In this document: piece after piece, positions 1 through 64,000 of the stretch
Numbering within the stretch: position 1 is the stretch's first letter
Layout of the letters: every line of letters begins with the position of its first letter
Virus record (IMG/VR): IMGVR_UViG_3300045015_000053
DNA length: 64,000 bases
DNA from: a virus
Lineage: Duplodnaviria > Caudoviricetes
Direction: 5' to 3' (one strand)
The notes under the pieces: model-generated
What the model was told of the DNA's origin: nothing
Databases searched by the model: none
What the model saw: the letters and a program-made list of their open reading frames with translations, nothing else
Position numbers and translations under genes: made by a program

Positions 1-1
1 C

Positions 2-1141
2 AACTACTACATCGACAGCGGGAGCCTCGCCCTGAACTATTCGTGTTCGGGTCGGTTCATGGGCGGCGGTATTCCGGGCGGGCGGCTGACGGAAATCTAC
101 GGCCCGTCCAGTTCGTCCAAGTCGCTGATCGGCTCGAACCTGCTGTTCGCGGCCCAACGCGCGGGCGGCGTGGCCGTTCTGCTCGACGTGGAGAACGCCG
201 TCAACAAAGAGTTCATGAAGAAGGCGTCCCACCTGAATACGAAGCAGGTGCTGCGGTACACCCCGCCGACGCTGGAGAAGTGTTTCGCCAAGATGTACAA
301 CGTCATCTCGGTGATCCGCAAGCGGGACAAAAACGTTCCCATCGTCATCATCTACGACTCGCTCACGTCCAGCCCGTGCGAGCGGGAACTGCGTGAGATC
401 CAACTGCCCGAAAACTACACCGAGGCAGAGTTCAAGCGGATCGTCAAGGCCCACCGTCAGCCGGGCGAACACGCGAAGGCGTGCAGCCAAGAGCTTCGCA
501 AGCTCAACACGGTCATGGAAGAGAACAACGCCACGGTCGTGATCCTCAATCAGACCCGTGACAAGATCGGCGTCATGTACGGCAACCCGGAACAGTCCGG
601 TGCAGGCGGCAACTCGCTCCCGTTCTACGCGAGCTTGCGGCTCCGTCCGCAAACGCAGAAGAAGATCGAGTACACGCTCGTCGGCAAGAAGAAGAAGTGC
701 GTCGGCGTTAACGTGAAGTACCGTAACGTCAAGAACCGGAGCTACCGACCGTTCGTGGAGGTCGAAGGCATTCAACTGACCTTCGAGAAGGGCATCAACC
801 CGATTTCGGGCCTGATGCTCGCCCTGCTCGACGCCGGCCGCATCCAGATCGACGGCAAACGGTATCGCGTCAAGGACCAGTGGAAGCCGGAAGGCGAAGA
901 GGTCACTTTCCAGACCACGCTGGACGCGAACGAGGTTCCGCTCGAAGTCCTGCTGAAGTGTCCGCAACTGATCGACGCCGACAGCAAGGAACAGATCGAG
1001 GAGTACCTCGCGCCGTTCATGGAAGCCGTCCGCTACCTGAAGGAAGACGGCGTCACCGAGACGAAGGTTTCGGAGAACGACGACGACGAGGAGAACATCG
1101 AGGAAGAAATCGAGAAGGCTCTGGAAGAAGAGGAAAAGTGA
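2..1141 (+). CDS. recA: RecA/UvsX-like recombinase (5' end runs off the window)
   Basis: The frame is open from base 2 (NYYIDSGSLALN...GGGIPGGRLTEIYG). Walker A variant GPSSSSKS has a non-Gly before Lys, as in T4 UvsX. Also LLDVENA, IIYDSLT, ILNQTRDKIG and LPFYASLRL. Confidence 0.9.
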   Translation, partial: NYYIDSGSLALNYSCSGRFMGGGIPGGRLTEIYGPSSSSKSLIGSNLLFAAQRAGGVAVLLDVENAVNKEFMKKASHLNTKQVLRYTPPTLEKCFAKMYNVISVIRKRDKNVPIVIIYDSLTSSPCERELREIQLPENYTEAEFKRIVKAHRQPGEHAKACSQELRKLNTVMEENNATVVILNQTRDKIGVMYGNPEQSGAGGNSLPFYASLRLRPQTQKKIEYTLVGKKKKCVGVNVKYRNVKNRSYRPFVEVEGIQLTFEKGINPISGLMLALLDAGRIQIDGKRYRVKDQWKPEGEEVTFQTTLDANEVPLEVLLKCPQLIDADSKEQIEEYLAPFMEAVRYLKEDGVTETKVSENDDDEENIEEEIEKALEEEEK

Positions 1142-1359
1142 AAGAGTACAAGCTGCCGGAGAACATCGAAGCTCTCCAGCCCCATGAACTGAAAAAACAT
1201 GCACTCGGCCGTGCCGAGTGCATAGTCGCGAACACGCAAGGCGACAGTTGGGATGACCCCGAAGATTGGATGATCGAGGCCGTCGAACCCGCCCACGTCG
1301 TTTACAGGTTACTGTCTTCGGACGGGCCGAGCGGTCCAGACAAGAACACGTCCGGCTGA
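1138..1359 (+). CDS. hypothetical protein
   Basis: GTG overlaps the recA TGA; 73 aa; the 3' end overlaps the convergent CAP gene. Confidence 0.45.
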   Translation: MKEYKLPENIEALQPHELKKHALGRAECIVANTQGDSWDDPEDWMIEAVEPAHVVYRLLSSDGPSGPDKNTSG

Positions 1360-1808
1360 AGGATGGCCGCTCCAAACATCGTCTGCTGCGATCCAAAGTC
1401 CGCACACCAGTAGATCATGCCGTTCGCCTGCGCCATACCGAAACCGACATCGCGGTAACTGGCCTTCAGGATGTTGGTGCGGTGTCCCGGCGAGTTCATC
1501 CACGCTTTGAAGACCGCTGCGGGCGTCGGCTGCCCCATCGCGATGTTCTCGCCTGCCGAACAGAAGTGGTAGCCCTCTTTGTAGAGTCGTTGGGTGAACG
1601 GCGAGCCGAACTCTTCGTGGCTCAGTTTGCGGTTGATCGCCATCCACTCTGCGTGCTTTTGCGCCGCACGACAGAGTGCGGAGTTGAGGACCAAAGACTT
1701 CTTACGGTCTTTGGTCCTTTCTTTGTTGTGCAAGTCACGGAGAGCGACCGCCTCCGGTGCGAAGTTCTCACGCTGCGAGCCGAACAAGGTCATTAGCCAC
1801 TGAAACAT
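1302..1808 (-). CDS. CAP/SCP (YkwD-like) domain protein
   Basis: LHNKER, L..AAQKHAEWMA, LSHE, AGENIAMG, WMNSPGHRTNIL and VGFG are typical CAP motifs. Confidence 0.85.
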   Translation of the reverse strand: MFQWLMTLFGSQRENFAPEAVALRDLHNKERTKDRKKSLVLNSALCRAAQKHAEWMAINRKLSHEEFGSPFTQRLYKEGYHFCSAGENIAMGQPTPAAVFKAWMNSPGHRTNILKASYRDVGFGMAQANGMIYWCADFGSQQTMFGAAILQPDVFLSGPLGPSEDSNL

Positions 1809-2484
1809 TTTGCCCCTTATGAATTGCTGAGGTGAAGCCGACGACGCTCATCCGCAGGTGGTCCCCGGCGGCTTGGTCGATGCGGTTCACCATGTGACAG
1901 ATACCGGATTTCATCAGCACCAGTCTGTTGGGTTTCGGGACGATCATGTGTCCCACACCGAACGCGCTGATGAATGCGTCCAGTTGGCTGTGGTCGATTG
2001 ACGGGTTCACCTCATAATCGACCTTCGGCATCATGTCTGTTGGCGGGGTATTCGCGACCAAAAGCTCACCGCCCCAATGCGGACTCCAACGCGGGTGGCA
2101 GTAGAAGGTCATTGCGGCGGTGTAGTCGCCGCCGTCGCCGTGCCAACTGAGCCTGGACCCGGCCGGGTAGATGTACATCGTCAGTATCAACGAGTGCCAG
2201 TCCACGCCGCGAACCCCGCAGATCTCCGGGTGTTGTTCGCACTCGTGCAACATCACGTCGTGGAGTTCGCTGAGGGCCGTGTCGTTCGGGAAATTGACGG
2301 TGTACATCGAGCTACTCTCGCGCAAGATCTCCCCGTCGCCCGGCCTCCAAACTTTTTCCCAGTTGGTGTTGTGCTGACGCTTGAAGCTCTTGTTCGAGAA
2401 CTCGACCATCAGCCGGCCGAACTGATCGCTTTCGAGGACGTTGTCCCAGACGACCATGCTCTTGTTGGAGATGACTTCCCTCAT
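1768..2484 (-). CDS. 2OG-Fe(II) oxygenase (prolyl-4-hydroxylase-like)
   Basis: HxD (SWHGD), WGGEL, PNRLVL, distal His (CHMV) and RMS; ATG overlaps the upstream stop (ATGA). Confidence 0.85.
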   Translation of the reverse strand: MREVISNKSMVVWDNVLESDQFGRLMVEFSNKSFKRQHNTNWEKVWRPGDGEILRESSSMYTVNFPNDTALSELHDVMLHECEQHPEICGVRGVDWHSLILTMYIYPAGSRLSWHGDGGDYTAAMTFYCHPRWSPHWGGELLVANTPPTDMMPKVDYEVNPSIDHSQLDAFISAFGVGHMIVPKPNRLVLMKSGICHMVNRIDQAAGDHLRMSVVGFTSAIHKGQNVSVANDLVRLAA

Positions 2485-2957
2485 CTTGGTCTGCACTGAT
2501 AGATTCCGTGTCCGACCCGACGAATCCGGTTCCCCGCCGCCGTCAGTTCCCGGCGGATAGATGCGTAGTGGTTGCTGATCGTGCATGTTTTGAGTCCGTA
2601 TTTGTTGAAGTGCCGTCTGATCATCATCAGAGAAAGCGGCTTGCCTTTTAGGAGTTGGTCCTTGATGAACCGGCGGATCAACGCCGCCAACCTCTGTTCA
2701 TCTTTCCTCTTGCTCGCCTTCTCGACGGCCGGGATGTGTTGTTTGACTATCTCGTACTCGACGGAACTGTCGATTCCGTCCCCTTCACAAAGCTCACCGG
2801 CGAGTTCGGGTAGCTCACAGAGTTGCATCGGCTTCGGCATTTCGATTGTGAAAAGCTTGCCGCCGAAGGTGTTCGCGTACTCGATTAGAAGGGGATAATT
2901 CTTCAGATCTGTCAGGAACTCACGTTTCTCTGGTGTGCGGATCAAAAGACATTTCAT
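2481..2957 (-). CDS. hypothetical protein, possible C-terminal winged-helix
   Basis: 158-aa ORF with GGAGG RBS, coupled to the 2OG oxygenase gene. Confidence 0.65.
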   Translation of the reverse strand: MKCLLIRTPEKREFLTDLKNYPLLIEYANTFGGKLFTIEMPKPMQLCELPELAGELCEGDGIDSSVEYEIVKQHIPAVEKASKRKDEQRLAALIRRFIKDQLLKGKPLSLMMIRRHFNKYGLKTCTISNHYASIRRELTAAGNRIRRVGHGIYQCRPR

Positions 2958-2995
2958 GTGGCCTCCAATTTGTTCATTTGATTCTAGTCGTTAGA

Positions 2996-3982
2996 ATGAC
3001 GGGAGATGCCAAAACGGAGGAAGTCGTGAGATTTGACTATTGCCGAAGGTTCGGTTCGGAAATCGAGGTAAACGCATTCGACGGCCAAAGTTCGCCGGCC
3101 CAAGAAGGTGTGCAACCCGATGGCATCCAGCACGTCGCACAGATCGTGGCGACGGCGACCCGTGGTCGGTGCGAAATATACACTTGGCTGGCCGGTCAAA
3201 AGGCGACCGACTTCAACACGATCTGGATGTTGAAGCCGGACGGCAGTTGCGGGATGGAGATTTGCAGCCCGGTCAGCAAAGGGCTGTACGGCATCAATCA
3301 AGGGGCCAGGGTCATAACGGCGCTTAGGGACTCACGGATCGTTCAGGCCGACTCGCGGTGTTCCTTGCACATTCACGTCGATGTTTCGGACCTGACGACG
3401 GAGCAAGTTGCTGCGGTTTTGGCGCATTGGGTCAAGTGCGAGTACACGATGCTTCTCGCCATGCCCGACCACCGCAAGAAGAACCGATACTGCCAGCCCA
3501 TTGGCATGTCTGATCTTTTGCGGGCGGATTCGATCATGTCGCCGGATTCGATCATTACTTGGCTCGGAATGTACAAATACTACACGGCCAACGCTTTCCA
3601 CTACAAGAACGGCAAACGCCCGACACTCGAATTCAGGATCGCCGACGAGGAAGCGTGTAAGAACCCCGAATACTACCGCAACTGGCACAAGCTCGTCCTT
3701 CACCTCGTTGAGACGGCTGTGGCGAGCGGGATGCCAAAAACGTACAACAAAGACGACCCGACCAGCGGGTATTCGTGGTTGACGCCGTCCGAAGTGATGC
3801 GGTTCTTGAATTTTGAAGGGGCGGTTGACTTGTGTGACGAGTTGAAGGAAACTTGTACTTGGTTCAAATCCCGTGTTTTGAAGTACGCCCAGAGCAGTCT
3901 CGGCGGGATTTGGGACGCGAAGGTGTACCAGAGTGCCAGCAAGGGGTGCCAAGATGCTTTTGTACAAAAGTCAGCCGCTTGA
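2996..3982 (+). CDS. putative amidoligase (Amidoligase_2 / COOH-NH2 ligase family)
   Basis: FGSEIEV, LKPDGSCGMEICSP, SLHIHVD and TLEFR motifs. Confidence 0.8.
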   Translation: MTGDAKTEEVVRFDYCRRFGSEIEVNAFDGQSSPAQEGVQPDGIQHVAQIVATATRGRCEIYTWLAGQKATDFNTIWMLKPDGSCGMEICSPVSKGLYGINQGARVITALRDSRIVQADSRCSLHIHVDVSDLTTEQVAAVLAHWVKCEYTMLLAMPDHRKKNRYCQPIGMSDLLRADSIMSPDSIITWLGMYKYYTANAFHYKNGKRPTLEFRIADEEACKNPEYYRNWHKLVLHLVETAVASGMPKTYNKDDPTSGYSWLTPSEVMRFLNFEGAVDLCDELKETCTWFKSRVLKYAQSSLGGIWDAKVYQSASKGCQDAFVQKSAA

Positions 3983-3998
3983 GGACTCGATCCGGCAG

Positions 3999-4418
3999 AT
4001 GAAAAGCATGGGGGACTTTCTCTTGCCGTTCACCTACCCGGCCGCTCCCAAGTCCGATTCGGGCGACCTCGCCTTCTTCAAACTCAACCAGTTGACGGTT
4101 GACGGGTACGAGTTGTACCTCAACTTCAACAAAGGCGATTACGGCGAATACTTCATCCAGTCGGTGGAGATCATCAACCGGAACGCACCGTTCCTGCCGT
4201 TTTTTCTGGTGTGCAAGCTAGGCAAGGCGTTCTTCGGCGATAAACACCTGTGCTACATCGATTTCTGGCGAGACAACAGGAAGCACTACTGCTGGACGTG
4301 CGCCGCGAACGTGGACGGCGAGGTGATCGACCCGCCGTTCAAGGTGGAGTTGGACGAGGCTATTTACGAGGGACTAGAATACAACGTGTTCCCCAAAGGC
4401 GGGATCGACTTCCACTAA
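3999..4418 (+). CDS. hypothetical protein
   Basis: ORF with genome-typical codon usage in a + strand run. Confidence 0.65.
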   Translation: MKSMGDFLLPFTYPAAPKSDSGDLAFFKLNQLTVDGYELYLNFNKGDYGEYFIQSVEIINRNAPFLPFFLVCKLGKAFFGDKHLCYIDFWRDNRKHYCWTCAANVDGEVIDPPFKVELDEAIYEGLEYNVFPKGGIDFH

Positions 4419-4432
4419 CCAGCAGAGGCAAT

Positions 4433-5062
4433 ATGGGATTGGGCAAGAACGTATGGCTCGCACGCGCGGACAGCAAGAAGGTCGTCAAGTTCAAGGGCAA
4501 GTTTCAAGAGGCCGGCACCGTCAACATCAACAAGAGGTGTTACCCGAAGATGACGGTGGAGGAACTCAAGGCGGGTGCGGTATACACCGAACACGTCAAC
4601 AAAGATCCGGTTGCGGAACGGTTCCTGCCTCTTGCGGCAGACGAAGACGGATTCTTTCCTCGGCGAGTTCTGGAAAAGTCGGAAGAACTCAACCTCGATC
4701 TCGACGCGGTCAAGGTTTCACACGGTGTCAGCAAAGCATACGACAAGATGAAGCTGGCAGAAGATGCCGCCTTTCTCTACGGCTGGACCACGGAACAGAA
4801 GCAAAAAAAGCTCGAAGAACTCAAGCTTGAAGTGATGGCGGCGAATCCGTCATACTTGGGCGTACCAGCCAGCGAGTTGGTCGGTCAAGGTCTGTTCGTG
4901 TCGGGCGGGACAGTTACCATCGCGGCCGACCAACCGGCTCAGGGGTTCACGATCAGCAGCGGTTTTCACCATGACGGCACCGTTAGTATGAACTCGGTCA
5001 CGTTCGCTTCCGCCCCGACAGTCCAGCCCGGCAACGTCACAATCACAGGAATATGCCCGTGA
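4433..5062 (+). CDS. hypothetical protein
   Basis: GAGG RBS plus ATG, 209 aa. Confidence 0.65.
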   Translation: MGLGKNVWLARADSKKVVKFKGKFQEAGTVNINKRCYPKMTVEELKAGAVYTEHVNKDPVAERFLPLAADEDGFFPRRVLEKSEELNLDLDAVKVSHGVSKAYDKMKLAEDAAFLYGWTTEQKQKKLEELKLEVMAANPSYLGVPASELVGQGLFVSGGTVTIAADQPAQGFTISSGFHHDGTVSMNSVTFASAPTVQPGNVTITGICP

Positions 5063-5199
5063 GTTCAATCTTCTGGATTTTCTTTCTACTGATCTACGAC
5101 GGGACTTGGAAAGAGAGATTGGGGGCTATCGGCTGCTTAGGTGGGGCGGTCGCACTACTCGGATTGGCTGGATACGGATTGTACCGCCTTTGTGTTTGA
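5059..5199 (+). CDS. small membrane protein (46 aa, two hydrophobic stretches; not in the ORF track)
   Basis: GTG overlaps the previous TGA; translates to MSSIFWIFFLLIYDGTWKERLGAIGCLGGAVALLGLAGYGLYRLCV; ends just before a terminator. Confidence 0.5.
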   Translation: MSSIFWIFFLLIYDGTWKERLGAIGCLGGAVALLGLAGYGLYRLCV

Positions 5200-5204
5200 A
5201 AATG

Positions 5205-5240
5205 ACCGAAGGAACCACAGAGGTGGTTCCTTCGGTTTTT
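5205..5240. terminator. bidirectional intrinsic terminator
   Basis: 14-bp perfect stem ACCGAAGGAACCAC/GTGGTTCCTTCGGT with a 4-nt loop and T tract, between convergent units. Confidence 0.85.
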
Positions 5241-5515
5241 AATTCACCCTGATCAGGACCAAACTAGATCCGGCCATAACTTGGCTTGAAGCCGCCACTT
5301 CGGAACCGTGCAGCAACTGCAACGTACCGGAAACGGTCACGATCATCATTCCTTCGACAATCGACAGCATGTCCGAGTTTGCCGCATCAACGCCCGTCGT
5401 CGGTGCGCCGATGATGACGTTCTTGTTTCTGGTGCCTTGTGCCTCGTAAATGTTACCAGCGGCAGTCGTACTGCTCTGTGACGGCGTGTAGAGATTCGTA
5501 TTTTGCGTCGTTCAT
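5239..5515 (-). pseudogene. frameshifted remnant resembling the C-terminus of a virion structural or fibre protein
   Basis: AGGAGGT-ATG gives only 20 aa. The adjacent frame (5511-5239) is open for 90 aa (TTQNTNLYTPSQ...VSGTLQLLHGSEVAASSQVMAGSSLVLIRVN) and ends at the terminator. Confidence 0.4.
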
Positions 5516-5654
5516 GTGCGTACCTCCTGCTGGTAAAAGCGCGGAAGAAGTTCGTCTCCGAAATTGCGTTACTGTTTGAAGCTCCACTATATACCTCGTC
5601 GCTGCACGGCGGCTCCTCGTAGCTTAAAACTACGGTTACTAACAGCGAGGCACA

Positions 5655-5954
5655 ATGAGCAAACAGAAAATCCAGTCTCTACTGATCACCCACCTACTTC
5701 AGCACGGTCACATCGACCTTCGTCTTCCAGACGGCATGGTGTTGGAAATCGGGATCGATCAAGAGGGCAATAACGGAATGCTGGAAAAGAAGGACGATTA
5801 CTGTTGGGTGATTGCCTCGCAGGGCGACCGAGCTATGACGATGGACTCCTTCAACTTGGGCCTGAAGTTCGCCGACGATGATCAGAGGTTCGTGTTCGAT
5901 GAAAGGTTCGTGGACAACGGCGGCGACAAGGTCAGACGCCTGGACGTTGTTTAA
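5655..5954 (+). CDS. hypothetical protein
   Basis: GAGG RBS, 99 aa. Confidence 0.7.
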   Translation: MSKQKIQSLLITHLLQHGHIDLRLPDGMVLEIGIDQEGNNGMLEKKDDYCWVIASQGDRAMTMDSFNLGLKFADDDQRFVFDERFVDNGGDKVRRLDVV

Positions 5955-6325
5955 CTGCCGTACAAGTTTCCCGAAGCGGCATCGGCCGTCAGGGAACCGT
6001 CGAATCCGAGCCGGGCTTCGACCGTGCCGACAGCGATTTTGCTGTCGTAGGGGATGGTGAAATCGATCCAGAGCAAAAAACATCCCGATTTCAGTTGACA
6101 CCGGCTCACAGTAATTTGCGTACCCCTATTGGAGAAGTCGGCGTCGTTGACAACAATGAAACTGGTGTCGAGCCGTGCGCGAACCTCTTTCATCGTCCAA
6201 ACCAAGAGCTTGGCCGGATTGATGAAAGCGGACCATTGAGCTACGAGGATCTCTTCGAGCTTTTCGACACTAATCATGTTGCCCGACGCCGCCGCAACTG
6301 TTCGGTGGGGTTGTTTTTGGTTCAT
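5951..6325 (-). CDS. hypothetical protein
   Basis: 124-aa ORF convergent with the previous gene, 4-nt stop overlap. Confidence 0.6.
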   Translation of the reverse strand: MNQKQPHRTVAAASGNMISVEKLEEILVAQWSAFINPAKLLVWTMKEVRARLDTSFIVVNDADFSNRGTQITVSRCQLKSGCFLLWIDFTIPYDSKIAVGTVEARLGFDGSLTADAASGNLYGS

Positions 6326-6354
6326 GATCTTAGGCTCCGTACAGCGGAGGAATT

Positions 6355-6636
6355 ATGGCCGTTGCAGAACACGCTCGCCCCAAGTCGGAAAAAGGGAAGA
6401 AGGGCGACTTCCTAAAAGAGTACGCGGGCCGTCTGACTGACGAGAACCTGCGTTTTCTTGACACCCGGTTGAAACAGCGTTTCGGAGGTGATCTCGCGGA
6501 CGCCGTCACATTCCTTTCCTCTTCGGCCGACATGGATCGTCACCTGTCGAACTTGAAGGGGGCCGACGAATTCTATGACGGTCTTGAAGCAATTCAAAAA
6601 CAGGTCGAGAAGGAAGCTCGTCGGCGACACAATTGA
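6355..6636 (+). CDS. hypothetical protein
   Basis: GGAGG RBS, 93 aa. Confidence 0.7.
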   Translation: MAVAEHARPKSEKGKKGDFLKEYAGRLTDENLRFLDTRLKQRFGGDLADAVTFLSSSADMDRHLSNLKGADEFYDGLEAIQKQVEKEARRRHN

Positions 6637-6661
6637 CAAGTCGGTGCGAGTGTGGCACAAT
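6633..6661 (+). promoter_or_regulatory. sigma70-type promoter upstream of the helicase
   Basis: TTGACA-17 nt-CACAAT. Confidence 0.6.
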
Positions 6662-6715
6662 ACCCCCTTCGGGTAAGGGTTTTTGTTGCTTTTGCTCGCG
6701 CCGTGAGGAGCAGAC

Positions 6716-8800
6716 ATGCCGCCGCTGATCAAAGTCGGGGACCAGCCGACGCTGGTTCCCACTTCCAAGTACCCATACGCCACGTTCCCGTTCGCGAACT
6801 TCAACCCGGTCCAATCCGCCGTCTTCGAGTTTTACGACAAGGACTGCAACGCGGTCATCGCCGCCGCGACCAGTGCCGGCAAGACGGTCGTCGGCGAGAT
6901 GTTCGCGAACCACGAAATCCAAGTCCGCAAAGGTACGTTCATGTACCTTTGCCCGCTCCGCGCACTCGCCCAAGAGAAGATCGATGACTGGACCGATCCG
7001 AGCCACCCGTTCAGCAAGAAGAAAGTCTCGATCTGCACCGGCGACTACCGCCTGACCCCCGAACGGAAGAAGGAACTGGCGGAAGCCGATGTCATCATCA
7101 TGACATCCGAGATGCTCAACCACCGCTGCCGCAACTTCAACAGCGAGGGCAACGCCTTCCTGAAGAACATTGGCACCATCGTCATTGACGAGAGCCATCT
7201 GCTCACCGTTCCGGGTCGCGGCGACCACCTCGAAGTCGGCCTGATGAAGCTGACGAAGATGAACCCGAACTGCCGCATCATCATGCTCTCGGCGACCATG
7301 CCCAACGTGGACGAAATCGCCGAGTGGGTCAGTTACAGCCTCACCGGGCGGGAAACCTACGTTCTTGTTTCCAAGTACCGCCCCTGCCCGCTCACGACCC
7401 ACTTCGAGAACTACGACGACAGCGGGGACTACTACGAGCAGAAGGAAGAGTCCAAGATCGCGCGGGCGATGGAGATCGTCAAATACTACCCCAACGACAA
7501 GTTCCTGATCTTCTGCCACACGAAACGAACCGGCGAAAACATGTCGGAAGAGTTGAAGAGTGCCGGCATCAAGAACGAGTTCCACAACGCGGACTTGGAC
7601 AAGGAAAAGCGGATCTCGCTCGAAAAGCGGTTCAAGACCGACCCGGACCTGAAGGTCGTTGTCGCCACGTCCACGCTGGCGTGGGGCGTGAACCTGCCGA
7701 GCCGTCGCGTGATCGTCTTGGGCGTCCACCGTGGCATCCAAGAGGTGCCGACCTACGACATCTTCCAGATGATCGGTCGTGCCGGGCGTCCGGCTTACGA
7801 CCCGGCCGGTGACGCCTACATCCTCGTTCCGCTTTCTCAAGGGGCCGCTTGGCGGGCCAAGCTCAAAGCACAGCAACGCATCGACAGTCAGCTTCTGGAG
7901 AACGTCGGCGGGGTTCACAAGACGATGGCGTTCCACGTCGTGTCGGAGATCTTCCACGGCGGCATCACCAACATGGACGAGATGCGGAAGTGGTACGAGC
8001 GGACGCTCGCCCACTTCCAGAGCAACGAACTCGATGACGTGGTCGCGGACGGCGTGATCAAGTCGCTCAAGGACTGTTACGCCATCAACGTCGAAGACGA
8101 CGAGTTCACCGTCTCGACCATCGGCAAGATCAGCAGCCTGTTCTACTTCAGCCCGTTCGACGTGAGCCACCTGAACAAGAACTTCGGCAAGATGTTCAAA
8201 AGCGGCCACGAAACCGACGACCTTCGTGTCGCGCTCGCTCTCGGTGACATCGACAGCAACCGCCTCGGCTTCATTAGTCGAGCCGAACGGGAAGAGATCA
8301 GTGCATTCGAGCGTCGTCTCTCGGCCATTCCCGACCTGTTCAAAGAGACAAAGGCGAAGGACGGCGAAGAGGGCAAAGAGAAGCAACGCACGCTCAAGGA
8401 CGGGTGCGTCAAGGCCGCGTACCTCTATTACAGCCTTTTGACCGGGAGTCCGACCAAGATGCTGGCCGGTGCTTTGCGGGGGCTGAAGTTCGACGCTCCC
8501 CGCGTACTTCAGGTCGTTCAGGCACTGGACGCTCTGGGTGGCAAGAAGTGGGGCAAGGGTGACTTCCTCAGCGGGCTGGAGAAACGTATCACCTACGGCG
8601 TGCCGCCGCATCTCGTCGGTCTGGTAGGGTTGCCGAACCTCGGAGCGGTTCGCGCGAACAATCTCTACAAGGCCGGCATCAAGACGATGGACGATCTCGC
8701 CGCCGCGAAGCCTGAAGACGTGGTCAAGATCACCAAGATGAGTCGCAAGATGGTTGACGAACTCATCGAAGGTGCCAGCGTCAAGTCGATGATGGAGTGA
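6716..8800 (+). CDS. Ski2/Hel308-like SF2 DExH helicase with C-terminal HhH
   Basis: AAATSAGKT, DESH, LSAT, TSTLAWGVNLPS, QMIGRAGRP and GAVRANNLYKAGI (HhH). Confidence 0.92.
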   Translation: MPPLIKVGDQPTLVPTSKYPYATFPFANFNPVQSAVFEFYDKDCNAVIAAATSAGKTVVGEMFANHEIQVRKGTFMYLCPLRALAQEKIDDWTDPSHPFSKKKVSICTGDYRLTPERKKELAEADVIIMTSEMLNHRCRNFNSEGNAFLKNIGTIVIDESHLLTVPGRGDHLEVGLMKLTKMNPNCRIIMLSATMPNVDEIAEWVSYSLTGRETYVLVSKYRPCPLTTHFENYDDSGDYYEQKEESKIARAMEIVKYYPNDKFLIFCHTKRTGENMSEELKSAGIKNEFHNADLDKEKRISLEKRFKTDPDLKVVVATSTLAWGVNLPSRRVIVLGVHRGIQEVPTYDIFQMIGRAGRPAYDPAGDAYILVPLSQGAAWRAKLKAQQRIDSQLLENVGGVHKTMAFHVVSEIFHGGITNMDEMRKWYERTLAHFQSNELDDVVADGVIKSLKDCYAINVEDDEFTVSTIGKISSLFYFSPFDVSHLNKNFGKMFKSGHETDDLRVALALGDIDSNRLGFISRAEREEISAFERRLSAIPDLFKETKAKDGEEGKEKQRTLKDGCVKAAYLYYSLLTGSPTKMLAGALRGLKFDAPRVLQVVQALDALGGKKWGKGDFLSGLEKRITYGVPPHLVGLVGLPNLGAVRANNLYKAGIKTMDDLAAAKPEDVVKITKMSRKMVDELIEGASVKSMME

Positions 8801-10958
8801 CCCACGGCCAGCCCGCAAGTGTGATAACGTCCGACTGCGGGCAGCAGTGTGCGTCGTGTTCGCTCGGAAAGACCTCGCTGTTGAAGTTCCACTTCTCGGC
8901 GAGGTCTTTCCGCATGTAGGTGGCCTCGATTGTGTCGGGGGTCATAGTGTCCCCGATCCACCCGTAGCCGCCGCAGTTGTTCGGGTGCGCATGAACGAGC
9001 TTGAACCTGTTGTTGATTGTTTGCAGGTATCGAATTTTGTCGTTCATGTTCTTCTTGTTCATGATCCCGTGCAACTCGATCATGATCACCTCGAACCGCG
9101 ACAGGATCTTCGGATCGGTAATTCTCAGTGTCTCCCACTCTGAATTTTCGATGTCGATTTTCAACCACATCCGTTTGCCATTCGCCGTCTTCGAGTGATC
9201 CAGCATCGTCTGGATCGAGTGTCCATCGACACCGATCCCGATTGGGAAGAACTCCGCGCCGGCCGGGATTTCTTCGGGTATGGCCTTAGAGTCGAACATT
9301 TTGATTTTGGCCCGACTCAGTTTTGCGAACTCTTTCTCGAAGTCGGAGTTGTTCCCGATTCCGGCCGAGATCAGGTAATCGACGTTCTGGATGTCCAGAT
9401 CAGGCACGACGTAGCCGCCGTCGTTCTTCGAGCCGATCCTCTTTTTTAGCACCGGGCATTCGTACACGACGAGTTCTTTCAGAAGTCTGTGGCCTCTGTT
9501 TTGTCCTTTACGCAGCATCGCTTGCATCCCGTGCGTGACCTGAACGGGAACTTCGGGGAGGATTTCGTTGACCGCACGTTTGACACCCGGACAGCGTCCC
9601 CAGTTGTAGTCGTCAAGGATGACCACGCCGTTTTCTACCATCTTCGGCCAGACCCATAGAAGTGCGTCCCGCGTTGATTGGTAGGTGTCGAAATCCAAGT
9701 GCGCGAAGGAGAAGGTCAGGTTGTCGAGATCTTTTGCCGTGTCGGGGAACCGGCCCGGATGTATCGAGACTTTGCACCCTGCCAAGAATTCGGTGACTTC
9801 GCTGAGGTTGCTCGCGAATTCGCCCTGCTTGTGTCCGGCGGGTTCTTGGTCGTCTTCAGGAATGCCCATCTCGAACCCGTCGAACATGTAGAGCGTTTTA
9901 TTCGGAGCCGCGTAGGAGATAAGTTTGGCTGTGCCGCCGCGATAACACCCGCATTCAACCATGTCCCCCGGCAAGTTAGCGGTAGCAATCACAGAGTCTT
10001 GAATTACTTTCAGTCGGCCGGGGTCAACGAGGCTGCGGTCAGCAGTAATTTCGGACGGCATTTCGGCTATGTCCAAGATTGCGCCGGCGGCATCGATTGC
10101 GGCCGTTTTGAGCATTGCCATGCACATGGGAATGTTGCTGTGGTATTGATCCACGACCGGCAATGCACATTTCCTGTCAGATTCGCCGCCCACGACGATG
10201 CTTTTCCAACACCCGTTGCTCTTGCAACACGGCAACAGCCCTTGTGTGCTGAGGCTGATTTGGGTCGGGTAGCCGATCCAACTGATCGGTTCCCTGCCGC
10301 CGATCATGCAGATGTACGGTTTGCTGAATCCGGCCATGAAGTGGCCCAACGCTGTTATGCCGCCGATTCCGAAAGTAGCTCCGTGGCACAGTCGTAGCAG
10401 TTCCCTGAGAGTTGTTTGGCCGATGAGGTTGATCGTGTCGTGTAGGGGCGGGTGGTTGTCTTTGGCCGCGCCGACTTGTACGAACCTGATCCGGTCCTTG
10501 TAGGTGTCCACTACGGACTGGTACAGTTCGGTGCCGGCCCATTTTGCGGGGTAATCGTCCTTGTACCCCGCGTTGATTATTGCGTATGGTCCGTATTCTC
10601 CTGTCTTCTCGTTGAAAACCGAGAAGGTCTTTTCGGCAGCAGACAGGTAGAAGTGCGGCCTCGAAACTTGGAGCCTGAGCGGTAGCCCCAGAATATCGCC
10701 TAGGTGGTCGCAAAAGGCCGATCCGAAGTGAAACGGGATGTGTGACTCGTTAATGCGGTCGTACCGCATGTCGATGTATTCACACTCCGCAGCACTCATC
10801 GGAGTTACCCACGGGTTGTTCGCGAACAGTTCGTTGTGGTTGGTCTGCATGTTCGTTAAGAACTTGCCGGGGAACTGTCGGTGCAAGCTTTCCAGAGCCA
10901 TCGTAACTATGGCTACGTCGCCCGGACACAGACCGTGATTCAACAACAACTTTCTCAT
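8781..10958 (-). CDS. three-domain fusion: GT9-like glycosyltransferase + TylF/MycF O-methyltransferase + FkbM-like methyltransferase
   Basis: N-terminal PGD, GQTTLRELL, KPYI and a CCxxxGCW...C...C cluster. Middle GDMVECGCYRGG, FDGF, AHLDFDTY, ILDDY. C-terminal RIGSKNDGGY, SAGIG, LKIDIE, IELH, HPNNC. Confidence 0.82.
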   Translation of the reverse strand: MRKLLLNHGLCPGDVAIVTMALESLHRQFPGKFLTNMQTNHNELFANNPWVTPMSAAECEYIDMRYDRINESHIPFHFGSAFCDHLGDILGLPLRLQVSRPHFYLSAAEKTFSVFNEKTGEYGPYAIINAGYKDDYPAKWAGTELYQSVVDTYKDRIRFVQVGAAKDNHPPLHDTINLIGQTTLRELLRLCHGATFGIGGITALGHFMAGFSKPYICMIGGREPISWIGYPTQISLSTQGLLPCCKSNGCWKSIVVGGESDRKCALPVVDQYHSNIPMCMAMLKTAAIDAAGAILDIAEMPSEITADRSLVDPGRLKVIQDSVIATANLPGDMVECGCYRGGTAKLISYAAPNKTLYMFDGFEMGIPEDDQEPAGHKQGEFASNLSEVTEFLAGCKVSIHPGRFPDTAKDLDNLTFSFAHLDFDTYQSTRDALLWVWPKMVENGVVILDDYNWGRCPGVKRAVNEILPEVPVQVTHGMQAMLRKGQNRGHRLLKELVVYECPVLKKRIGSKNDGGYVVPDLDIQNVDYLISAGIGNNSDFEKEFAKLSRAKIKMFDSKAIPEEIPAGAEFFPIGIGVDGHSIQTMLDHSKTANGKRMWLKIDIENSEWETLRITDPKILSRFEVIMIELHGIMNKKNMNDKIRYLQTINNRFKLVHAHPNNCGGYGWIGDTMTPDTIEATYMRKDLAEKWNFNSEVFPSEHDAHCCPQSDVITLAGWPWVTPSST

Positions 10959-11623
10959 TTCTTGCACCCGCACGGCTTACTCAGCCGACCGATCATCCTT
11001 TTCTTCGGAGTGATTTTGCTTTGAAAACCTTGCATAGCTATGGCTTCTACGACGACACACGGGTTACACGGGACAATTGCTGTTTGGTTTTCTTCCGTAC
11101 CGGAGAAGCCCGGTGGGTTGTTGCAGCAGCAACCTTCTGTACATGTGTTGTCGCGATTTTCCCAGAACCCTCCTAGCCATTCCCACACACACTCTCCAGT
11201 ACAAGTGACAACACCGCTACTGCTGGTGGAGCTTGGACTCACGCTCGAAGACGGGCTGCTGCTTGGGCTGCTCGACGGACTCGAACTCGGACTGGAACTC
11301 GGACTCGAAGACGGGCTGCTGCTTGGGCTACTCGACGGACTCGAAGACGAGCTTGGGCTTTTTGAGCTTGACGCACTTGAACTGCTCGACGGACTCGAAG
11401 ACGAGCTTGGGCTGCTTGAGCTTGACGCACTCGAACTGCTCGAAGGTGAAGAACTGCTCGAAGGTGAAGAACTGCTCGAACTCGAAGGTGAAGAGGACGA
11501 AGACGATGAAGAACTCGAACTCGAAGGTGAAGAGGACGAAGACGAGGACGAAGACGATGAAGACGACGATCCGCACGCCGCCAAAGCTTCTTCGTATGTT
11601 TTGTATGGACCAATGAGTGGCAT
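10955..11623 (-). CDS. poly-Ser/Pro linker protein with a Cys/Trp-rich C-terminal module
   Basis: AAGGA RBS plus ATG at 11623; about 120-residue S/P tract; CTGECVWEWLGGFW...CCC...PC module; the stop overlaps the GT-MTase ATG. Confidence 0.8.
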   Translation of the reverse strand: MPLIGPYKTYEEALAACGSSSSSSSSSSSSSSPSSSSSSSSSSSSPSSSSSSSPSSSSSPSSSSSASSSSSPSSSSSPSSSSSASSSKSPSSSSSPSSSPSSSPSSSPSSSPSSSPSSSPSSSPSSSVSPSSTSSSGVVTCTGECVWEWLGGFWENRDNTCTEGCCCNNPPGFSGTEENQTAIVPCNPCVVVEAIAMQGFQSKITPKKRMIGRLSKPCGCKK

Positions 11624-11631
11624 GTTTTCCT

Positions 11632-12129
11632 TTATGCGTTGTCTGTCTTGAAACACACGGTTGCGGCAACATCACCTTCAAACCGTCCCGGCGCGGGAGG
11701 GACCATACAGAAACATCCAACGGCCGGATTGAAACATGTGCTGCTGACATTTGACCAAGATCCGTCTCCCCAAACCCAGTTGCAAACGCCGGGGCATCCG
11801 CCACCACCACTACTCGAACTCGAAGAGGAAGAAGAACTGCTCGCACTTGAACTCGAAGAAGGACTACTCGAACTCGAAGGCGAACTACTCTAGCTACTTG
11901 ACGAACTCGATCCACAGACGTAGGCGTTCTTCTCTGCGCAACTGTTGAAGTACACGACTGTGTTCGTTTCTTGGCAACAGTACCAGCCGACGCAGCAACA
12001 GTTACAGCACCGCGCCCAACAGGAATCCGCACCGCTCATAGCCATAGTGCTGTTCATTGCAGCTTTGGCTCGTGCGGCGCGTTGTACCCTTTTGCGTAGG
12101 AACTCGGTGGCAATGATCGTCTGTCGCAT
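11632..12129 (-). pseudogene. second poly-Ser/Cys-rich protein, interrupted by a single in-frame TAG (codon 80, 11890-11892)
   Basis: The frame continues after the TAG with more Ser codons and a paralogous CPGVCNWVWGDGSW...CFC...P..C module, ending at TAA 11632-11634. Confidence 0.72.
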
Positions 12130-12407
12130 TATGCCTTTTCGCCGAAGAAATCTGCCGGGTACTCGATCCTGACGGTGCCGTTGCCCGAAGTCGGGTGGCC
12201 CTTGTCGTCTTCGACCCACCAGCGGACCTGTTTCACTTCGATTCCCAGTTGGTCCATGTGACACTTGTCGCCGGGGAACACCGGCATGTGGTACTCTTTG
12301 CCTTGAATCAGGCAGGCAACTTTGCACTGCCCCTTCTTCCGGTCGTAGAGCATGCAGTTGTTGCAGATCTTTTCGATCACCTTCAGTTCCTTCTTCTTGT
12401 CTTCCAT
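12129..12407 (-). CDS. hypothetical Cys-containing protein
   Basis: 92 aa with CNNC..C..C; the stop overlaps the next ATG (TAATG). Confidence 0.65.
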   Translation of the reverse strand: MEDKKKELKVIEKICNNCMLYDRKKGQCKVACLIQGKEYHMPVFPGDKCHMDQLGIEVKQVRWWVEDDKGHPTSGNGTVRIEYPADFFGEKA

Positions 12408-12464
12408 TGCTACCCTTTCTTTTTCTTGTATAATCTGGTCATCTCTTTCTTTCGGGAGGTCGTC

Positions 12465-13097
12465 ATGAACCACATCGTCTTCTCCGGTCAATTGGCTAAC
12501 GGCAAAGACCAGTGTGCCGACATCGTGCAGGGCATCCTGAATTCGACGGACGGACAACCCGCGTGGCGTCGTTCGGCGTTCGCGGGTGCCGTCAAGGATA
12601 TTTACGCTCACGCCTTCGGTGTTGACCGGGACTTCATCGAGAAACACAAGCGGTTGACGGACCCGCCGCCGGGCTACCTTCAAACCGTTCGGAAAGCCCT
12701 TCAGTTCATCGGCGATGGATTCCGCAACATCCGCGCCGACGTGTGGATCGAACTGGCCCTCCGCGACCCCTCACCCGTCATTATCAGCGACGGCCGCTAC
12801 ATCAATGAAGCGAGGGCGGCGAAAAAACGCGGCGGCGTCAACGTAGTCGTCTGGCGTCCGGGTTTCGAGAACGACGATCCGAACCGTTCCGAGTCGGAAA
12901 TCCTCGTCATCGTCAATTGGTGTCTGAAAACCAATCAGAACGGCCCGATCAGATACGTCGAGGACACGGACGCGCCAGAAGCCATCAAAGAGGGCGTTTA
13001 CGACTACTTCTTCCGCAACGACGTGTCGCTCGAAGAACTCCCCGACAAGGTAAACAACGAACTTATTCCGTATCTGGTGAATAGATACAGAGGGTAA
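12465..13097 (+). CDS. deoxynucleoside monophosphate kinase-like P-loop protein
   Basis: N-terminal SGQLANGKD, LQTV..., IISDGRYINE; GGAGGT RBS. Confidence 0.7.
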   Translation: MNHIVFSGQLANGKDQCADIVQGILNSTDGQPAWRRSAFAGAVKDIYAHAFGVDRDFIEKHKRLTDPPPGYLQTVRKALQFIGDGFRNIRADVWIELALRDPSPVIISDGRYINEARAAKKRGGVNVVVWRPGFENDDPNRSESEILVIVNWCLKTNQNGPIRYVEDTDAPEAIKEGVYDYFFRNDVSLEELPDKVNNELIPYLVNRYRG

Positions 13098-13119
13098 GAG
13101 TTACCCGCTAAGGGGGAGT

Positions 13120-13200
13120 GTGAGCGAACACGTTATTCGCAAGGGCGACCAACACTTTGTTGAGAAGGGTTGGGGGGAGGATGGGTATGCCAACTACTGA
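13120..13200 (+). pseudogene. 26-aa stub: displaced original 5' end of the cupin gene
   Basis: GGGGGAG RBS plus GTG; MSEHVIRKGDQHFVEKGWGEDGYANY*; FVEKGWG duplicates the cupin motif FVKKGWG at 13826-13846. Confidence 0.6.
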
Positions 13201-14161
13201 TCCTCAAAAACGCCGATCATACGAGAAAAAGTACGAACAGTCGCCCAAAGCCAAAGCGACTCGGAAAAAGTACAAAGCCACCGTCGAAGGAGTGGCGACA
13301 AGACGCAAAACGTATTTGAAGGCTTACCATAAGGCCAAGAAAGAAACAGACTATTACGTTTGCGGAGCCGGTCGCCTTAGTTCTCTGAGAACTTCTGCAA
13401 AAGAACGCGGCTTGGAATTCAGTCTTACGGTCGAGGAGCTTAGGAATTGGTGGCAGTCCTCGGAAGATGTCTGCGAATACTGTCGTATGACAGTAGATGA
13501 TTTTCGTAAGTTCAGAGATTACGTTCGGAGCTACGAAGGAAATGATTGGGATATTGTCTCCTTCAAAAGCTTGGTCGATAACAGAACTTGCGTTGATCAG
13601 TTGACTATCGACCGCATCGATAGTGGTTCTGGCTATTGTTTGGGGAATTTGGCAAAGTGCTGTTGGTTTTGCAACCTTGTGAAGCACCGTTTTTTGACGG
13701 CCAAGCACATGGCCCAAATCGCTCCTGACATTATTGCCAAACTCAAGTCGGCGATAGATAGGACTGAACAGAAAGTTACTTCTGATTCCGCTTGGAGTGG
13801 GCGACTGGGTTATTTCCAGCAGACTTTTGTCAAGAAAGGTTGGGGTTCGGAGCGATGGCTTTGGAACAACGATCTGTACTGCGGCAAGTACCTCTGGTTC
13901 GAGAAGGACAAGTGTTGCAGTTGGCACTACCACGCGATCAAAGACGAAGTCCTGCTTCTGGATTCGGGATCGATCAAGGTCACATATTCCGAGCAGGACG
14001 ACATCGGTTTGGCGAAGGAAGTCATTCTCAAGCCGGGCGATGCGTTTCACGTCCCGGTCGGCCTTAGACACAGGATGTTTGCCCTGGAAGACAGCGGCAT
14101 CTACGAGTTTTCGACGCACCACGAGGACTCAGATTCGATCCGCATCCAACGGGGAAATTGA
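13181..14161 (+). CDS. HNH/His-Me-type endonuclease fused in frame to a cupin (mannose-6-P isomerase-like) domain
   Basis: AT-richer N-terminal part with CEYC, TIDRIDSGSGY, NLAKCCWFCN. C-terminal KGWGSERW, CSWHYHAIKDE, PGDAFHVPVGLRHRM. Confidence 0.8.
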   Translation: MGMPTTDPQKRRSYEKKYEQSPKAKATRKKYKATVEGVATRRKTYLKAYHKAKKETDYYVCGAGRLSSLRTSAKERGLEFSLTVEELRNWWQSSEDVCEYCRMTVDDFRKFRDYVRSYEGNDWDIVSFKSLVDNRTCVDQLTIDRIDSGSGYCLGNLAKCCWFCNLVKHRFLTAKHMAQIAPDIIAKLKSAIDRTEQKVTSDSAWSGRLGYFQQTFVKKGWGSERWLWNNDLYCGKYLWFEKDKCCSWHYHAIKDEVLLLDSGSIKVTYSEQDDIGLAKEVILKPGDAFHVPVGLRHRMFALEDSGIYEFSTHHEDSDSIRIQRGN

Positions 14162-14170
14162 GGAGGCTTT

Positions 14171-14422
14171 ATGCTCGTCGGTCTGAACATGGCGGCTTCT
14201 TCCGTCCACTTTGCCACGAAGGGCAAACGGTTCATCGGAGACATCGAGGTCTTGGACGAACAAGTCCTCCACCAGCAAGGCTCGTTCAAAAGGGTCAAAA
14301 GGTGGCTGAGAGGGAAACACCCACAACTGGGCATACTCCACCTCGGCTACACCGGATGGGAAACCATACAGGAAGTTGACGTGATCTCGCCGATGGTTGT
14401 GTTTGAGGTCATCGACGCTTGA
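14171..14422 (+). CDS. hypothetical protein
   Basis: GGAGG RBS, 83 aa. Confidence 0.65.
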   Translation: MLVGLNMAASSVHFATKGKRFIGDIEVLDEQVLHQQGSFKRVKRWLRGKHPQLGILHLGYTGWETIQEVDVISPMVVFEVIDA

Positions 14423-14693
14423 AGTGACCCGCCTTCGGGTCGTAACTCCACAGATTGTTTTCTTCTTCTTTGATGCCGTTGGCTTTGGCGGTCTTCAGGA
14501 CCAGTTCCTGAAGTTCCTTTTCAGCCGCGATCACGTCGTGTGCCAGCATCATTTGCTTGGCCGTAATGTGACCCAGTCTCAACTTCAGGTCATTGGCCTT
14601 TTTCTCGGCCGCGTTGATCTCGTCAACTACTCGCGGGTGGATCTCCACTGGCAGGTGGATGACTTTCGGCGGGAGGGGTTTCTTTTTGCTCAT
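14409..14693 (-). CDS. hypothetical coiled-coil protein
   Basis: 94 aa with a heptad-like central region. Confidence 0.6.
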   Translation of the reverse strand: MSKKKPLPPKVIHLPVEIHPRVVDEINAAEKKANDLKLRLGHITAKQMMLAHDVIAAEKELQELVLKTAKANGIKEEENNLWSYDPKAGHFKRR

Positions 14694-15360
14694 TCAATAC
14701 ATGAGTCCGCTTCTCGCGTTCTTGTTTCCCGATTTTATCCCGCAACTTGTCCAGACCGCGTTCTGTCAGCACCATGAACTTCCACTGCCGCGCCAGACAG
14801 TATTCGTTACACGCCGCCCATTTCGCCTTGTTTCGGCCGATCTCGGTCTGACTAGAGGGTTTGACCTCCCAGATCTCGACCGTGCCGTCCGTGAACGTGA
14901 TACGGATGTCCGGGTAATAGTCGTGTTGCAGTCCGTGGAAGAAGTAGCGAACAGGGAACGGTTCCTCTTCGTATCTGTGGACGATGTCCCAGTGTTCGAG
15001 TAGTTCGTAGACTTCGCACTCCATGCCGGATCGGTAGTGCATGTCTTTGCCGTTCTTGTTGCTGCTCATGTAGCCGTCGCGGAAGTGCGGCTTCTTGGTG
15101 TTCATCTTGCCTTCTTTGGTGGAGATGTCTTTCCACACCAAAGCGCGACTCATGCCCTTCTTCGGCATCTTGTCGTAGGGGTGTTTGGCCTTGAAGTGGG
15201 CCTTCAGGTCGCGCACCGGGGCTTTGCACCGCTCCAGCGGACACAAGACGTACTCGCGGCCCTCTTCGTGGTTCTGGACGATGTGTTCTTTGAACGCCTC
15301 GAACGTGTCGAGCCGCTCGCCGCAGACGTAGCACTGGTAGACTCGTTTGTCGTTGCTCAT
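14623..15360 (-). CDS. C2H2 zinc fingers fused to a TnsA-N / T4 gp4 head-completion-like nuclease
   Basis: CYVC..F..H..H and CP..C..H..H fingers, then YRSGMECEVY, YYPDI, IWEVKP, NKAKWAA, FMVLTE. Confidence 0.78.
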   Translation of the reverse strand: MSNDKRVYQCYVCGERLDTFEAFKEHIVQNHEEGREYVLCPLERCKAPVRDLKAHFKAKHPYDKMPKKGMSRALVWKDISTKEGKMNTKKPHFRDGYMSSNKNGKDMHYRSGMECEVYELLEHWDIVHRYEEEPFPVRYFFHGLQHDYYPDIRITFTDGTVEIWEVKPSSQTEIGRNKAKWAACNEYCLARQWKFMVLTERGLDKLRDKIGKQEREKRTHVLNEQKETPPAESHPPASGDPPASS

Positions 15361-15824
15361 TTGCCTCTTTGCTTTTCGGATCGCAGCGGGCGGCGGTCGT
15401 CCTCTTGATCCGCATCGGACGAAACGATCATCACCGGCTTGGGCTTGGTTTTCTTGCCGTTCATCTTCTTGATCAACAGGGACTCGCACTTATCTTTGCT
15501 CACGATCTTCAGCCCCTTCAGGTCTTTCTTGGAGAAGAGGTTTTCGGTGATCTTGCCGGTGAGTGCGTCGTACAGGTTAATCGCGCCGAACCGGGCCTCT
15601 TTGAGATTCGCATCGTCCTTGTTCGGGTGTTTCATTCTCGCGAACGTGAGGCGACTCTCTTCCGAGCAGCCGTAGAGTTGATTGTCTTTGGTGAAGTACA
15701 TGATGAGGTTCTGACCGTCCAGCATCATGTTGATCTTCGCGGATGAGTCCTCTTCGCGCATGCAGCAGTTGTCCCAGATGTCCATCAGGTGACGAAAGTC
15801 GGAAAAAGCGGGTGACTGTCTCAA
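15357..15824 (-). CDS. hypothetical protein
   Basis: GAGGG RBS plus TTG; coupled to the nuclease gene. Confidence 0.6.
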   Translation of the reverse strand: MRQSPAFSDFRHLMDIWDNCCMREEDSSAKINMMLDGQNLIMYFTKDNQLYGCSEESRLTFARMKHPNKDDANLKEARFGAINLYDALTGKITENLFSKKDLKGLKIVSKDKCESLLIKKMNGKKTKPKPVMIVSSDADQEDDRRPLRSEKQRGK

Positions 15825-15870
15825 AATTCCCTCGCGTTTATTGTTGCTTGCGACGTGTATAGATAGAGGT

Positions 15871-16350
15871 ATGACGAACAGTTTCGCGGGCTTCAGAGCC
15901 TTCCTTGAGAAGTTCGAGCCGCAGTCCGATAAGGACAAGGACGCTGCGAAGGACCGAATCAACGGAAAAGACAAGTCGATGGACTACCTCGGTGGACTCC
16001 AACGCGAGTTGGGCATCAGGAAGGCCAGCACCCTTGCCAAGATCATTCGCACCACGCCGGAAGTTCCGGCGGGGATGCAGATAGACGGTCTTGATGCGAA
16101 ATACGTTCCTGTCAAGTTCGACCCGAACCTGCGTGGCGGCTCCATGCAGGTTCTCCCAGTGGGCAACGTGATGGTCGCTTCTAAGGACGGACGCGACGTA
16201 CCTCCCGACAAGATCGACCGCAGCAGAAAGCGTGTGAAGAGATCGGGTATTGTGAAAACCCTTGAACGTGGTTGGGGTCCGGCTGTCGCGGCAGCAGCCG
16301 CACGGGATGCCGCCGGTGGCGGTGGCGCTCCTCCGATGCCGGGCATGTAA
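15871..16350 (+). CDS. putative internal head protein (capsid-targeting-like N-terminus)
   Basis: MTNSFAGFRAFLEKFE; TAGATA 5 nt upstream. Confidence 0.6.
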   Translation: MTNSFAGFRAFLEKFEPQSDKDKDAAKDRINGKDKSMDYLGGLQRELGIRKASTLAKIIRTTPEVPAGMQIDGLDAKYVPVKFDPNLRGGSMQVLPVGNVMVASKDGRDVPPDKIDRSRKRVKRSGIVKTLERGWGPAVAAAAARDAAGGGGAPPMPGM

Positions 16351-16360
16351 AAAGGAACTA

Positions 16361-16600
16361 ATGAGAACATTCAAAGACTGGCTCGCAAATGTCGAGAGCA
16401 ACGTTTCCGCTGAAACATCCACAAGCACGGGCGACGTTGCGGGCAACCCCTTCGGTGCGGGCATCCAGCATTACAACCCTAGCCGGGACCAGTACGGCCT
16501 CCTCAAGAAGAAAAAAAAAGACGGAAGCGAAGAGGGGCTAGGCGGTCAGGTGATTCCGATGCGATTCACCGGCGGTAAACCGGCCGGCAGCCGCGAGTGA
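16361..16600 (+). CDS. putative internal head protein (capsid-targeting-like N-terminus)
   Basis: AAGGA RBS; MRTFKDWLANVE; in-frame A9 run at 16511-16519. Confidence 0.65.
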   Translation: MRTFKDWLANVESNVSAETSTSTGDVAGNPFGAGIQHYNPSRDQYGLLKKKKKDGSEEGLGGQVIPMRFTGGKPAGSRE

Positions 16601-16605
16601 CTATA

Positions 16606-16977
16606 ATGCCTCCGTCAAAAACGGAGGCATTAGTTATTGGCATGAACGAACAGAACGACGAAAAGCTCGCCGAACAGGTCGTCTGGGGGCAGAAGAACCT
16701 CGACCGCGTCAACTGGATCTGGGAACACATCGAAAAAATCTGGGACGGCTACCGGGAAGCTCGGACCAACCAGTCGCTCGAAGCCGCTCAGAATTTTGCG
16801 GCTTGTCAAAACAAAGAAATTGCTTTACGCTATCCCGAATACCGAATCGGCGTGAGAAGGCTTCTCATGCTGCTAGAAAAGCGTTTCCAACAAGGAGCCG
16901 AGCATGTCCGAGAACACCACTGCGGAACAGTACGATGTGATGACTCTCCTGCCCAACAAAACGATCAAACTGCTTGA
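16606..16977 (+). CDS. hypothetical protein
   Basis: About 123-aa ORF overlapping the thyX start. Confidence 0.55.
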   Translation: MPPSKTEALVIGMNEQNDEKLAEQVVWGQKNLDRVNWIWEHIEKIWDGYREARTNQSLEAAQNFAACQNKEIALRYPEYRIGVRRLLMLLEKRFQQGAEHVREHHCGTVRCDDSPAQQNDQTA

Positions 16978-17812
16978 CTACGGTCACGCAACGCTGGTTG
17001 ACTGCATGCCCCGTTTCGCGCCGGTCGGGTACACCGCCGACGCCGCCATCGTTCAGGCCGCTCGCGTTTCCTACGGCGACGGCACCAAGAAACTCTCCGA
17101 GGATCGCGGGCTGATCCGCTACCTGATGCGGCACAGTCACACTACGCCGTTCGAGATGGTCGAGTTCAAGTTCCACTGCAAGATGCCGATTTTCGTGGCG
17201 AGACAATGGATCAGGCACCGTACCGCGAACGTGAACGAGATCAGTGGTCGGTACTCGGTCATGAAGGACGAGTTCTACAAGCCGGACGCGGCCGGCATCC
17301 GCCGACAGTCCAAGACGAACAAACAGGGCGGCGACACGCCTATCGACTTCGATACCGCCGCCGACTACCTCGCGTATCTGGATGAGGTCTGCATCAAGGC
17401 GTACCAGACCTACGAGAAGTACATCGGCGAAGGTGTCAGCCGTGAGCAGGCGCGTATGATCCTGCCGCTCAACCTGTACACCGAGTGGTACTGGAAGATT
17501 GACCTCCACAACCTGTTCCACTTCCTGAGCCTCCGGTGTGACGCTCACGCACAGGAAGAAATCCGCGTCTTCGCCAACGCGATGCTAGAATTGATCAGCC
17601 CGCTCGTTCCGTACTCCGTCGAGGCGTGGAACGACTACCACTTCCGTCGTCAGGGACTGATCCTGACGCGGCTCGAAGTAGAAGCTCTCAGGAAGATGCT
17701 CGGTGATTCTACGCCGCTGCAAATCGAGAGCGACAACAGCCGCGAGAAGGAAGAGTGGAAAGGCAAACTGGCCCGTCTGGGGATACAAAAACCGTTCGAG
17801 GAGAAATCATGA
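16904..17812 (+). CDS. thyX: FAD-dependent thymidylate synthase
   Basis: AARVSY, RHSHTTPFE, ThyX motif RHRTANVNEISGRY, ARMILP, AQEEIR. Confidence 0.95.
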   Translation: MSENTTAEQYDVMTLLPNKTIKLLDYGHATLVDCMPRFAPVGYTADAAIVQAARVSYGDGTKKLSEDRGLIRYLMRHSHTTPFEMVEFKFHCKMPIFVARQWIRHRTANVNEISGRYSVMKDEFYKPDAAGIRRQSKTNKQGGDTPIDFDTAADYLAYLDEVCIKAYQTYEKYIGEGVSREQARMILPLNLYTEWYWKIDLHNLFHFLSLRCDAHAQEEIRVFANAMLELISPLVPYSVEAWNDYHFRRQGLILTRLEVEALRKMLGDSTPLQIESDNSREKEEWKGKLARLGIQKPFEEKS

Positions 17813-18261
17813 GCGAAAGAGCAGGCAAGTGGCAACTCGCGTTGTCCGTGCTGATTCTGTTGAGTGTCGGCTTCATCATCTACCGAAGCTTCCACCCGTT
17901 GGCGTTCTCAAGCGATTACTCGCCGACGAACGACCAAGTCACCACGGACATCATCGGGAAGTCCGTGGCCTTGCCACAAGGACAGGTCTGGGGGTTCAAC
18001 CCGGATCAACGACTCGATGTCAAGGTCATCGGCCGTCGTCAGGTTGATTACGACGGCGTCGTGGTGACAGTCGAACTGAACGCTTCGGTCAATTTCCCGC
18101 CCCCGCCAAAAGAAGGCCCGAACGCGCCGAAGGCGGGCGATCCGCCGCCGCCCAAGAAAGCGACATTGAGCGGGATGGCGAAGGTGTACTACGAGAGGCA
18201 CAACGGGGCGTGGTACTGTACCAACGTCGAAGGCATCAACCTAAAAGTACAGGCCGAGTGA
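17809..18261 (+). CDS. membrane-anchored hypothetical protein
   Basis: N-terminal hydrophobic segment (WQLALSVLILLSVGFIIY). Confidence 0.7.
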   Translation: MSERAGKWQLALSVLILLSVGFIIYRSFHPLAFSSDYSPTNDQVTTDIIGKSVALPQGQVWGFNPDQRLDVKVIGRRQVDYDGVVVTVELNASVNFPPPPKEGPNAPKAGDPPPPKKATLSGMAKVYYERHNGAWYCTNVEGINLKVQAE

Positions 18262-18464
18262 TGTGCGTCCGAACCTGCTACTACCTAGTTTGCACGAACT
18301 GTAACAATCAGTTCATCGACCGTCAGTACGGCTCGTACTTCAGCAGCGAGGAAGAGGCGAAAGAGCAGGCGAAGACGAGAGGATGGAAAACGGACCAGAG
18401 GGTCGAAAACGGGTCACTCTGGGACTTCTGTCCGAGATGTCAAAAAGAAAACCCCGGCGATTAG
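18261..18464 (+). CDS. small zinc-ribbon protein
   Basis: CTNC...CPRC. Confidence 0.65.
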   Translation: MCVRTCYYLVCTNCNNQFIDRQYGSYFSSEEEAKEQAKTRGWKTDQRVENGSLWDFCPRCQKENPGD

Positions 18465-18481
18465 GCCGGGGTTTTCTTTTT
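18442..18481. terminator. bidirectional intrinsic terminator
   Basis: AAAAAGAAAACCCCGGC/GCCGGGGTTTTCTTTTT stem between convergent genes. Confidence 0.88.
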
Positions 18482-18492
18482 GTTGCACTGGA

Positions 18493-18660
18493 TCAGCGAC
18501 GGATGTTCACGCGGGTGCCGCCGAACAAACCTTGACGAACGACCACGTTGTTTCCACCGACTTGGACGCGGTTGCCGAACAGACCCTGACGGACCACGAC
18601 GTTGTTGTTTCCAACGGCCACGCGGTTGCCGAACAGACCCTGACGAACGACCACGTTATT
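18493..18660 (-). repeat. three 54-bp tandem coding repeats
   Basis: GCCGAAC anchor at 18520, 18574 and 18628. Confidence 0.85.
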
Positions 18661-19350
18661 GCCGCCACCGACGACCACGTTATTGCGGCCGACTGCAACC
18701 ACGTTGCGACGAACCACAACCGGGTTGGCGACCGCAACTACGTTGCGACGGACCACGACGTTGTTGGCGAACGCTACGCGGTTGACCACGACGGCGTTGC
18801 CGAATCCGACGTGGCTCGCACCGAAGGTGCTGAAGCCGTAGTTCGGGGCTGCCGCGAAGGATGTCCCGTAGGTCGGGGCTGCGAAGGCCGTTCCATAGGT
18901 CGGGGCTGCGAAGCTGACTGACGGGCATGCCGGGGCTGCGAAAGGAGCGGCCATCGGGTAGTTCGGGGCTGCTGCGACCGGCGGGCATACGCAAGCCGGG
19001 GCTTCAGCCGCCGGTGGGATGTACGGGATCGGAGCCGCTGCTACCGGCTGTGCGCACGGGACCGGAGCCGCGAACGGAACCGGGACGGCGTAAGGGACTG
19101 CATACGGTACTGCTGCCACAGCTACGTTGTGGCCGTACCCGCCGAATGCGAAGTTGTTGTGCGACGAGAACGCTACGCGGTTCACGGCGACAACCGGGGC
19201 CGCAACAGCCACACGGCTGACGACGACGGCGTTGTTGTTACGAACGACGACTCTGTTGCCCACACGGAGGCCGTTGTGAGCCTGCGCCACCGATGCAGAT
19301 CCGAAGACCACCGCAGCGACCAGAGCTAGTGAGGCGAAAAGCTTCTTCAT
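18493..19350 (-). CDS. secreted low-complexity V/N/G/R/A/P repeat protein
   Basis: Signal peptide ending AQA; 18-aa repeats NNVVVRQGLFGNRVxVGx; only one acidic residue. Confidence 0.8.
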   Translation of the reverse strand: MKKLFASLALVAAVVFGSASVAQAHNGLRVGNRVVVRNNNAVVVSRVAVAAPVVAVNRVAFSSHNNFAFGGYGHNVAVAAVPYAVPYAVPVPFAAPVPCAQPVAAAPIPYIPPAAEAPACVCPPVAAAPNYPMAAPFAAPACPSVSFAAPTYGTAFAAPTYGTSFAAAPNYGFSTFGASHVGFGNAVVVNRVAFANNVVVRRNVVAVANPVVVRRNVVAVGRNNVVVGGGNNVVVRQGLFGNRVAVGNNNVVVRQGLFGNRVQVGGNNVVVRQGLFGGTRVNIRR

Positions 19351-19406
19351 AATTCTCCTTGTGTGAGTGAAGTTCTCTCTGAAGTTATGTATGCCGCTGC
19401 GGTCAA

Positions 19407-20180
19407 TTATCGACCGTTAAGCCACTCCCTCAGATACTGACGCTCCTCATCCGTGATTTTGTAATTCGACTGTTTCGGTGGCATTCTGCCTGCTTCCACC
19501 TCTGACAACATGGACTTGAACGGTGCGTCTGGGTTCAACACATTGTGCTGGTTGAAAATGACGACATCGCCTTTCGACCCCGGCCCAGTGTGACACGACA
19601 TGCAGTTACGCGCGAGTGCGTTAATAGACGGCTGTGCCAGCGGGCTACGCGGGTTCGGGCGAGAAGCGAGCGGCGGCTGCGGGTTGCCGGTATTGGTCGG
19701 AGCCGGGTAGATCGCCATCGGCGGTCCATCGTCTTCGCCGTTGGCGGCAGCGTCTTGACGACGCATTTCTTCGAGCAGCAATTTAGCCAGTTCCCTGAGC
19801 TTGTCGTTGCTGTTGAAGGCACCGGGGAAGCTCGGCTGAGGCTGTGCCGGCTGCTGGTACGGGCCGTGGTATTGCGGCATGCCCGGCATGGTCGGCTGAC
19901 CGCCGTATGAGTGATAGCCGAACCCCGGCTGAACACCTACTGGCGGAACGTACTGGTATGTGAAGGCCGGGACCACAATCGGCACAGCGACAGGAACGGC
20001 CACAGGGGTGATGATCTCGGTCGCGACCACATCGTGGTGCGGCTTGGTAACGACGACTGGGGCAGGGGTGCAGACGGTGTTGCCACGCACCACCACGCCA
20101 TTTCTGCATTGCGCGTTCACAGTGGAAGTGAACGCTAACATCAGGACTACGCCTGACAGCATTCCGATGAGTGTTCTCAT
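19407..20180 (-). CDS. secreted protein with a C-terminal cytochrome c domain
   Basis: Signal peptide; Pro/Val-rich linker; CMSCH heme motif followed by GRMPP (axial Met). Confidence 0.75.
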   Translation of the reverse strand: MRTLIGMLSGVVLMLAFTSTVNAQCRNGVVVRGNTVCTPAPVVVTKPHHDVVATEIITPVAVPVAVPIVVPAFTYQYVPPVGVQPGFGYHSYGGQPTMPGMPQYHGPYQQPAQPQPSFPGAFNSNDKLRELAKLLLEEMRRQDAAANGEDDGPPMAIYPAPTNTGNPQPPLASRPNPRSPLAQPSINALARNCMSCHTGPGSKGDVVIFNQHNVLNPDAPFKSMLSEVEAGRMPPKQSNYKITDEERQYLREWLNGR

Positions 20181-20209
20181 TTGTTCTCCTTCATAGGGGG
20201 ACACCCTAT

Positions 20210-21907
20210 TTACTTGTTTGGCGCTTTTTCTGGAACGACTACTCGTGGAACTTCTCCCGGCCTCAACTTCGAGGCCACCACGATCAACATGAAGTTCTGG
20301 AAAGATTCCTCGAACTGGTCACGTCTTACGGCTCTGATCGGCTTCCTAAGAAGGCCGAGCATTACCGGGTCGTTCGACAATTTCAACAGTGCGTCCAACT
20401 GCGGCATTGTCAGCGAACACTCTCTCGCAACGTCCTCTTTTGTGATCAGGTGTTCGATGTAGCCGTCGTAGATCTCGGCGTAGAACTTTGCATTTTGCGC
20501 CGGCTTCAGCCCGTTCGTCAGGCCGATAGCGTCGGCAAACAACTGCATGTCTTTCACCACCTGTTTGTCCAAATCGGACGAAAACAGGTCATCGATCTTG
20601 TAAGCATCTTTTTCTTTGGTTACCAACAACCGCACGCCGTCGTGATTCGGATTCCACCTGTTCAACGCACGCACTTCGTCGTCAATTGGTTTAATACCTT
20701 CTGCGTGGCAGATCATGCACGAGCGGCCGTTTCGCACCACACCGTCAACTGCGGTGCTGTCTTTTGCAATGTTGATAGGTGCCTCGTCCTGACGCTCGAA
20801 CTTGTTATTAGCCAAGAAGTAAGCTTGGAGTCCGTTCGGTAGAGAGCAAATGAACTCGCCCGCGTCGAATTTGTCATCGAGCAGGTGGGTGAGGGACTTG
20901 TTGCCCTTGATGCTGTTCAGTGTGTCGAAGGTTTCCCAGTAATAGCCGCCCGTGAACGTCGGGCTGCGTCTGGCGCGGCGGTTGTTGCGGGTGACGCCGG
21001 ACTGAATGATGACGGCGCGATCCTGACCGCGAGCTTCCTCGGCTTTCTTCGGGTCGGCGAACGCGAACTTCTCGAAGTCAGAGAGTTTGTCTCCCAGTTT
21101 CAGGAAGTTGTAGTAGGCCGGTGCGACCGTGGCGTAACAGATGAACCAGTCCGCACGCACGATGGGCGACTGCGACTGTGTCAACTTCATGAACTCGCCC
21201 ATGATGTCGGCTTGGAGCCACGGTGCGCTACCGAGTTTCTCCTTGACGTTTTTCAGGTTTACGGGAATTCTGACATCGACTTCTTCTTCGACCTCTTCGA
21301 TGACTTCTTCCGTGACTTTTCTTTTTTCGTAGTACGGCTGTCCGGTTCCGACGATGGTGCCTACCTGCACGTCCTTTTCGACCGTTTTGGTGACCTTCTT
21401 CTTGACGAGTTGTTTTCGTTTCTCGACTTTGTATTCGACTTCGGCCGAGTTGATCAAGAGGGTGTGGAAGTATGGTTCGGGGAACGGCCGGACACCGCTA
21501 CCTTCGAGGGCCAGTTTTTCCCACGCATCGTGAGGCCAGTCGTAATCTTTGATGTTGATACGGACAACGGTTTTGTCGCTCGCCCCGACGAAAACGGGGA
21601 TGTAGATCTTCTTTCGCGTGCTGAGTGAGTTGCACACGAACGAGAGGATCTTTGCGCAGTCGTCACGTTTCGCCGCCGGAACGTTGTAGAGGGAGAAATA
21701 CCTCATATTCGGCTGGAGTTCCGGTGGCAGGGTCTTTAGATCCGCCATCGCGAACAGCATCGAGCTTTCCGGGGTGTAGATTTTCTCTTCCACGATTGCG
21801 GCCGGCTGTTCAGGCACCGGCTGCGGGAACGGTGCTACTGGGGGTTGACCCAGTAGCACCGTTGCGAGGCCCAAAGACAGCAAAATGGCAAGAAATGGCT
21901 TTTTCAT
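20210..21907 (-). CDS. secreted protein with one CxxCH heme-c motif
   Basis: Signal peptide MKKPFLAILLSLGLATVLLG; GYYWETFD; SCMICHAEG. Confidence 0.72.
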   Translation of the reverse strand: MKKPFLAILLSLGLATVLLGQPPVAPFPQPVPEQPAAIVEEKIYTPESSMLFAMADLKTLPPELQPNMRYFSLYNVPAAKRDDCAKILSFVCNSLSTRKKIYIPVFVGASDKTVVRINIKDYDWPHDAWEKLALEGSGVRPFPEPYFHTLLINSAEVEYKVEKRKQLVKKKVTKTVEKDVQVGTIVGTGQPYYEKRKVTEEVIEEVEEEVDVRIPVNLKNVKEKLGSAPWLQADIMGEFMKLTQSQSPIVRADWFICYATVAPAYYNFLKLGDKLSDFEKFAFADPKKAEEARGQDRAVIIQSGVTRNNRRARRSPTFTGGYYWETFDTLNSIKGNKSLTHLLDDKFDAGEFICSLPNGLQAYFLANNKFERQDEAPINIAKDSTAVDGVVRNGRSCMICHAEGIKPIDDEVRALNRWNPNHDGVRLLVTKEKDAYKIDDLFSSDLDKQVVKDMQLFADAIGLTNGLKPAQNAKFYAEIYDGYIEHLITKEDVARECSLTMPQLDALLKLSNDPVMLGLLRKPIRAVRRDQFEESFQNFMLIVVASKLRPGEVPRVVVPEKAPNK

Positions 21908-21944
21908 TCTTTGTCTTTCCTCTGCGGCATTGGGCCGCATTCAC

Positions 21945-22625
21945 TCACAGCACAACGCCGGGGTGTACGTTTGGATCTACTGGTGCCGGGGCTGGTGTCG
22001 GGACCGGCATCGGCTCTGGGGACTTCGGGGTCAACGCCTTTGTGATCGCGTCGATCAATGCTTGCACCAACTGTGGCCCGTACTTCTGGATCAGGGACAG
22101 TAGCAGGTTTTGGATCGCGGGCATCAGAGCCTTGATGATCGACTGCCACACGTTCGGGTCGAGCTTCAGAGGCTCTGCGAACTTTTTGTCCGGCTCCACG
22201 CCGGTCACAGCCTTGATGATGGCATCGATCAGCATCTGAATCAACTGCGGGCCGTACTTCTCGATCAACTGCGGCAGCATCTTCTGGATGATTTGTTCCA
22301 GAAGCTGGCCGTCGAACAGTTTGCCGACGTTGGCGTCGATGACCGTGCCTTCGCCGACCACGATTCCGCTGTCGCCGACTGCGGCCATGCCCATCGGGGC
22401 CACTGACATATTCTTGTTGAACAGATCAGTCAAGAACTGGAGAACGGCCGGGCCGAGCTTGTTGAACGTGTCGAGAATCCACGCGGCGTTGAACCCGTTG
22501 CGTGCCGCCTCGATCATCAGGGCAAGCACGTCCGAGCCGTGCTTTTCGAGAATGTCGGCAACCGTGCCGCCATCGAATCCGAAATTCGCTGCGGATTCCT
22601 TCAGCGTTTCCACTGTGTCTGACAT
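21945..22625 (-). CDS. amphipathic helical-repeat protein with a Pro-rich tail
   Basis: Repeats LIEKYGPQLIQMLIDAIIKA and LIQKYGPQLVQALIDAITKA, plus two degenerate copies. Confidence 0.7.
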   Translation of the reverse strand: MSDTVETLKESAANFGFDGGTVADILEKHGSDVLALMIEAARNGFNAAWILDTFNKLGPAVLQFLTDLFNKNMSVAPMGMAAVGDSGIVVGEGTVIDANVGKLFDGQLLEQIIQKMLPQLIEKYGPQLIQMLIDAIIKAVTGVEPDKKFAEPLKLDPNVWQSIIKALMPAIQNLLLSLIQKYGPQLVQALIDAITKALTPKSPEPMPVPTPAPAPVDPNVHPGVVL

Positions 22626-22629
22626 AGTT

Positions 22630-22672
22630 TCACCTTTTCTAATAGAGTGTCACCTTTTCTAATAGAGTGTCA
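22630..22672. repeat. perfect 20-bp intergenic tandem duplication
   Basis: TCACCTTTTCTAATAGAGTG x2 plus TCA; covers the stop and RBS region on the - strand. Confidence 0.9.
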
Positions 22673-23500
22673 ACCGCTGACAACTGGTACGTCGTCTTCG
22701 GGATTCGAGTCTTGTGGATCGTCGTATGCCGACTGGATGGCAAATGCGTCCGGGTGCATCTGGTTGAAGTGTTCCCGACGCAGGTATGCGTACCCGCCGA
22801 TGCCGAAGTTTGTCCCCCACGAGTTCTGGATCTTGATCGTCCAGCCGTATCGCGGGTGCTGCTTGATGCCGACGCCGAGGATGCAGTGTCCCCCACCGCC
22901 GCTCCTGTAAAGAGGGCAGACGCCGTTGCTGTCTACGTTGGCAAAATCGTCGCCAACCATGATTCCGAGCGGGCAGCAGAAGCCGAGGTTGATGGCTTGG
23001 CAGATCTCGTCAAACGAGTTGCACTTGTAAGCCATGAACAGCTTGAAGCGGGCCGCTTGGTTGTACGCCTCTTGCGGGAACTGATTCTGGAACATCGCCC
23101 CACGCGGCAGAACCCCGTCTGGACAAGCTCCGTACCTCTTCAGCGACATCAAAGAACTGGAAATCATCGCGCCGGCATCGCGCCCGCCGTTGATCAGTCC
23201 GTAAATGAAGTAAGGGGTGAAGTTCTGAGTCGGGTTACCCTGCTGCTTCCAAACGAGTTCCATGCCGGACGCCGCGCCGTGGCCGACGCACGAAGACGTG
23301 CTGCCCTGGTTCAGAATCCTGTTGTTGTACACCGGGGCGAGGTCGATTTCCCTCAACGCCGCTTGCGCGAATACTTGCGAGCCGAAGTTGGCGAAGTCGT
23401 GGTTGTTGTCCGATGGGATGCAACCAAGAACGCGGTACTGCCCGTCGAATTTGATCGACGGCAGACGGCTGATCGATTTTGGTCCGATTCCGAATACCAT
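22670..23500 (-). CDS. papain-like cysteine peptidase (C1 family)
   Basis: QGSTSSCVGHG (Gln/Cys), GGHCIL (His), QNSWG (Asn). Confidence 0.9.
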   Translation of the reverse strand: MVFGIGPKSISRLPSIKFDGQYRVLGCIPSDNNHDFANFGSQVFAQAALREIDLAPVYNNRILNQGSTSSCVGHGAASGMELVWKQQGNPTQNFTPYFIYGLINGGRDAGAMISSSLMSLKRYGACPDGVLPRGAMFQNQFPQEAYNQAARFKLFMAYKCNSFDEICQAINLGFCCPLGIMVGDDFANVDSNGVCPLYRSGGGGHCILGVGIKQHPRYGWTIKIQNSWGTNFGIGGYAYLRREHFNQMHPDAFAIQSAYDDPQDSNPEDDVPVVSG

Positions 23501-23501
23501 G

Positions 23502-24239
23502 TTACCTCACATACTTGTTGATGATGGTGATCACGTCCTGCTCCGTGTTCGGAACGCCGAGTTCGGAGGTGTTCAGCACCTGTCCGCTGGCGCTTTGCAA
23601 GATCATCGTGGGTTGCCCCCCGTTCTTGTTCACAAGACCGTCAAGCTTCTTGGTGGCGACGGTAGGGTTGCTCTTGTCGTAAACTCTCAGGAACCCGCCT
23701 TTGTCCGCGATGGTCTTCCGCAGGCTGGCGTTGTTCAACAAAGCGGCCAGTTCCGGGGTCGCGTTGTTCAGATCGATCACGAAAGTCAGGTGGAACTTTC
23801 CTGCGACCGGCTGAGGCGGATTGGGGTTCGGGTTGGGATTCGGGTTCGGGTTGGGTGGTGGTTGGGGTCCGCTGACCACAACCGAAGTTCTGACGAACTC
23901 GGTTTGTTTGCCGTCAACCAGACCGATGGCAAAGACGTTCACGACCACGCCCGGCGTCGTAGGCACCGATACGATGATCGAGTTGTTCGTGTCGTTGGCG
24001 ACGAACTTGACTTTGACGTTGCTTATGACCAGCCACTTGACGGTTCCTTTGCATTTCGCGGTGATACTAACGAAGCCCTCGTCCGGCGCGACAGTTTGAT
24101 CGCCGGGGAGTTCGAGTCCTTCTACTTTGTTCACTGCCGCAGCCGGCAGCGGTGCGGCCGGTGGCTCTTGGGCGAAAGCGAGCGTTCCGGCACCAAGTAG
24201 CGTCAGAGCGAACAGAAAGGATCTGAGTCGTTTCATCAT
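23502..24239 (-). CDS. secreted protein with a PN-repeat linker
   Basis: Signal peptide ending AFA; beta-rich N-domain, PPPNPNPNPNPNPPQP linker, alpha/beta C-domain; AGGAGG RBS. Confidence 0.8.
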   Translation of the reverse strand: MMKRLRSFLFALTLLGAGTLAFAQEPPAAPLPAAAVNKVEGLELPGDQTVAPDEGFVSITAKCKGTVKWLVISNVKVKFVANDTNNSIIVSVPTTPGVVVNVFAIGLVDGKQTEFVRTSVVVSGPQPPPNPNPNPNPNPNPPQPVAGKFHLTFVIDLNNATPELAALLNNASLRKTIADKGGFLRVYDKSNPTVATKKLDGLVNKNGGQPTMILQSASGQVLNTSELGVPNTEQDVITIINKYVR

Positions 24240-24306
24240 GGGTTCCTCCTGTCGGGGTAATAACTGGAGTATCTATCCTCGTGAATCAGATTTGTCAGTG
24301 TTGGGC

Positions 24307-24315
24307 TGCTATAAT
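24307..24315 (+). promoter_or_regulatory. extended -10 promoter
   Basis: TGCTATAAT (TGnTATAAT). Confidence 0.6.
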
Positions 24316-24318
24316 GCA

Positions 24319-24477
24319 GTGTGCGGGTCGGTAATCCTGCACACCAACCGTCGATGTGTTTTCGGCGGGAGGCGTCACGGCTGAATGGCTGTGTTCGTCG
24401 TTGGTTCTCCTTGTCAGTTGCCGCCGATGGGCAACTGGAACGACCGGCGGGATGGCTCGCCGGTCGTTCTTTTTTTT
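24319..24477 (+). ncRNA. candidate structured small RNA or attenuator leader ending in an intrinsic terminator
   Basis: Five hairpins in about 155 nt, the last a 12-bp perfect stem plus T8; no credible ORF. Confidence 0.5.
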
Positions 24478-24492
24478 GACTATTATCTAGGT

Positions 24493-25815
24493 ATGGATAA
24501 AGTCTCAGAGATAATCGACAGGTTCATTCGCGCCGACCTCGCCAAGACCTGCACAGTATCCGTCGTCGGCGACGTGATGATTGACGAATACTACGACGTT
24601 TCGGTGGATCGGGTTTCCCCCGAATTTCCAATCAAGATCATGAAATCGCGGCACGACCGTTGCAGCCGGGTTCCCGGCGGCGCGGCGAACGTCGCGATGC
24701 AATTCACCAAGTTCAACACGCGGGTATATCTGACCGGCATCACAAGCCAGATTATGCCTTTGATGCCTCAGCGGTTCGTCAAGGAACACAGTCCCGTCGA
24801 TTGCGGTCTGCCGATCCCGATCAAGAAGAGGTTTTACCAGGGCGACTTCCCAGTGGCCCGTTGGGACGTGGAGGAAAAGTTCTACGGCATGGGTGCCGAC
24901 CACATCGGTTGGAAGTTCGATGATTTTGAACTCAAAGAATCGGATGTCACGGTTTTCAGCGATTACGACAAAGGGTTGTTTCACTCAGGTTGGCAAAAGA
25001 AGTTCCTGTCTGATCGCATTTCCATTGTGGACCCAAAGGGAGACTTGAGTCGGTGGTACGGCTGCACCGTTCTCAAACCCAACTCCGTCGAAGCCAAGCA
25101 ACTCACGGGCGAGGACGATTGGAAGCGACAGGCCGACAAGCTCCGAACGATTGTCGGGTGCCGGGACGTGGTGATTACGCAGGGAGACAAGGGGGTGTGC
25201 GGACTGACGCCCGAAGGCTATTTCGAGTACCAGCCGCCGCACAAAGTCGGAGCGAACAGTGTAATTGGGGCGGGGGACTGCTTCATCGCTTTCTTGGCGA
25301 TGGCGATAGCTCACGGGATGACCACGGCCGAGGCTTCGACGGTTGCGTTCGAGGCCGGCGCGATCTACGTTCAAAGAAAACACAACCGGCCGTTAAAGCC
25401 GGCCGAACTGTTGTCGAAACGTTCTGGCGAGCAGATCGTCTTTACAAATGGCTGTTTCGACATACTCCACGCCGGACACATCAGCACCCTCGAATTCGCT
25501 AAAAATCAGGGTGATATTCTTGTTGTCGGGGTGAATTCCGACGAGAGCATTCGACGCCTGAAAGGTGAAAAACGTCCCGTCAACAAACTCGAAGATCGGA
25601 TGAAAGTCTTGTCGGCGATGAAGTATGTGGACTGTGTGATCCCGTTCGACGCGGACACACCGCTCGAACTGATCAAATACGTCCGGCCGGATATTGTGGT
25701 CAAGGGAGGCGATTACAAACCGGAAGACGTGGTCGGAAATGAACTGGCCGAGGTGATTATCGCGCCGGTCGTGAGCGGGTTGTCCACGACCGGCTTGATC
25801 AGCAAGCTCACTTAG
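24493..25815 (+). CDS. hldE: bifunctional heptose-7-phosphate kinase / heptose-1-phosphate adenylyltransferase
   Basis: VVGDVMIDEY, RVSPE, PGGAANVA, SDYDKG, GAGDCF, then FTNGCFDILHAGH, VGVNSDESIRRLKG, VKGGDY, STT. Confidence 0.92.
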   Translation: MDKVSEIIDRFIRADLAKTCTVSVVGDVMIDEYYDVSVDRVSPEFPIKIMKSRHDRCSRVPGGAANVAMQFTKFNTRVYLTGITSQIMPLMPQRFVKEHSPVDCGLPIPIKKRFYQGDFPVARWDVEEKFYGMGADHIGWKFDDFELKESDVTVFSDYDKGLFHSGWQKKFLSDRISIVDPKGDLSRWYGCTVLKPNSVEAKQLTGEDDWKRQADKLRTIVGCRDVVITQGDKGVCGLTPEGYFEYQPPHKVGANSVIGAGDCFIAFLAMAIAHGMTTAEASTVAFEAGAIYVQRKHNRPLKPAELLSKRSGEQIVFTNGCFDILHAGHISTLEFAKNQGDILVVGVNSDESIRRLKGEKRPVNKLEDRMKVLSAMKYVDCVIPFDADTPLELIKYVRPDIVVKGGDYKPEDVVGNELAEVIIAPVVSGLSTTGLISKLT

Positions 25816-26137
25816 AGTGGTCGTGGTCGCAACACTTGCCGGCCTTCTTGCTTTTGCCGGGACACTTATCGCAGACGCAGTTCTCGCACTTACACTCGGT
25901 ACAGCCGCAGTCTTTGCACCCGTCGCACTTGACGGCGACGGCCGCTTTCACCTTACCTGCGCACTTGGGGCATTTGCAGTTCTCGCACTTGCAGTCCTTG
26001 CAGTCGCACGGGTCGCAGTTGCAGCCTGCCTTGACGCCTAAGACCTTGTTGTGGACGACCGGGCAGTATTTCACCGCCGCGAAGGTGCCACCGACACCGA
26101 GGGCTAGTCCGAGGACTAGGATGAATAGGGTTCTCAT
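25808..26137 (-). CDS. exported or membrane-anchored metallothionein-like protein
   Basis: Hydrophobic N-terminus; two tandem 9-Cys CxC/CxxC modules plus CCDHDH (21 Cys). Confidence 0.7.
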   Translation of the reverse strand: MRTLFILVLGLALGVGGTFAAVKYCPVVHNKVLGVKAGCNCDPCDCKDCKCENCKCPKCAGKVKAAVAVKCDGCKDCGCTECKCENCVCDKCPGKSKKAGKCCDHDHSK

Positions 26138-26227
26138 GTTTGCTCCTTTTGGTTTACGACGCGGCTGCGTCTACTGCCTGACGAAGATGTCGTAACAAGT
26201 TCGTCGCAGTCTCTACATACTGTAGTC

Positions 26228-26521
26228 GTGCCGGTCACAATTATTATGGGCAAGAAACGCTACTCACGTCAACAGATTGCGAAGCTTTCAAGAGGGGGCT
26301 GCTATTTCTGCGGCGAGAGCAACTACGACCTTCTCGACGCCCACCGGGTCATTCCCGGTGCGGAGGGCGGGAAGTACAACGATCACAACATACTGGTGAT
26401 TTGTTCAAACTGCCACCGCCGCACTCATACGGGTTCGATCCGCATAGATAGGAAGTACCTTTCGACATCGGGGAAGTGGGTGCTTCACTGCTGGATCGAC
26501 GGGGAAGAGAAATGGATCTAG
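26228..26521 (+). CDS. small HNH endonuclease
   Basis: CYFCG, AHRVIP..GG, NILVICSNCHRRTH. Confidence 0.85.
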   Translation: MPVTIIMGKKRYSRQQIAKLSRGGCYFCGESNYDLLDAHRVIPGAEGGKYNDHNILVICSNCHRRTHTGSIRIDRKYLSTSGKWVLHCWIDGEEKWI

Positions 26522-26528
26522 GAGTAGC

Positions 26529-26750
26529 ATGATGACTTTTTGGGAGTTCCTCGAAGCCGCACAGACCAAACGGGTCGCGATGTACGGCATCGGCAAGAAC
26601 AAGCGGATGGACAGTTCGCGTTCGCCCGGTCGCCTCGGCGTCTTGTTCAAGGCTGTAAACCCGGCCGATCTGGGCGTGAAGGTCGTTTGGAACATGCAGG
26701 CCGGTAAAGTCGGCCAGAAACCTAAAACGAGTGGCGTCATTGGAAAGTAA
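26529..26750 (+). CDS. putative internal head protein (capsid-targeting-like N-terminus)
   Basis: AGGAG RBS; MMTFWEFLEA. Confidence 0.65.
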   Translation: MMTFWEFLEAAQTKRVAMYGIGKNKRMDSSRSPGRLGVLFKAVNPADLGVKVVWNMQAGKVGQKPKTSGVIGK

Positions 26751-26961
26751 ACTATTCTGTCTCAGAAACATTCGGCTCAACCGTCTGTTGAATCACCCGA
26801 AAACCAAGATCCCGATGGTCATGGACCGTACTGCGGCCGAGGGCATGCTCGCCGCGTGCCATGAGTATCTCGACGCTTCGGGCCTATCTTCAAGCAAGTC
26901 CGATTTCGTGATCGAGGAGGCGAATGCGGAAGTGTACCCAGTGCAACAAGAGAAAAGTTGA
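26731..26961 (+). CDS. hypothetical protein
   Basis: 76-aa ORF in an operon-like run. Confidence 0.5.
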   Translation: MASLESKLFCLRNIRLNRLLNHPKTKIPMVMDRTAAEGMLAACHEYLDASGLSSSKSDFVIEEANAEVYPVQQEKS

Positions 26962-26962
26962 C

Positions 26963-27094
26963 ATGCGTCTCGCGGAACTGCCTGTCAACGCGCCGCAGCA
27001 AGAACAGCCGAAACAGTCCGAACCCGCCGTCAAGTTCGTCCCCGACTACTCTTCGCAAGAACGCCAACGAATTCTGCGTGCCAGAATTCGCTGA
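26963..27094 (+). CDS. small hypothetical protein (43 aa, not in the ORF track)
   Basis: MRLAELPVNAPQQEQPKQSEPAVKFVPDYSSQERQRILRARIR fills the gap between neighbours. Confidence 0.5.
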   Translation: MRLAELPVNAPQQEQPKQSEPAVKFVPDYSSQERQRILRARIR

Positions 27095-27112
27095 CCGTTC
27101 TCTGATACGGAC

Positions 27113-27718
27113 ATGATCTATACCGGAACCGATCTCAAAGTACGGATATGCAGCCGCCCGACGCACTACCACCATTGGATGTCGTTCGCCTGCTACGCGA
27201 GCCTGTCGAGATACCTGCCGGACGCGAAAGTGGAGTTGGCGGTTCCGGGTCGTGCGAACTTTTTCTTCGACTGGGCCAGACGCTTCAAGATCCCCATAAT
27301 TCAGAAACAAGAAATGTCTGTCCGCGAAGCGGCGAACGTGTGTTTGCCGATTGTCCCGCCGCCCGGAGCGTTCGGGGTTCTGGCGATTGCACCGGAGTGT
27401 ATCGCGGTTCGACCCTTCGATTTGACGACGCCGAGTGTGGTCAACGAATCGGGTACGGCGTGCTTGTTTCGCGGCGGCGAAATGGTGGTGTCCAATTCGC
27501 TGTGCGGTTCGGCGCGTTCGGACGCCGCGTCTCCGTTCGCGGACGTGACTGATGGGGTCGGCCGTTTCGATCCGAAGAAATGGTCGGAAAAGACGGGTTG
27601 TTTTCTGTCGGAAGTAGATCTGTTTTCATCTGAAGGCATGAGTTCTACGGAGTGGGCCGTGATGAAAGAATGGAAGAAAACGGCGGCAGTCATTGCCACT
27701 CTTTTTGCCTCACGTTGA
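27113..27718 (+). CDS. hypothetical protein
   Basis: 201-aa ORF. Confidence 0.6.
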   Translation: MIYTGTDLKVRICSRPTHYHHWMSFACYASLSRYLPDAKVELAVPGRANFFFDWARRFKIPIIQKQEMSVREAANVCLPIVPPPGAFGVLAIAPECIAVRPFDLTTPSVVNESGTACLFRGGEMVVSNSLCGSARSDAASPFADVTDGVGRFDPKKWSEKTGCFLSEVDLFSSEGMSSTEWAVMKEWKKTAAVIATLFASR

Positions 27719-27751
27719 CCGCCAAAAATCCAAACCAGAGCGAGGTTTACA

Positions 27752-28051
27752 ATGCCGATGTACGAATTCAAATGCAAAGATTGCGAAGCTAAATACGACG
27801 ACATCACCAGTTACGACGACACGGAAGTGTACGCCGACGTGTTTTGCCCCAAGTGCAAATCGCCCAACAAAACAAGGCTTTTGAGCGTGTGCGCCCCCAT
27901 CCCCAACACCAACTCTCACGACTACAGGTACTGGAAGAAACGCGAGTCTGATCGCGACTTGAGGCAGGCGGCTCAGGACGCTCAAGGTTCGACGCCCTAC
28001 AATGCGATTGACGACATCAGCAGTGGCGACTACTTCGGCGAAGTGAAATAA
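27752..28051 (+). CDS. FmdB-family zinc-ribbon protein
   Basis: MPMYEFKCKDC...CPKC.S...RLLS. Confidence 0.85.
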   Translation: MPMYEFKCKDCEAKYDDITSYDDTEVYADVFCPKCKSPNKTRLLSVCAPIPNTNSHDYRYWKKRESDRDLRQAAQDAQGSTPYNAIDDISSGDYFGEVK

Positions 28052-28193
28052 TTTGGGAAGATACTTGCATTTGAAGGGGTAGTCAGTCTACGATCATAAA
28101 GGTGACTGCTAATCGTCAACCCAATCCTTCAGGACAAGACGCTCATGAAGACCCACATCACCAAGACGGTCCAGCCGGTAATCAGGAGTCAAC

Positions 28194-30323
28194 ATGAACG
28201 AAGTTCCTACCAGCAACAAGGCCGTGTCTTTGCTGGACCGGGTAGCCGGTAAGTACGACAAGCGGCAGTTCCAGAAGCTCAACGAAGAGATGAGCTTCGG
28301 CGAATATCTGGAGATGGTCCAGAAGAACCCCCGCATCGTGCGTAACGCACACCAGCGTGTCTTCGACATGATCATGTCGAAGGGGTCGTACACCTTCGAG
28401 CGTTACCGCAAGACCCTGACCCACTACAACTTCTTCGATGACCCGGAAATCCCGATCTTCGACCTCGAAGAACCGCTCGATGAACTGGTGAAGTTCATCA
28501 AGGGTGCGGCCGGCGGGTTCGGCACCGAGAAGCGTGTTCTGCTCCTCCACGGCCCGGTAGGGTCGGCCAAGTCCACGATCCTCCGCTTGCTCAAGCGGGG
28601 TCTGGAGAAGTACAGCCGCACCGACGAGGGCGCGTGGTACACCTTCAAGTGGGTCAACCTGCCGACCGGCTCGGACGGGATCTACACCCACACCGAAGAC
28701 GAATGCCCGATGCACGAGGAACCCCTCAAGCTGATGTCGCTTGAGCGGAACCCCGGCGAAACCAAGTCCATGCGCGAAGCGTTCGTGGACGAACTCAACG
28801 TCACGCTGTTGGAGAGCGTGCCGGAAGAGAAACGGACCACACAGTACACGCTGCGGGTCAAGGGCGAACTGAACCCCCGCTGCAAGAAGTTCATGAGCGA
28901 ACTGCTGAAGCGGTACGGCGGCGACTGGAAGCAGGTGGTCGAGAAGCACATCCGCGTGGTCCGCAAGGTTCACAGCGAGGCCGACCGCGTGGGCATCGCG
29001 ACGTTCCAGCCGAAGGACGAGAAGAACCAAGACAGCACGGAACTGACGGGCGACATCAACTTCGCCAAGATCCCGCACTTCGGTTCGGACAGTGATCCTC
29101 GCGCCTTTAACTTCGACGGAGAGTTCTGCGTCGGCAACCGGGGCATTGTCGAGTTCATCGAAATGCTCAAGTTGGAGACGGCGTTCCTCTACGACCTCCT
29201 CGGAGCGTCCCAAGAGCAGAACATCAAGCCCAAGAAGTTCAGTCAGATCGGCGTGGACGAGATCATCATCGGCCACACCAATCAAGCCGATTTCGACAAG
29301 CTCAAGAACAACCAGTTCATGGAAGCCCTCCGCGACCGGACGGTGAAGATCGACGTTCCCTACGTCACCCGCTGGAAGCACGAGATCAAGGTGCTGGAGC
29401 AGGACTACGGTTCCGGCAAGGTGCGTCAGCACGTTGCGCCACACACCCTCGAAATCGCCGCCCTGTGGGGCGTCCTGACGCGGTTGCAGGACGACAAGGA
29501 CGGCAAGATCGACCTGATCCAGAAGGCCGAACTGTACGACGGGAAGCTGCTTCCGGGGTGGACCGAGGACTCGGTCAAAGAACACATCATGAAGCACCCC
29601 GGCGAGGGCATGACGGGCGGCGTGAGCGTGCGGTACATCCAAGACAAGATCTCGAACTGCTTGTCGGCCCGCCACGACTACATCAACTTCTTCATGGTCT
29701 TGAACGAGATCAAGGAAGGGTTGAGCAACCACAGCCTGATCACTCACAAGGACCAGATCAGCCGCTACCTGACGTGCGTGGAACTCTCCATCAAGAAGCT
29801 GGACGAGATCCTGAAGGCCGAGGTGCAACGCGCACTCGTCGGCGACGAGGACGCAATCGTCCGGCTGTGCGCCAACTACATCGACAACGTGATGGCGTAC
29901 ATGTCGAAGGCGAAGGTGAAAAACAAGATCACCGGCCGCGACGAGCCGCCGGACGAGCGTCTGATGCGGAACATCGAGAGCCGCATCAAGATCCCCGATC
30001 AGGGGGCCGACGACTTCCGCCGGACCATCGCCGCGTTCATCGGCGATCTGGCCCACAAGAAGCAAGAGTTCAAGTGGGACAGCAATCCGCTCCTCAAGAA
30101 AGCCCTCGAAGCGAAGCTCTACGAGGACACCAAAGACCACATCAAGCTGTCGGCCCTCAACGTGAGCGGTGCGACCGTGGTGCAGCCCGACCTGCAAGAA
30201 AAGATCGACGCGATCAAGACGCGGTTGATCAAACAGTACGGCTACAACGAGCAGTCGGCCAGTGACGTACTCGACTACGTCGGCTCGATCTTCGCTCGCG
30301 GCGACCTCGCCGAGAAGGACTGA
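28194..30323 (+). CDS. prkA: PrkA/YeaG AAA+ family (annotated serine kinase)
   Basis: AHQRVFDMI, LHGPVGSAKST, PKDEKNQDSTELTGD, GNRGIVEFIEMLK, EALRDR. Confidence 0.93.
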   Translation: MNEVPTSNKAVSLLDRVAGKYDKRQFQKLNEEMSFGEYLEMVQKNPRIVRNAHQRVFDMIMSKGSYTFERYRKTLTHYNFFDDPEIPIFDLEEPLDELVKFIKGAAGGFGTEKRVLLLHGPVGSAKSTILRLLKRGLEKYSRTDEGAWYTFKWVNLPTGSDGIYTHTEDECPMHEEPLKLMSLERNPGETKSMREAFVDELNVTLLESVPEEKRTTQYTLRVKGELNPRCKKFMSELLKRYGGDWKQVVEKHIRVVRKVHSEADRVGIATFQPKDEKNQDSTELTGDINFAKIPHFGSDSDPRAFNFDGEFCVGNRGIVEFIEMLKLETAFLYDLLGASQEQNIKPKKFSQIGVDEIIIGHTNQADFDKLKNNQFMEALRDRTVKIDVPYVTRWKHEIKVLEQDYGSGKVRQHVAPHTLEIAALWGVLTRLQDDKDGKIDLIQKAELYDGKLLPGWTEDSVKEHIMKHPGEGMTGGVSVRYIQDKISNCLSARHDYINFFMVLNEIKEGLSNHSLITHKDQISRYLTCVELSIKKLDEILKAEVQRALVGDEDAIVRLCANYIDNVMAYMSKAKVKNKITGRDEPPDERLMRNIESRIKIPDQGADDFRRTIAAFIGDLAHKKQEFKWDSNPLLKKALEAKLYEDTKDHIKLSALNVSGATVVQPDLQEKIDAIKTRLIKQYGYNEQSASDVLDYVGSIFARGDLAEKD

Positions 30324-30331
30324 TCGCGGAA

Positions 30332-30359
30332 AGTCCCCCGTCAACTTCGACGGGGGACT
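30332..30359 (+). terminator. hairpin after prkA
   Basis: 11-bp stem AGTCCCCCGTC/GACGGGGGACT; the T tract is displaced by about 9 nt. Confidence 0.55.
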
Positions 30360-30388
30360 CCCTACGGGTTTTTACGAGAGGTACACGA

Positions 30389-30634
30389 ATGAAAAAGTAC
30401 ATCTGCGACATTACCGGCAAAGAAGTTTCGGGTTCAGATTACGTCGAAGTTCGGACATACAATTCAAACTCTCGTGACCGACACGGCGACCTGATTTCAT
30501 TCAAAGTGGAAGGATTCGACAGGGAACTCGAACCCGAACTGGAACAACTCTATCGGGACGCGGATAGGGCCGCTGACAAGGCCAAAACCGAGTTCATCGA
30601 AAAGGCACTCGCCCGGCTCCGCAAGGGCAAGTGA
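30389..30634 (+). CDS. hypothetical protein
   Basis: GAGG RBS, 81 aa. Confidence 0.65.
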   Translation: MKKYICDITGKEVSGSDYVEVRTYNSNSRDRHGDLISFKVEGFDRELEPELEQLYRDADRAADKAKTEFIEKALARLRKGK

Positions 30635-30644
30635 CGAGGAATCA

Positions 30645-30887
30645 ATGTCCACACCCGCCGCTGCCAACCCGTGGTTGGGACGCAAGTTCAACCGCGACAT
30701 GTTGGAGAAGATCAAAGAGAAGTTTCTAGACGCCTGGGAGGACGACGAGACTTACGGTCACGTCGCCGCCCGTCTAGATTCCGATCTATTGGACTTCTTC
30801 TTCAACTGTCGGATTGAAGAAGTTGACGAAGACGACGACGACACCATGATCGTCAAGTTCCGTATTCCGCCGGCCAGCGGCACATGA
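30645..30887 (+). CDS. hypothetical acidic protein
   Basis: GAGGA RBS, 80 aa. Confidence 0.65.
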   Translation: MSTPAAANPWLGRKFNRDMLEKIKEKFLDAWEDDETYGHVAARLDSDLLDFFFNCRIEEVDEDDDDTMIVKFRIPPASGT

Positions 30888-30897
30888 GGAGAAAACA

Positions 30898-32124
30898 ATG
30901 CCGAGACGCATCCAAGAAGACCACAAGGACTTTCGTGATGTGGTTTCAGGGCGTATCCGCAAGGCTCTGAAAAAGTTCATCAAGTCCGGTAAGTTCACCC
31001 GCGCTCGCGGTCGCAACGGCAAGATCACGATTTCGATCCCGCAGATCGACATCCCCCACATTGTCTTCGGTGACAACGAAGAGGGGATCGGACGCGGTCG
31101 CGGCAAACCGGGTGACATCATCGACCAAGACCCGCAGCCGGGTCAGGGCGGGGGTGACGGCGACGAGCAAGAGGGGATCATGATCACCCTCGAACTTGAT
31201 GACGTTCTCCGCTTCATGCAGGACGAACTCGAACTGCCTCAACTGCTGCCCAAGCAGAACCAGACGTTCGAGGACGTGGAAATCAAGTACATGAACATCT
31301 CGCTCGTCGGGCCTGAATCGCTGCGGCACACTCGTCGCACGATGTTGCAAGCCCTGAAGCGGATGGCGTCTACGGGCGAGATCAACAAGCTCCACAAGAT
31401 TCCCGGCTCGACAGACTCGGTGAAACTGATCCTGCCGATCAACAGCGACAAACGCTACCGGCAGTTCAGAGAGGTCCGCATCCCGTCGTCCAACGCGGCG
31501 ATCATCTTCGCTCGCGACGGTTCGGGGAGCATGGACATCGAGAAGTGCGAGATCGTCAGCGACATGGCGTGGTGGATCAAGGTCTGGATCAAGCGGTTCT
31601 ACCAGCGGGTCGAACTGGCTTGGGTCTGGCACGACACCGGCGCGAAAGAAGTTGACGAAGACACGTTCTTCCGGCTCCGCAACGGCGGCGGAACCACGGT
31701 TTCGTCCGCGTTTGACCTGATCGCCAAGATGTTCGACAACAGGTTTCCGCCCGACAAGTGGAACATCTATGTGTTCTACTTCACGGACGGCGAGAACTGG
31801 GGCGACGACAACCCGAAACTCATCAAGAAGTTGAAGGAAGAGTTCGGCCCCCGTGTCGCCAACTTCGTCGGCATCACTCAGGTGCTGGCCTACAGCTATC
31901 AGGGCAGCGTCAAGGAAGCGATTGACGACGCCATCGATGACAACGAACTGGACGAGGAACACATCAGGACTGTCAGCATCGGTCCCGAAATGGAACACGA
32001 TGACGACAACCCGATGATGATCTACGACGTTCCGAGTCTCAGCGAAGACGAACGGGACGACCAGATTCTTAACGGCATCCGTCAGCTTTTGGGCAAGAAC
32101 CAAAAACAAGCGACCGACAGCTAA
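30898..32124 (+). CDS. yeaH: YeaH/YhbH (DUF444) VWA-type protein
   Basis: GRGRGKPGD, SDKRYR, MIDAS-like DGSGS...GGGT...TDGEN. Confidence 0.92.
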   Translation: MPRRIQEDHKDFRDVVSGRIRKALKKFIKSGKFTRARGRNGKITISIPQIDIPHIVFGDNEEGIGRGRGKPGDIIDQDPQPGQGGGDGDEQEGIMITLELDDVLRFMQDELELPQLLPKQNQTFEDVEIKYMNISLVGPESLRHTRRTMLQALKRMASTGEINKLHKIPGSTDSVKLILPINSDKRYRQFREVRIPSSNAAIIFARDGSGSMDIEKCEIVSDMAWWIKVWIKRFYQRVELAWVWHDTGAKEVDEDTFFRLRNGGGTTVSSAFDLIAKMFDNRFPPDKWNIYVFYFTDGENWGDDNPKLIKKLKEEFGPRVANFVGITQVLAYSYQGSVKEAIDDAIDDNELDEEHIRTVSIGPEMEHDDDNPMMIYDVPSLSEDERDDQILNGIRQLLGKNQKQATDS

Positions 32125-32148
32125 GTCGCTCGAAATAGGGGACAGAAC

Positions 32149-33768
32149 ATGGCTTCTCGATTCATGGCCGGTATGCCACTGCTGATGGGCGACAACACGG
32201 TTCCAGGCGCACCGATGCCGAAGGAACTGAAGGAACTGATTCCGACCATCTTCAAGGTATGCACGGAGTTCGGCCTCGACTACTACCCGACCGTCGTCCA
32301 ACTCCTCACCTACGACGAGGTGAGCGAGATCGCGGCCTACGGCGGGTTCCCCGTCCGCTACCCCCACTGGCAGTGGGGCATGGAGTACGAAGAACTCCAA
32401 CGCGGCTACGAGTACGGGATGCACAAGATCTACGAGATGGTGATCAACAGCAACCCGTGCTACCTGTACTGTCTGCACAGCAACACGCTGGTGGACAACA
32501 TCACGGTGATCGCGCACGCCCTCGGCCACTGCCACTTCTTCAAGAACAACGTGTTCTTCGAGCCGACGCAGAGGTTCGCGCGTGACTACAACATGATCAA
32601 CGAACTCGCGAACCACGGCAACCGGGTTCGCGAGTACATGGGTCGTTGGGGCAAAGAAAAGGTCACCGAGTTCATCGACCACATCCTCCGCATCGACTCG
32701 CTCATCGACCCCGCCTCGGCGTGGGACGAGAAAGAGTCGAAGGACGTGGTCGTTCGCGACACCCGCAAGTACCAGCAACCGCGTCGGCTCAAAGTCGATC
32801 AGGGTCGCCGGCACATGGAAGACTGGATCAACCCGCGTGAGTGGAAGGAACGCGAGAAGAAGCGGATCACCAAGAACGAGGCGTCCGAAGACCTCGGTCT
32901 GTTCGGGGGGCCGCTGAAGGACATCATGGGGTTCCTCCGGGTCAACGCCCCGCTCCGTCCGTGGCAGGCCGACATCTTCAGCATGCTCTACGAGGAAGCC
33001 CTGTACTTCTCTCCGCAGGGCAAGACGAAGATGATCAACGAGGGCTTCGCGTCGTGGGTGGACTTCAACATCATGGCGCGAATGGGGTACATCGGCCTCG
33101 GCCAGAGTCATCACTCGGCCGGCATCATCGAGTACGCCGACCACAAGATGGGCGTACTCGGCGGTCACTACTCGCTCAACCCGTACAAGCTCGGCTTCAG
33201 CATCCTGCTCGACATCGAGGAGCGGTGGGACAAGGGCCAGTTCGGGAAAGAGTGGGACGAGTGTAAAGACCTGAAGAAGAAAGAGGCGTGGGACACGAAG
33301 GCCATGCTCGGCAAGCAGAAGGTGTTCGAGGTCTGCCGCAACTACGACGACCCGACCCTGATCGCCGAGTTCTTCACCGAAGACCTCTGCCGCAAGATGG
33401 AGTTCTTCACATGGAAGCATTACCCGAACGGCGACACGAAGTACGAGAGCAACGACTACCCGGCGATCAAGGCCAAGCTGATGCGGCGGTTCATCAACCG
33501 TGGTCTGCCCGACCTGAAACTGGTCGAGCCGAACTATCGCGGACGCGGGTATCTGCTGCTCGAAGACTTCAGCGAACCGGGCCACACGCTGTACGACCCG
33601 TACCTGCGAGAAGTGCTGACTTCGATCCGCTACCTGTGGAACAACGACGTGGTCGTCGTGACTAAGAACAAGGACGGCGCGGAGATCGTCTACCACTGCC
33701 ACGGGTCCGACGCCGACAAGGGCGTGTCGGTCAAGTCGCGTGAAGCGTACCTGAAGGACGGATACTAA
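32149..33768 (+). CDS. spoVR: SpoVR/YcgB family protein
   Basis: GLDYYP, GFPVRYPHW.WG, KIYEMVINSNP, AHALGHCHFFKNN, YFSPQGKTKMINEGFAS, LNPYKLGF. Confidence 0.93.
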   Translation: MASRFMAGMPLLMGDNTVPGAPMPKELKELIPTIFKVCTEFGLDYYPTVVQLLTYDEVSEIAAYGGFPVRYPHWQWGMEYEELQRGYEYGMHKIYEMVINSNPCYLYCLHSNTLVDNITVIAHALGHCHFFKNNVFFEPTQRFARDYNMINELANHGNRVREYMGRWGKEKVTEFIDHILRIDSLIDPASAWDEKESKDVVVRDTRKYQQPRRLKVDQGRRHMEDWINPREWKEREKKRITKNEASEDLGLFGGPLKDIMGFLRVNAPLRPWQADIFSMLYEEALYFSPQGKTKMINEGFASWVDFNIMARMGYIGLGQSHHSAGIIEYADHKMGVLGGHYSLNPYKLGFSILLDIEERWDKGQFGKEWDECKDLKKKEAWDTKAMLGKQKVFEVCRNYDDPTLIAEFFTEDLCRKMEFFTWKHYPNGDTKYESNDYPAIKAKLMRRFINRGLPDLKLVEPNYRGRGYLLLEDFSEPGHTLYDPYLREVLTSIRYLWNNDVVVVTKNKDGAEIVYHCHGSDADKGVSVKSREAYLKDGY

Positions 33769-34043
33769 TGGGCAGGCAACTGCTTCAAGTAGAAGATATT
33801 CTGTATTACCGGGACAAGGTACTCGACAACGACCCCTATGTCGAGTACGTTGGGTGGGAGTTCCCTGACGGGAAGATCCTTCTGCTTCATCCGGTCGTTA
33901 AAATCTTCGAGTCGGTGGACCACATCCGCCGACACCCCGGATCGACACTGTGTCTGCAAACGGTTGCCAGACCAGACGGAACCAAAGACTACCTGCCACC
34001 AGAAAACATGAAAAAGAAATGGTGGCAGTTCTGGAAAAAATGA
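33768..34043 (+). CDS. hypothetical protein
   Basis: ATG overlaps the spoVR stop; ends KKKWWQFWKK. Confidence 0.65.
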   Translation: MGRQLLQVEDILYYRDKVLDNDPYVEYVGWEFPDGKILLLHPVVKIFESVDHIRRHPGSTLCLQTVARPDGTKDYLPPENMKKKWWQFWKK

Positions 34044-34207
34044 TGGAAGTGAACATTTTCCACAACGAAACTGCTCAGGACGTGATGGAGCAGCTTCGTT
34101 TCATCCTGATGGAGTTCGGCGTCAAACTCGAAGTCAAAGAGTCTGACAAAGAAAGTACCACTTACAAGTTCTCGCACGCATTGCCGCTCGAAAAACCCGA
34201 CGAATGA
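34040..34207 (+). CDS. hypothetical protein
   Basis: ATGA overlap with the previous stop, 55 aa. Confidence 0.55.
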   Translation: MMEVNIFHNETAQDVMEQLRFILMEFGVKLEVKESDKESTTYKFSHALPLEKPDE

Positions 34208-34231
34208 CGTGCGGTCCAAGTAGATACGGTC

Positions 34232-34924
34232 ATGAAAAAGAAGAAACCCGTTCTACCGCCGTCATACGACATCTTCGACGCCCTGAATCAAGTCCACCGC
34301 GACAGCATCTGTACGGAAACCAGAGAGATCTGGCTGCACAGTACGCACGCGGGCGACGACGAACCGGGCGTCGAATATCGTATGGCGACGATGTTCCTCA
34401 AGAACCTCAACCTTCTTGAGAAGGACGGGAGCCGCCGGCCCATACTCGTTCACATGCACGTTACGGGCGGCGAGTGGAACGACGGGATGGCGATCTACGA
34501 CGCCATCAAGCTCTCCCCCTGTCCGATCACCATCATCGCCTACGCTCAAGCGTCCTCGATGTCGGGAATCATCCTCCAAGCCGCCAAAACCCGGCTGATG
34601 ATGCCCAACTGCGAGTTCATGGCTCACACCGGCAGTCTCGACACCAACAACGAAACCCTTGTCGCTTTCAAGCTCGCGCAGCGGAACATGGAGTGTCACA
34701 AGCTGATGCTCTCGATCTTCGCCGAGCGGTGCATGAAGGTCGAAAAGTACAAGGGTCTGGCTCTCGAAGAGGTCATGGCGAAGATCGACTGGTGGATGAA
34801 GAACGACGGCGAGATCAACATCCTCGCGGCCGAGGCCGTCGAGAACGGGTTCGCCGACGCCGTGATCGGAAGCAAAGAATACCCCACGGTTTATGACGCC
34901 TGGGGACGAATCATGTCCGGCTGA
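34232..34924 (+). CDS. clpP: ClpP-like protease subunit
   Basis: TGG...GMAIYDAIK, AQASSMSG (nucleophile Ser), RLMMPNCEFMAH (His), AAEAVENGFAD. Confidence 0.8.
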   Translation: MKKKKPVLPPSYDIFDALNQVHRDSICTETREIWLHSTHAGDDEPGVEYRMATMFLKNLNLLEKDGSRRPILVHMHVTGGEWNDGMAIYDAIKLSPCPITIIAYAQASSMSGIILQAAKTRLMMPNCEFMAHTGSLDTNNETLVAFKLAQRNMECHKLMLSIFAERCMKVEKYKGLALEEVMAKIDWWMKNDGEINILAAEAVENGFADAVIGSKEYPTVYDAWGRIMSG

Positions 34925-34926
34925 TC

Positions 34927-34955
34927 TTGACAGTGGCTCTCGCCTTTCTTAAAGT
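34927..34955 (+). promoter_or_regulatory. sigma70-type promoter upstream of the dnaE-N unit
   Basis: TTGACA-17 nt-TAAAGT. Confidence 0.6.
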
Positions 34956-34979
34956 TGCTCTACCTCAGAGGGCAGGGCC

Positions 34980-35102
34980 ATGCTTGGTTTTGAACACCTT
35001 CACAGCGGTTTCGATTTTTCGATTCTGGATCAGTTCGTCACATGGGAACCCGACCATGAACCAATGGTTGAAGGCGATTTGGATGCGGAGTGCGTTTCCT
35101 AG
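34980..35102 (+). pseudogene. 40-aa stub duplicating the DnaE PHP N-terminus (not in the ORF track)
   Basis: MLGFEHLHSGFDFSILD versus DnaE-N TGLEHLHLHTDFSLLD; shared DNA 12-mer GAACACCTTCAC. Confidence 0.6.
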
Positions 35103-35292
35103 CGGGACACAGGTACGCATCACCGGCAACCACACCCTGGTAAAAGGGTCTTTGGTTTTGAACTGCACTGGTCTGACTGGCATAGTTGACCGCTATTGCC
35201 ATTGGTCCGACTGTTTCGTTGTGCTTCTGGACGATCCGCCGCACCACGAACTCTGGCTCGGCGAACTGGAGATCCAAAAGGTATTACCATGA
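35056..35292 (+). CDS. small hypothetical protein (SH3/KOW-like pattern)
   Basis: 78 aa; GTQVRI...GLTGIV...VLLD; the stop overlaps the dnaE-N ATG. Confidence 0.5.
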   Translation: MNQWLKAIWMRSAFPSGTQVRITGNHTLVKGSLVLNCTGLTGIVDRYCHWSDCFVVLLDDPPHHELWLGELEIQKVLP

Positions 35293-36710
35293 GCATCCCT
35301 GTCACCGGCCTGGAACACCTTCACCTGCACACGGATTTCTCGCTTCTCGACGGGTTCGGGATGGTGGAGGAGTACACGGAGCGGTGGAAGAAGCACGGCC
35401 GCTTCCTGTGCATCAGTGACCACGGGATGATGGGAGCCGTACCGCGCCAGATCAAAGCCTGTGAAGCCGTCTGCGAAGAACTCAAAGACAAAAACGCCTT
35501 CTCGCCCATCTTCGCCTGCGAACTTTACGTCAACCGCTACCACACCGAAGCCACGCCCGACGTTGCCAGCCGCGAAAAGCTGCTCGCGGGCATGAACCCT
35601 GATGAAAAGGCCGGTTTCAAAGTCCGTGGCAGTCACCTGCTCGCCATCGCCTACAACGAAGTTGGCTACAGTAACCTCGTCAGAATGACGACGTGGGCGT
35701 ACCTGAACGGTTTCTACGGCAAGCCCCGCGTCAACTACGAACAACTTCTGAAACACAAAGAGGGTCTGATCTTCACGAGTTGCTGCTACAACTCCGAGAT
35801 CGGTCGCGCCTTCGAGTACGGCGGGACCAGTTACGAAGAGAAGCGTGACGCCGCCGCTGTCGTCATCGAGCGGTACATTCAGATGTTCGGTTCGGAATAC
35901 TTCTACCTCGAAATCATGCTCCTCGATTTCGAGAAACAAAAACCCTACGACAAGTTCATCATCTGGGCGGCAGATAAGTACAAGCTCCGTCTGATCGTCA
36001 CCAACGACTGCCACTACTGTCTGCCCGAAGACTCCGAGTACCAGCGTCTGATGTTGATGCAGCAGACCGGAAAGACAATCAAAGACATTCAAAAGGCACT
36101 CAACGAAGAGGGCATAAAAGACCTGTTCGAGCTTCAGGACCAAAACTTGTGGATGAAGACCGAAGAAGAACTGAATGACATGTGGGTGAAGAAGTACAGC
36201 GACACTATCGATCTGGACATCTTCCAGTGCGCCAAAGCGAACACCGTCAAGATCTGCGAGATGTGTAAGGGCGTGAAGCTCGACCGCCGCAACAAACTGC
36301 CCAAGCTCAAGAACGCCGAGGACGAACTCCAAACCCACATCCTGAATGGGTTCAAGGAACGCCACATCGTCGGCAAACACTACAAGGCTCGCGCGGCTCA
36401 GGAATACGAACTGATCTGTCGCAAGGGGTTCGCGTCTTACTTCCTGATTCAGAAGAAGATGGTGGACGAAGCCCGGCGGTACTACCGCGACGTGCTGAAG
36501 CTCGGAAGTGGCTACGAGGCTGTGGGTCCGGGCCGTGGGTCGGCCGTGGGCGCACTCACCTGCTATCTGTTGGGCATCACCGACGTTGACCCGGTGGAAG
36601 AAGATCTGCTGTTCGACCGCTTCTTGAGCGACAGTCGCGGCGGTCGGCAGATCAAACTGCGGTTCTCGAACATCGACCCGATCATCACCAAAAAAGAAGA
36701 AGCCGCTTGA
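35289..36710 (+). CDS. dnaE: DNA polymerase III alpha, N-terminal half (PHP domain to GRGS segment)
   Basis: HLHTDFSLLDG, SDHG, ELY, HLLAIAYNEVGYSNL, TSCC, TNDCHY, GPGRGSA, LLFDRFL; stops before PDID. Confidence 0.93.
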   Translation: MSIPVTGLEHLHLHTDFSLLDGFGMVEEYTERWKKHGRFLCISDHGMMGAVPRQIKACEAVCEELKDKNAFSPIFACELYVNRYHTEATPDVASREKLLAGMNPDEKAGFKVRGSHLLAIAYNEVGYSNLVRMTTWAYLNGFYGKPRVNYEQLLKHKEGLIFTSCCYNSEIGRAFEYGGTSYEEKRDAAAVVIERYIQMFGSEYFYLEIMLLDFEKQKPYDKFIIWAADKYKLRLIVTNDCHYCLPEDSEYQRLMLMQQTGKTIKDIQKALNEEGIKDLFELQDQNLWMKTEEELNDMWVKKYSDTIDLDIFQCAKANTVKICEMCKGVKLDRRNKLPKLKNAEDELQTHILNGFKERHIVGKHYKARAAQEYELICRKGFASYFLIQKKMVDEARRYYRDVLKLGSGYEAVGPGRGSAVGALTCYLLGITDVDPVEEDLLFDRFLSDSRGGRQIKLRFSNIDPIITKKEEAA

Positions 36711-36722
36711 GGCGGCTTCTTC
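36696..36722. terminator. hairpin between convergent genes
   Basis: 11-bp stem GAAGAAGCCGC/GCGGCTTCTTC with the dnaE-N stop in the loop. Confidence 0.7.
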
Positions 36723-36725
36723 GGG

Positions 36726-37964
36726 TCACATGTCGTCGTCTTCTTCCCACGGCATCTTTTCATGCTCGTCGTCTTCGTCGTCCGAGTCGTCGTCGTCTTC
36801 GTCATCGAGGTCGTCATCCCCGCTTTCATTGTCGTCATCTAGACCCAGATCGTCGCTGAAGTCGAGTTTGTGGTCGTCATCCCCGCCTTCATCTCCCATC
36901 CCGCCCTTGCCCGGAGGTGGCGGCGGGCTGTCTTCGTCCCCGCCGGCCATGTCGTCCATCTCCCCGCCGAGGTCCGGCTTCTCGCCGCTGTCTCCGAGGT
37001 CGTCGCCGCCCATGTCACCCTTGCCCGGTGGCGGTGGCGGCATGTCTTCGTCACCGCCTTCGCCCGGACCACCTTCATCATCCAGATCGAGGTTGTCTCC
37101 AACATCGCCGCCGTCTTCGTCCCCTTCGCCGTCGTCGTCTAGATCGAGGTCGTCCTCTTCGTCGCTGACTTTACGTTTCTCTTCTGACGGGTCAACGTCT
37201 TCGATGTCCATGCTGTCGTCGTGGGCCGGCTCGTCAACTTCTTCGCGGATCGCATGTTCGAGACGCCGCTGGAACGCTTCGCCCTTTTTGCTTTCGATGA
37301 TCTTGGCGAGAGCTTTGAAAGCCTCTGGGATCGTCAGCAAGTCGTTCACGAGAGCTTGAACCCCTCCGCTCCGGTTGATTTCGCGGACGAGGGCGTTACG
37401 CAAGTTGGCGTTCTCGTTGGCGAGGTACGCGACGTACCGAATCGCCTGAACCGGGTCCGGGTAGAACGCGCCGGCCGAGTGCGCAACGACGTGCGGTGCC
37501 TTTTTGCTCTTAACGTTCTCGGTCAGCCCCTTCTTGACGTGCTTGGCGAATTCGGCCGTCGTCATGCCTTTGGTGGCTTTGAGGAACGATTCGGTGGTCG
37601 TGGGACCGCCCTTCGGCCAACTTGCCACGGACTTTCCGCCGGACACGCCCTGTGTGGACTTGCTCACTCCGTTTTTGCCACCGTACCAGCCGTCACCCGG
37701 CTCGTACACGAGTCCTTTGTCGCCCATGTGTGCGAAGCCGCCCTTTTCAGCCTTCTTGGGGGCTTTGTCGGTGCCGCTCTTGTACGGCGCGGGCGTACCT
37801 TTGCTGCCGACGTTGGGGACTTCCCAATTCTTGCCTTTGGTCGAGCCTTTCTTGGGGCTTTTCTCTTTTGGGCCTTTGTAGTCTGGGGTCGCTTCGACTG
37901 GCGGTGCGGTGACGACTTTCCCTTTAGAGGAAAGGTACTCTTTGAATGTCTTGAACGATTTCAT
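36726..37964 (-). CDS. putative internal head/core protein: basic N-half, very acidic D/E/G/P C-half
   Basis: GGAGG RBS; MKSFKTFKEYLS; repeats DEDMPPPPPGKG and DEDSPPPPPGKG. Confidence 0.75.
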   Translation of the reverse strand: MKSFKTFKEYLSSKGKVVTAPPVEATPDYKGPKEKSPKKGSTKGKNWEVPNVGSKGTPAPYKSGTDKAPKKAEKGGFAHMGDKGLVYEPGDGWYGGKNGVSKSTQGVSGGKSVASWPKGGPTTTESFLKATKGMTTAEFAKHVKKGLTENVKSKKAPHVVAHSAGAFYPDPVQAIRYVAYLANENANLRNALVREINRSGGVQALVNDLLTIPEAFKALAKIIESKKGEAFQRRLEHAIREEVDEPAHDDSMDIEDVDPSEEKRKVSDEEDDLDLDDDGEGDEDGGDVGDNLDLDDEGGPGEGGDEDMPPPPPGKGDMGGDDLGDSGEKPDLGGEMDDMAGGDEDSPPPPPGKGGMGDEGGDDDHKLDFSDDLGLDDDNESGDDDLDDEDDDDSDDEDDEHEKMPWEEDDDM

Positions 37965-37974
37965 GTTCCTCCGG

Positions 37975-38412
37975 TTATTGCAATGGCCGTGCGGCAGGAC
38001 CACTGCTCTGGCCGATGAGTGTATTTAGGAAGACTTCGACCAACTCGTCCAAAGTTGTTTGATTGGTCTTCAACTCGCTCAGTCTCTTCGCGATGTATGT
38101 GACGATGCTGATGTTGGCCGGCTGAACCGCCGCTTGGAAAATGGCGACCGCGATCTTCGGAACCAGATTCCGTTCTCGCGCGGCTTCGTAAATGGCTTCA
38201 TAGGCGGCGTCAAGGCGGTTCTTGTCCTTCGGCACCTTACTCAGTCTCTTGACGAGTTCTTGTGCCGCCCCCATCGCTTTGCTGCTGGCCGAGGGTGGGG
38301 AATACGGTTTTTCGCCCGTGCCGGACGCAACACGGTCCAGTCTGCGTTCACCGCGACTCGGCACCAGACCGGCGAGGGCTTCGGCCACCCATTCGGTGAA
38401 CTTCGTTTCCAT
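37975..38412 (-). CDS. putative internal head protein
   Basis: GGAG RBS; METKFTEWVAE. Confidence 0.6.
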   Translation of the reverse strand: METKFTEWVAEALAGLVPSRGERRLDRVASGTGEKPYSPPSASSKAMGAAQELVKRLSKVPKDKNRLDAAYEAIYEAARERNLVPKIAVAIFQAAVQPANISIVTYIAKRLSELKTNQTTLDELVEVFLNTLIGQSSGPAARPLQ

Positions 38413-38458
38413 GCTTCTCCGGTAGAAATCTTTGTCTCGAAGGTATATACTTGCAACT

Positions 38459-38695
38459 ATGATTTCTTTCCGCGAGTATCTGGAACGCGACCGGCTCAAG
38501 AAGCACGTTCGCCACCACAACACGACAAAAGCGTTGGAAGACGCTTTTCCGGGTGAAGAACTGGACAAAGCCAAAAACGCGGTCTATACTAACTGGCGTG
38601 GAAGGAATAAGAGAGCCGCGATGAGGAAATTCATCGCGGACAAGGATACGAAGTGGGCGAATCTTTGGGGTAAGATCCGAAACGACGCTGACTGA
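38459..38695 (+). CDS. putative internal head protein
   Basis: MISFREYLER; TATATA 9 nt upstream. Confidence 0.65.
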   Translation: MISFREYLERDRLKKHVRHHNTTKALEDAFPGEELDKAKNAVYTNWRGRNKRAAMRKFIADKDTKWANLWGKIRNDAD

Positions 38696-38701
38696 GTAAA
38701 T

Positions 38702-39079
38702 GGGGATGAAAAGGTTTCGATACGGTACGGAGGTTGTGAGTTGCACGCCGTGGTTGAGCGAAGGGCCACGTTAAAAATCGTTCAAACTCCATCTGGCAAA
38801 ACCAGTGGTCTGCGTCTGGTGGGCGACCGCCCGGCGCTCCGTCTCGCGGCTTGACCGCGACGGGTCCGCGAGGGACTTCAGATAACTCGCGGGTCCGCAA
38901 CACATCTGGATCGGTCATCAGGGTTGCTCCCTGACTGATGGCCGGAACTACCAGGGAAGCTTGCTCGTGACCTTGATGTCGGTAAGAGGTTACGGGGACT
39001 CCAGGCCCGACTAAGCGTGTGAACGAAATTTACAGTTGAAGTAGCGTACACGCGGGTTCGACTCCCGCCATCTCCACTA
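38702..39079 (+). ncRNA. ssrA: tmRNA
   Basis: 5' GGGGATG pairs with 3' CATCTCC-A (G.U at position 3); T-arm CGCGGGTTCGACTCCCGC; tag ORF 38795-38854 (A)GKTSGLRLVGDRPALRLAA*; ends ACTA rather than ACCA. Confidence 0.92.
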
Positions 39080-39109
39080 GAATACCCCGCGATTGCTCGC
39101 GGGGTATTC
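39080..39109 (+). terminator. hairpin directly after the tmRNA
   Basis: GAATACCCCGCGA/TCGCGGGGTATTC stem followed by TTGTTT. Confidence 0.7.
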
Positions 39110-39128
39110 TTGTTTCCAGAGGCAGATC

Positions 39129-39659
39129 ATGTTCGCAATCTTCTCCGGTCAGCACGACGATCATCAACTCGACGGCATATTTTCGACGCAAGAGAAAGCC
39201 GATGCCGCTCTTGTCGAAGTCTCGAAGATCCGCGACCATGCTGTCATTTCTCAAATCGTTGTTGACGAGTTGTGCGGGCGAAAAGCGATCCCTCATTGGC
39301 GTGCAACAGTAAACGTGGCTACTGGTGAGCTTTTGTTCGACAAAGAAGACGGATCGTATCGATTCTACGAGGGTGTGAGTTACAACTGGGAAGATGCTCC
39401 CTACCCCGAACTCGACACTTATGTCAATGTGATTCAGATAATCCCTTACCGTCACAACGGCTACATCCCGAAAAACTTCTCAGTCTTCTCGGCCAAAAGT
39501 CAGGAAGCCGCAAGAGAGTTGGCGCTTGCGGCGTGGGCGGAACTGAATCGGAGGCTCGATTTAAGCAAGATCTACCACGCGACCGGCTCGATCTGGTATC
39601 CGAAGGAATTGACCGAAAAACTGTACGAAGACGGGGTTTGCAAATTCCCTTCGGCTTGA
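39129..39659 (+). CDS. hypothetical protein
   Basis: GAGG RBS, 176 aa. Confidence 0.7.
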   Translation: MFAIFSGQHDDHQLDGIFSTQEKADAALVEVSKIRDHAVISQIVVDELCGRKAIPHWRATVNVATGELLFDKEDGSYRFYEGVSYNWEDAPYPELDTYVNVIQIIPYRHNGYIPKNFSVFSAKSQEAARELALAAWAELNRRLDLSKIYHATGSIWYPKELTEKLYEDGVCKFPSA

Positions 39660-39751
39660 TCGGTCTATATTGTCGTCGTGGTGACTGCTGGCTTGTTCGT
39701 GACCTCCCTTTCTGATAGACTTTCAAAGTCACTCAGTTACGGAGTTTAGCG

Positions 39752-40009
39752 ATGTTTTCCAAAGCCGGTCACTGGATTTCTTACAAGTGGTTCTCGTTCA
39801 TCCTCTGGGCCTTTCCCAGTCGCGCCGAACGGTTCCACGAACGTAAAGGTATGAGAAGGGCAATCGGCGGGCGGTGGGGTCTGTGGGAAGTTGACATGGG
39901 CGGCTGGATGGGGAAGTTTCACATCTGGTTGCGATCCCAATGCGAACACTACCCTTCCCCGCCGTTCGCCACCTCAACTGAACCTCTGGAAACGGAAGAG
40001 TACAAATGA
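39752..40009 (+). CDS. hypothetical Trp-rich protein
   Basis: GGAG RBS; the stop overlaps the next ATG. Confidence 0.55.
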   Translation: MFSKAGHWISYKWFSFILWAFPSRAERFHERKGMRRAIGGRWGLWEVDMGGWMGKFHIWLRSQCEHYPSPPFATSTEPLETEEYK

Positions 40010-40401
40010 AGCGTCTCATCTTGGCCGTCGCCCTGTTCGCTCTCGTCGGCTGCGGCCCGACTCTGTACGAACTGAAACAACGTACCACCTCGGATTTGAA
40101 CGTCATCGCTCAAGAGTGGGACGGGAAGGCGAATCCCCCCGATCTGAAGGGCCGGCTCGATCCGTGGGGCAACCAGTACCAAGCCGCCGTGACAAAGGAA
40201 AAGCTCAACTACAAGTTGAGCGTCCGGTCGCCCGGACCAGATCGTCTGCCGTACAATTCTGATGATCTTGTCGTCACGCGACAAGCCGCTCACGGCGAAA
40301 CCACACAGAATCTCGAAAACGAGGGATTCTTTTACTCCATCTCGAAGGGCATCTTTGGCGGCGCACGCGACGGCGTCACCGGCAAAGAGTCCAAAAAGTG
40401 A
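40006..40401 (+). CDS. lipoprotein with a T2SS pseudopilin G-like motif
   Basis: Lipobox LVGC; DPWGNQY...SPGPD...DDL. Confidence 0.7.
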   Translation: MKRLILAVALFALVGCGPTLYELKQRTTSDLNVIAQEWDGKANPPDLKGRLDPWGNQYQAAVTKEKLNYKLSVRSPGPDRLPYNSDDLVVTRQAAHGETTQNLENEGFFYSISKGIFGGARDGVTGKESKK

Positions 40402-40436
40402 TCAGCCCGAACCTCTAACGACCGGATGAGGACAAT

Positions 40437-40919
40437 ATGTCACTCGTACTTTCCAGCAGCAACCCTCGCGTCCGCGTGAAGACCTACGGCTTCGCCGAGG
40501 AAGTGGTCACGATTACATGTGAGGATCAGTGGAAGCCGCCGTTCCGACAAGTGGACGTGCCGATCAAGAAGTTCCTACAAATGGCGACAAGCTTCTTCCA
40601 GAGCTACGTCAGCGGCCAAGAAGCGCCGGCGTCAATTCGGATGTGTGGGGACCGGGTGCTGATGAATCTGGCCGAAGGGTGTCTGTTCGACGTGGCGGCG
40701 TGTGATTTGTTTCACATGATTCGCTACGTCATGACCAACACCGACGTGCGGCCTAACGACCCAAGACACCAGTTCTTCGAGTCGTGCAAGAGTCTGCCGA
40801 GGCCGAAATCGGAGGCGAACGGCACCGTGGACGTGATGATTCGATTCTTACAGGACGCCAAGATCGTGCCGGGCTTCAATACCCACCTCGGCAATAATTC
40901 AACTCGATACCAAGTCTAG
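40437..40919 (+). CDS. hypothetical protein
   Basis: GAGGA RBS, 160 aa. Confidence 0.65.
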   Translation: MSLVLSSSNPRVRVKTYGFAEEVVTITCEDQWKPPFRQVDVPIKKFLQMATSFFQSYVSGQEAPASIRMCGDRVLMNLAEGCLFDVAACDLFHMIRYVMTNTDVRPNDPRHQFFESCKSLPRPKSEANGTVDVMIRFLQDAKIVPGFNTHLGNNSTRYQV

Positions 40920-40978
40920 GTTGGATTCTTTGTTTATGGTCTGTTATACTTCCTGAGTCACCACTCAGGAGGTATGAC

Positions 40979-42028
40979 ATGAGCGACGACAAAGAACTCA
41001 ACGATATACTCGACGCTTCGCCCTCTCGCCGTCGTCGGCGGGACAGGGCCGACCACGACGAATCTCCCGCCGTCTGCGAAAAAGGGGTCGATCCCGACGC
41101 ATGGTCGCGGAGCAACGTTCAATGGACGAGCGGCGACGACCTCCGCTTCATCCCCGCCGCAAAGACGTGCCGTAAGCTTCCGCCCGGCGCATACGAAATC
41201 AAGTCCAATCCGAACGTCGGCACTTACTTCGAGAAGATCCCCGTCAGCATCGACGGGCTGGTGCGGTTTCCCCAAGCCAACACCGACAAGGTGCTTCTGG
41301 AGATCCAGAAGTTCTGGGAACGCGAAGCACTGTTCCGCGAGTACCGTCAGACCTACAAACGCGGCATCCTGATGTGGGGACCGCCCGGCGGCGGTAAGTC
41401 ATGCTGCATCAAGTTCGTGATGAAGGACGTGATCGAGGAACGCAAGGGCATCGTGATCAAGTTCACGAACCCGCACATGTTCGTTGAGGGCATGCGGATT
41501 CTGCGTGAGATCGAGCCGAACACGCCGGTCGTGGTGCTGCTCGAAGACATCGACTCGACCATCGAGCGGTGGAGCGAGACGGAAGTTCTCAACATCCTCG
41601 ACGGCGTGGACAAGATCGACCGCGTGGTCTTCCTCGCGACCACCAACTACCCCGAACTCCTCGGCGCGAGAATCATCAACCGGCCGAGCCGCTTCGACAA
41701 GCGGTTCAAGATCGACAAGCCGAACCCGGAATCGCGGATGATCTTCCTCAAGCACATCCTGTGCGACGAGGCGCGGGCGGCGAAAGAGAAACTGACCCCC
41801 GAAAAGCGGGAGCAGTTTATCAAGAAGCGTGCCGCCGAACTGGGCATCAATCTCGACAAGTGGGTGCGGGACTCGGACGGCTTCAGCATCTCGCACCTGA
41901 AGGAACTGTTCATCGCCGTCATCATCCTCGGCGACGAGTACGCCGACGCCATCAAGACCCTGAAGTCGATGAAGGATCAGATCAGGCACGGCGACGACGA
42001 CGGCACCACGAAGATGGGCTTCATTTGA
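40979..42028 (+). CDS. AAA+ ATPase
   Basis: GILMWGPPGGGKS, LLEDID, LNILDG, ATTNYPE, RPSRFD. Confidence 0.9.
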   Translation: MSDDKELNDILDASPSRRRRRDRADHDESPAVCEKGVDPDAWSRSNVQWTSGDDLRFIPAAKTCRKLPPGAYEIKSNPNVGTYFEKIPVSIDGLVRFPQANTDKVLLEIQKFWEREALFREYRQTYKRGILMWGPPGGGKSCCIKFVMKDVIEERKGIVIKFTNPHMFVEGMRILREIEPNTPVVVLLEDIDSTIERWSETEVLNILDGVDKIDRVVFLATTNYPELLGARIINRPSRFDKRFKIDKPNPESRMIFLKHILCDEARAAKEKLTPEKREQFIKKRAAELGINLDKWVRDSDGFSISHLKELFIAVIILGDEYADAIKTLKSMKDQIRHGDDDGTTKMGFI

Positions 42029-42037
42029 AGCGGCGGT

Positions 42038-42080
42038 CAATGCAAGAACCCGGCCGCAGAATGGCCGGGTTCTTGCATTG
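42038..42080. terminator. 18-bp perfect inverted repeat overlapping the -35 box of the dnaE-C promoter
   Basis: CAATGCAAGAACCCGGCC-7 nt-GGCCGGGTTCTTGCATTG. Confidence 0.75.
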
Positions 42081-42106
42081 ACAACACAAAGAAACCCATC
42101 GATAAT
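42078..42106 (+). promoter_or_regulatory. sigma70-type promoter for dnaE-C
   Basis: TTGACA-17 nt-GATAAT. Confidence 0.7.
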
Positions 42107-42135
42107 TTGCTGTCCACCAGCCAGCGAGATCAATC

Positions 42136-44991
42136 ATGAAGAACGAGGAAGTTGACACACTTCGCATGATGTGCAAGGACGCCCTCGCCGCACGCAACCT
42201 TCAAAACTGCCCGATTCACACCAAGCGACTGAAGTGGGAGATCGCCGAGATCAAGGCCCAAGACGAGGCCGCGTACTTCATCGACCTTCACGCCCGTGGC
42301 GTGAAGTACCCCAAGAACGAAAACAACCTTCTCGTCGCGTGGCTGCTCGGCATCTGCGACGACTATGAGATCGAGAAAGACCCTGAGTGCAACTACGGGG
42401 AGTTCCCCGACATTGACGTGGACTACCTCAAGGTGGTCCGCGACTACCTGAAGAACGAGTGGGCGTTGAAGGAGTTCGACGGCCAGGGCTTCCATACTTG
42501 CAGCATCGGCAACTACAACACCTTCGGGATCAAGCAGGGCTTCATCGAGTGCGCGGTCACCTACGGGGAAGACCGCCACGAGATCAACGCCATCACCAAG
42601 CAACTCAAACTCAAGGACGACGAGGGCAAGGGGCTGACGTTCGACAAGGCTCTCGAACTGTATCCCGAACTCAAGGCGTATTCCGAGAAGTACCCGCACA
42701 TCGCGCGGGCGGTGAAGAAGATGCTTCACCGAAACAAGAACATGGGGAAGCACGCGGGCGGTCTGATCATCGCCGACAGCCCCATCGACAACCTCGTGCC
42801 GCTCGTCAAGAACGCGAAGGACGGGAGCATCAGTTCGGCGTGGGTGGAGGGTCTGCACGGTCAGGACTTGGGGCCGGTAGGTCTGATCAAGTTCGACATG
42901 CTCGTCATCGCGGACCTTGAACGGATCGCGATGATCAACCGGATCATCAAGAAGCGGCACGGGCTTCAGGGCGTGTGCGCCAAGCCGGAAACGCCGGACT
43001 GGGACTGGAGCGACGGCAGCTACCGCCACGACCCGAAGACCCTCGAACTGGCGAACAAGGCCGACCTTCTGGGCATCTTCCAGTTCGACTCGGACGGGAT
43101 TCGGAAGTTGGTCCGCGAGGGCGGGGTGACCAACTTCCGCGACATCGTCGCGTACAGTGCGATCTACCGGCCCGGCCCGCTCAACATGAAGATGGACAAG
43201 GCGTACACCGAGCGGAAGCACGGCCGGGAGGAGTACACCGTACACCAACTGCTCGAAAAGTACCTCGGCTACACCTACGGTGTCATGTGCTTCCAAGAGC
43301 AGGTAATGCAGATGCTCCACTTCGCGGGCAACATCCCGCTGAAGGATACCTACGCCGTCGTCAAAGCCATCGCCAAGAAGAAGGTCAAGGGTTTCGCCAA
43401 GTACAAAGAAAAGTTCATGAAGAACGCGGCGGTCAATCTCGGCCTGACCGAAGAACAGGTTGTCCACCTGTGGGGTCAGATCGAGAGCTTCGCCGAGTAC
43501 GGTTTCAACCGCTCGCACAGTTGTGCGTACAGCTACATATCGGCGCGTCTGCTGTATCAGAAGGCCAACTACCCGTTGGAGTTCTGGGCCGGCACGCTCG
43601 CGTGCGAAGAAGACACTGACACGCTGAACCTGTACCGCCGTCAGGCTCAACGGGCCGGGGTGTCGCCGAACTACATCGACCTGAACAAGAGCCACCACAC
43701 TTTCAGCATCTGCGACGAAGACAATCAGATCTACATGGGCTTCGGAAACATCAAGGGCGTGGGCGAAGCCGCCGCCCGGAAGATCGTGGAGGTGCGAGAG
43801 GCGGGCGGGCCGTTCAAGGGCATCGAAGATTTCATGCTGCGGTACGGAACCGACGCGAAAGTTCTCCGCGCCCTCATCGGGTTGAGACTGTTCAAGGAAA
43901 GCGACCCAGTGACGCTCGCGAAGTTCGTGGAGAACTACAAGGAGTACATCACCAAGCAGCGGCAGCGGCACCAGCGGTACAAGGACAGCATGGAACGCTA
44001 CGACGCCAAGATCAAAGAACTGGTTCCGACCAATCTCCACCCTTTCATTTACCGGGACGGTTTCCTAGACAGCGTTCAGAAGAAGCTCGACAAGGACTTG
44101 GAGAAGGAAGTCGAGATCGAGGAAGAGTACGAAACTGGCGAGACGCAAGAGATCGAAAAGGTCGTTCGCGTTCCGAAGAATGACAACAGCGAGGCTTACG
44201 AGGCCGGCGAAGACATTCTTGTTTACGAGGCCGGCGAGGGCGATCAGGACTACGAGGACGTTGAAGCGTACACCGAGGTTGTCGAGAAGGTGACCGTTCC
44301 GGTGATGGCCACTCGGATCATCAAGAAGCTGAAGAAGTACAACCCGTATAAGCAATTGAAGAAGGAGTTTCAGTTGCGGGCGCGGACCATGAGCCAGTAC
44401 GTCGAGCGGAACGAAGAAGAGGCGAAGAACACGCCGAGTCTGGCGACGTTCAATTCGTCGTCCGTCACCATCGACCCGAAATACGTCGCCCTGCTCCGCT
44501 CGCGGTTGCAGTCCGAGGTGACGTATCTGGGGTTCGAGTGGCAGACGGAGATGGAACGCAGCCCGGATTTCAACCCAGACACGCCGCACACTTACGACGA
44601 CGCGGAGATTCTGGCTTCGCAGGGGAAGAGTACCGTGATGCTGGACGGCCAGATCATGGAAGTGCAAAGTAAATTGGCGAAGAACAAGCGGACGAAGTAC
44701 CACTCTCTTGTATTGATAGACGCACTCGGTCGGCGCGGGTACATCAACGTATGGTCGGACGACTGGGAGCGGTGCAAGGACATTCTCAAGAAGGGGAACT
44801 TGGTCCGCTTGGTGGTCCGACAGCCCACCAAAGGATTCAGCAGCTACTCGCTGTGGTCCCCTCGCGACCGTCGCAGCGGTCTGGGCGGTGTCGTCCAAGC
44901 CGTCCGTCTGATGAAGGCGGAAGAAGAAACGCTGTCGGAAGACGACTTCGAGAAGAAGATGACCGAATTAACCGGGGAGACAGATGAGTGA
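42136..44991 (+). CDS. dnaE: DNA polymerase III alpha, C-terminal half (palm catalytic Asp, fingers, HhH, OB)
   Basis: FPDIDVDY, GKHAGG, IKFDML, GIFQFDS, RPGP, QEQVM, YGFNRSHS, KANYPLEF, GFGNIKGVG. Confidence 0.93.
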   Translation: MKNEEVDTLRMMCKDALAARNLQNCPIHTKRLKWEIAEIKAQDEAAYFIDLHARGVKYPKNENNLLVAWLLGICDDYEIEKDPECNYGEFPDIDVDYLKVVRDYLKNEWALKEFDGQGFHTCSIGNYNTFGIKQGFIECAVTYGEDRHEINAITKQLKLKDDEGKGLTFDKALELYPELKAYSEKYPHIARAVKKMLHRNKNMGKHAGGLIIADSPIDNLVPLVKNAKDGSISSAWVEGLHGQDLGPVGLIKFDMLVIADLERIAMINRIIKKRHGLQGVCAKPETPDWDWSDGSYRHDPKTLELANKADLLGIFQFDSDGIRKLVREGGVTNFRDIVAYSAIYRPGPLNMKMDKAYTERKHGREEYTVHQLLEKYLGYTYGVMCFQEQVMQMLHFAGNIPLKDTYAVVKAIAKKKVKGFAKYKEKFMKNAAVNLGLTEEQVVHLWGQIESFAEYGFNRSHSCAYSYISARLLYQKANYPLEFWAGTLACEEDTDTLNLYRRQAQRAGVSPNYIDLNKSHHTFSICDEDNQIYMGFGNIKGVGEAAARKIVEVREAGGPFKGIEDFMLRYGTDAKVLRALIGLRLFKESDPVTLAKFVENYKEYITKQRQRHQRYKDSMERYDAKIKELVPTNLHPFIYRDGFLDSVQKKLDKDLEKEVEIEEEYETGETQEIEKVVRVPKNDNSEAYEAGEDILVYEAGEGDQDYEDVEAYTEVVEKVTVPVMATRIIKKLKKYNPYKQLKKEFQLRARTMSQYVERNEEEAKNTPSLATFNSSSVTIDPKYVALLRSRLQSEVTYLGFEWQTEMERSPDFNPDTPHTYDDAEILASQGKSTVMLDGQIMEVQSKLAKNKRTKYHSLVLIDALGRRGYINVWSDDWERCKDILKKGNLVRLVVRQPTKGFSSYSLWSPRDRRSGLGGVVQAVRLMKAEEETLSEDDFEKKMTELTGETDE

Positions 44992-45553
44992 CATTGTGAT
45001 CACCAACGAGAATTTCAGCCAGCACTTCCACGACGTGCGGACCAACAGTCCCAAACGCGGGCAGGTGATGGCTCGGTACGCTGCCACGGCCGAACTGGTG
45101 GACGGCGATTTGAAGCGGGACATCATCGACATGTTGTGCCTGCACGAGCAGATCGAGTCGGTCATGAAGATCCTCCGCAAGCTCGCCGGCGCGACGGAAA
45201 AGGATGCCATCAAGATCCCGCTGGAGATGTCGCGTGACCTGTTGACGATGACGCCCGACGAGGTGGCCGCGAAGCCCTATCCTTACGTCTGTGAGTTCTT
45301 CTTCTATACGAAGAAGGAACTGATCCCGGTCGATCCGCACTGGACGTGTATCAGCATCGACAACTTGGAGCAATTCCTCGACGCGGCCGACAACAAGTGC
45401 AAAATGACTGCCCGCGTCCTTTCTGACGAGGAGAAACCGAAGGTCGAGCCTACATACGGGCATGACGAAGCAGGAAGCTCCGGTACGGCGTGTACTGACG
45501 ACAGAGAGGCCGAGGCCGGGTCAATTTTCGACATCGATCCAAGCACACCCTGA
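44984..45553 (+). CDS. hypothetical protein
   Basis: GGAG RBS; overlaps the dnaE-C stop. Confidence 0.7.
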   Translation: MSDIVITNENFSQHFHDVRTNSPKRGQVMARYAATAELVDGDLKRDIIDMLCLHEQIESVMKILRKLAGATEKDAIKIPLEMSRDLLTMTPDEVAAKPYPYVCEFFFYTKKELIPVDPHWTCISIDNLEQFLDAADNKCKMTARVLSDEEKPKVEPTYGHDEAGSSGTACTDDREAEAGSIFDIDPSTP

Positions 45554-45560
45554 CGGCACG

Positions 45561-46001
45561 ATGGTTTCCGGTCAGTGGTGGGACTGTCGGGAGTTGTTTC
45601 AAGAAGACTTTACGAAGCGGACGACCACAATTCTGTTAGCGCACCGGCAAGGTCACTTCAATCGAGTCAGGTCTTTCGTGTCTCTGGCCGAAGAGATCCT
45701 CGGCGTCTCGAACTCCGAGATCGGGCCGACACAACGCAAAACGATCAGCCACATCCTCCCATCGGACTTTTGGGTGAACTGTCCGATGAGGAGGAGCTTG
45801 TTTTCCATCTTGTTGCGTGTGGCCTTGAAGTACGAGGGTGATTTTGACGAGGCTGTTGAGAAGAACCACTACGCTCAGAAAACCAAACCGGCCATCGAGC
45901 GGTTCTTTGCGGGCTACACCCACTACACCGGGCGGATGACCGGCTGGTGCGACCAGTTCGCCGGCCGATCTTCCAAGAGAGTCGAGAGATTGTTGGTGTG
46001 A
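45561..46001 (+). CDS. hypothetical protein
   Basis: ORF 45462-46001; start codon uncertain. Confidence 0.55.
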   Translation: MVSGQWWDCRELFQEDFTKRTTTILLAHRQGHFNRVRSFVSLAEEILGVSNSEIGPTQRKTISHILPSDFWVNCPMRRSLFSILLRVALKYEGDFDEAVEKNHYAQKTKPAIERFFAGYTHYTGRMTGWCDQFAGRSSKRVERLLV

Positions 46002-46042
46002 GCTTCTAAATAGTTGGTGCCTAAGCACGCAAAGGATGAACA

Positions 46043-46702
46043 ATGAGCAAAATACTTGGACCGGAATTTGACGACTGGGTCGCACAATGGGAGAAGGCGC
46101 AATCTGACGGCACGTTCGAGAACGCGCCGAAGCCGCCCGTTCAAAACAACAACAGTTTCTTCGGCATGAACTATTCGACCGAGGATTCCGACCTTCCGCC
46201 GGGCGATGCGGACACCCAATACTGGAACCAAGTTTACCAGCGTTCCGACCATTCCGGCCAAGCCCCGGACATCGCCGCTCCAGAAGAGATGTTGACCGAA
46301 ACCAAGAAAAAGCCGGTCGAGAAGAAGCCGGAACCGCCCAAGAAGAAGGTCAAGCCCCTACCCGAACGGCGTCCGCTGAACGAAGAGGCCGTCGATCCGA
46401 ACATCAAGAAGATCGTGAAGGGCAACCAAAACAGTCCGAACCCGATTTACTACTACAGTGCCGGCAAGGACCAAGAGCCGCACGTCACGCCGAACTTCAC
46501 TGACGGCCCGAAGATGCGCGAACTGATCGACCTCAAGTTGAAAGTTCACGCTCTGGAAGGCAAGGTCAACACTATGATTGGAGAAGGTAAGCCCGACACG
46601 CAGGTGGACAAAGTCGAGAGGGAACTTCGCAAAATTCGTGAAAAGCTCGATGAACTGAGCGACACCTTGAACGGCGGATGGGCAGGCTCAATAGAGGACT
46701 AA
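46043..46702 (+). CDS. hypothetical protein (Pro/Lys-rich centre, C-terminal coiled coil)
   Basis: AAGGA RBS; TAAATA box upstream. Confidence 0.75.
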   Translation: MSKILGPEFDDWVAQWEKAQSDGTFENAPKPPVQNNNSFFGMNYSTEDSDLPPGDADTQYWNQVYQRSDHSGQAPDIAAPEEMLTETKKKPVEKKPEPPKKKVKPLPERRPLNEEAVDPNIKKIVKGNQNSPNPIYYYSAGKDQEPHVTPNFTDGPKMRELIDLKLKVHALEGKVNTMIGEGKPDTQVDKVERELRKIREKLDELSDTLNGGWAGSIED

Positions 46703-46705
46703 CTC

Positions 46706-47254
46706 ATGGCGTTGAAACCCTGGACCGCACCAGAAACGGTCAACAAGTTGCTCGAAAAAGTCTTTGACAAACACCACGGCGACCGACTGACTAACCTGAA
46801 GATCTCAGTTAGTTTTGACGATTCCAAGCCGTTCGCCAAGAACAAGATGAATCTCGGAAAACTGGTGAAGGTCAGGGATCTTGACAAGTTGCACATGTCC
46901 GTCAAGTACGACTACTACGTCGTGGTTTCTTCGGATTTGTGGCACTCGGCGTTGAACGATCACCAGCGGGAAGCCTATATTGACCTGCACCTGACCCGAT
47001 TGGCTCCCGAATACCAGCCCGTGACCGTTGTCGAGGGCAAGAAAAAGAAGGTGGTGAAGGACCAGTGGGGTCGGGTAGAATACACAAAGGATCTCAAGCT
47101 GGATGCTAACGGCGATCCGATATGGCGTGTGTCGCCGATTGACCTCTACACTTGTGCCGAAAACGCCCGCAAATACGGGCTTTGGCTTGAGGCGATGGAG
47201 GAGTTCGACGCGGCTTGTCGGCACGGGAAGGCCACTGCTAAGGACCAGCAGTAA
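46706..47254 (+). CDS. hypothetical protein, phage metallopeptidase-like fold without an intact HExxH
   Basis: GK..KV, YDYYVVV..DLW..LNDHQREAYIDLHL pattern. Confidence 0.55.
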   Translation: MALKPWTAPETVNKLLEKVFDKHHGDRLTNLKISVSFDDSKPFAKNKMNLGKLVKVRDLDKLHMSVKYDYYVVVSSDLWHSALNDHQREAYIDLHLTRLAPEYQPVTVVEGKKKKVVKDQWGRVEYTKDLKLDANGDPIWRVSPIDLYTCAENARKYGLWLEAMEEFDAACRHGKATAKDQQ

Positions 47255-47275
47255 GCCGCTATACCAGAGGGGAAA

Positions 47276-48433
47276 ATGAGTAAGTCAGAGAAGACCGCCG
47301 GGTTGACCGAATCGACCGGCGGCGAGAAGCATGGTCAAGATTCGGACGACAATTCCAAGCAAGATTCAGACCGTAAACCTACCTGTCTGGACCGCGCCTA
47401 CAAACTCTGTGCGGAGCGGCTCCAAGACGCACCTCGTCGGGTGGCGATCTTCGCCCACCCGGTTCCCGACCCTGACGCCATCGGCTCGATGATGGGCCTG
47501 TCGTGGTTCATGCGGAAAGCCTTCGATGTCGAGGTGGACTGCTTCTACGACGGTGTCATCAGCCACCCGCAGAACGTCTCCGTGGTAAACCTTCTTGACC
47601 CCGAACTCAAGAACATGGAAGACTTCCAGACGCAGAACTATGCGTTGCGGATGCTGGTGGACACCGTTCCGTCGCACGCCGCAGTCGGCAAGAACCAAGT
47701 CGATTTCGACTTGGTGTTCGACCACCACAAGGAAACTCCCAACGGCGGTTTCCGTGGCATCTTCGTCAATCTGAAGGCCGGTAGCTGTTGCGCTACCATC
47801 TACCAGTTCATCAAGTCGCGCGGCCTCGCGTTCGACTCCGGTAACGACCGGGACAGCCAGATCGCGACCGCGATGATGGTCGGCATCGCCACCGACACCG
47901 AGAACCTGCTCTCGGACGACACGACCGAGTACGAGTTCGAGGCGTACTGGAAGCTGTTCCCGTACCGCGATTCGGACGCACTGAAAAAGATCGTCAACTA
48001 CAAGCGGCCCAAGTCGTGGGTGGACGCGAAAGCGAACGCTTCTCGTGAAGCGGTCATCAACGGCGAGGGCGTAGGCGTCGTCGGCCTCGGCTTCATCAAC
48101 AGCCGCCAACGCGACCTGATCGCCGACGTTGCCGACGAGATGTCCACATGGGTCAACGTCGAAACCGCAATCGCTTTCGCGGTCGTGGACGGCGACCGGA
48201 TCGAAGGTAGTGTTCGCTCCACGAACCCCAGTGTTTCGGTTCCGGCCTTGTGCAAGGAACTGGGCATGAAGTGCGGTTCCGGCGGCGGCAAGCTCGGCAA
48301 GGGTGCCTACCGCTACGGTCTGGGCGGCGTGTCGGTCGAAGAGGACGAGGAAGAGGATACACGGGCCAAGATGTGGGAGTTCATCAAGACGAAGGAAACC
48401 CGCCGAATCACAAAGATTGCTCGCGGTAGCTGA
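47276..48433 (+). CDS. DHH/DHHA1 phosphoesterase (NrnA/GdpP-like)
   Basis: HPVPDPDAIGS, LVDT, FDHH, GIATDT, GSVRS, GGG. Confidence 0.9.
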   Translation: MSKSEKTAGLTESTGGEKHGQDSDDNSKQDSDRKPTCLDRAYKLCAERLQDAPRRVAIFAHPVPDPDAIGSMMGLSWFMRKAFDVEVDCFYDGVISHPQNVSVVNLLDPELKNMEDFQTQNYALRMLVDTVPSHAAVGKNQVDFDLVFDHHKETPNGGFRGIFVNLKAGSCCATIYQFIKSRGLAFDSGNDRDSQIATAMMVGIATDTENLLSDDTTEYEFEAYWKLFPYRDSDALKKIVNYKRPKSWVDAKANASREAVINGEGVGVVGLGFINSRQRDLIADVADEMSTWVNVETAIAFAVVDGDRIEGSVRSTNPSVSVPALCKELGMKCGSGGGKLGKGAYRYGLGGVSVEEDEEEDTRAKMWEFIKTKETRRITKIARGS

Positions 48434-48456
48434 AAACTGTTAAGATCGCGCGTGTA

Positions 48457-48493
48457 AATAGCGTCGTGCCGTTTTGTGCGGCACGACGCTATT
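48457..48493. terminator. 15-bp inverted repeat overlapping a TAAATA box
   Basis: AATAGCGTCGTGCCG/CGGCACGACGCTATT. Confidence 0.6.
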
Positions 48494-48509
48494 ATGATTT
48501 AGGAGGCGT

Positions 48510-48770
48510 ATGACGCAGAGCGAAGTGGTTAAACTTCAACCACAACCGGCAGAACAGCAGATCCATGTGGCCGATTATGTGCCGAACCAACCACGATTCA
48601 GCATCCGCTGTCAAAAGTGTCGTTGGGCGGTTGTGAACGGCGGCACGCGACCCGAACTCGCCGGTCTTCACGAGATCCCGAACAATTGCCCGACCTGTGG
48701 CAAAGCGAGGCAGTTCAAGTGTCCGAAGTGTGGCCGACCGGCGAAAATGACGCGAGTCAAGGGTGCCTGA
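48510..48770 (+). CDS. multi-CxxC zinc-finger protein
   Basis: CQKC, CPTC, CPKC; AGGAGG RBS. Confidence 0.75.
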   Translation: MTQSEVVKLQPQPAEQQIHVADYVPNQPRFSIRCQKCRWAVVNGGTRPELAGLHEIPNNCPTCGKARQFKCPKCGRPAKMTRVKGA

Positions 48771-49993
48771 TCCACAAGAAGGGCGACCTCCCTTCTTGTA
48801 GCGGCAGGTTCGTTCCGCACATCAACTACGTTGACGGGAACGGTCTTTATCGCGGCAAAGAGAACACCCCCGCCGAACTCAAGTTCAAGGTGTTCAAGTT
48901 TTCCAACAGGAAGCGTCCCGACGACATCAACAAAAGACTCATCGTCTCCGTCTTCAGCGAATTCGGGTGTGAGTCCCTGGCAGTCAACTACTGCTTGCCG
49001 TTCCTGTTCAATACACAGCCGCAATACTACCGGATCGCGGTCAGTTGGTACGGCCGCGAGTACCTCTATCGCCACTTGGTGGACGAGTTCTGGGAGCTTG
49101 AGGAGCCGCACCAGTGGCTCCGCGAGTACAGCCGGGCGTTCGCCCACGAGTCGAAAACGATGGACAAGATCGAACGCGCCCTGTCGCAACAAGGCGTGTT
49201 CCTCCCCGCCGCCGTGTTGGGCAACTTCTGCGTCGGCTACTTCTGCACGCAGTGCAAGATTTACTGGGGCGATCCGACCAACAGCGCAAAAGTCTGTCAG
49301 CAGTGCAAAAGCCCGCACCTCGTCCACAGCATGTTCTCCCGCGTTCCAGAATTCCGACCCCACATCACTCCGGTCCCGCGTCCCGGCCCCGAAGCGATGA
49401 AGAAGGTCGCTCACATGGTCAAGCCGAATATGGTCGGCATTTTCGCGCGGCGGCGAGTCTCTTATGGCAGGAACCTGTCTGCGGATTTTTACGCCGATCT
49501 GATCCGGCGTTTGGAATCGATGGGCTACAACGTGATTTGGCTCGGAGAGAAGCAAAGTACACTCCCGTGTCCGCTGCCGCACGTCACGGACTTTTCACGC
49601 ATGCCAGAATCGCGTGATCTCGAACTCACCCTGTCGATCATTTCGCAGTGCAAGTTCACGGTCCAACTTTGGACGGCCTCAACACGGTTTGCGGCGATGA
49701 TGGGGGTTCCGTACCTGATCGTGGAGACGCCGGACCAAATCGCCGGCCCGCCCGGACAGGAAGGCATTCGCCTCGCTCTTTTGACGAAGAGTTACAAGCA
49801 CAAGAAGATGGTGTACTCGCACTTCCGGTGTTTCGAGGACGACACCCCTGGCGGGCTGGCCGCAATTGAGAGGGGCATCAGGGAAATGGAAGCCGGCAAC
49901 TTCAAGGACGTGATCGGCCCGGTCGAGAACGAGTACAACGTCATCAAAAAAATGTCACAGTGCAAAGTATGGGACAGTATGGAGGACAGGTGA
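48719..49993 (+). CDS. GT9-like glycosyltransferase-fold protein with a zinc-ribbon insert
   Basis: SEFGCE, GYNVIWLGE, LELTLSIISQCKFTV...ASTRFAAMMGVPYL; start codon uncertain. Confidence 0.55.
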   Translation: MSEVWPTGENDASQGCLIHKKGDLPSCSGRFVPHINYVDGNGLYRGKENTPAELKFKVFKFSNRKRPDDINKRLIVSVFSEFGCESLAVNYCLPFLFNTQPQYYRIAVSWYGREYLYRHLVDEFWELEEPHQWLREYSRAFAHESKTMDKIERALSQQGVFLPAAVLGNFCVGYFCTQCKIYWGDPTNSAKVCQQCKSPHLVHSMFSRVPEFRPHITPVPRPGPEAMKKVAHMVKPNMVGIFARRRVSYGRNLSADFYADLIRRLESMGYNVIWLGEKQSTLPCPLPHVTDFSRMPESRDLELTLSIISQCKFTVQLWTASTRFAAMMGVPYLIVETPDQIAGPPGQEGIRLALLTKSYKHKKMVYSHFRCFEDDTPGGLAAIERGIREMEAGNFKDVIGPVENEYNVIKKMSQCKVWDSMEDR

Positions 49994-51129
49994 ACCGACT
50001 GGATCTCAAAGAGTACCTCGATTTGGCCTGCAAGCGTAACGGCCTCATCCGGCACTCCTACGAAGACAAGAACATCCCCAACGAGTTCGAGAACATTTGC
50101 GTCATGCCGTTCTTCGGCGACACGCGGCACACGTTCTTGGCTTCGAGTCTGTTGATGAGGCGATACCGAGAGGAGACAAAGGGGTCCAAATACTTTGTGC
50201 TGATCTCTTGGCCGGGCCATCAGAACTTGTTCTCGTGTGCCGACGAATTCTGGTCGCCAGATCCGAGTCTCGCCAAGAAGTTGTTGTCCGGTGTCAGTCG
50301 GTTTTCAAACAAGTCCGACGCCTATTCGTTGATGTTGACCGGCGTCCTCGAATCGTTCCGCGACGTGTCGAAGCCAGAGGTTTTCAACGAGTACCACTAC
50401 AACGGCATCCAACAGGCGTTCTGGGATCGTTACCGTCACGTCAAGGTTTGGTTGCCTCAGATCTCTTCGCACGCCGTTTTGAACAAGGAATTCAGTCGGG
50501 AGGTCGCTGCGGCTCCGGGGTACAAGGTGTTGCTGTTGCCGACGCTGTCTGTCGATTCGTGGAAGTTGGGGCGAGTCGTCCAGACGCCGGTCCACAGAGA
50601 CTTCTGGATCGCTCTGGTCAAACACTTGAAGCGTGAGGGTTTCGCGCCGGTCGTAGTCAGGAACTACAACACCTACGACATCAGCCAGGATACCGCCGCC
50701 GACGCGGTCCATTTGGCCGATCCCGATGTCAACAAGCTGACTGCGGCGATGAGGCTGTGCGGGTGCGTTCTCGACGTGTTCAACGGTGCGTCTAGGTACG
50801 CGATAGCGGCCCGGACGCCTTACCTGTGCTGTGACGAGCGGTCGCGGTATTTTGGGAGCCGGGACTACGAGGTAGACGACCTGTGCGGGTCTAAGGTGCC
50901 GCGAGAGTACGTCTATACTTTTTCTTCAATTTGTCAGATGCCGGCCCCCTATTGGGAACCCTCGCTATTTCGGCACGTTACAATGAAGCTGCAAGAGTTT
51001 CTGCCGGGCCTCGACCGTGATCGCTGGCCGCTGACGACAGAGACGAACCAGATTGTTCCTTACGACTCCGTGCGGAAGATCAAAAGGAAGAAACTGGGTA
51101 CAAAACTTCTCAAGATTATTAGGGACTGA
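49990..51129 (+). CDS. GT9-like glycosyltransferase-fold paralogue
   Basis: PFFGD, FWIALVKHL, LTAAMRLCGCVLDVFNGASRYAIAARTPYL. Confidence 0.55.
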   Translation: MNRLDLKEYLDLACKRNGLIRHSYEDKNIPNEFENICVMPFFGDTRHTFLASSLLMRRYREETKGSKYFVLISWPGHQNLFSCADEFWSPDPSLAKKLLSGVSRFSNKSDAYSLMLTGVLESFRDVSKPEVFNEYHYNGIQQAFWDRYRHVKVWLPQISSHAVLNKEFSREVAAAPGYKVLLLPTLSVDSWKLGRVVQTPVHRDFWIALVKHLKREGFAPVVVRNYNTYDISQDTAADAVHLADPDVNKLTAAMRLCGCVLDVFNGASRYAIAARTPYLCCDERSRYFGSRDYEVDDLCGSKVPREYVYTFSSICQMPAPYWEPSLFRHVTMKLQEFLPGLDRDRWPLTTETNQIVPYDSVRKIKRKKLGTKLLKIIRD

Positions 51130-51138
51130 GGGCTTTAT

Positions 51139-51423
51139 ATGTCAGTCGCGAATGTTCGGGTGGTTGCGAGCAACACGTCGTACAACGCCACCCGCGATGA
51201 ACGTGATCGGAACTTCAAGCATTTGTTCAAGGCTTTCAAGAGGGCGGTCGGTGCGGCCGGCGTGTTGAAGGAGTACAAGCGTCACGAGAGCTACGAGAGT
51301 CCTGCCAGGAAGAAACGCAGGAAGAAGCGTGAGTCCATGATCAACGCCTTGCGAGCCAAAATGCGTGAAAGCTTCCCGTACAGCAACAAGGACAAACCCA
51401 ATAAAGAGAGGGAAGTTGAGTAA
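51139..51423 (+). CDS. rpsU: ribosomal protein bS21-like
   Basis: FKHLFKAFKRAVGAAGVLKEYKRHESYESPARKKRRKK matches the bS21 pattern. Confidence 0.75.
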   Translation: MSVANVRVVASNTSYNATRDERDRNFKHLFKAFKRAVGAAGVLKEYKRHESYESPARKKRRKKRESMINALRAKMRESFPYSNKDKPNKEREVE

Positions 51424-51718
51424 AGGCAAAAAGCAGGACATCGCCAGCTTCAGCATGCCGATGGCGATGCAGGAAAAGCTCAAGCGGGTCAAAGAGAAAA
51501 AGGGTATCAAGTCGGTCAGCAAGCTCGTGCGTGATCTTGTTGACCGATATGTCATCGAAGACGACGACGTGGTGCCTGTAGTTCTGAAAGTACCCGCCCA
51601 ACTCAAGGGCAACCCACAAGCACTCCGTCAATGGCTCGACAACCGCATTCCGAACGTCGTCGCGGCCCTCAGCCAGCCCGAAAAGGTGGAGAAGAGTGAA
51701 GAAAGCGATGAAGAATAA
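51416..51718 (+). CDS. ribbon-helix-helix DNA-binding protein
   Basis: ASFSMPMAMQEKLKRVKEKKGIKSVSKLVRDLVDRYV. Confidence 0.65.
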   Translation: MSKGKKQDIASFSMPMAMQEKLKRVKEKKGIKSVSKLVRDLVDRYVIEDDDVVPVVLKVPAQLKGNPQALRQWLDNRIPNVVAALSQPEKVEKSEESDEE

Positions 51719-52187
51719 GTCGCTCGTTGCGTATTCGGAGGTGCCGAGGAAGACCGAAGAGGTCAGCCGCGACGATCCGGCCGAAGTTTTCAAAAAGCTG
51801 AACTGTCTGCGGGTCATCTGCGCCCGCGAACGTGGGATCGGCCTCGCCGCCGTCCAAATCGGTATGACCGACCGGATGTTCGTAGTCCGCAACCCGGACG
51901 ACAGCTTCAGGTTCTTCATCAACACCAAGTATCTCCCGGTCGGCGAGCAAACTTTTACCAGTTGCGAGTCGTGCCTCTCCATCCCCGGTCGCATGTTTCT
52001 TGTTCCCCGAAAGAGCGAGATCCGGGTGGTCGGGACGGAAGTGTTTGTCGGATCTGAGGTTACGTTCAAGGATGTCGATTTTACCGAGTCGGACCCGCTT
52101 TACTCGGCGGTTTTCCAGCACGAGATCGACCACTGCGACGGGGTGATGATCAACGAGGTAGGTCAGGAAATTCGGGTTCGATGTTAA
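51708..52187 (+). CDS. def: peptide deformylase
   Basis: GIGLAAVQIG, ESCLSIPG, QHEIDHCDG. Confidence 0.92.
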   Translation: MKNKSLVAYSEVPRKTEEVSRDDPAEVFKKLNCLRVICARERGIGLAAVQIGMTDRMFVVRNPDDSFRFFINTKYLPVGEQTFTSCESCLSIPGRMFLVPRKSEIRVVGTEVFVGSEVTFKDVDFTESDPLYSAVFQHEIDHCDGVMINEVGQEIRVRC

Positions 52188-52257
52188 AAGAACGGCTTTA
52201 CGACTTGGCCGGTTCTGCCTATACTGAAAGTCGTGCCAACGGATCATTGGAGATTCC

Positions 52258-52533
52258 ATGCTCAGTCGTAAGCACTTGAACGACGTGTGTCTTCTGTATT
52301 CTGGAGACTCACGTCGTTGCCGTTTTCTCACGCAAGACGATTCCGACCCCTCGAAGTGGCACTGTTTGAAGCTTACCTCGCGCCGTCAGGACATAGACGT
52401 TGAAGTGGCCGATTTCATCAAAGACTGTCGGCGGAAGGGTCAAGACCCTGCGAAATCTGGGATGCCGCTCGGTGACAACTGCGGCGGCTACCCTGTATTG
52501 AAGAACATCAATCAGGGCTATGATTGCCCATAG
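52258..52533 (+). CDS. hypothetical Cys-rich protein
   Basis: GGAG RBS; C..CRFL..C..NC.GY; ends QGYDCP. Confidence 0.7.
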   Translation: MLSRKHLNDVCLLYSGDSRRCRFLTQDDSDPSKWHCLKLTSRRQDIDVEVADFIKDCRRKGQDPAKSGMPLGDNCGGYPVLKNINQGYDCP

Positions 52534-52568
52534 GTGAAAAAACCGCAAACCATGATCTATATACGATC

Positions 52569-53099
52569 ATGGAAGACATGACAGGAAAGGTTCTCAACCG
52601 CCAGAAGGTCATCGAGATCGTAGAGGGGACAAAAAGACCTATCCTCTGGAACGTAAGATGTCTAAACTGCGGTGCCGAGAGAACTAACAATCGCGCCAAC
52701 TTCTTAAAGGGGTACGGTTGTAAAACGTGTAGTATGCTCGCAAAGGGCCAAGCTGGTCTGAACAGGTTGTTTAGACAGTACAAGCGACAAGCGAAGAATC
52801 GTGGATTCCAACTTACGCTTGAAGACTTGAAGTTTTTGAGTGGTTCCAATTGTCACTATTGCGGTGTGGTTCCTCAATCCGTGATATACGGCAACTCTCC
52901 AGGGACTTGGAGTGAGTATATGTACAATGGAATCGACCGCAAAGATAACACCCAGGACTACGTTCTGACAAACTGCGTCTCCTGTTGTTGGCGTTGCAAT
53001 AGAACATTTGGTCCTTTGTTTGATTACGAAGAAAAACTGATACTCGCCGAGGCGTTGCGAAAAATCGACCGGCGGCGACAAAGTCAAGACTGTCCCTAA
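52569..53099 (+). mobile_element. free-standing HNH-type endonuclease (same family as the 13181 N-terminal domain)
   Basis: AT-richer; CLNCG, CKTC, FQLTLE, CHYCG, GIDRKDNTQDY, NCVSCCWRCN; ends QSQDCP. Confidence 0.8.
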
Positions 53100-53137
53100 T
53101 CCGGCCGTTTTCATCAGTCACCCGTGGAGACTCGCGT

Positions 53138-53545
53138 ATGAGCGATCAAGTCTTGGACGACGATTTGGATGAGGACAAGAAAGACCAGCCCACAGTCAAG
53201 GACGTGGTCGCGGACGCGAAGTTGTGGATGGGCAGTTACTTCTCGGACAAGCCCTACTACTGCGGCGGTTCGATACCCCATCACATCCTCTACAACCAGA
53301 AGCGGATCAACCTCGTCCTCGACTGCACGTTCGATCACGCGATGGACATCGCCCACGAAGCGTTGGAGAAGAACTTGACCGACGAGGACTGGGAATACAT
53401 CGATGCCGGCGGGGTCGGCCCTGACATCAAAAGCCTGATTTCCGTGCTACATAGCATGTCGGACGAGAAGGTGCCGCAGGAGTACAGTCCGGGCATGCTG
53501 GTCGTCTACCTCGAACTCTGCATGGGTCTTGATGTCGCGTATTGA
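53138..53545 (+). CDS. hypothetical acidic protein
   Basis: GGAG RBS, 135 aa. Confidence 0.7.
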   Translation: MSDQVLDDDLDEDKKDQPTVKDVVADAKLWMGSYFSDKPYYCGGSIPHHILYNQKRINLVLDCTFDHAMDIAHEALEKNLTDEDWEYIDAGGVGPDIKSLISVLHSMSDEKVPQEYSPGMLVVYLELCMGLDVAY

Positions 53546-53918
53546 ATTCGTCTGGACGCCTGAGATGGACCTGTGGTTCATCTCAGGCGATTTCTTTGAG
53601 CAGCCCATCCCCCGCGAAAAAGAGTACCTGCTCAAGTATTTCGAGTCGCGGCTCCAGCGGCAGTTCGTGAGATACTTTTTGTTGTTTCGGTCGCCGCGAA
53701 ACTTCACCGATCACACCGGCCTTCGGGTTCTCCCGCTCTGGCTTCGCAAGCTCCGCAAGAAGATGAACATTCTCGAAACCGCCCACGCGAAGGCGAAGGC
53801 GGATTTTGATTTGGAGCTTGTAGCAAAGATCGAAACCGGCGTATATAAGGTATGTCACTCCTCACGTTCAAAGACTGGCGCAAAAAGCAAAACGAGTCCA
53901 GTCCACAAACCCGTTTGA
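53532..53918 (+). CDS. hypothetical protein
   Basis: 128 aa; overlaps both neighbours. Confidence 0.55.
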   Translation: MSRIEFVWTPEMDLWFISGDFFEQPIPREKEYLLKYFESRLQRQFVRYFLLFRSPRNFTDHTGLRVLPLWLRKLRKKMNILETAHAKAKADFDLELVAKIETGVYKVCHSSRSKTGAKSKTSPVHKPV

Positions 53919-54076
53919 TGCAAGGTATCGCGCGAGGCAACTACCCGCCGACCGCGTCCCCGTTCACCCACTCCACGCCGGCTCCGTGGCAGTTGGACGC
54001 CAACGAAAAGGCGCTGAAGAAGGGCAAAAAGCGTAAGCATCGGAAGAAAAAGGGCGGTGCGAAAAAAAAAGACTGA
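53852..54076 (+). CDS. putative basic internal head protein
   Basis: MSLLTFKDWRKKQNE; Lys-rich tail; TATATA 4 nt upstream. Confidence 0.7.
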   Translation: MSLLTFKDWRKKQNESSPQTRLMQGIARGNYPPTASPFTHSTPAPWQLDANEKALKKGKKRKHRKKKGGAKKKD

Positions 54077-54252
54077 AGAGGCCGAAGAAGATCGACCGGC
54101 CTCGTCCGTTCAACGGCAGTCTTGACCAGTGGGTTGCGGCGGCGGATAATCTTGAGAAGGCTCTTTTGAAACTCAAAGACGCCCGATCCAAAGCCAAGTT
54201 GAAGAAACCCAAAGCCAATGAACGAGATAACCCTCAATCAAAAACAACATGA
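54062..54252 (+). other. candidate -1 programmed frameshift and extension frame
   Basis: A9 slippery run, 7-nt spacer, 7-bp stem GAGGCCG/CGGCCTC; the -1 frame is open for 59 codons to TGA 54250-54252. Confidence 0.5.
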
Positions 54253-54655
54253 CGACATGGAGGTCGTTGTCGATCAGAGCGGCAGCACGTTTCTCATCGT
54301 CGCCGTTCAACACAAGGATTCGTCTCGGAACACACTGAACCGGATCACCTGCAAACGTGGCGTGCCGATGGCCGGACACGTTTACGACTCCAAACAAGAC
54401 TGCTACTTCTTCCCTTGCGTTGATTACTTGCTGATCGGCACCATCAATGCCGCCGCCCACGTCATCTCCAAGAGCAACGGCTGGTCGCTCCGCGTTCCCA
54501 TCGCCCTGTCGATCATTCCCGGCCTGCTCGAAGACGTTCAGAAGTCCGACCTCAAGCATTTTGTGGAGTCGTATGACCCAGAACAACACACTTTCAAGTA
54601 CCTCCAACTCATCGACGCCAACGAGTCGTACCCTCCCGTCAAACAATCGGTATGA
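54218..54655 (+). CDS. hypothetical protein
   Basis: 145 aa (alternative ATG at 54257). Confidence 0.65.
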   Translation: MNEITLNQKQHDDMEVVVDQSGSTFLIVAVQHKDSSRNTLNRITCKRGVPMAGHVYDSKQDCYFFPCVDYLLIGTINAAAHVISKSNGWSLRVPIALSIIPGLLEDVQKSDLKHFVESYDPEQHTFKYLQLIDANESYPPVKQSV

Positions 54656-54677
54656 CGATCTGCCGCTGGCCGTCACA

Positions 54678-55001
54678 ATGGTCGCGAAGTCCCTGACACG
54701 CTACGGCGTGGCGGCGGTCATTTGCGACCGCCAGCTTTTCGCCATCGGACAGGGCGACACGGCCGAACTCGACGCGGTCGCGGCGTTCGGAACTGACCTC
54801 AACTCGGCCACGATGTACACGACCCGTAAACCCGACCAAGCGGTCATTACGCTTCTGGAAAAGTGCGGGCTGCGGCGGATCGCGGTTTTGCAGACGGCAC
54901 CGGACGGACACGATTCGTCGCGCGGGATCGTGGACTACTTGGGCGGGTGCGTTTTCCGCATGAGGGACATGATGAAGTCTTTGCCGGGGATGGATAGATA
55001 A
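54678..55001 (+). CDS. deaminase-fold protein lacking zinc ligands
   Basis: VAAVI...IGQG..TAELDAV...ATMYTTRKPD...LLEKCGLRRI aligns by eye to the dCMP-deaminase pattern without HxE/PCxxC. Confidence 0.4.
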   Translation: MVAKSLTRYGVAAVICDRQLFAIGQGDTAELDAVAAFGTDLNSATMYTTRKPDQAVITLLEKCGLRRIAVLQTAPDGHDSSRGIVDYLGGCVFRMRDMMKSLPGMDR

Positions 55002-55006
55002 GCTTC

Positions 55007-55801
55007 ATGGGATGCTCGAACTCTAATATGTCGGTCAACGCCACGTTTCCGACCGTCGATACAAACACCTGCCCCGACCGTCTCGGATGTCCTCCGGGCG
55101 TTTGCCCCGATTTCACAATCCGCCGTCACGACACCAAGCCGCCCTTCAAGGTACATGTCGAAGACTGCGACGGCGCTTTGGATCTGCAAGACAAGGTCGT
55201 TGAGTTCAGCATGTGGGCGAAGGCCAAGCTGAAGACCGACATCACCACTTCCGACTTCACCCTCTCTTTTGCCGACCGCATCGGATTCGATCAGGTACTC
55301 GAAGGCGACATCTTGATCTTCGACCGCGCTCGCGGCCCGGAACACATGAAGGTGATCGGGTTCGATGAGGACAACTACATCGTCATCGTCCAGCGGGCCG
55401 TTAACGGCTCGTCACCCTCGAATTGGAAGAAGGGGACCGTCATCAGGATCATGAAGGAGATGAGTGCGCCCGCCTCGTCCGAACTGATCCTCCAAGACAT
55501 CGTCAACAAGGACGGTACGACGGACAAAGACCAGTTGACCGACAGTTTCCTCGTCTACGAGTGGCAGCCGAGGGACACCTGCCTGCCGGGGTGCTACTGG
55601 GCCGAGTTCAAACTACTTTCTTTGAAGTTGATGGAAACAGACCCAGGTGGGGACGAAGACGACACTACTATAACGATGACGATTTCTCCTTCCGACGCCG
55701 GATGCAAATTGGGCGAGGGGGTAGAATGGGTTAGACGTTTCCCGGTCAGCGGTGAAGGTTATCTGATTAAGGTGTTCGATAGTCCCACCGCAGAACTATA
55801 A
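55007..55801 (+). CDS. putative virion structural protein (BppU-like N-domain)
   Basis: FTIRRHDTKPPFKVHVEDC..ALDL, YEWQPRDT..PG.Y.AEF; TAGATA box upstream. Confidence 0.55.
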   Translation: MGCSNSNMSVNATFPTVDTNTCPDRLGCPPGVCPDFTIRRHDTKPPFKVHVEDCDGALDLQDKVVEFSMWAKAKLKTDITTSDFTLSFADRIGFDQVLEGDILIFDRARGPEHMKVIGFDEDNYIVIVQRAVNGSSPSNWKKGTVIRIMKEMSAPASSELILQDIVNKDGTTDKDQLTDSFLVYEWQPRDTCLPGCYWAEFKLLSLKLMETDPGGDEDDTTITMTISPSDAGCKLGEGVEWVRRFPVSGEGYLIKVFDSPTAEL

Positions 55802-55813
55802 CGGAGAGGGAAC

Positions 55814-57469
55814 ATGCCGACGACAGCGGAGTTTCAGGTCGAGCGTCTCGAAAACGCCGGCATCAAACACGTTTTCACAGTGCCGGGCGATTTCTGCTTG
55901 GGCTTGTGCGATGCGATCTCCAAGAGCAAGATCAAGCTCGTCAACTGTGCCGATGAAGCGTCGGCCGGTTTCGCCGCAGACGCCTACGCACGGGTTCACG
56001 GCATCGGGTGTGTGCTTACGACCTACAACGTCGGCACCCTGAAGTTGTGCAACGCCATCGCCGGGGCATACGCCGAGCGGTCGCCGGTCATCGTGTTGGC
56101 GGGTGCGCCGGGCATGAACGAGCGGCACGAGGACTTCAAGCTGCACCACATGGTTCGCGGCTTCAACATGCAACAGAAGATCTTCAAGGAACTGACGTGT
56201 GCGTCCGTCGTACTTGACGACCCCGTCAGAGCCGCCTTCAAGGTCGATGAAGCGATGGAAGAGATGTACTGGCACCGCCAGCCCATCTACATCGAGATCC
56301 CCCGCGACGTGGCGAACATGCGGGTGAAGTACGACGTGTACCAGCAGGGTACGCCGAAGTCCCAGACGAACAACCAGCCCGCGATGAAAGAGGCGATGTC
56401 CGAAGCCGTCTCGATGCTGCGGGACGCCAAGCGGCCGGTCATCTTTGCCGGCGTGCAGCTACAGCGGTTCGGACTCGGCAAACAGATGCTGCGGTTCGCG
56501 GAAAAGAACAACCTGCCGTTCGTTACGACACCCCTCAGCAAATCGCTGGTGGACGAGCGACACGACCTGTTCCTCGGCGTTTACGCCGGGATGAGTACCG
56601 AGTCGCGGGTGAAGCAGTACGTCGATCAGAGCGATTGCGTGTTGATCTTGGGGGAGATGTTGACCGACATCACTCTGGGGTTCCAGAAGGCACAGTTCAA
56701 GACGGAGAACAGCATCTTCGTGACGGCGGAAGGGTTGGCGATCTGCAACCACAACTATCGCGGAGTTCGGTTCACCGACTTCTGTGCGGAACTGTTCAAG
56801 GTGACATCCGTGAATCACGACCACCCGGTCATTGAGGTGCCGGGCAAGCCGGCTTACAAGCCCGAACCGGAAAAGAAACTGACGGTGCAGCGGTTTTTCG
56901 ACAAGGTCGAGTCGGTTTTGAACGAAGAGACGGTGGTGTGCGCCGACATCGGGGAGAGCCTGTTCGGTTCGATGCACATGAACATGAACGGCGGGGAGTT
57001 CATCTGCCAAGCGTTCTACACCAGCATGGGCTTCGCGATCCCCGCCGCCTTGAGCGTCGGGTTGTCGAAGCCGGCAATGCGTCCGCTGGTTCTGGTCGGC
57101 GACGGTGCGTTCCAGATGTCCGTGGCCGAATTGGGGACCATCGTCAAACAAGGTTTGAATCCCATCGTGTTCGTGCTGAACAACAGCGGGTACGGAACCG
57201 AGCGTCTGCTTTTGGACGGCCCCTTCAACGACATTCCGGCGTGGGAATACCACAAAGTAGTTGAAGTGTTCGGCGGCGTCGGGTATAAAGTGCAGACCGA
57301 AGGCGAGTTGGAAGAGGCCGTCAAAGCCGCTCTCCAAAACAAGAAATTGACTGTGATCAACGTTGTAGTTGATCCCAAAGACACGTCTTGGTCCCTCAAA
57401 CGTGCAACCGAGGGCTTCAAGGCAAACCGCTTCCTAGAAGAAGCGAACAACACGAACGGAAGGAAATAA
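55814..57469 (+). CDS. thiamine-pyrophosphate 2-oxoacid decarboxylase (pyruvate/indolepyruvate decarboxylase family)
   Basis: FTVPGDF, DEASAGFAADAYAR, TYNVG.L...NAIAGAYAE, HH, GDGAFQMS...NNSGYGTER. Confidence 0.9.
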   Translation: MPTTAEFQVERLENAGIKHVFTVPGDFCLGLCDAISKSKIKLVNCADEASAGFAADAYARVHGIGCVLTTYNVGTLKLCNAIAGAYAERSPVIVLAGAPGMNERHEDFKLHHMVRGFNMQQKIFKELTCASVVLDDPVRAAFKVDEAMEEMYWHRQPIYIEIPRDVANMRVKYDVYQQGTPKSQTNNQPAMKEAMSEAVSMLRDAKRPVIFAGVQLQRFGLGKQMLRFAEKNNLPFVTTPLSKSLVDERHDLFLGVYAGMSTESRVKQYVDQSDCVLILGEMLTDITLGFQKAQFKTENSIFVTAEGLAICNHNYRGVRFTDFCAELFKVTSVNHDHPVIEVPGKPAYKPEPEKKLTVQRFFDKVESVLNEETVVCADIGESLFGSMHMNMNGGEFICQAFYTSMGFAIPAALSVGLSKPAMRPLVLVGDGAFQMSVAELGTIVKQGLNPIVFVLNNSGYGTERLLLDGPFNDIPAWEYHKVVEVFGGVGYKVQTEGELEEAVKAALQNKKLTVINVVVDPKDTSWSLKRATEGFKANRFLEEANNTNGRK

Positions 57470-58083
57470 TGCACAACAACTCGAACCCTGCTCAGGGCAA
57501 CCAGCAACAACCGTACCGGCCGCAGCCACAGGGCAACCGCCCGTGGCAGAAACGCGACGACCGGCCACCTGAGAAGGGCAGGCACCGCATCAACCTGAAC
57601 ATTCGTGTTCCAGAGGTGCGGGTTGTGCAGGACGGCAAGCAACTCGGCGTCATGCGGACGAGCGAAGCGATGGCCCTCGCGACGGAAGCGGGGCTGGATC
57701 TGGTCGAGATCGCGCCGCAGGGTCGTCCACCCGTCTGTTCGATCATGGACTACGGACAGTTCAAGTACCAAGAGAAGATCAAACAAAAAGAAAACGACAA
57801 GAAGCAGCGGGAAGCTTCGCACCAACTCAAGGAAATTCGTCTATCCCCGACCATCGGCGATAACGACATCGCCGTCAAGGTCAAGCAGGCGAAGGGCTTC
57901 TTGGCCGAGGGCAAGAAGGTTCAGGTGGTGGTCGTTTTCCAGCGGCGTCAACTCAGTCACAAGGACATGGGGTTCGAGGTCGCGAAGAAGTTCATCGACG
58001 CCCTCGGCGAAGAGGTGACTGTCGAGGCGCAACCGAAACTCGAAGGCAACAAGCTCACCTGCCGAGTTGCCGCGAAGCCGTAA
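57469..58083 (+). CDS. infC: translation initiation factor IF-3 with a Q/N/P-rich N-extension
   Basis: RINLNIRVPEVRVV, AGLDLVEIAP, PPVCSIMDYGQFKY, LKEIRLSPTI, GKKVQV, PKLEG. Confidence 0.93.
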   Translation: MHNNSNPAQGNQQQPYRPQPQGNRPWQKRDDRPPEKGRHRINLNIRVPEVRVVQDGKQLGVMRTSEAMALATEAGLDLVEIAPQGRPPVCSIMDYGQFKYQEKIKQKENDKKQREASHQLKEIRLSPTIGDNDIAVKVKQAKGFLAEGKKVQVVVVFQRRQLSHKDMGFEVAKKFIDALGEEVTVEAQPKLEGNKLTCRVAAKP

Positions 58084-58086
58084 AAC

Positions 58087-59256
58087 ATGGTTCCAGACGC
58101 CAAAGAGTTCAACCGGGCGGTCATCGACCGCCTGAAGGGTTCCGGCCCGCCCGTCACCTCGTGTGGCGAGTGGTACGCCGACTTCGTAGCACTGCCGGAA
58201 GACGTGGTCGAAACGGTCTTCGGCACCGCCGGGGTCAACCTGCAATACTTCCTCGGCCAGATGGACCTGAAACACCCCGATCTGCGGGACAACGTCGAAG
58301 AACGGATCTTCAACTCTCATTCGTCTACAACATTCGGCTCAATGGTCGGGCTGGTCAAACTAGCCATCGATTCCAACAAAAAAGAACTGCTGCCGGCCCT
58401 CTCGCAAGTCGATTTCATCCCCCGCGATTTGTACGAACAGGCCGACACCGAAAGACACATCAGGTGCCTGAAGGATGCAGTCACCCGCCAAGAGTATCGC
58501 AAAAACAAGAAATCTCAGGCCGTTGACACCGCGACGTTCTCGCGGCGCGGCGAAGAGATCTGGAACATGCAGCCCGCGTCGTTCGTTTCTCTGATGCGGT
58601 ACGAGAAGGCTTACGACGAAGAGGTCAAGGCGGCGAAGCACCGTGCGAAGAGGTTCCGCGACCTCGGCTGTGTCGCGATGGCCGGCGAGGTCATGAAGTC
58701 GGTCGAATTGTTCGAGTCGCAACTTTCCGACTCGTATCTCGGCTTCAACCGGCTTACCTTCAACTCCGCGTTGGTGATCCTCGCCAAGTGGCACAAGTAC
58801 GACTTCACCGCGCCGTACATTCTGTCGGCTTGGCCCACCGAGCGGAACTACAGGATCTTGGTTCCCGCCCGTTACTTCGCCGACTACGATTTCTTCGAGA
58901 AGTCCGAAGAACAGGCGATGTGCTGGAACTACAGCCCACGGATCTACCCGCTCGCGGATCTGGAACCGTTGACGCCCGACATGAAAGAAATCATCGGGCT
59001 GTGCGAGGAACACCCGCAGTACGGCAACCGGCCGCTGTTCGATCACTATGTCGTGATGTTGCCGGGCGTAGATTATCCGTCGTTTCGCGAGAAGTCATAC
59101 ACGTTCCGAAGCGACACCGGCTCTTTGACGAGCTTCGATGACTACAACAAAGCTCGGCACTCTCTCGACCGCACGCTCTTGCACGCCGGCGCGTTCAGCG
59201 GGGTCGTGATGGGCGAACGCGACGGCAAATGCTACTTCATCTCAGTTTGGAGTTAG
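58087..59256 (+). CDS. hypothetical protein
   Basis: 389-aa ORF with typical codon usage. Confidence 0.75.
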   Translation: MVPDAKEFNRAVIDRLKGSGPPVTSCGEWYADFVALPEDVVETVFGTAGVNLQYFLGQMDLKHPDLRDNVEERIFNSHSSTTFGSMVGLVKLAIDSNKKELLPALSQVDFIPRDLYEQADTERHIRCLKDAVTRQEYRKNKKSQAVDTATFSRRGEEIWNMQPASFVSLMRYEKAYDEEVKAAKHRAKRFRDLGCVAMAGEVMKSVELFESQLSDSYLGFNRLTFNSALVILAKWHKYDFTAPYILSAWPTERNYRILVPARYFADYDFFEKSEEQAMCWNYSPRIYPLADLEPLTPDMKEIIGLCEEHPQYGNRPLFDHYVVMLPGVDYPSFREKSYTFRSDTGSLTSFDDYNKARHSLDRTLLHAGAFSGVVMGERDGKCYFISVWS

Positions 59257-59259
59257 ATC

Positions 59260-59595
59260 ATGAATCTCATCGTTACCGAAAAGGCGTTGAAGGAACTGCG
59301 GCACATCATGGCCGATCAAAACTTCGACGCCAACGTCACCTACGCCCGCCTCACCATCCTCGGCGGCGGATGTTCCGGGTTCCAGCACAAGTTCCACCTT
59401 GATGAGAACTTCAATGAGAAGACCGACATCCTTGTGGAGATCGATGGGCTGAAGTTCGTGACGGACAAGAGGTCGGCTCTGTACCTCGACGGCACCACGG
59501 TCGATTTCCTCGAAGATTTGAACAAGAGGGGTTTCAAAATGAGCAATCCCTCGATAAAGTCAACCTGTGGATGCGGTTCGAGTTTTTCAATGTGA
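59260..59595 (+). CDS. iscA: A-type Fe-S carrier (IscA/ErpA/HesB family)
   Basis: GGGCSG, YLDGTTVDF, GFKMSNP, TCGCGSSF. Confidence 0.9.
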   Translation: MNLIVTEKALKELRHIMADQNFDANVTYARLTILGGGCSGFQHKFHLDENFNEKTDILVEIDGLKFVTDKRSALYLDGTTVDFLEDLNKRGFKMSNPSIKSTCGCGSSFSM

Positions 59596-59614
59596 ATCAT
59601 TTCTGGAGATCCAG

Positions 59615-61072
59615 ATGAAGAATTTCATCGACGGCAACTGGACCGATCCGAAGAACGGGGAATCGCTCTCCAAGTTCGACCCCTGTACCGGGAAGGAAGC
59701 CTACAAGGTTCCCAACTCGACGCGAGAAGATGTCGAAGCGGCCGTCTACGCGGCGAAAGCCCGTCAACCCGCTTGGCGGGCGAAGGGCAGGGTTCGTCGG
59801 GCCGAAGTCCTGTCGGACGTGGTCGCCGCCCTGAAGAACAACGTCGATTTGTTCACGAAGCTCATCAGTCTGGAAACCGGCAAGCACCAGAACGAGGCGA
59901 AGGCCGAAGTCCTCGAAAGCCTACACATGCTCGAATACACGGTCGCGCAAGGGCGGGCCGAGTGCGGGCAGTGGCTTCCGTCCGAACTGCCGGAACGCGA
60001 CATCGCGATCATCAGGAAGCCGAAGGGTGTGGTGGGCATCATCAGCCCGTGGAATTTCCCGATGGCAATCGGGGGTTTCTGGTGTGCGGCTCCCGCGTTG
60101 CTCGAAGGTAACGCGGTGGTCTGGAAGCCGAGTGAGAACACGGCACTCGTTGCCGAAGCCGTAGTCAAGATGTACGCGGAGGCGGGTCTTCCGCCCGGTC
60201 TACTCAACCTCGTCCACGGTGGAGGTGTGACCGGCGCGGATCTGGTGAAGGAAGATGTGGACCACATCTGCTTCACCGGCTCACGGGACGTGGGCCAATA
60301 CATCCGCCGCGTGTGCGCTGAAACGTGGGGCAAAACCTGCTCGCTGGAGACTGGGAGCAAGTCTGCCGTCATCGTATTCTCGGACGCCGACGTTGACTTC
60401 GCGGTCAACGCTTGCATTCCAAGCGCATTCAAGACAACCGGCCAGCGGTGCGTTTCCGCTGGCCGGTTGCTCGTACAACGTGATCGGTGGGGCAGTTTCG
60501 TAGACGCCTTCGTCGCCGCCGCCCGAAAGATCACATGGGGCAACCCGTTCCAAGAGAACGCACCGTACTACGGCCCGCTCATCACCGAAAAACAGATGCA
60601 CCGCGTCCTGCGGTACAACCAGATGACCCTGAAGCACGCCCTGCTCGAAGGCAAGTGCGAGGAGATGGACGGCGGCTACTACATGTCGCCGCACATTTAC
60701 AAAGCCGAATGGGACAATCTGGCTCTCGCCGTGCCGCTCCGCGAAGAGGTCTTCGGCCCACACGTCGCCATCATCCCGTTCGACACGGTGGACGAAGCCA
60801 TCAACATCTACAACGACACGCCCTACGGCTTGTCGTTGGGGGTGATTACCCCGGACGCCGTTAAAGCCCGGCAATGTCGTGAAGGGTGCGAGTACGGGAT
60901 GGCCTACTGGAACAACGGGTGTGTCGGTGCGGAGAGCCACGTTCCGTTCGGAGGCGTCAAGGCGAGCGGCTACGGCGGCGCGAGTGCGGCCGGGACGTTC
61001 GACACCACCTCCCACAAAGTTGCGTGGAGCAGCAACTACGGAGAAATCGGGTTCCCGCAAGGTCTGAAGTAA
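59615..61072 (+). CDS. NAD(P)-dependent aldehyde dehydrogenase
   Basis: IISPWNFP, WKPSE, FTGS, LETGSKS, GQRCV, EEVFGP, YGLS, PFGGVK. Confidence 0.93.
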   Translation: MKNFIDGNWTDPKNGESLSKFDPCTGKEAYKVPNSTREDVEAAVYAAKARQPAWRAKGRVRRAEVLSDVVAALKNNVDLFTKLISLETGKHQNEAKAEVLESLHMLEYTVAQGRAECGQWLPSELPERDIAIIRKPKGVVGIISPWNFPMAIGGFWCAAPALLEGNAVVWKPSENTALVAEAVVKMYAEAGLPPGLLNLVHGGGVTGADLVKEDVDHICFTGSRDVGQYIRRVCAETWGKTCSLETGSKSAVIVFSDADVDFAVNACIPSAFKTTGQRCVSAGRLLVQRDRWGSFVDAFVAAARKITWGNPFQENAPYYGPLITEKQMHRVLRYNQMTLKHALLEGKCEEMDGGYYMSPHIYKAEWDNLALAVPLREEVFGPHVAIIPFDTVDEAINIYNDTPYGLSLGVITPDAVKARQCREGCEYGMAYWNNGCVGAESHVPFGGVKASGYGGASAAGTFDTTSHKVAWSSNYGEIGFPQGLK

Positions 61073-61087
61073 ACGGCCGATCAAATT

Positions 61088-61121
61088 AAGAAATCCCGGT
61101 TCGATGACCGGGATTTCTTGT
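61088..61121 (+). terminator. intrinsic terminator-like hairpin
   Basis: 13-bp stem AAGAAATCCCGGT/ACCGGGATTTCTT followed by GTTT. Confidence 0.7.
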
Positions 61122-61184
61122 TTGGTAACTACAATAGGTGTCAGGAGAACCTGAATCTGAAAGACAACAAGAAAAGGATGAGAC

Positions 61185-61565
61185 ATGTCCAAGCACAAGC
61201 CACTGATCACTCTCGAAGGTTCCGACGTTCCGGGCCTCATTCTCGCCAACGGCGAGACGGTGACGAAGAGAATCCTCTCCGTCAACCCCTGCGGCAGTCA
61301 AGTTTTGGTAGAGCTTTTGACTTACAACGAACAGAACCCAAGTACCGTCTTGACGAGCGGCAAGTTCAACAAGGACGAAGCACGTCACGGTTGGGTCCGC
61401 AAGTTGGGGCCGAGTGTGAAGACCGCTGACTGGAACTTCAAGGCGGGCGACCGCGTCCTCATCAACGGCACCGGCACCCCGGTCCCGAAGTTCGGCGACA
61501 GCGACCGCGAGTGGGTGCTGCTTGAGCCGTACACGCTCAAGGCGGTTCTGGAGGAAGGGTACTAA
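61185..61565 (+). CDS. groES: GroES/Cpn10-like co-chaperonin
   Basis: NPCGSQVLVE, GWVRKLGP, KAGDRVL. Confidence 0.65.
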   Translation: MSKHKPLITLEGSDVPGLILANGETVTKRILSVNPCGSQVLVELLTYNEQNPSTVLTSGKFNKDEARHGWVRKLGPSVKTADWNFKAGDRVLINGTGTPVPKFGDSDREWVLLEPYTLKAVLEEGY

Positions 61566-61577
61566 GCACGAGGTCAG

Positions 61578-62645
61578 ATGGACTACTACCAAGTCTTCGA
61601 CCTCCCCAAAACGGCAACACAGGACGAGATCACCAAAAAGTATCGCGTTCTAGCCAAGCAATATCACCCGGACAGAAATCCGGGTGACAAGGCTGCCGAA
61701 GACAAATTCAAAGAAATCAGTGCGGCATATGACGTGATCGGCGACCCGGAGAAGCGTTCCTTCTACGATGCGCACGGTCACGCACCCGGCCGACGTTCAG
61801 CACCGCCCCCGCCACGACCCAGTACCGTTCAGGCTTCGGACTTCTACAAGTCCGTGTTCAACACGTTCTTCGGCGGGGACGTGAGCGGCCGGCACGTCCA
61901 AGTCCGGCTCGAAATCGATCTCGAAGACACACTCAAAGACATCGTCAGAAACGTCACATACTCCAAACGCAAAACGTGTCCGACGTGTCGCGGGTGCGGG
62001 GCTTCTTCGTTCAAGCCGTGCGGCCACTGCCTCGGCAGCGGCCAAGTCACCAAGACCGAAAACCCGCCGTTCGTTTTCACCGGCCCGTGTCCGCACTGCC
62101 AGGGACAGGGCAAGACCGACGCCGTTAGGTGCGGGGACTGTAGCGGCAGTGGCTACAGTCTGATCAAGGACTGCAACATCGACGTGAAGATCCCGGCCGG
62201 TATCGATCAAGGCATGCAGGTCAGGGTTCGCGGCGCGGGCGAGGCCGGCTCTCCGGGCGAACCGCCCGGAGATCTGTTCGTCGTGGTGTTGATCAAGAAG
62301 CACGAGTTCTTCTCGCGAGAAGGGGCCAATCTCACCATCGAGATCCCGGTCAGTTATTCCACTTTGGTAGCCGGCGGCGAGATCCTGATCCCCACACTCG
62401 ACAAGACCTTCATGAGTGTGAAGGTTCCTCCCGGCACTCAGAACGGCACCCGGTTCCGTCTCAAAGGACGCGGGATGCCCGACATTCAGAAGCCCAAGAA
62501 CACCGGCGACATTCTCGCGTCGGTCAAGTTGGAAGTTCCGCAGGGCGTGGACGACGAGTACAAAGAACTGATCGAGAAGCTGAGAGAGGTCGAGGCCAAG
62601 AACCCGTCGCCGAGGGTGAAAGCATATTCGGATCGCGTCAAGTGA
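61578..62645 (+). CDS. dnaJ: DnaJ (J-domain with HPD, CxxCxGxG zinc fingers, C-terminal domain)
   Basis: DYYQVF, YHPDRN, four CxxCxGxG repeats, IPAGIDQG, GDLFV, IPTLD. Confidence 0.95.
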   Translation: MDYYQVFDLPKTATQDEITKKYRVLAKQYHPDRNPGDKAAEDKFKEISAAYDVIGDPEKRSFYDAHGHAPGRRSAPPPPRPSTVQASDFYKSVFNTFFGGDVSGRHVQVRLEIDLEDTLKDIVRNVTYSKRKTCPTCRGCGASSFKPCGHCLGSGQVTKTENPPFVFTGPCPHCQGQGKTDAVRCGDCSGSGYSLIKDCNIDVKIPAGIDQGMQVRVRGAGEAGSPGEPPGDLFVVVLIKKHEFFSREGANLTIEIPVSYSTLVAGGEILIPTLDKTFMSVKVPPGTQNGTRFRLKGRGMPDIQKPKNTGDILASVKLEVPQGVDDEYKELIEKLREVEAKNPSPRVKAYSDRVK

Positions 62646-63003
62646 TGTGGCAGGACTGAACTTTCGACGGCATCTTGCTCCTGTCGGTGGGGTTCCTCTG
62701 GAACACCACCGTCGCCGTTTTACCGAGTCCCGGTGATCCCTTGATCCGGCGGAACTGGTCCCATGTGAAGAACAGTTGTGTGCCGTCCTCCATCTGCATC
62801 ATGATGGGATTTTTGTCTTTGATAAGGAGTGCGATTTTACCGACTTTTGTTAGACTGGGAAGTGCCAGATCCATGCTCGGTAGGGTGACCGGCTGACTCA
62901 TCATGTTGTCGGGCTGTTCGCTCCCGGTCCAGTTCGACGGCAATATCGCCGCAGAACCGCCGTTGAGATACTCCATTAGTGTCACGAAGCCTTTGAAGTT
63001 CAT
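62638..63003 (-). CDS. hypothetical protein with a capsid-targeting-like N-terminus
   Basis: MNFKGFVTLMEYL; TAAATA 7 nt upstream. Confidence 0.6.
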   Translation of the reverse strand: MNFKGFVTLMEYLNGGSAAILPSNWTGSEQPDNMMSQPVTLPSMDLALPSLTKVGKIALLIKDKNPIMMQMEDGTQLFFTWDQFRRIKGSPGLGKTATVVFQRNPTDRSKMPSKVQSCHIT

Positions 63004-63025
63004 ACTCTGGTATTTAGGAGCCGAC

Positions 63026-63304
63026 ATGAAGCTTTCGGTCAAATCCTGCAATCTGATCGCCGTGAGCGTTGCCGTCGAAACCGATTCGGGCGTTACGATT
63101 ACCGTTCCGGTTTTTTACGACCCGCTTAACCAAGAGGTCATCTTCGTGGACGACAACGCCGCGTGGAACCATGAAGAGTTTTCCGCAGCGATCAGGGACT
63201 ATATGAAGAGTGCGGCGAGCGAAACCTCGATCCCCGTCAACGAAGAAACGTGGAGCCAAATCCGCACCCTGAAAGCCCTCGCCAAACCACCTTCAAAGAA
63301 GTGA
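63026..63304 (+). CDS. hypothetical protein
   Basis: AGGAG RBS, 92 aa. Confidence 0.65.
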   Translation: MKLSVKSCNLIAVSVAVETDSGVTITVPVFYDPLNQEVIFVDDNAAWNHEEFSAAIRDYMKSAASETSIPVNEETWSQIRTLKALAKPPSKK

Positions 63305-63307
63305 CCA

Positions 63308-63925
63308 ATGCCGCAAGCAGAGAAAGCAATCTTCAGTGTCGTCAACCTCACGGACGCCAACAAGAGCCTGTCCGAGCGTGAAAAGAAGCTCCGAAAGTCT
63401 TGCAATTTGAACCCGATCACGCTGAAGCATGTGATCGATTACATCAACTTGCAGGACATCTCGGCCGAATTGAAAGACGTGTTGCGGAAGAAGGCCAGTC
63501 GTTACCCCAACCAAGCGTTGCAGCAGTTCGTGGACAATTTCAAAAAGACTTTGGCCGTCGAACACCGCAAACTCTACAAGGGCTATGTCATTCCGACATC
63601 AGATCAGACAAAACCGGATTCGGCCGAAGTCGTCAAGCCGATACGCCGCGCCCCCGAACCTAAGCCGACGATCAAGCCGAAGAAAATTGTGGTCGAAGAA
63701 ATCGTGACGGCCCCGGTTGCACCCGAACCCATTCCCGAACCCGAAAAGAGGCCGGTTGAAGATCCGTTCGATGTTGGCGTTGAACTGCCGTTCCCGACCG
63801 AGATAAAATTTGCTGAAATGCCGCCGCCGAATCCGGCACTCAGACCGCCCATGCCGCCTGCCCCGCCCGCGAGCAAGAAATTCGTTCCGTTTTCGGCCAC
63901 CCTTAACCCGGAGGACTTCGAGTGA
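63308..63925 (+). CDS. hypothetical protein with a Pro-rich C-terminus
   Basis: 205 aa. Confidence 0.7.
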   Translation: MPQAEKAIFSVVNLTDANKSLSEREKKLRKSCNLNPITLKHVIDYINLQDISAELKDVLRKKASRYPNQALQQFVDNFKKTLAVEHRKLYKGYVIPTSDQTKPDSAEVVKPIRRAPEPKPTIKPKKIVVEEIVTAPVAPEPIPEPEKRPVEDPFDVGVELPFPTEIKFAEMPPPNPALRPPMPPAPPASKKFVPFSATLNPEDFE

Positions 63926-64000
63926 ATGTTCCCGTCAAGATCATCGCGGTTTCGGATCGCTACATCCCGCAGTACAAGACCGAAGGTGCCGCTTGCGCCG
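63922..64000 (+). CDS. dut: probable dUTPase, 5' fragment (runs off the window)
   Basis: GGAGG RBS plus GTG; MNVPVKII...IPQYKTEGAACA resembles the start of dUTPase motif 1. Confidence 0.55.
   Translation, partial: MNVPVKIIAVSDRYIPQYKTEGAACA

Follow-up and report, generated by a model that had tools for sequence, protein, structure and literature searches.

A bacterial-type replicative DNA polymerase encoded as two proteins, probably with one shared active site, in a clade of huge phages

Results

We analysed a stretch of 64,000 nucleotides (the window) from a huge phage whose contig of about 476 kb comes from lake-water metagenomes. In this phage, the catalytic core of DnaE, a polymerase type defined by a single polypeptide, is spread over two open reading frames (ORFs). 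The stop codon of the first (DnaE-N) and the start codon of the second (DnaE-C) are separated by 5,425 nt. Translations and Pfam placed the ORFs, their coordinates and the motifs where the original prediction, made from the sequence of the window, had put them. The features of the locus are the following:

35289..36710, plus strand: DnaE-N gene, 473 aa from ATG, with the PHP domain and the first part of the palm
36315..36638, plus strand: functional palm fragment, N residues 343-450, with GPGRGS, R444 and R450
36639..36707, plus strand: N tail, residues 451-473, RGG and then a short alternating hydrophobic strand
36696..36722, minus strand: terminator-like hairpin over the DnaE-N stop codon (11-bp stem; T run on the minus strand)
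36726..38003, minus strand: conserved ORF of 425 aa in the spacer (tblastn)
38702..39079, plus strand: tmRNA gene in the spacer (Rfam RF00023, 113.1 bits, E 2e-43, full model 1-374)
40979..42028, plus strand: AAA ATPase, 349 aa, directly upstream of DnaE-C (Pfam AAA, E 2.5e-11)
42042..42076 and 42078..42106, plus strand: perfect 14-bp hairpin, then a sigma-70-like promoter match (consensus match only)
42136..44991, plus strand: DnaE-C gene, 951 aa, with the catalytic Asp residues, thumb, fingers, HhH and OB fold
42136..42399, plus strand: degenerate copy of the N palm fragment, C residues 1-88 (hhalign, conservation)
42406..42423, plus strand: PDIDVD, C residues 91-96, with catalytic D92 and D94; aligns to E. 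coli 399-404
42889..42897, plus strand: KFD, C residues 252-254, with the third catalytic residue D254 (motif in the translation)

Using Pfam, we found that the DNA_pol3_alpha profile of 260 positions is cut cleanly, with positions 3-98 in DnaE-N and 100-259 in DnaE-C. PHROG 405 is partitioned likewise (45-439 on DnaE-N, 441-1054 on DnaE-C). DnaE-N closes after the part with the GS motif and the Arg residues, and the normal part of DnaE-C opens at the Asp strand. The complete PF07733 palm, with the GS motif, the Arg residues and the three Asp residues, is present only in both proteins together. As had been predicted, the palm is cut between its dNTP-binding part and its catalytic Asp residues. 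In cyanobacterial DnaE, the split comes past the fingers, at a much later point of the chain.

The PHP domain (PF02811, E 3.2e-31) occupies residues 10-210 of DnaE-N. In 64 N halves, H12, H14, D21, H45, E78, H116, C165/C166, D240 and H242 are invariant or nearly so. We take these nine positions to be the metal ligands of active PHP proofreaders, and since all nine are present, the PHP domain of DnaE-N is probably a 3'-5' exonuclease. The protein shares 52% identity with residues 1-433 of the LR756511 one-chain DnaE. Its GPGRGS motif is found at residues 413-418 (nt 36525-36542), and R416, G417, S418, G421, R444, F445, S447 and R450 are invariant in 64/64 N halves. In the tail, G451 and G452 are invariant and F459 is nearly so among the 64 aligned sequences. 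The tail was seen in every N half whose sequence was inspected; this RGG-plus-strand element is clade-specific and common to more than 100 protein clusters.

DnaE-C carries the finger domain (PF17657, E 3.3e-38) and HHH_6 (PF14579, E 1.4e-16). Residues 88-603 of its model were aligned by VIA-align to residues 399-907 of E. coli Pol III alpha (Z 23.6, rmsd 11.1, 417 aligned), and OB-fold chains match residues 810-928 (Z 9-10, rmsd 1.7-3, 72-105 residues). The residues P91, D92, D94 and D96, as well as K252, F253 and D254, are invariant in 71/71 C halves.

According to the original prediction, the start of DnaE-C re-runs the end of DnaE-N in degenerate form. It turned out that this is so at the profile level, C residues 1-88 mirroring N residues about 345-430. 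Comparison of profiles built from 118 C extensions and 99 N palm fragments by hhalign gave a probability of 93.6% (E 2.1e-7, 71 columns). Residues 342-436 of the LR756511 one-chain DnaE are matched both by C residues 20-88 and by N residues 360-450, and the NCBIfam model NF005377 aligns DnaE-C from residue 8 onward. In the C half of the relative G002, the Pfam palm is aligned at profile positions 21-259, and the extension of L076 matches PF07733 with E 6e-4, below the curated cut-off, and phrog_405 with E 5.9e-7. Pairwise BLASTP of DnaE-N against DnaE-C was not significant and gave only a short helix match (E 1.0), and the extension of this phage alone matched 0 Pfam families even at E up to 10. 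This extension is too diverged for Pfam and BLAST; the evidence for homology of the overlap comes from profiles and from relatives that have diverged less.

The translations bear out that the extension lacks GRGS and the dNTP-binding Arg residues; the Arg-bearing helix is missing too. An Asn-rich stretch (NENN) lies where the GS motif would be. In all 71 C halves, R31, E35, E38, F48, N61 and N64 of the extension are invariant. The mean pairwise identity is 51.7% in the extension core (residues 26-75), 68.8% in the palm and 40.4% in the OB fold. By motif distance, the extension is present in 118 of the 120 best C matches, and like the N tail it is common to more than 100 protein clusters.

The split had also been described as intein-free, and using Pfam with E up to 0.01 we found no intein family in either ORF. 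There is no Cys anywhere in the 23 residues of the translated N tail, and DnaE-C starts with a palm homologue. At the gathering threshold, at which divergent elements could be missed, Rfam found only the tmRNA in the window, and no intron family. Among the 12 spacer ORFs scanned with Pfam, only the AAA ATPase had a match, and no endonuclease was found.

Judging by its sequence, the spacer holds no mobile element; its contents include conserved genes and a tmRNA. The terminator-like hairpin sits between the convergent DnaE-N and the 425-aa ORF. This ORF has no match in Pfam, PHROGs or NCBIfam, and tblastn matches it in 29 related loci, with 66% identity in L002. ARAGORN reported no tmRNA in the same sequence in which Rfam found one. 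The nearest solved chains to the AAA ATPase are of the YjoB, VCP and CDC48 types. Its gene is found in 30 related loci, mostly at most 2.5 kb upstream of DnaE-C, and also upstream of the one-chain DnaE in LR756511. DnaE-C was predicted to have its own promoter. The candidate, TTGACA-17-GATAAT, matches 11/12 of the sigma-70 consensus, but it is a consensus match only; shuffled sequences give 3.1 ± 1.4 promoter-like sites, and the region itself has 5. A promoter-like sequence is thus present, while the proposal that separate promoters tune the ratio of PHP to polymerase is pure speculation built on this one sigma-70-like match.

We surveyed the split point and the duplication in other phages, as the original prediction had suggested. 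A one-chain DnaE was found in none of the 62 closer IMG/VR loci (39-70% identity); all are split. DnaE-N lies upstream of DnaE-C on the same strand within the fetched flank in 44 of the 62, and for the other 18, each of five whole records tested holds one N half, 10.7-20.7 kb upstream. Across relatives, the spacer ranges from 0.35 to 21 kb. At 90% identity, each half forms more than 100 protein clusters, with intact frames, on contigs of up to 670 kb, and the same N and C proteins recur on 5-6 contigs. The relative G002 (CheckV 100%) has exactly two PF07733 matches, which are its N and C halves. No family B polymerase (PF00136) was found in the relatives G001 and G002; relatives do encode a short family A polymerase-like ORF. 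By analogy with these relatives, a further one-chain dnaE of this phage outside the window would not be expected. An assembly error had been named as a possible source of the split. Contigs of two runs not marked as source span the DnaE-N stop with 0 differences, and together with the recurrence of the layout this speaks against such an error. By all these sequence comparisons, the split is a conserved architecture of a large clade of huge phages, found in hundreds of related phages and not a peculiarity of one genome.

Interruptions of other kinds were observed as well. In the DnaE genes of other phages, L065 has an intein-like sequence at GRG/S, L069 is interrupted at FER/FLNP, and L080, split between PHP and palm, keeps GPGRGS intact in its C half. 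Inteins (PF14890) also occur at other positions in some halves, N as well as C, of the present clade.

A structure prediction of the two halves together had also been proposed. The input was the whole of DnaE-N and residues 1-500 of DnaE-C. The ipSAE values were 0.84, 0.85 and 0.84, against 0.00 for the best of three controls. Of 157 solved complexes, 116 reached the score mark that we used, as did 2 of 215 mismatched pairs; these counts are rough here, since the alignments were our own. Between runs, at least 94% of contacts agree, and the pLDDT of the partner is at least 88. The pairs with the lowest error (C96-98/N411-413, C101-105/N391-398, and C460-467 with N414, N420 and N433) correspond in the model to normal palm geometry. 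The GS strand of DnaE-N is set against the Asp strand of DnaE-C, and the predicted interface takes in C extension residues 34-65 and N residues 443-465 and 467. In the original prediction, the duplicated modules served as an interface or by domain swap; both do lie in the predicted interface, and they may have such a role. Such a score is expected for halves of a solved one-chain fold; it may reflect the solved one-chain Pol III alpha, and the model points to likeness, not binding. When DnaE-C was modelled alone, the pLDDT was below 50 at residues 87-98, 121-130 and 198-253, and 83-96 in the extension. For DnaE-N alone, it was below 50 at residues 416-418 and 450-473. Each half alone is uncertain just where the other should fit; the low pLDDT may be a limit of the modelling.

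Discussion

The data indicate that a bacterial-type (C-family) replicative polymerase is encoded here as two proteins, which probably form one shared active site. It is likely, in our judgement, that the polymerase needs both proteins as subunits, with an active site composed from the two; the overlapping pieces probably clasp them. DnaE-N would give the PHP domain, the strand-GS-helix unit and the Arg residues for binding the dNTP as it comes in. DnaE-C would give the three catalytic Asp residues, the thumb, the fingers, HhH and the OB fold. The chains would stay unspliced and be joined non-covalently, and the palm sheet would be completed by pairing of the GS strand of DnaE-N with the Asp strand of DnaE-C, as in the model. 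Polymerisation by either half alone would not be expected. Assembly of the active site in trans, put forward in the original prediction, is the reading best supported by the model (contacts C96-98/N411-413; 0.84 against 0.00), and from the model we infer it. Each half would retain a conserved remnant of the share of the other: the extension in DnaE-C, and the RGG tail with its strand in DnaE-N. These two pieces have no counterpart in one-chain DnaE, and they probably serve as an extra clasp.

It is unlikely that DnaE-C is self-sufficient, with its own module at the normal palm position and Asn replacing the GS motif. DnaE-N would then be a docked PHP subunit, a proofreader or pyrophosphatase that docks like epsilon on E. 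coli alpha, with its palm fragment as a mere handle. The confident folding of the extension in DnaE-C alone (pLDDT 83-96) would fit this, as would its strong conservation, with N61 and N64 invariant right at the position of the GS loop, and the division of L080. However, the GPGRGS, R444 and R450 of DnaE-N, invariant in 64/64 sequences, would be needless for a handle, and the extension has neither the GS and Arg residues nor the helix that bears the latter. The complex model sets the strand of DnaE-N, not the extension, beside the Asp strand. In most rows, the alignment of DnaE-C alone to E. coli Pol III alpha begins at model residue 88, and because of this the extension is not aligned to the normal palm position.

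An ordinary one-chain DnaE could also arise if the halves were joined after expression by protein or RNA trans-splicing or by translational bypass. The DnaE genes of L065 and L069 are interrupted near the same site, and inteins do occur elsewhere in halves of the clade. We consider joining very improbable, since no intein family was found in either half, the N tail has no Cys, DnaE-C starts with a palm homologue, and no intron family was found at the Rfam threshold. The spacer, 0.35 to 21 kb across relatives, contains a gene on the other strand as well as a tmRNA and a terminator-promoter unit, and in a joined product the palm fragment would be present twice. That the halves are decaying remnants or an assembly artefact, with replication left to another polymerase, is scarcely credible. 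The short family A polymerase-like ORF of relatives might be such a polymerase, but conservation already contradicts this explanation at the sequence level: the frames are intact and the catalytic residues invariant in more than 100 clusters per half, on contigs of up to 670 kb. The same proteins recur on 5-6 contigs, independent runs span the DnaE-N stop, and the relative rated complete has no other C-family polymerase and no family B polymerase.

There are precedents for split polymerases. One of them, the split minimal Pol III alpha described for group 2.2 (T4-like) jumbo phages, is encoded by two distant genes whose products were predicted to come together as one enzyme with no splicing step (Iyer et al. 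2021, Viruses 13:63, PMC7824862). As here, it is cut between the NTP-binding and the Mg/DNA-binding subdomains. The jumbo-phage version is described as having only the nucleotidyltransferase core and a template-binding domain and as standing beside a family B polymerase, whereas the enzyme found here is of full size (PHP, fingers, HhH, OB), in a clade whose relatives G001 and G002 lack family B. The passages of that paper on the split enzyme do not mention an overlap by a conserved degenerate duplicate, which is found here. In the cyanobacterial split DnaE, as in other 'fractured genes', intein halves splice the products into one chain (Dassa et al. 2009, PMC2677866). There, too, dnaE lies in two genes, far apart on the chromosome; unlike in cyanobacteria, we found no intein domain or motif at the junction. 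A phage replicative polymerase made of two polypeptides without an intein has also been described: in the Aeromonas phages 25 and 44RR, the family B halves gp43A and gp43B are reported to co-purify and to be active (Edgell et al. 2010, PMC2988022, citing Petrov et al. 2010). That polymerase is of a different family, and its split goes with a homing endonuclease or a short untranslated spacer, whereas here the halves overlap and the spacer is variable, consisting mostly of conserved genes. In a sister clade of huge phages, the LR756511 DnaE (1179 aa) is 43-52% identical, has the same domain order and the AAA ATPase upstream, but is a single chain without an RGG tail or a degenerate extension; besides it, 12 further one-chain clusters were used in the trees.

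If our reading is true, a C-family replicative polymerase works with its fold cut between the dNTP-binding and the metal-binding halves, and a large and abundant clade of huge phages has long lived with such an enzyme. It would be a natural system for asking how the Pol III alpha palm assembles and whether the stoichiometry of exonuclease and polymerase is set separately. The C extension and the N tail could become orthogonal split-protein tags. This architecture has been overlooked because annotation pipelines call both halves 'DNA polymerase III subunit alpha'. In marker-gene or phylogenetic work on huge phages, the two ORFs should be counted as one enzyme.

The system would also allow one to ask whether a split can be fixed by duplication and complementary degeneration instead of a mobile element. 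Such an origin, from overlapping partial duplicates, is what we infer for the two genes. One possible, still tentative, course is a reciprocal swap between partial duplicates of one ancestral dnaE, followed by re-fusion in the LR756511 clade. The duplicates would have comprised PHP through the Asp strand, and the palm start through the end. DnaE-N would have kept the GS/Arg unit and lost the Asp residues of its strand copy; the hydrophobic-x-hydrophobic-x-Phe pattern of its tail resembles that at the catalytic Asp strand. DnaE-C would have kept the Asp strand and lost the GS and Arg residues. The catalytic palm would then consist of the module of DnaE-N and the strand of DnaE-C, and the C extension with the N tail would form a structural pseudo-palm, both palms zipping the subunits together. 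In the LR756511 clade, the two genes would have fused again secondarily to give the one-chain DnaE. The same RGG tail is already present in a deeper group (L064, L075, L076), where Asn-rich sequence replaces the GS loop.

DnaE is divided between two reading frames

In the window, the polymerase is encoded by two ORFs separated by 5,425 nt:

35289-36710, + strand: DnaE-N (N), 473 aa, with a PHP domain and positions 3-98 of 260 of the palm profile DNA_pol3_alpha (Pfam PF07733)
42136-44991, + strand: DnaE-C (C), 951 aa, with DNA_pol3_alpha positions 100-259, a finger domain and HHH_6 (Pfam)

PHROG 405 is partitioned likewise, with positions 45-439 on N and 441-1054 on C. Since both profiles are divided between the two ORFs, together these represent one DnaE-type polymerase with an interrupted palm. 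The cut lies 3' of the GPGRGS motif (N 413-418) and of the helix bearing R444 and R450, and 5' of PDIDVD (C 91-96). The KFD motif is located at C 252-254. The catalytic residues are shared out and are invariant within each chain: N carries the GS motif and the arginines, and C carries the three aspartates. Thus, the ORFs, the motifs and the complementary profile ranges confirm the split of DnaE that had been proposed from the sequence.

C also contains an acidic, poorly conserved insert between its HhH and OB parts (residues ~655-735, window 44098-44340). It was modelled as a long beta hairpin with a middling pLDDT of 50-76.

The C extension and the N tail

The match of nearly all DnaE models to C is preceded by 88 residues, called here the extension; one NCBIfam DnaE model starts its alignment at C residue 8. 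The original prediction regarded this region as a degenerate duplicate of the last segment of N. Direct BLASTP of N against C gave a short helix only (E 1.0, not significant). When the window's extension was used alone, no Pfam family matched at E up to 10, and the only PHROG found was phrog_405 (E 0.14, in the correct part of the profile). Using hhalign, we compared 118 extensions with 99 N palm fragments and obtained a probability of 93.6% and an E of 2.1e-7 over 71 columns. The duplication is therefore borne out by profiles and not by pairwise BLAST. According to this alignment, the extension has lost ~17 residues directly ahead of the degenerate GS-motif position, where Asn residues replace the motif.

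C 20-88 and N 360-450 both align with one stretch, residues 342-436, of the one-chain DnaE from LR756511, which represents a sister clade of huge phages. In the C half of G002, the whole record of a relative, the Pfam palm match begins at profile position 21. In the distant locus L076, the extension is less degenerate: it gives E 5.9e-7 with phrog_405 and, short of the curated cut-off, E 6e-4 with PF07733, and both matches fall on the correct profile positions. Judged from these sequence comparisons, the homology between the extension and the N palm fragment is clear at the profile level.

The extension is not in decay. Every one of 71 C halves has R31, E35, E38, F48, N61 and N64 in its extension, and the mean pairwise identity is 51.7% in the extension core, 68.8% in the palm and 40.4% in the OB fold. 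The tail of N is specific to the clade: R450 is followed by the invariant G451 and G452 and then by a short strand ending at the nearly invariant F459.

Predicted assembly of the active site

It had been suggested that the active site is assembled in trans from the two chains. To assess this, we predicted the complex of the whole N with C 1-500, along with three controls. The ipSAE values were 0.84, 0.85 and 0.84, and the best of the three controls reached 0.00. Solved complexes reach the mark applied in 116 of 157 cases and mismatched pairs in 2 of 215; these rates are approximate here because we used our own alignments. Between runs, contact agreement was at least 94%, and the partner pLDDT was at least 88. 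Structures of one-chain Pol III alpha have been solved, so this result may reflect them and speaks of likeness, not of binding. The pairs with the lowest error were C96-98/N411-413, C101-105/N391-398 and C460-467 with N414, N420 and N433. These predicted contacts correspond to the usual arrangement of palm and fingers and set the GS strand of N beside the Asp strand of C.

When C was modelled alone, the Asp strand and the neighbouring palm strands had a pLDDT below 50, and the extension had 83-96. For N by itself, values below 50 were seen at the GS loop and in the tail. Thus, the single-chain models agree with a mutual dependence of the chains. Apparently, N and C form an obligate two-subunit polymerase with a composite active site; we consider this quite likely, given the divided invariant residues, the complex prediction and the single-chain models.

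The C-alone model was aligned with E. coli Pol III alpha from model residue 88 (Z 23.6, rmsd 11.1, 417 residues aligned), which places the extension away from the normal palm site. Using Foldseek and VIA-align with the whole C model, we found that nearly all Pol III matches start at residue 88-100; these ranges bear on C from that point on, not on the fold of residues 1-87. The confident interface of the predicted complex includes C 34-65 and N 443-467. We infer that the extension and the N tail would serve as an added clasp between the subunits. Assembly in trans is thus favoured by the complementary invariant residues and the predicted pairing of the GS and Asp strands, and the overlap may act as the clasp. 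As a whole, the observation behind the original prediction is confirmed, and its interpretation is largely supported in outline.

The spacer between the halves

The following features lie between N and C:

over the N stop: terminator-like hairpin
36726-38003, - strand: convergent ORF of 425 aa, found in 29 related loci
38702-39079, + strand: full-length tmRNA (Rfam RF00023, 113 bits, E 2e-43)
40979-42028, + strand: AAA ATPase of the classic clade, upstream neighbour of DnaE-C, conserved in 30 related loci
30 nt upstream of the C start: perfect 14-bp hairpin, then TTGACA-17-GATAAT

The 425-aa ORF sits between N and C in most loci that show both halves and has no match in Pfam, PHROGs or NCBIfam. 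Despite the Rfam match, ARAGORN reported no tRNA or tmRNA. The small ORFs of the spacer are unconserved. The AAA ATPase resembles the CDC48, FtsH and YjoB types. We considered it as a clamp loader or polymerase accessory and dropped this idea: none of its matches is a clamp loader, so no link to the polymerase is claimed.

Pfam on the ORFs and Rfam on the window revealed no family of inteins, endonucleases or introns. The spacer is not a mobile element, and the proposed absence of an intein at the split holds. Ordinary inteins occur at internal sites of many other halves of the clade, namely the C halves P0011, P0033, P0093, P0097 and P0117 and the N halves P0210 and P0265-P0349. They belong to PF14890, with LAGLIDADG or Hint. 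The split gene is thus also a frequent host of inteins.

It is very unlikely that the split is an assembly error. Lake-water metagenome runs contain the window's stretch, with no RNA run among those listed, and no joints were seen in the sequencing-run contigs compared with the window. Two runs that are not marked as the source have contigs running through the N stop with 0 differences, which argues against an error there. The C start is crossed, among the pieces listed, only by the possible source run.

Distribution among relatives

A search of viral contigs with the single DnaE-C protein returned no relative, and an alignment used as query recovered related loci. It turned out that none of 62 IMG/VR loci at 39-70% identity has a one-chain DnaE. 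In 44 of the 62, the retrieved flank includes an N half, which precedes C on the same strand by ~0.35 kb (L041) to >9 kb; the flanks of the other 18 contain none. Whole records were searched for five of these 18, and in each a single N precedes C by 10.7-20.7 kb, again on the same strand. Hundreds of N and C halves were found in large protein collections: the N halves measure ~445-490 aa and the C halves ~830-950 aa, and their contigs reach 670 kb. By a motif-distance rule, 118 of the 120 top C matches carry the extension; the other two carry it by eye, one being N-terminally shorter and one having an extra N-terminal part. Both the split and the duplication therefore recur in other large phages.

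Another possibility was that a contiguous dnaE exists elsewhere in the genome and the halves are decaying copies. In G002 (CheckV 100% complete), PF07733 matches N and C and nothing else. This record has no family B polymerase and has one short family A-like ORF. Such short ORFs (423-439 aa; G001:C1:46483-47145, in the whole record of another relative, and G002:C1:286869-287525) cover the last two thirds of PF00476 only.

The more distant set comprises 18 loci at 27-31% identity, of which 11 are one-chain and one is unclassified. L064, L075 and L076 have the same overlapping architecture and RGG tail, with Asn replacing the GS motif. L080 is cut cleanly between PHP and palm, and its C half keeps an intact GPGRGS. 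L065 carries an intein-like sequence at GRG|S, and L069 has an intron- or insertion-like break of ~1 kb at FER|FLNP. These varied interruptions indicate that dnaE is often broken in this region among phages. Among these arrangements, the overlapping one is distinct and conserved.

Origin of the split

The split could have arisen by insertion into the gene or from overlapping partial duplicates with complementary loss of residues. The AAA gene lies upstream of C in many split loci, directly so in the window, and likewise precedes the one-chain gene of LR756511. The overlap begins at the boundary where the C half of L080 begins. This shared neighbour and this boundary favour partial duplicates, which we infer to be the better fit.

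Trees of the C core (72 rows) and the N part (52 rows) were quick LG+G4 trees with long branches flagged. Intein-bearing and truncated sequences were left out, and the N tree is without the one-chain loci L066, L068, L070 and L081, missed by the motif rule. Each tree needs two changes of state. In both, the main split clade lies beside or within a one-chain clade of ~13 clusters, and the L064 group lies further out. For the C core, the AU test rejected a single split clade (p 0.012, on a quick tree with long branches). It is possible that there were two separate splits, or one split followed by re-fusion.

Comparison with known systems

T4-like jumbo phages have a minimal Pol III alpha made of two proteins, one binding NTP and the other Mg and DNA, whose genes are far apart (Iyer et al. 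2021, PMC7824862). The cut is the same in principle. However, that form lacks PHP and other domains and co-occurs with a family B polymerase; no overlap is mentioned in the available part of the article. The split gp43A/B of Aeromonas phages is described as co-purifying and active (Edgell et al. 2010, PMC2988022). The halves of cyanobacterial dnaE are rejoined via a split intein (PMC3919608), whereas the window's DnaE is without an intein. A literature search covering few subscription journals and no supplements found no full-size, intein-free, overlapping split DnaE described in phages.

Gene content of the window

The gene content suggests that the window belongs to a huge phage: it encodes RecA, a DEAD helicase, ThyX, the PrkA-DUF444-SpoVR triad, a ClpP-like protease, DnaJ and the tmRNA. 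Searches of protein collections showed that contigs up to 475,914 bases carry the same proteins. The triad, here in a phage context, spans 28194-33768, with the protease downstream:

28194-30323, + strand: PrkA
30898-32124, + strand: DUF444/YeaH
32149-33768, + strand: SpoVR
34232-34924: ClpP-like protease

In LR756511, a 537-aa ORF (L001:1213-2826) lies upstream of the one-chain DnaE, at a position matching the triad region.

Follow-up and report, generated by a model that had tools for sequence, protein, structure and literature searches.

A conserved A_AAA_AAA site and a start-less gene point to a −1 frameshift joining two small basic proteins in a clade of uncultivated huge phages

In IS3 and IS1 elements, orfA and orfB overlap, the second ORF lies in the −1 frame without a start of its own, and a heptamer, A_AAA_AAG or A_AAA_AAA, is followed a few nucleotides downstream by a stem-loop or pseudoknot; the upstream product is made both alone and as a fusion (PMC4066793). 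Together these two sequences account for 72% of heptamers in IS1 and IS3 elements; for one cluster with A_AAA_AAA, stimulation of the frameshift by a stem-loop has been proven (PMC4066793). The phage locus described here shares the arrangement and the heptamer class, but it encodes unrelated small basic phage proteins rather than a transposase, its overlap is about 40 nt and it has no evident pseudoknot. In E. coli dnaX, a lysine-codon heptamer (A_AAA_AAG), accompanied by a 5' Shine-Dalgarno-like element and a hairpin about 6 nt downstream, sets the ratio of two isoforms, and a stop stands directly past the shift site in one frame. Heptamer, hairpin and stop have their counterparts in our locus. 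The shift in dnaX yields the short isoform; at our locus it would yield the long one, as PMC5009743 mentions for “reversed” dnaX candidates, and there is no convincing Shine-Dalgarno-like element at about 10 nt.

Among phages, the lambda tail chaperone G/GT and the T7 capsid protein 10A/10B offer the nearest parallels, each being a late gene whose single mRNA is translated, through a −1 shift, into both a short isoform and one extended at the C-terminus. They belong to other families, occupy other genome positions and use other heptamers (G_GGA_AAG and G_GUU_UUC), whereas the present pair lies outside any tail or capsid-shell context. To our knowledge, the well-documented conserved −1 frameshifts of phages are mainly those of the tail chaperone and of a few capsid genes. 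In Thermus thermophilus dnaX and in IS elements that slip on A9 or T9, a 9-nt homopolymer gives trans-frame products (PMC5009743), as the A9 of our locus would; the clade studied here differs from them in that relatives have only A7, in the codon phase of the run and in the hairpin that follows it. The T4 internal proteins IPI, IPII and IPIII, a diverse cargo with only the leader in common, are small, very basic and late, with a leader of the form M-x-x-F/Y-x-D/E-W/F...E (PMC3012670), and the upstream gene of our pair (gene A) is likewise small, basic and of late type, with a leader that looks similar by eye. Past the leader it has no homology to the T4 proteins, and packaging of its product and cleavage of its leader are predictions. 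We know of no frameshift in the T4 internal protein genes. The case reported here is most likely a conserved −1 shift, a new instance of a well-known mechanism and not a sequencing error, and it would add to the list a pair of small basic proteins, probably packaged as head cargo, from uncultivated huge phages.

The DNA analysed, referred to as the window, is a stretch of 64,000 nt from the IMG/VR virus record IMGVR_UViG_3300045015_000053 (Duplodnaviria; Caudoviricetes). Its features at this locus are the following.

53842 to 53847, + strand: TATATA box, T4-late-promoter-like, 4 nt before the gene A ATG.
53852 to 54076, + strand: gene A, a 0-frame ORF of 74 aa with a small N-terminal domain and a Lys-rich tail.
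53852 to 53896, + strand: N-terminal leader of gene A, MSLLTFKDWRKKQNE, similar to the T4 capsid-targeting sequence (MKTYQEFIAE); its last residue is the invariant Glu15.
54064 to 54070, + strand: slippery heptamer A_AAA_AAA, in phase with the 0 frame and made up of the final 7 nt of an A9 run.
54070 to 54252, + strand: gene B', the extension in the −1 frame, with 60 codons, a TGA and no start codon of its own.
54074 to 54076, + strand: 0-frame stop TGA, two codons past the A9 run.
54078 to 54103, + strand: hairpin, candidate 3' stimulator, with stem GAGGCCG (54078–54084)/CGGCCUC (54097–54103) and a 12-nt loop.
54109 to 54198, + strand: conserved core of B', FNGSLDQWVAAADNLEKALLKLKDARSKAK, a predicted single long alpha-helix with an invariant Trp.
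54218 to 54655, + strand: next gene, 145 aa (MNEITLNQKQ...), overlapping the last 35 nt of the extension.

Our preferred reading, to which we assign a probability of roughly 0.6, is a programmed −1 ribosomal frameshift on A_AAA_AAA that gives a 74-aa protein and a 133-aa A-B' fusion. A single late transcript, probably almost leaderless, would carry gene A and the start-less ORF and serve for both products. Most ribosomes would finish with ...GGAKKKD and stop at the TGA, producing A; some would slip back by one nucleotide on 54064–54070, where both lysyl-tRNAs could re-pair perfectly while the hairpin 7 nt downstream acts as a pause, and would read on in the −1 frame to complete the fusion. In most relatives B is a gene apart, coupled to A in translation and equipped with a leader; in the window clade it has lost its start and leader and would be made only as an appendage of A. 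The ribosomal nature of the slip, its efficiency and the packaging role of the products are the parts of this scheme that we infer.

The 3' end of gene A reads GCG AAA AAA AAA GAC TGA, with the A9 run at 54062–54070 ending on a 0-frame codon boundary. The 0 and −1 frames are both open at 54037–54076 only, and this 40-nt stretch contains the heptamer. Runs of eight or more A occur just twice in the whole 64 kb, and AAA makes up only 23% of the Lys codons in 15 long window genes, so that three consecutive AAA codons stand out. An initial annotation of this DNA had proposed an A AAA AAA slippery site with a 0-frame stop two codons on, a 7-nt spacer and a 7-bp GC stem, and a protein-like −1 frame that fills the gap downstream. 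The coordinates of site and stop are correct, the two stem arms are perfect complements, and the −1 reading is exact and homologous to a real gene of relatives. Two further candidates at the level of the DNA were rejected. A G-rich element upstream of the run, AAGGGCGGTG, was considered as a Shine-Dalgarno-like stimulator and dropped, its 4–6 nt spacing being too close for dnaX-like −1 stimulation. A second A9 run (16511–16519), found in a 79-aa gene (16361–16600) that likewise has a TFKDW leader and AAA AAA AAA GAC, was rejected as a recoding site, the conserved frame past the run being the 0 frame. A homologue of that gene in the genome of a relative introduced below (locus L032, in the genome of L001) is a continuous ORF without the run. 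Although probably prone to slippage, the second run is not a programmed site.

From 54037 to 54252 the −1 frame stays open, with the reading RLKRPKK...QSKTT*, while the +1 frame at the locus has many stops. No ATG, GTG or TTG lies ahead of the conserved core of B', the first TTG occurring only past the LEKAL stretch. Without the −1 ORF, 141 nt between gene A and the next gene at 54218 would stay unassigned. An HMM of gene B was built from 14 separate-gene B proteins only and searched against 1502 six-frame pieces of the window and of two relatives, L001 and L012. It ranked the −1 piece of L001 highest (E = 1e-5), followed by window positions 54037–54249 (E = 5.7e-5), and the third match had an E value of 0.19. 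Across 32 core codons compared between the window and L001 in the −1 frame, 14 are identical, 7 differ by synonymous changes only and 11 are non-synonymous; the other two frames are interrupted by stops, with 3 and 0 synonymous changes. This homology and this codon substitution pattern mark the extension as a protein-coding homologue of gene B, and B' reads as gene B minus its start and first 15–20 codons. What overlaps the 0 frame at the slippery site is a coding, start-less ORF in the −1 frame.

A decaying, unexpressed remnant of gene B, next to an A-run that is merely part of a Lys-rich tail, would also leave a B-like frame behind gene A. B' is short, with 60 codons against 120–190 for separate B, and in every clade gene A commonly has a Lys-rich tail that contains A-runs. 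Such a remnant is hard to reconcile with a −1 frame that three diverged genomes keep open over 60, 90 and at least 25 codons, with coding-type substitutions and a core conserved against distant B genes, with a 0-frame stop that sits tight behind the run across the clade, or with a next gene that in L001 starts 5 nt past the B' stop. We give decay a very small chance.

In database searches the neighbours of the pair were mostly orphans. Pfam and PHROGs gave no match for A, B' or most neighbours, the exceptions being a peptide deformylase and an HNH endonuclease; neither the A nor the B profile had a meaningful match among PDB sequences, the extension found none among longer proteins, and blastn of 52000–56000 found none in a phage collection. 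Viral contigs scanned with the extension alignment, with the protein P0106 (see below) and with a degenerate DNA pattern returned the L001 contig only. A match in a Poribacteria MAG (L031) was set aside as chance, its frame being full of stops.

Relatives were collected with P0001, a read-through translation that is one Lys shorter than the true slip product. This search gave 11 proteins, ten of them 72–80 aa long and one, P0003, of 189 aa. Nine belong to the window clade, derive from ENA, Logan and JGI assemblies and end in ...KK(D/A/S) like the window, P0006 continuing for six residues beyond that point; the tenth short relative, P0012, is from another clade and ends in KKDD. K72 and K73 are invariant among the clade proteins. 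The 0-frame stop lies one or two codons past KK in 10 of 12 clade members, and seven codons past it in P0006. Two clade relatives have readable DNA, the others being available as protein only. L001 is a 261,680-bp IMG/VR contig with synteny to the window over ten genes, and L012 is a 1-kb metagenome contig.

Both contigs carry tcA_AAA_AAA in the canonical phase, with A7 instead of A9; like that of the window, their run ends where a 0-frame codon ends. B' of both contigs is in the −1 frame and lacks a start codon ahead of its core, and the 0-frame stop follows the run by one codon in L001 and by five in L012. The two frames are open together over 40 nt in the window, 73 nt in L001 and 34 nt in L012, and this stretch holds no slippery motif other than the run. 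The heptamer thus stands in X_XXY_YYZ phase with the upstream frame in all three, and the window and L012 share the −1 peptide RLK(R/K)PKK(I/V) right after the run. Site and frame relation are kept in both clade loci for which there is DNA, and some relatives are fused in frame. The two isoforms of 74 and about 133 aa proposed in the initial annotation are supported by the site, phase and frame of these relatives and by the conserved extension domain: L001 and L012 need the same −1 shift at A_AAA_AAA as the window does.

P0003, a member of the window clade, continues in frame into FDGGLDQWVQAADNLEKSLQKLKA, the counterpart of the window −1 peptide FNGSLDQWVAAADNLEKALLKLKDA. In its AF2 model the residues equivalent to the B' core are helical (pLDDT 87–96) and form one confident long helix; the remainder is of low confidence and is probably disordered. 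The A tail of P0003 contains an internal duplication (ELKANMKAL / KLKANKKAL). Automatic annotation tends to miss the extension, which is a called protein in only two of about 13 clade assemblies seen.

A sequencing or assembly error in the homopolymer, with a true A10 and one continuous 134-aa ORF, had been put forward initially as an alternative only, and the comparative data argue against it. Homopolymers are error-prone on some platforms, and P0003 provides a continuous ORF in the same clade. L001 and L012 do not: with A7 they still require −1, and we read P0003 as support for a real fusion. The same stopping place recurs in twelve independent clade sequences drawn from different assemblies, and the 74-aa 0-frame product of the window corresponds to what every other clade has as its ordinary full-length protein A. 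Diverged A7 relatives with the same layout, nine proteins that end alike, a coding B' and natural fusions together make an error very unlikely, and we attach hardly any probability to it.

The window hairpin, a perfect 7-bp stem separated from the heptamer by a 7-nt spacer, belongs to the minimum-energy fold. The 45 nt past the run fold with −15.7 kcal/mol (z = −2.26 against shuffles), at the 8.7th percentile of 45-nt local windows. L001 has an 11-bp stem (−17.7 kcal/mol, z = −1.83 against shuffles, 3.5th percentile of local windows), and L012 a 5+4-bp stem plus two outer pairs (−18.2 kcal/mol, z = −2.71, 22nd percentile of local windows). A GC-rich hairpin is therefore present 3–7 nt past the run in all three, and when conservation of the stem was checked its position held up in both relatives while its sequence, different in each, did not. 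Compared with all windows along the DNA concerned, folds of this energy stand out only modestly; the hairpin is consistent with a stimulator and is no proof of one. Rfam returned no match, and no frameshift element, on 53700–54400.

The slipping machine in the window need not be the ribosome, since A9 is long enough for efficient slippage by RNA polymerase. One A would be added on the run in some transcripts, which would bring B' in frame for normal translation. Bacterial RNA polymerase slips efficiently on runs of nine A or T, exactly the length of the window run, and such slippage is used productively in Thermus thermophilus dnaX (PMC5009743); AAAAAAA is, moreover, avoided in all frames of E. 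coli, possibly for reasons of slippage (PMC4066793). Against a transcriptional origin, the A7 of L001 and L012 is below the 9–10-bp RNA-DNA hybrid, and neither the X_XXY_YYZ phase nor a hairpin at frameshift spacing is needed by the polymerase, yet both are present in all three genomes. The other A9 of the window also lacks a conserved alternative frame. Polymerase slippage, the main rival, is in our estimation unlikely to be the explanation, though it may add to the ribosomal shift in the window, and in that A9 context the two cannot be told apart from sequence alone. Phase, hairpin spacing and the A7 of relatives all fit slippage by the ribosome, which we favour.

Scans with an alignment of the A family gave 29 loci, and in the distant ones B is a separate gene. 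Its own ATG or GTG overlaps or abuts the stop of A (TGATG, TAATG, ATGA or GTGA). Thirteen distinct loci have B in the −1 frame relative to A, two have it in the 0 frame and one has it in the +1 frame. Where B already started across the A stop in the −1 frame, as in these 13 distant loci, only loss of the start was needed to reach the window arrangement. Separate B proteins begin M-x-x-F-S-E-W... and contain the core DIDRWLKSVxxLAKDLxxL. A profile of this core had 97 matches among 1.84 billion representative proteins, most of them beginning at residue 1, as expected of separate B genes. Four proteins (P0079, P0090, P0065 and P0097) are in-frame fusions in which the A domain, a Lys-rich linker and the B core follow one another without the leader of B. 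This natural architecture is exactly the one that a −1 shift would yield in the window.

The coupling of separate B to A also bears on whether B' might be translated alone, without any fusion, by termination and reinitiation at a non-canonical codon such as the CUG of C-UGA. The overlapping stop and start codons of distant relatives (TGATG, TAATG, GTGA) and a CTGA common to the window and L012 speak for this, as does P0106, a clade-type B' of 57 aa called with its own Met, by which at least one relative may start B' independently. CUG, however, is a very poor bacterial start codon, and L001 has no near-cognate start at that place (GTA AGC CCT...). A B' made in this manner would also miss the N-terminal leader that every separate B carries, and in-frame fusions occur in the window clade as well as in others. 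Reinitiation accordingly has, in our view, a small chance of accounting for B'.

Several observations concern the B tails and the B position in other loci. The tails of separate B genes are tandem peptide repeats: KKPDS in five to nine copies, KKPEV in nine, and SDEKKKDxDKPxK in three copies that differ at two positions (L009, 3231–3638; L028, 3206–3658; L003, 3219–3707). The closely related contigs L009, L020 and L022 have unequal copy numbers. In L026 (680–1292), gene A is followed by an unrelated 136-aa ORF in place of gene B.

Gene A itself has 26 relatives of 67–80 aa, with M1, L3, W9, E15, S17, R21, G25, S41 and P43 invariant. In the window its N-terminal domain has the motif ESSPQTRLM...GNYPPTASPF..STP, and its tail ends in GGAKKKD and the stop. 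The resemblance of the leader, in which W9 and E15 are invariant, to the T4 capsid-targeting sequence (PMC3012670) was judged by eye. In size (74 aa), in basicity (the Lys-rich tail) and in its late-type TAnATA box, gene A corresponds to an internal head protein of the T4 type, and its leader suggests a packaged protein. The box at 53842–53847 is the sole TAnATA within 53500–54700, and none precedes the −1 extension or the next gene in that interval. TAAATA, TATATA or TACATA is found 4–5 nt upstream of the gene A ATG in 17 of 18 loci compared, the distance being 19 nt in L016. Such proximity implies almost leaderless late transcripts, with no space for a Shine-Dalgarno site.

Separate B genes have a leader similar to that of A, a weak profile match (hhalign E = 0.0012, probability 19%), and this leader is absent from B' and from all in-frame fusions. 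With the B leader lost in the window clade and the A leader present, we infer that the shift may lend B' the leader of A, and since A has a T4-like capsid-targeting leader, the shift probably also sets the amount of B' loaded into the head with A. Our suggestion that the frameshift serves to share one capsid-targeting leader between two cargo proteins is a tentative one, somewhat short of an even bet; its proposed rationale is a second protein left without its own targeting leader after the loss of that leader. If it is true, the pair would exist across this huge-phage family as coupled genes with two leaders, as an in-frame fusion with one leader and as a frameshift fusion. Slippage would set the ratio of A alone to A-B', and recoding would control the stoichiometry of head-packed proteins that are injected with the DNA. 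With all three evolutionary states of A and B present, the family would show, in a clean and naturally occurring case, how recoding sites come about.

The TGA of the extension (54250–54252) stands 4 nt before an in-frame ATG of the next gene at 54257; the conserved N-terminus of that gene, MDESTLNQKQ in L001, favours the ATG at 54218. The closeness of the extension stop to starts of the next gene in the window and in L001 suggests that this gene may be coupled to shifted ribosomes. Within the syntenic block the HNH endonuclease insertion differs in place: it follows a 91-aa gene in the window (52524–53099) and lies directly before gene A in L001 (about 2500–2995).
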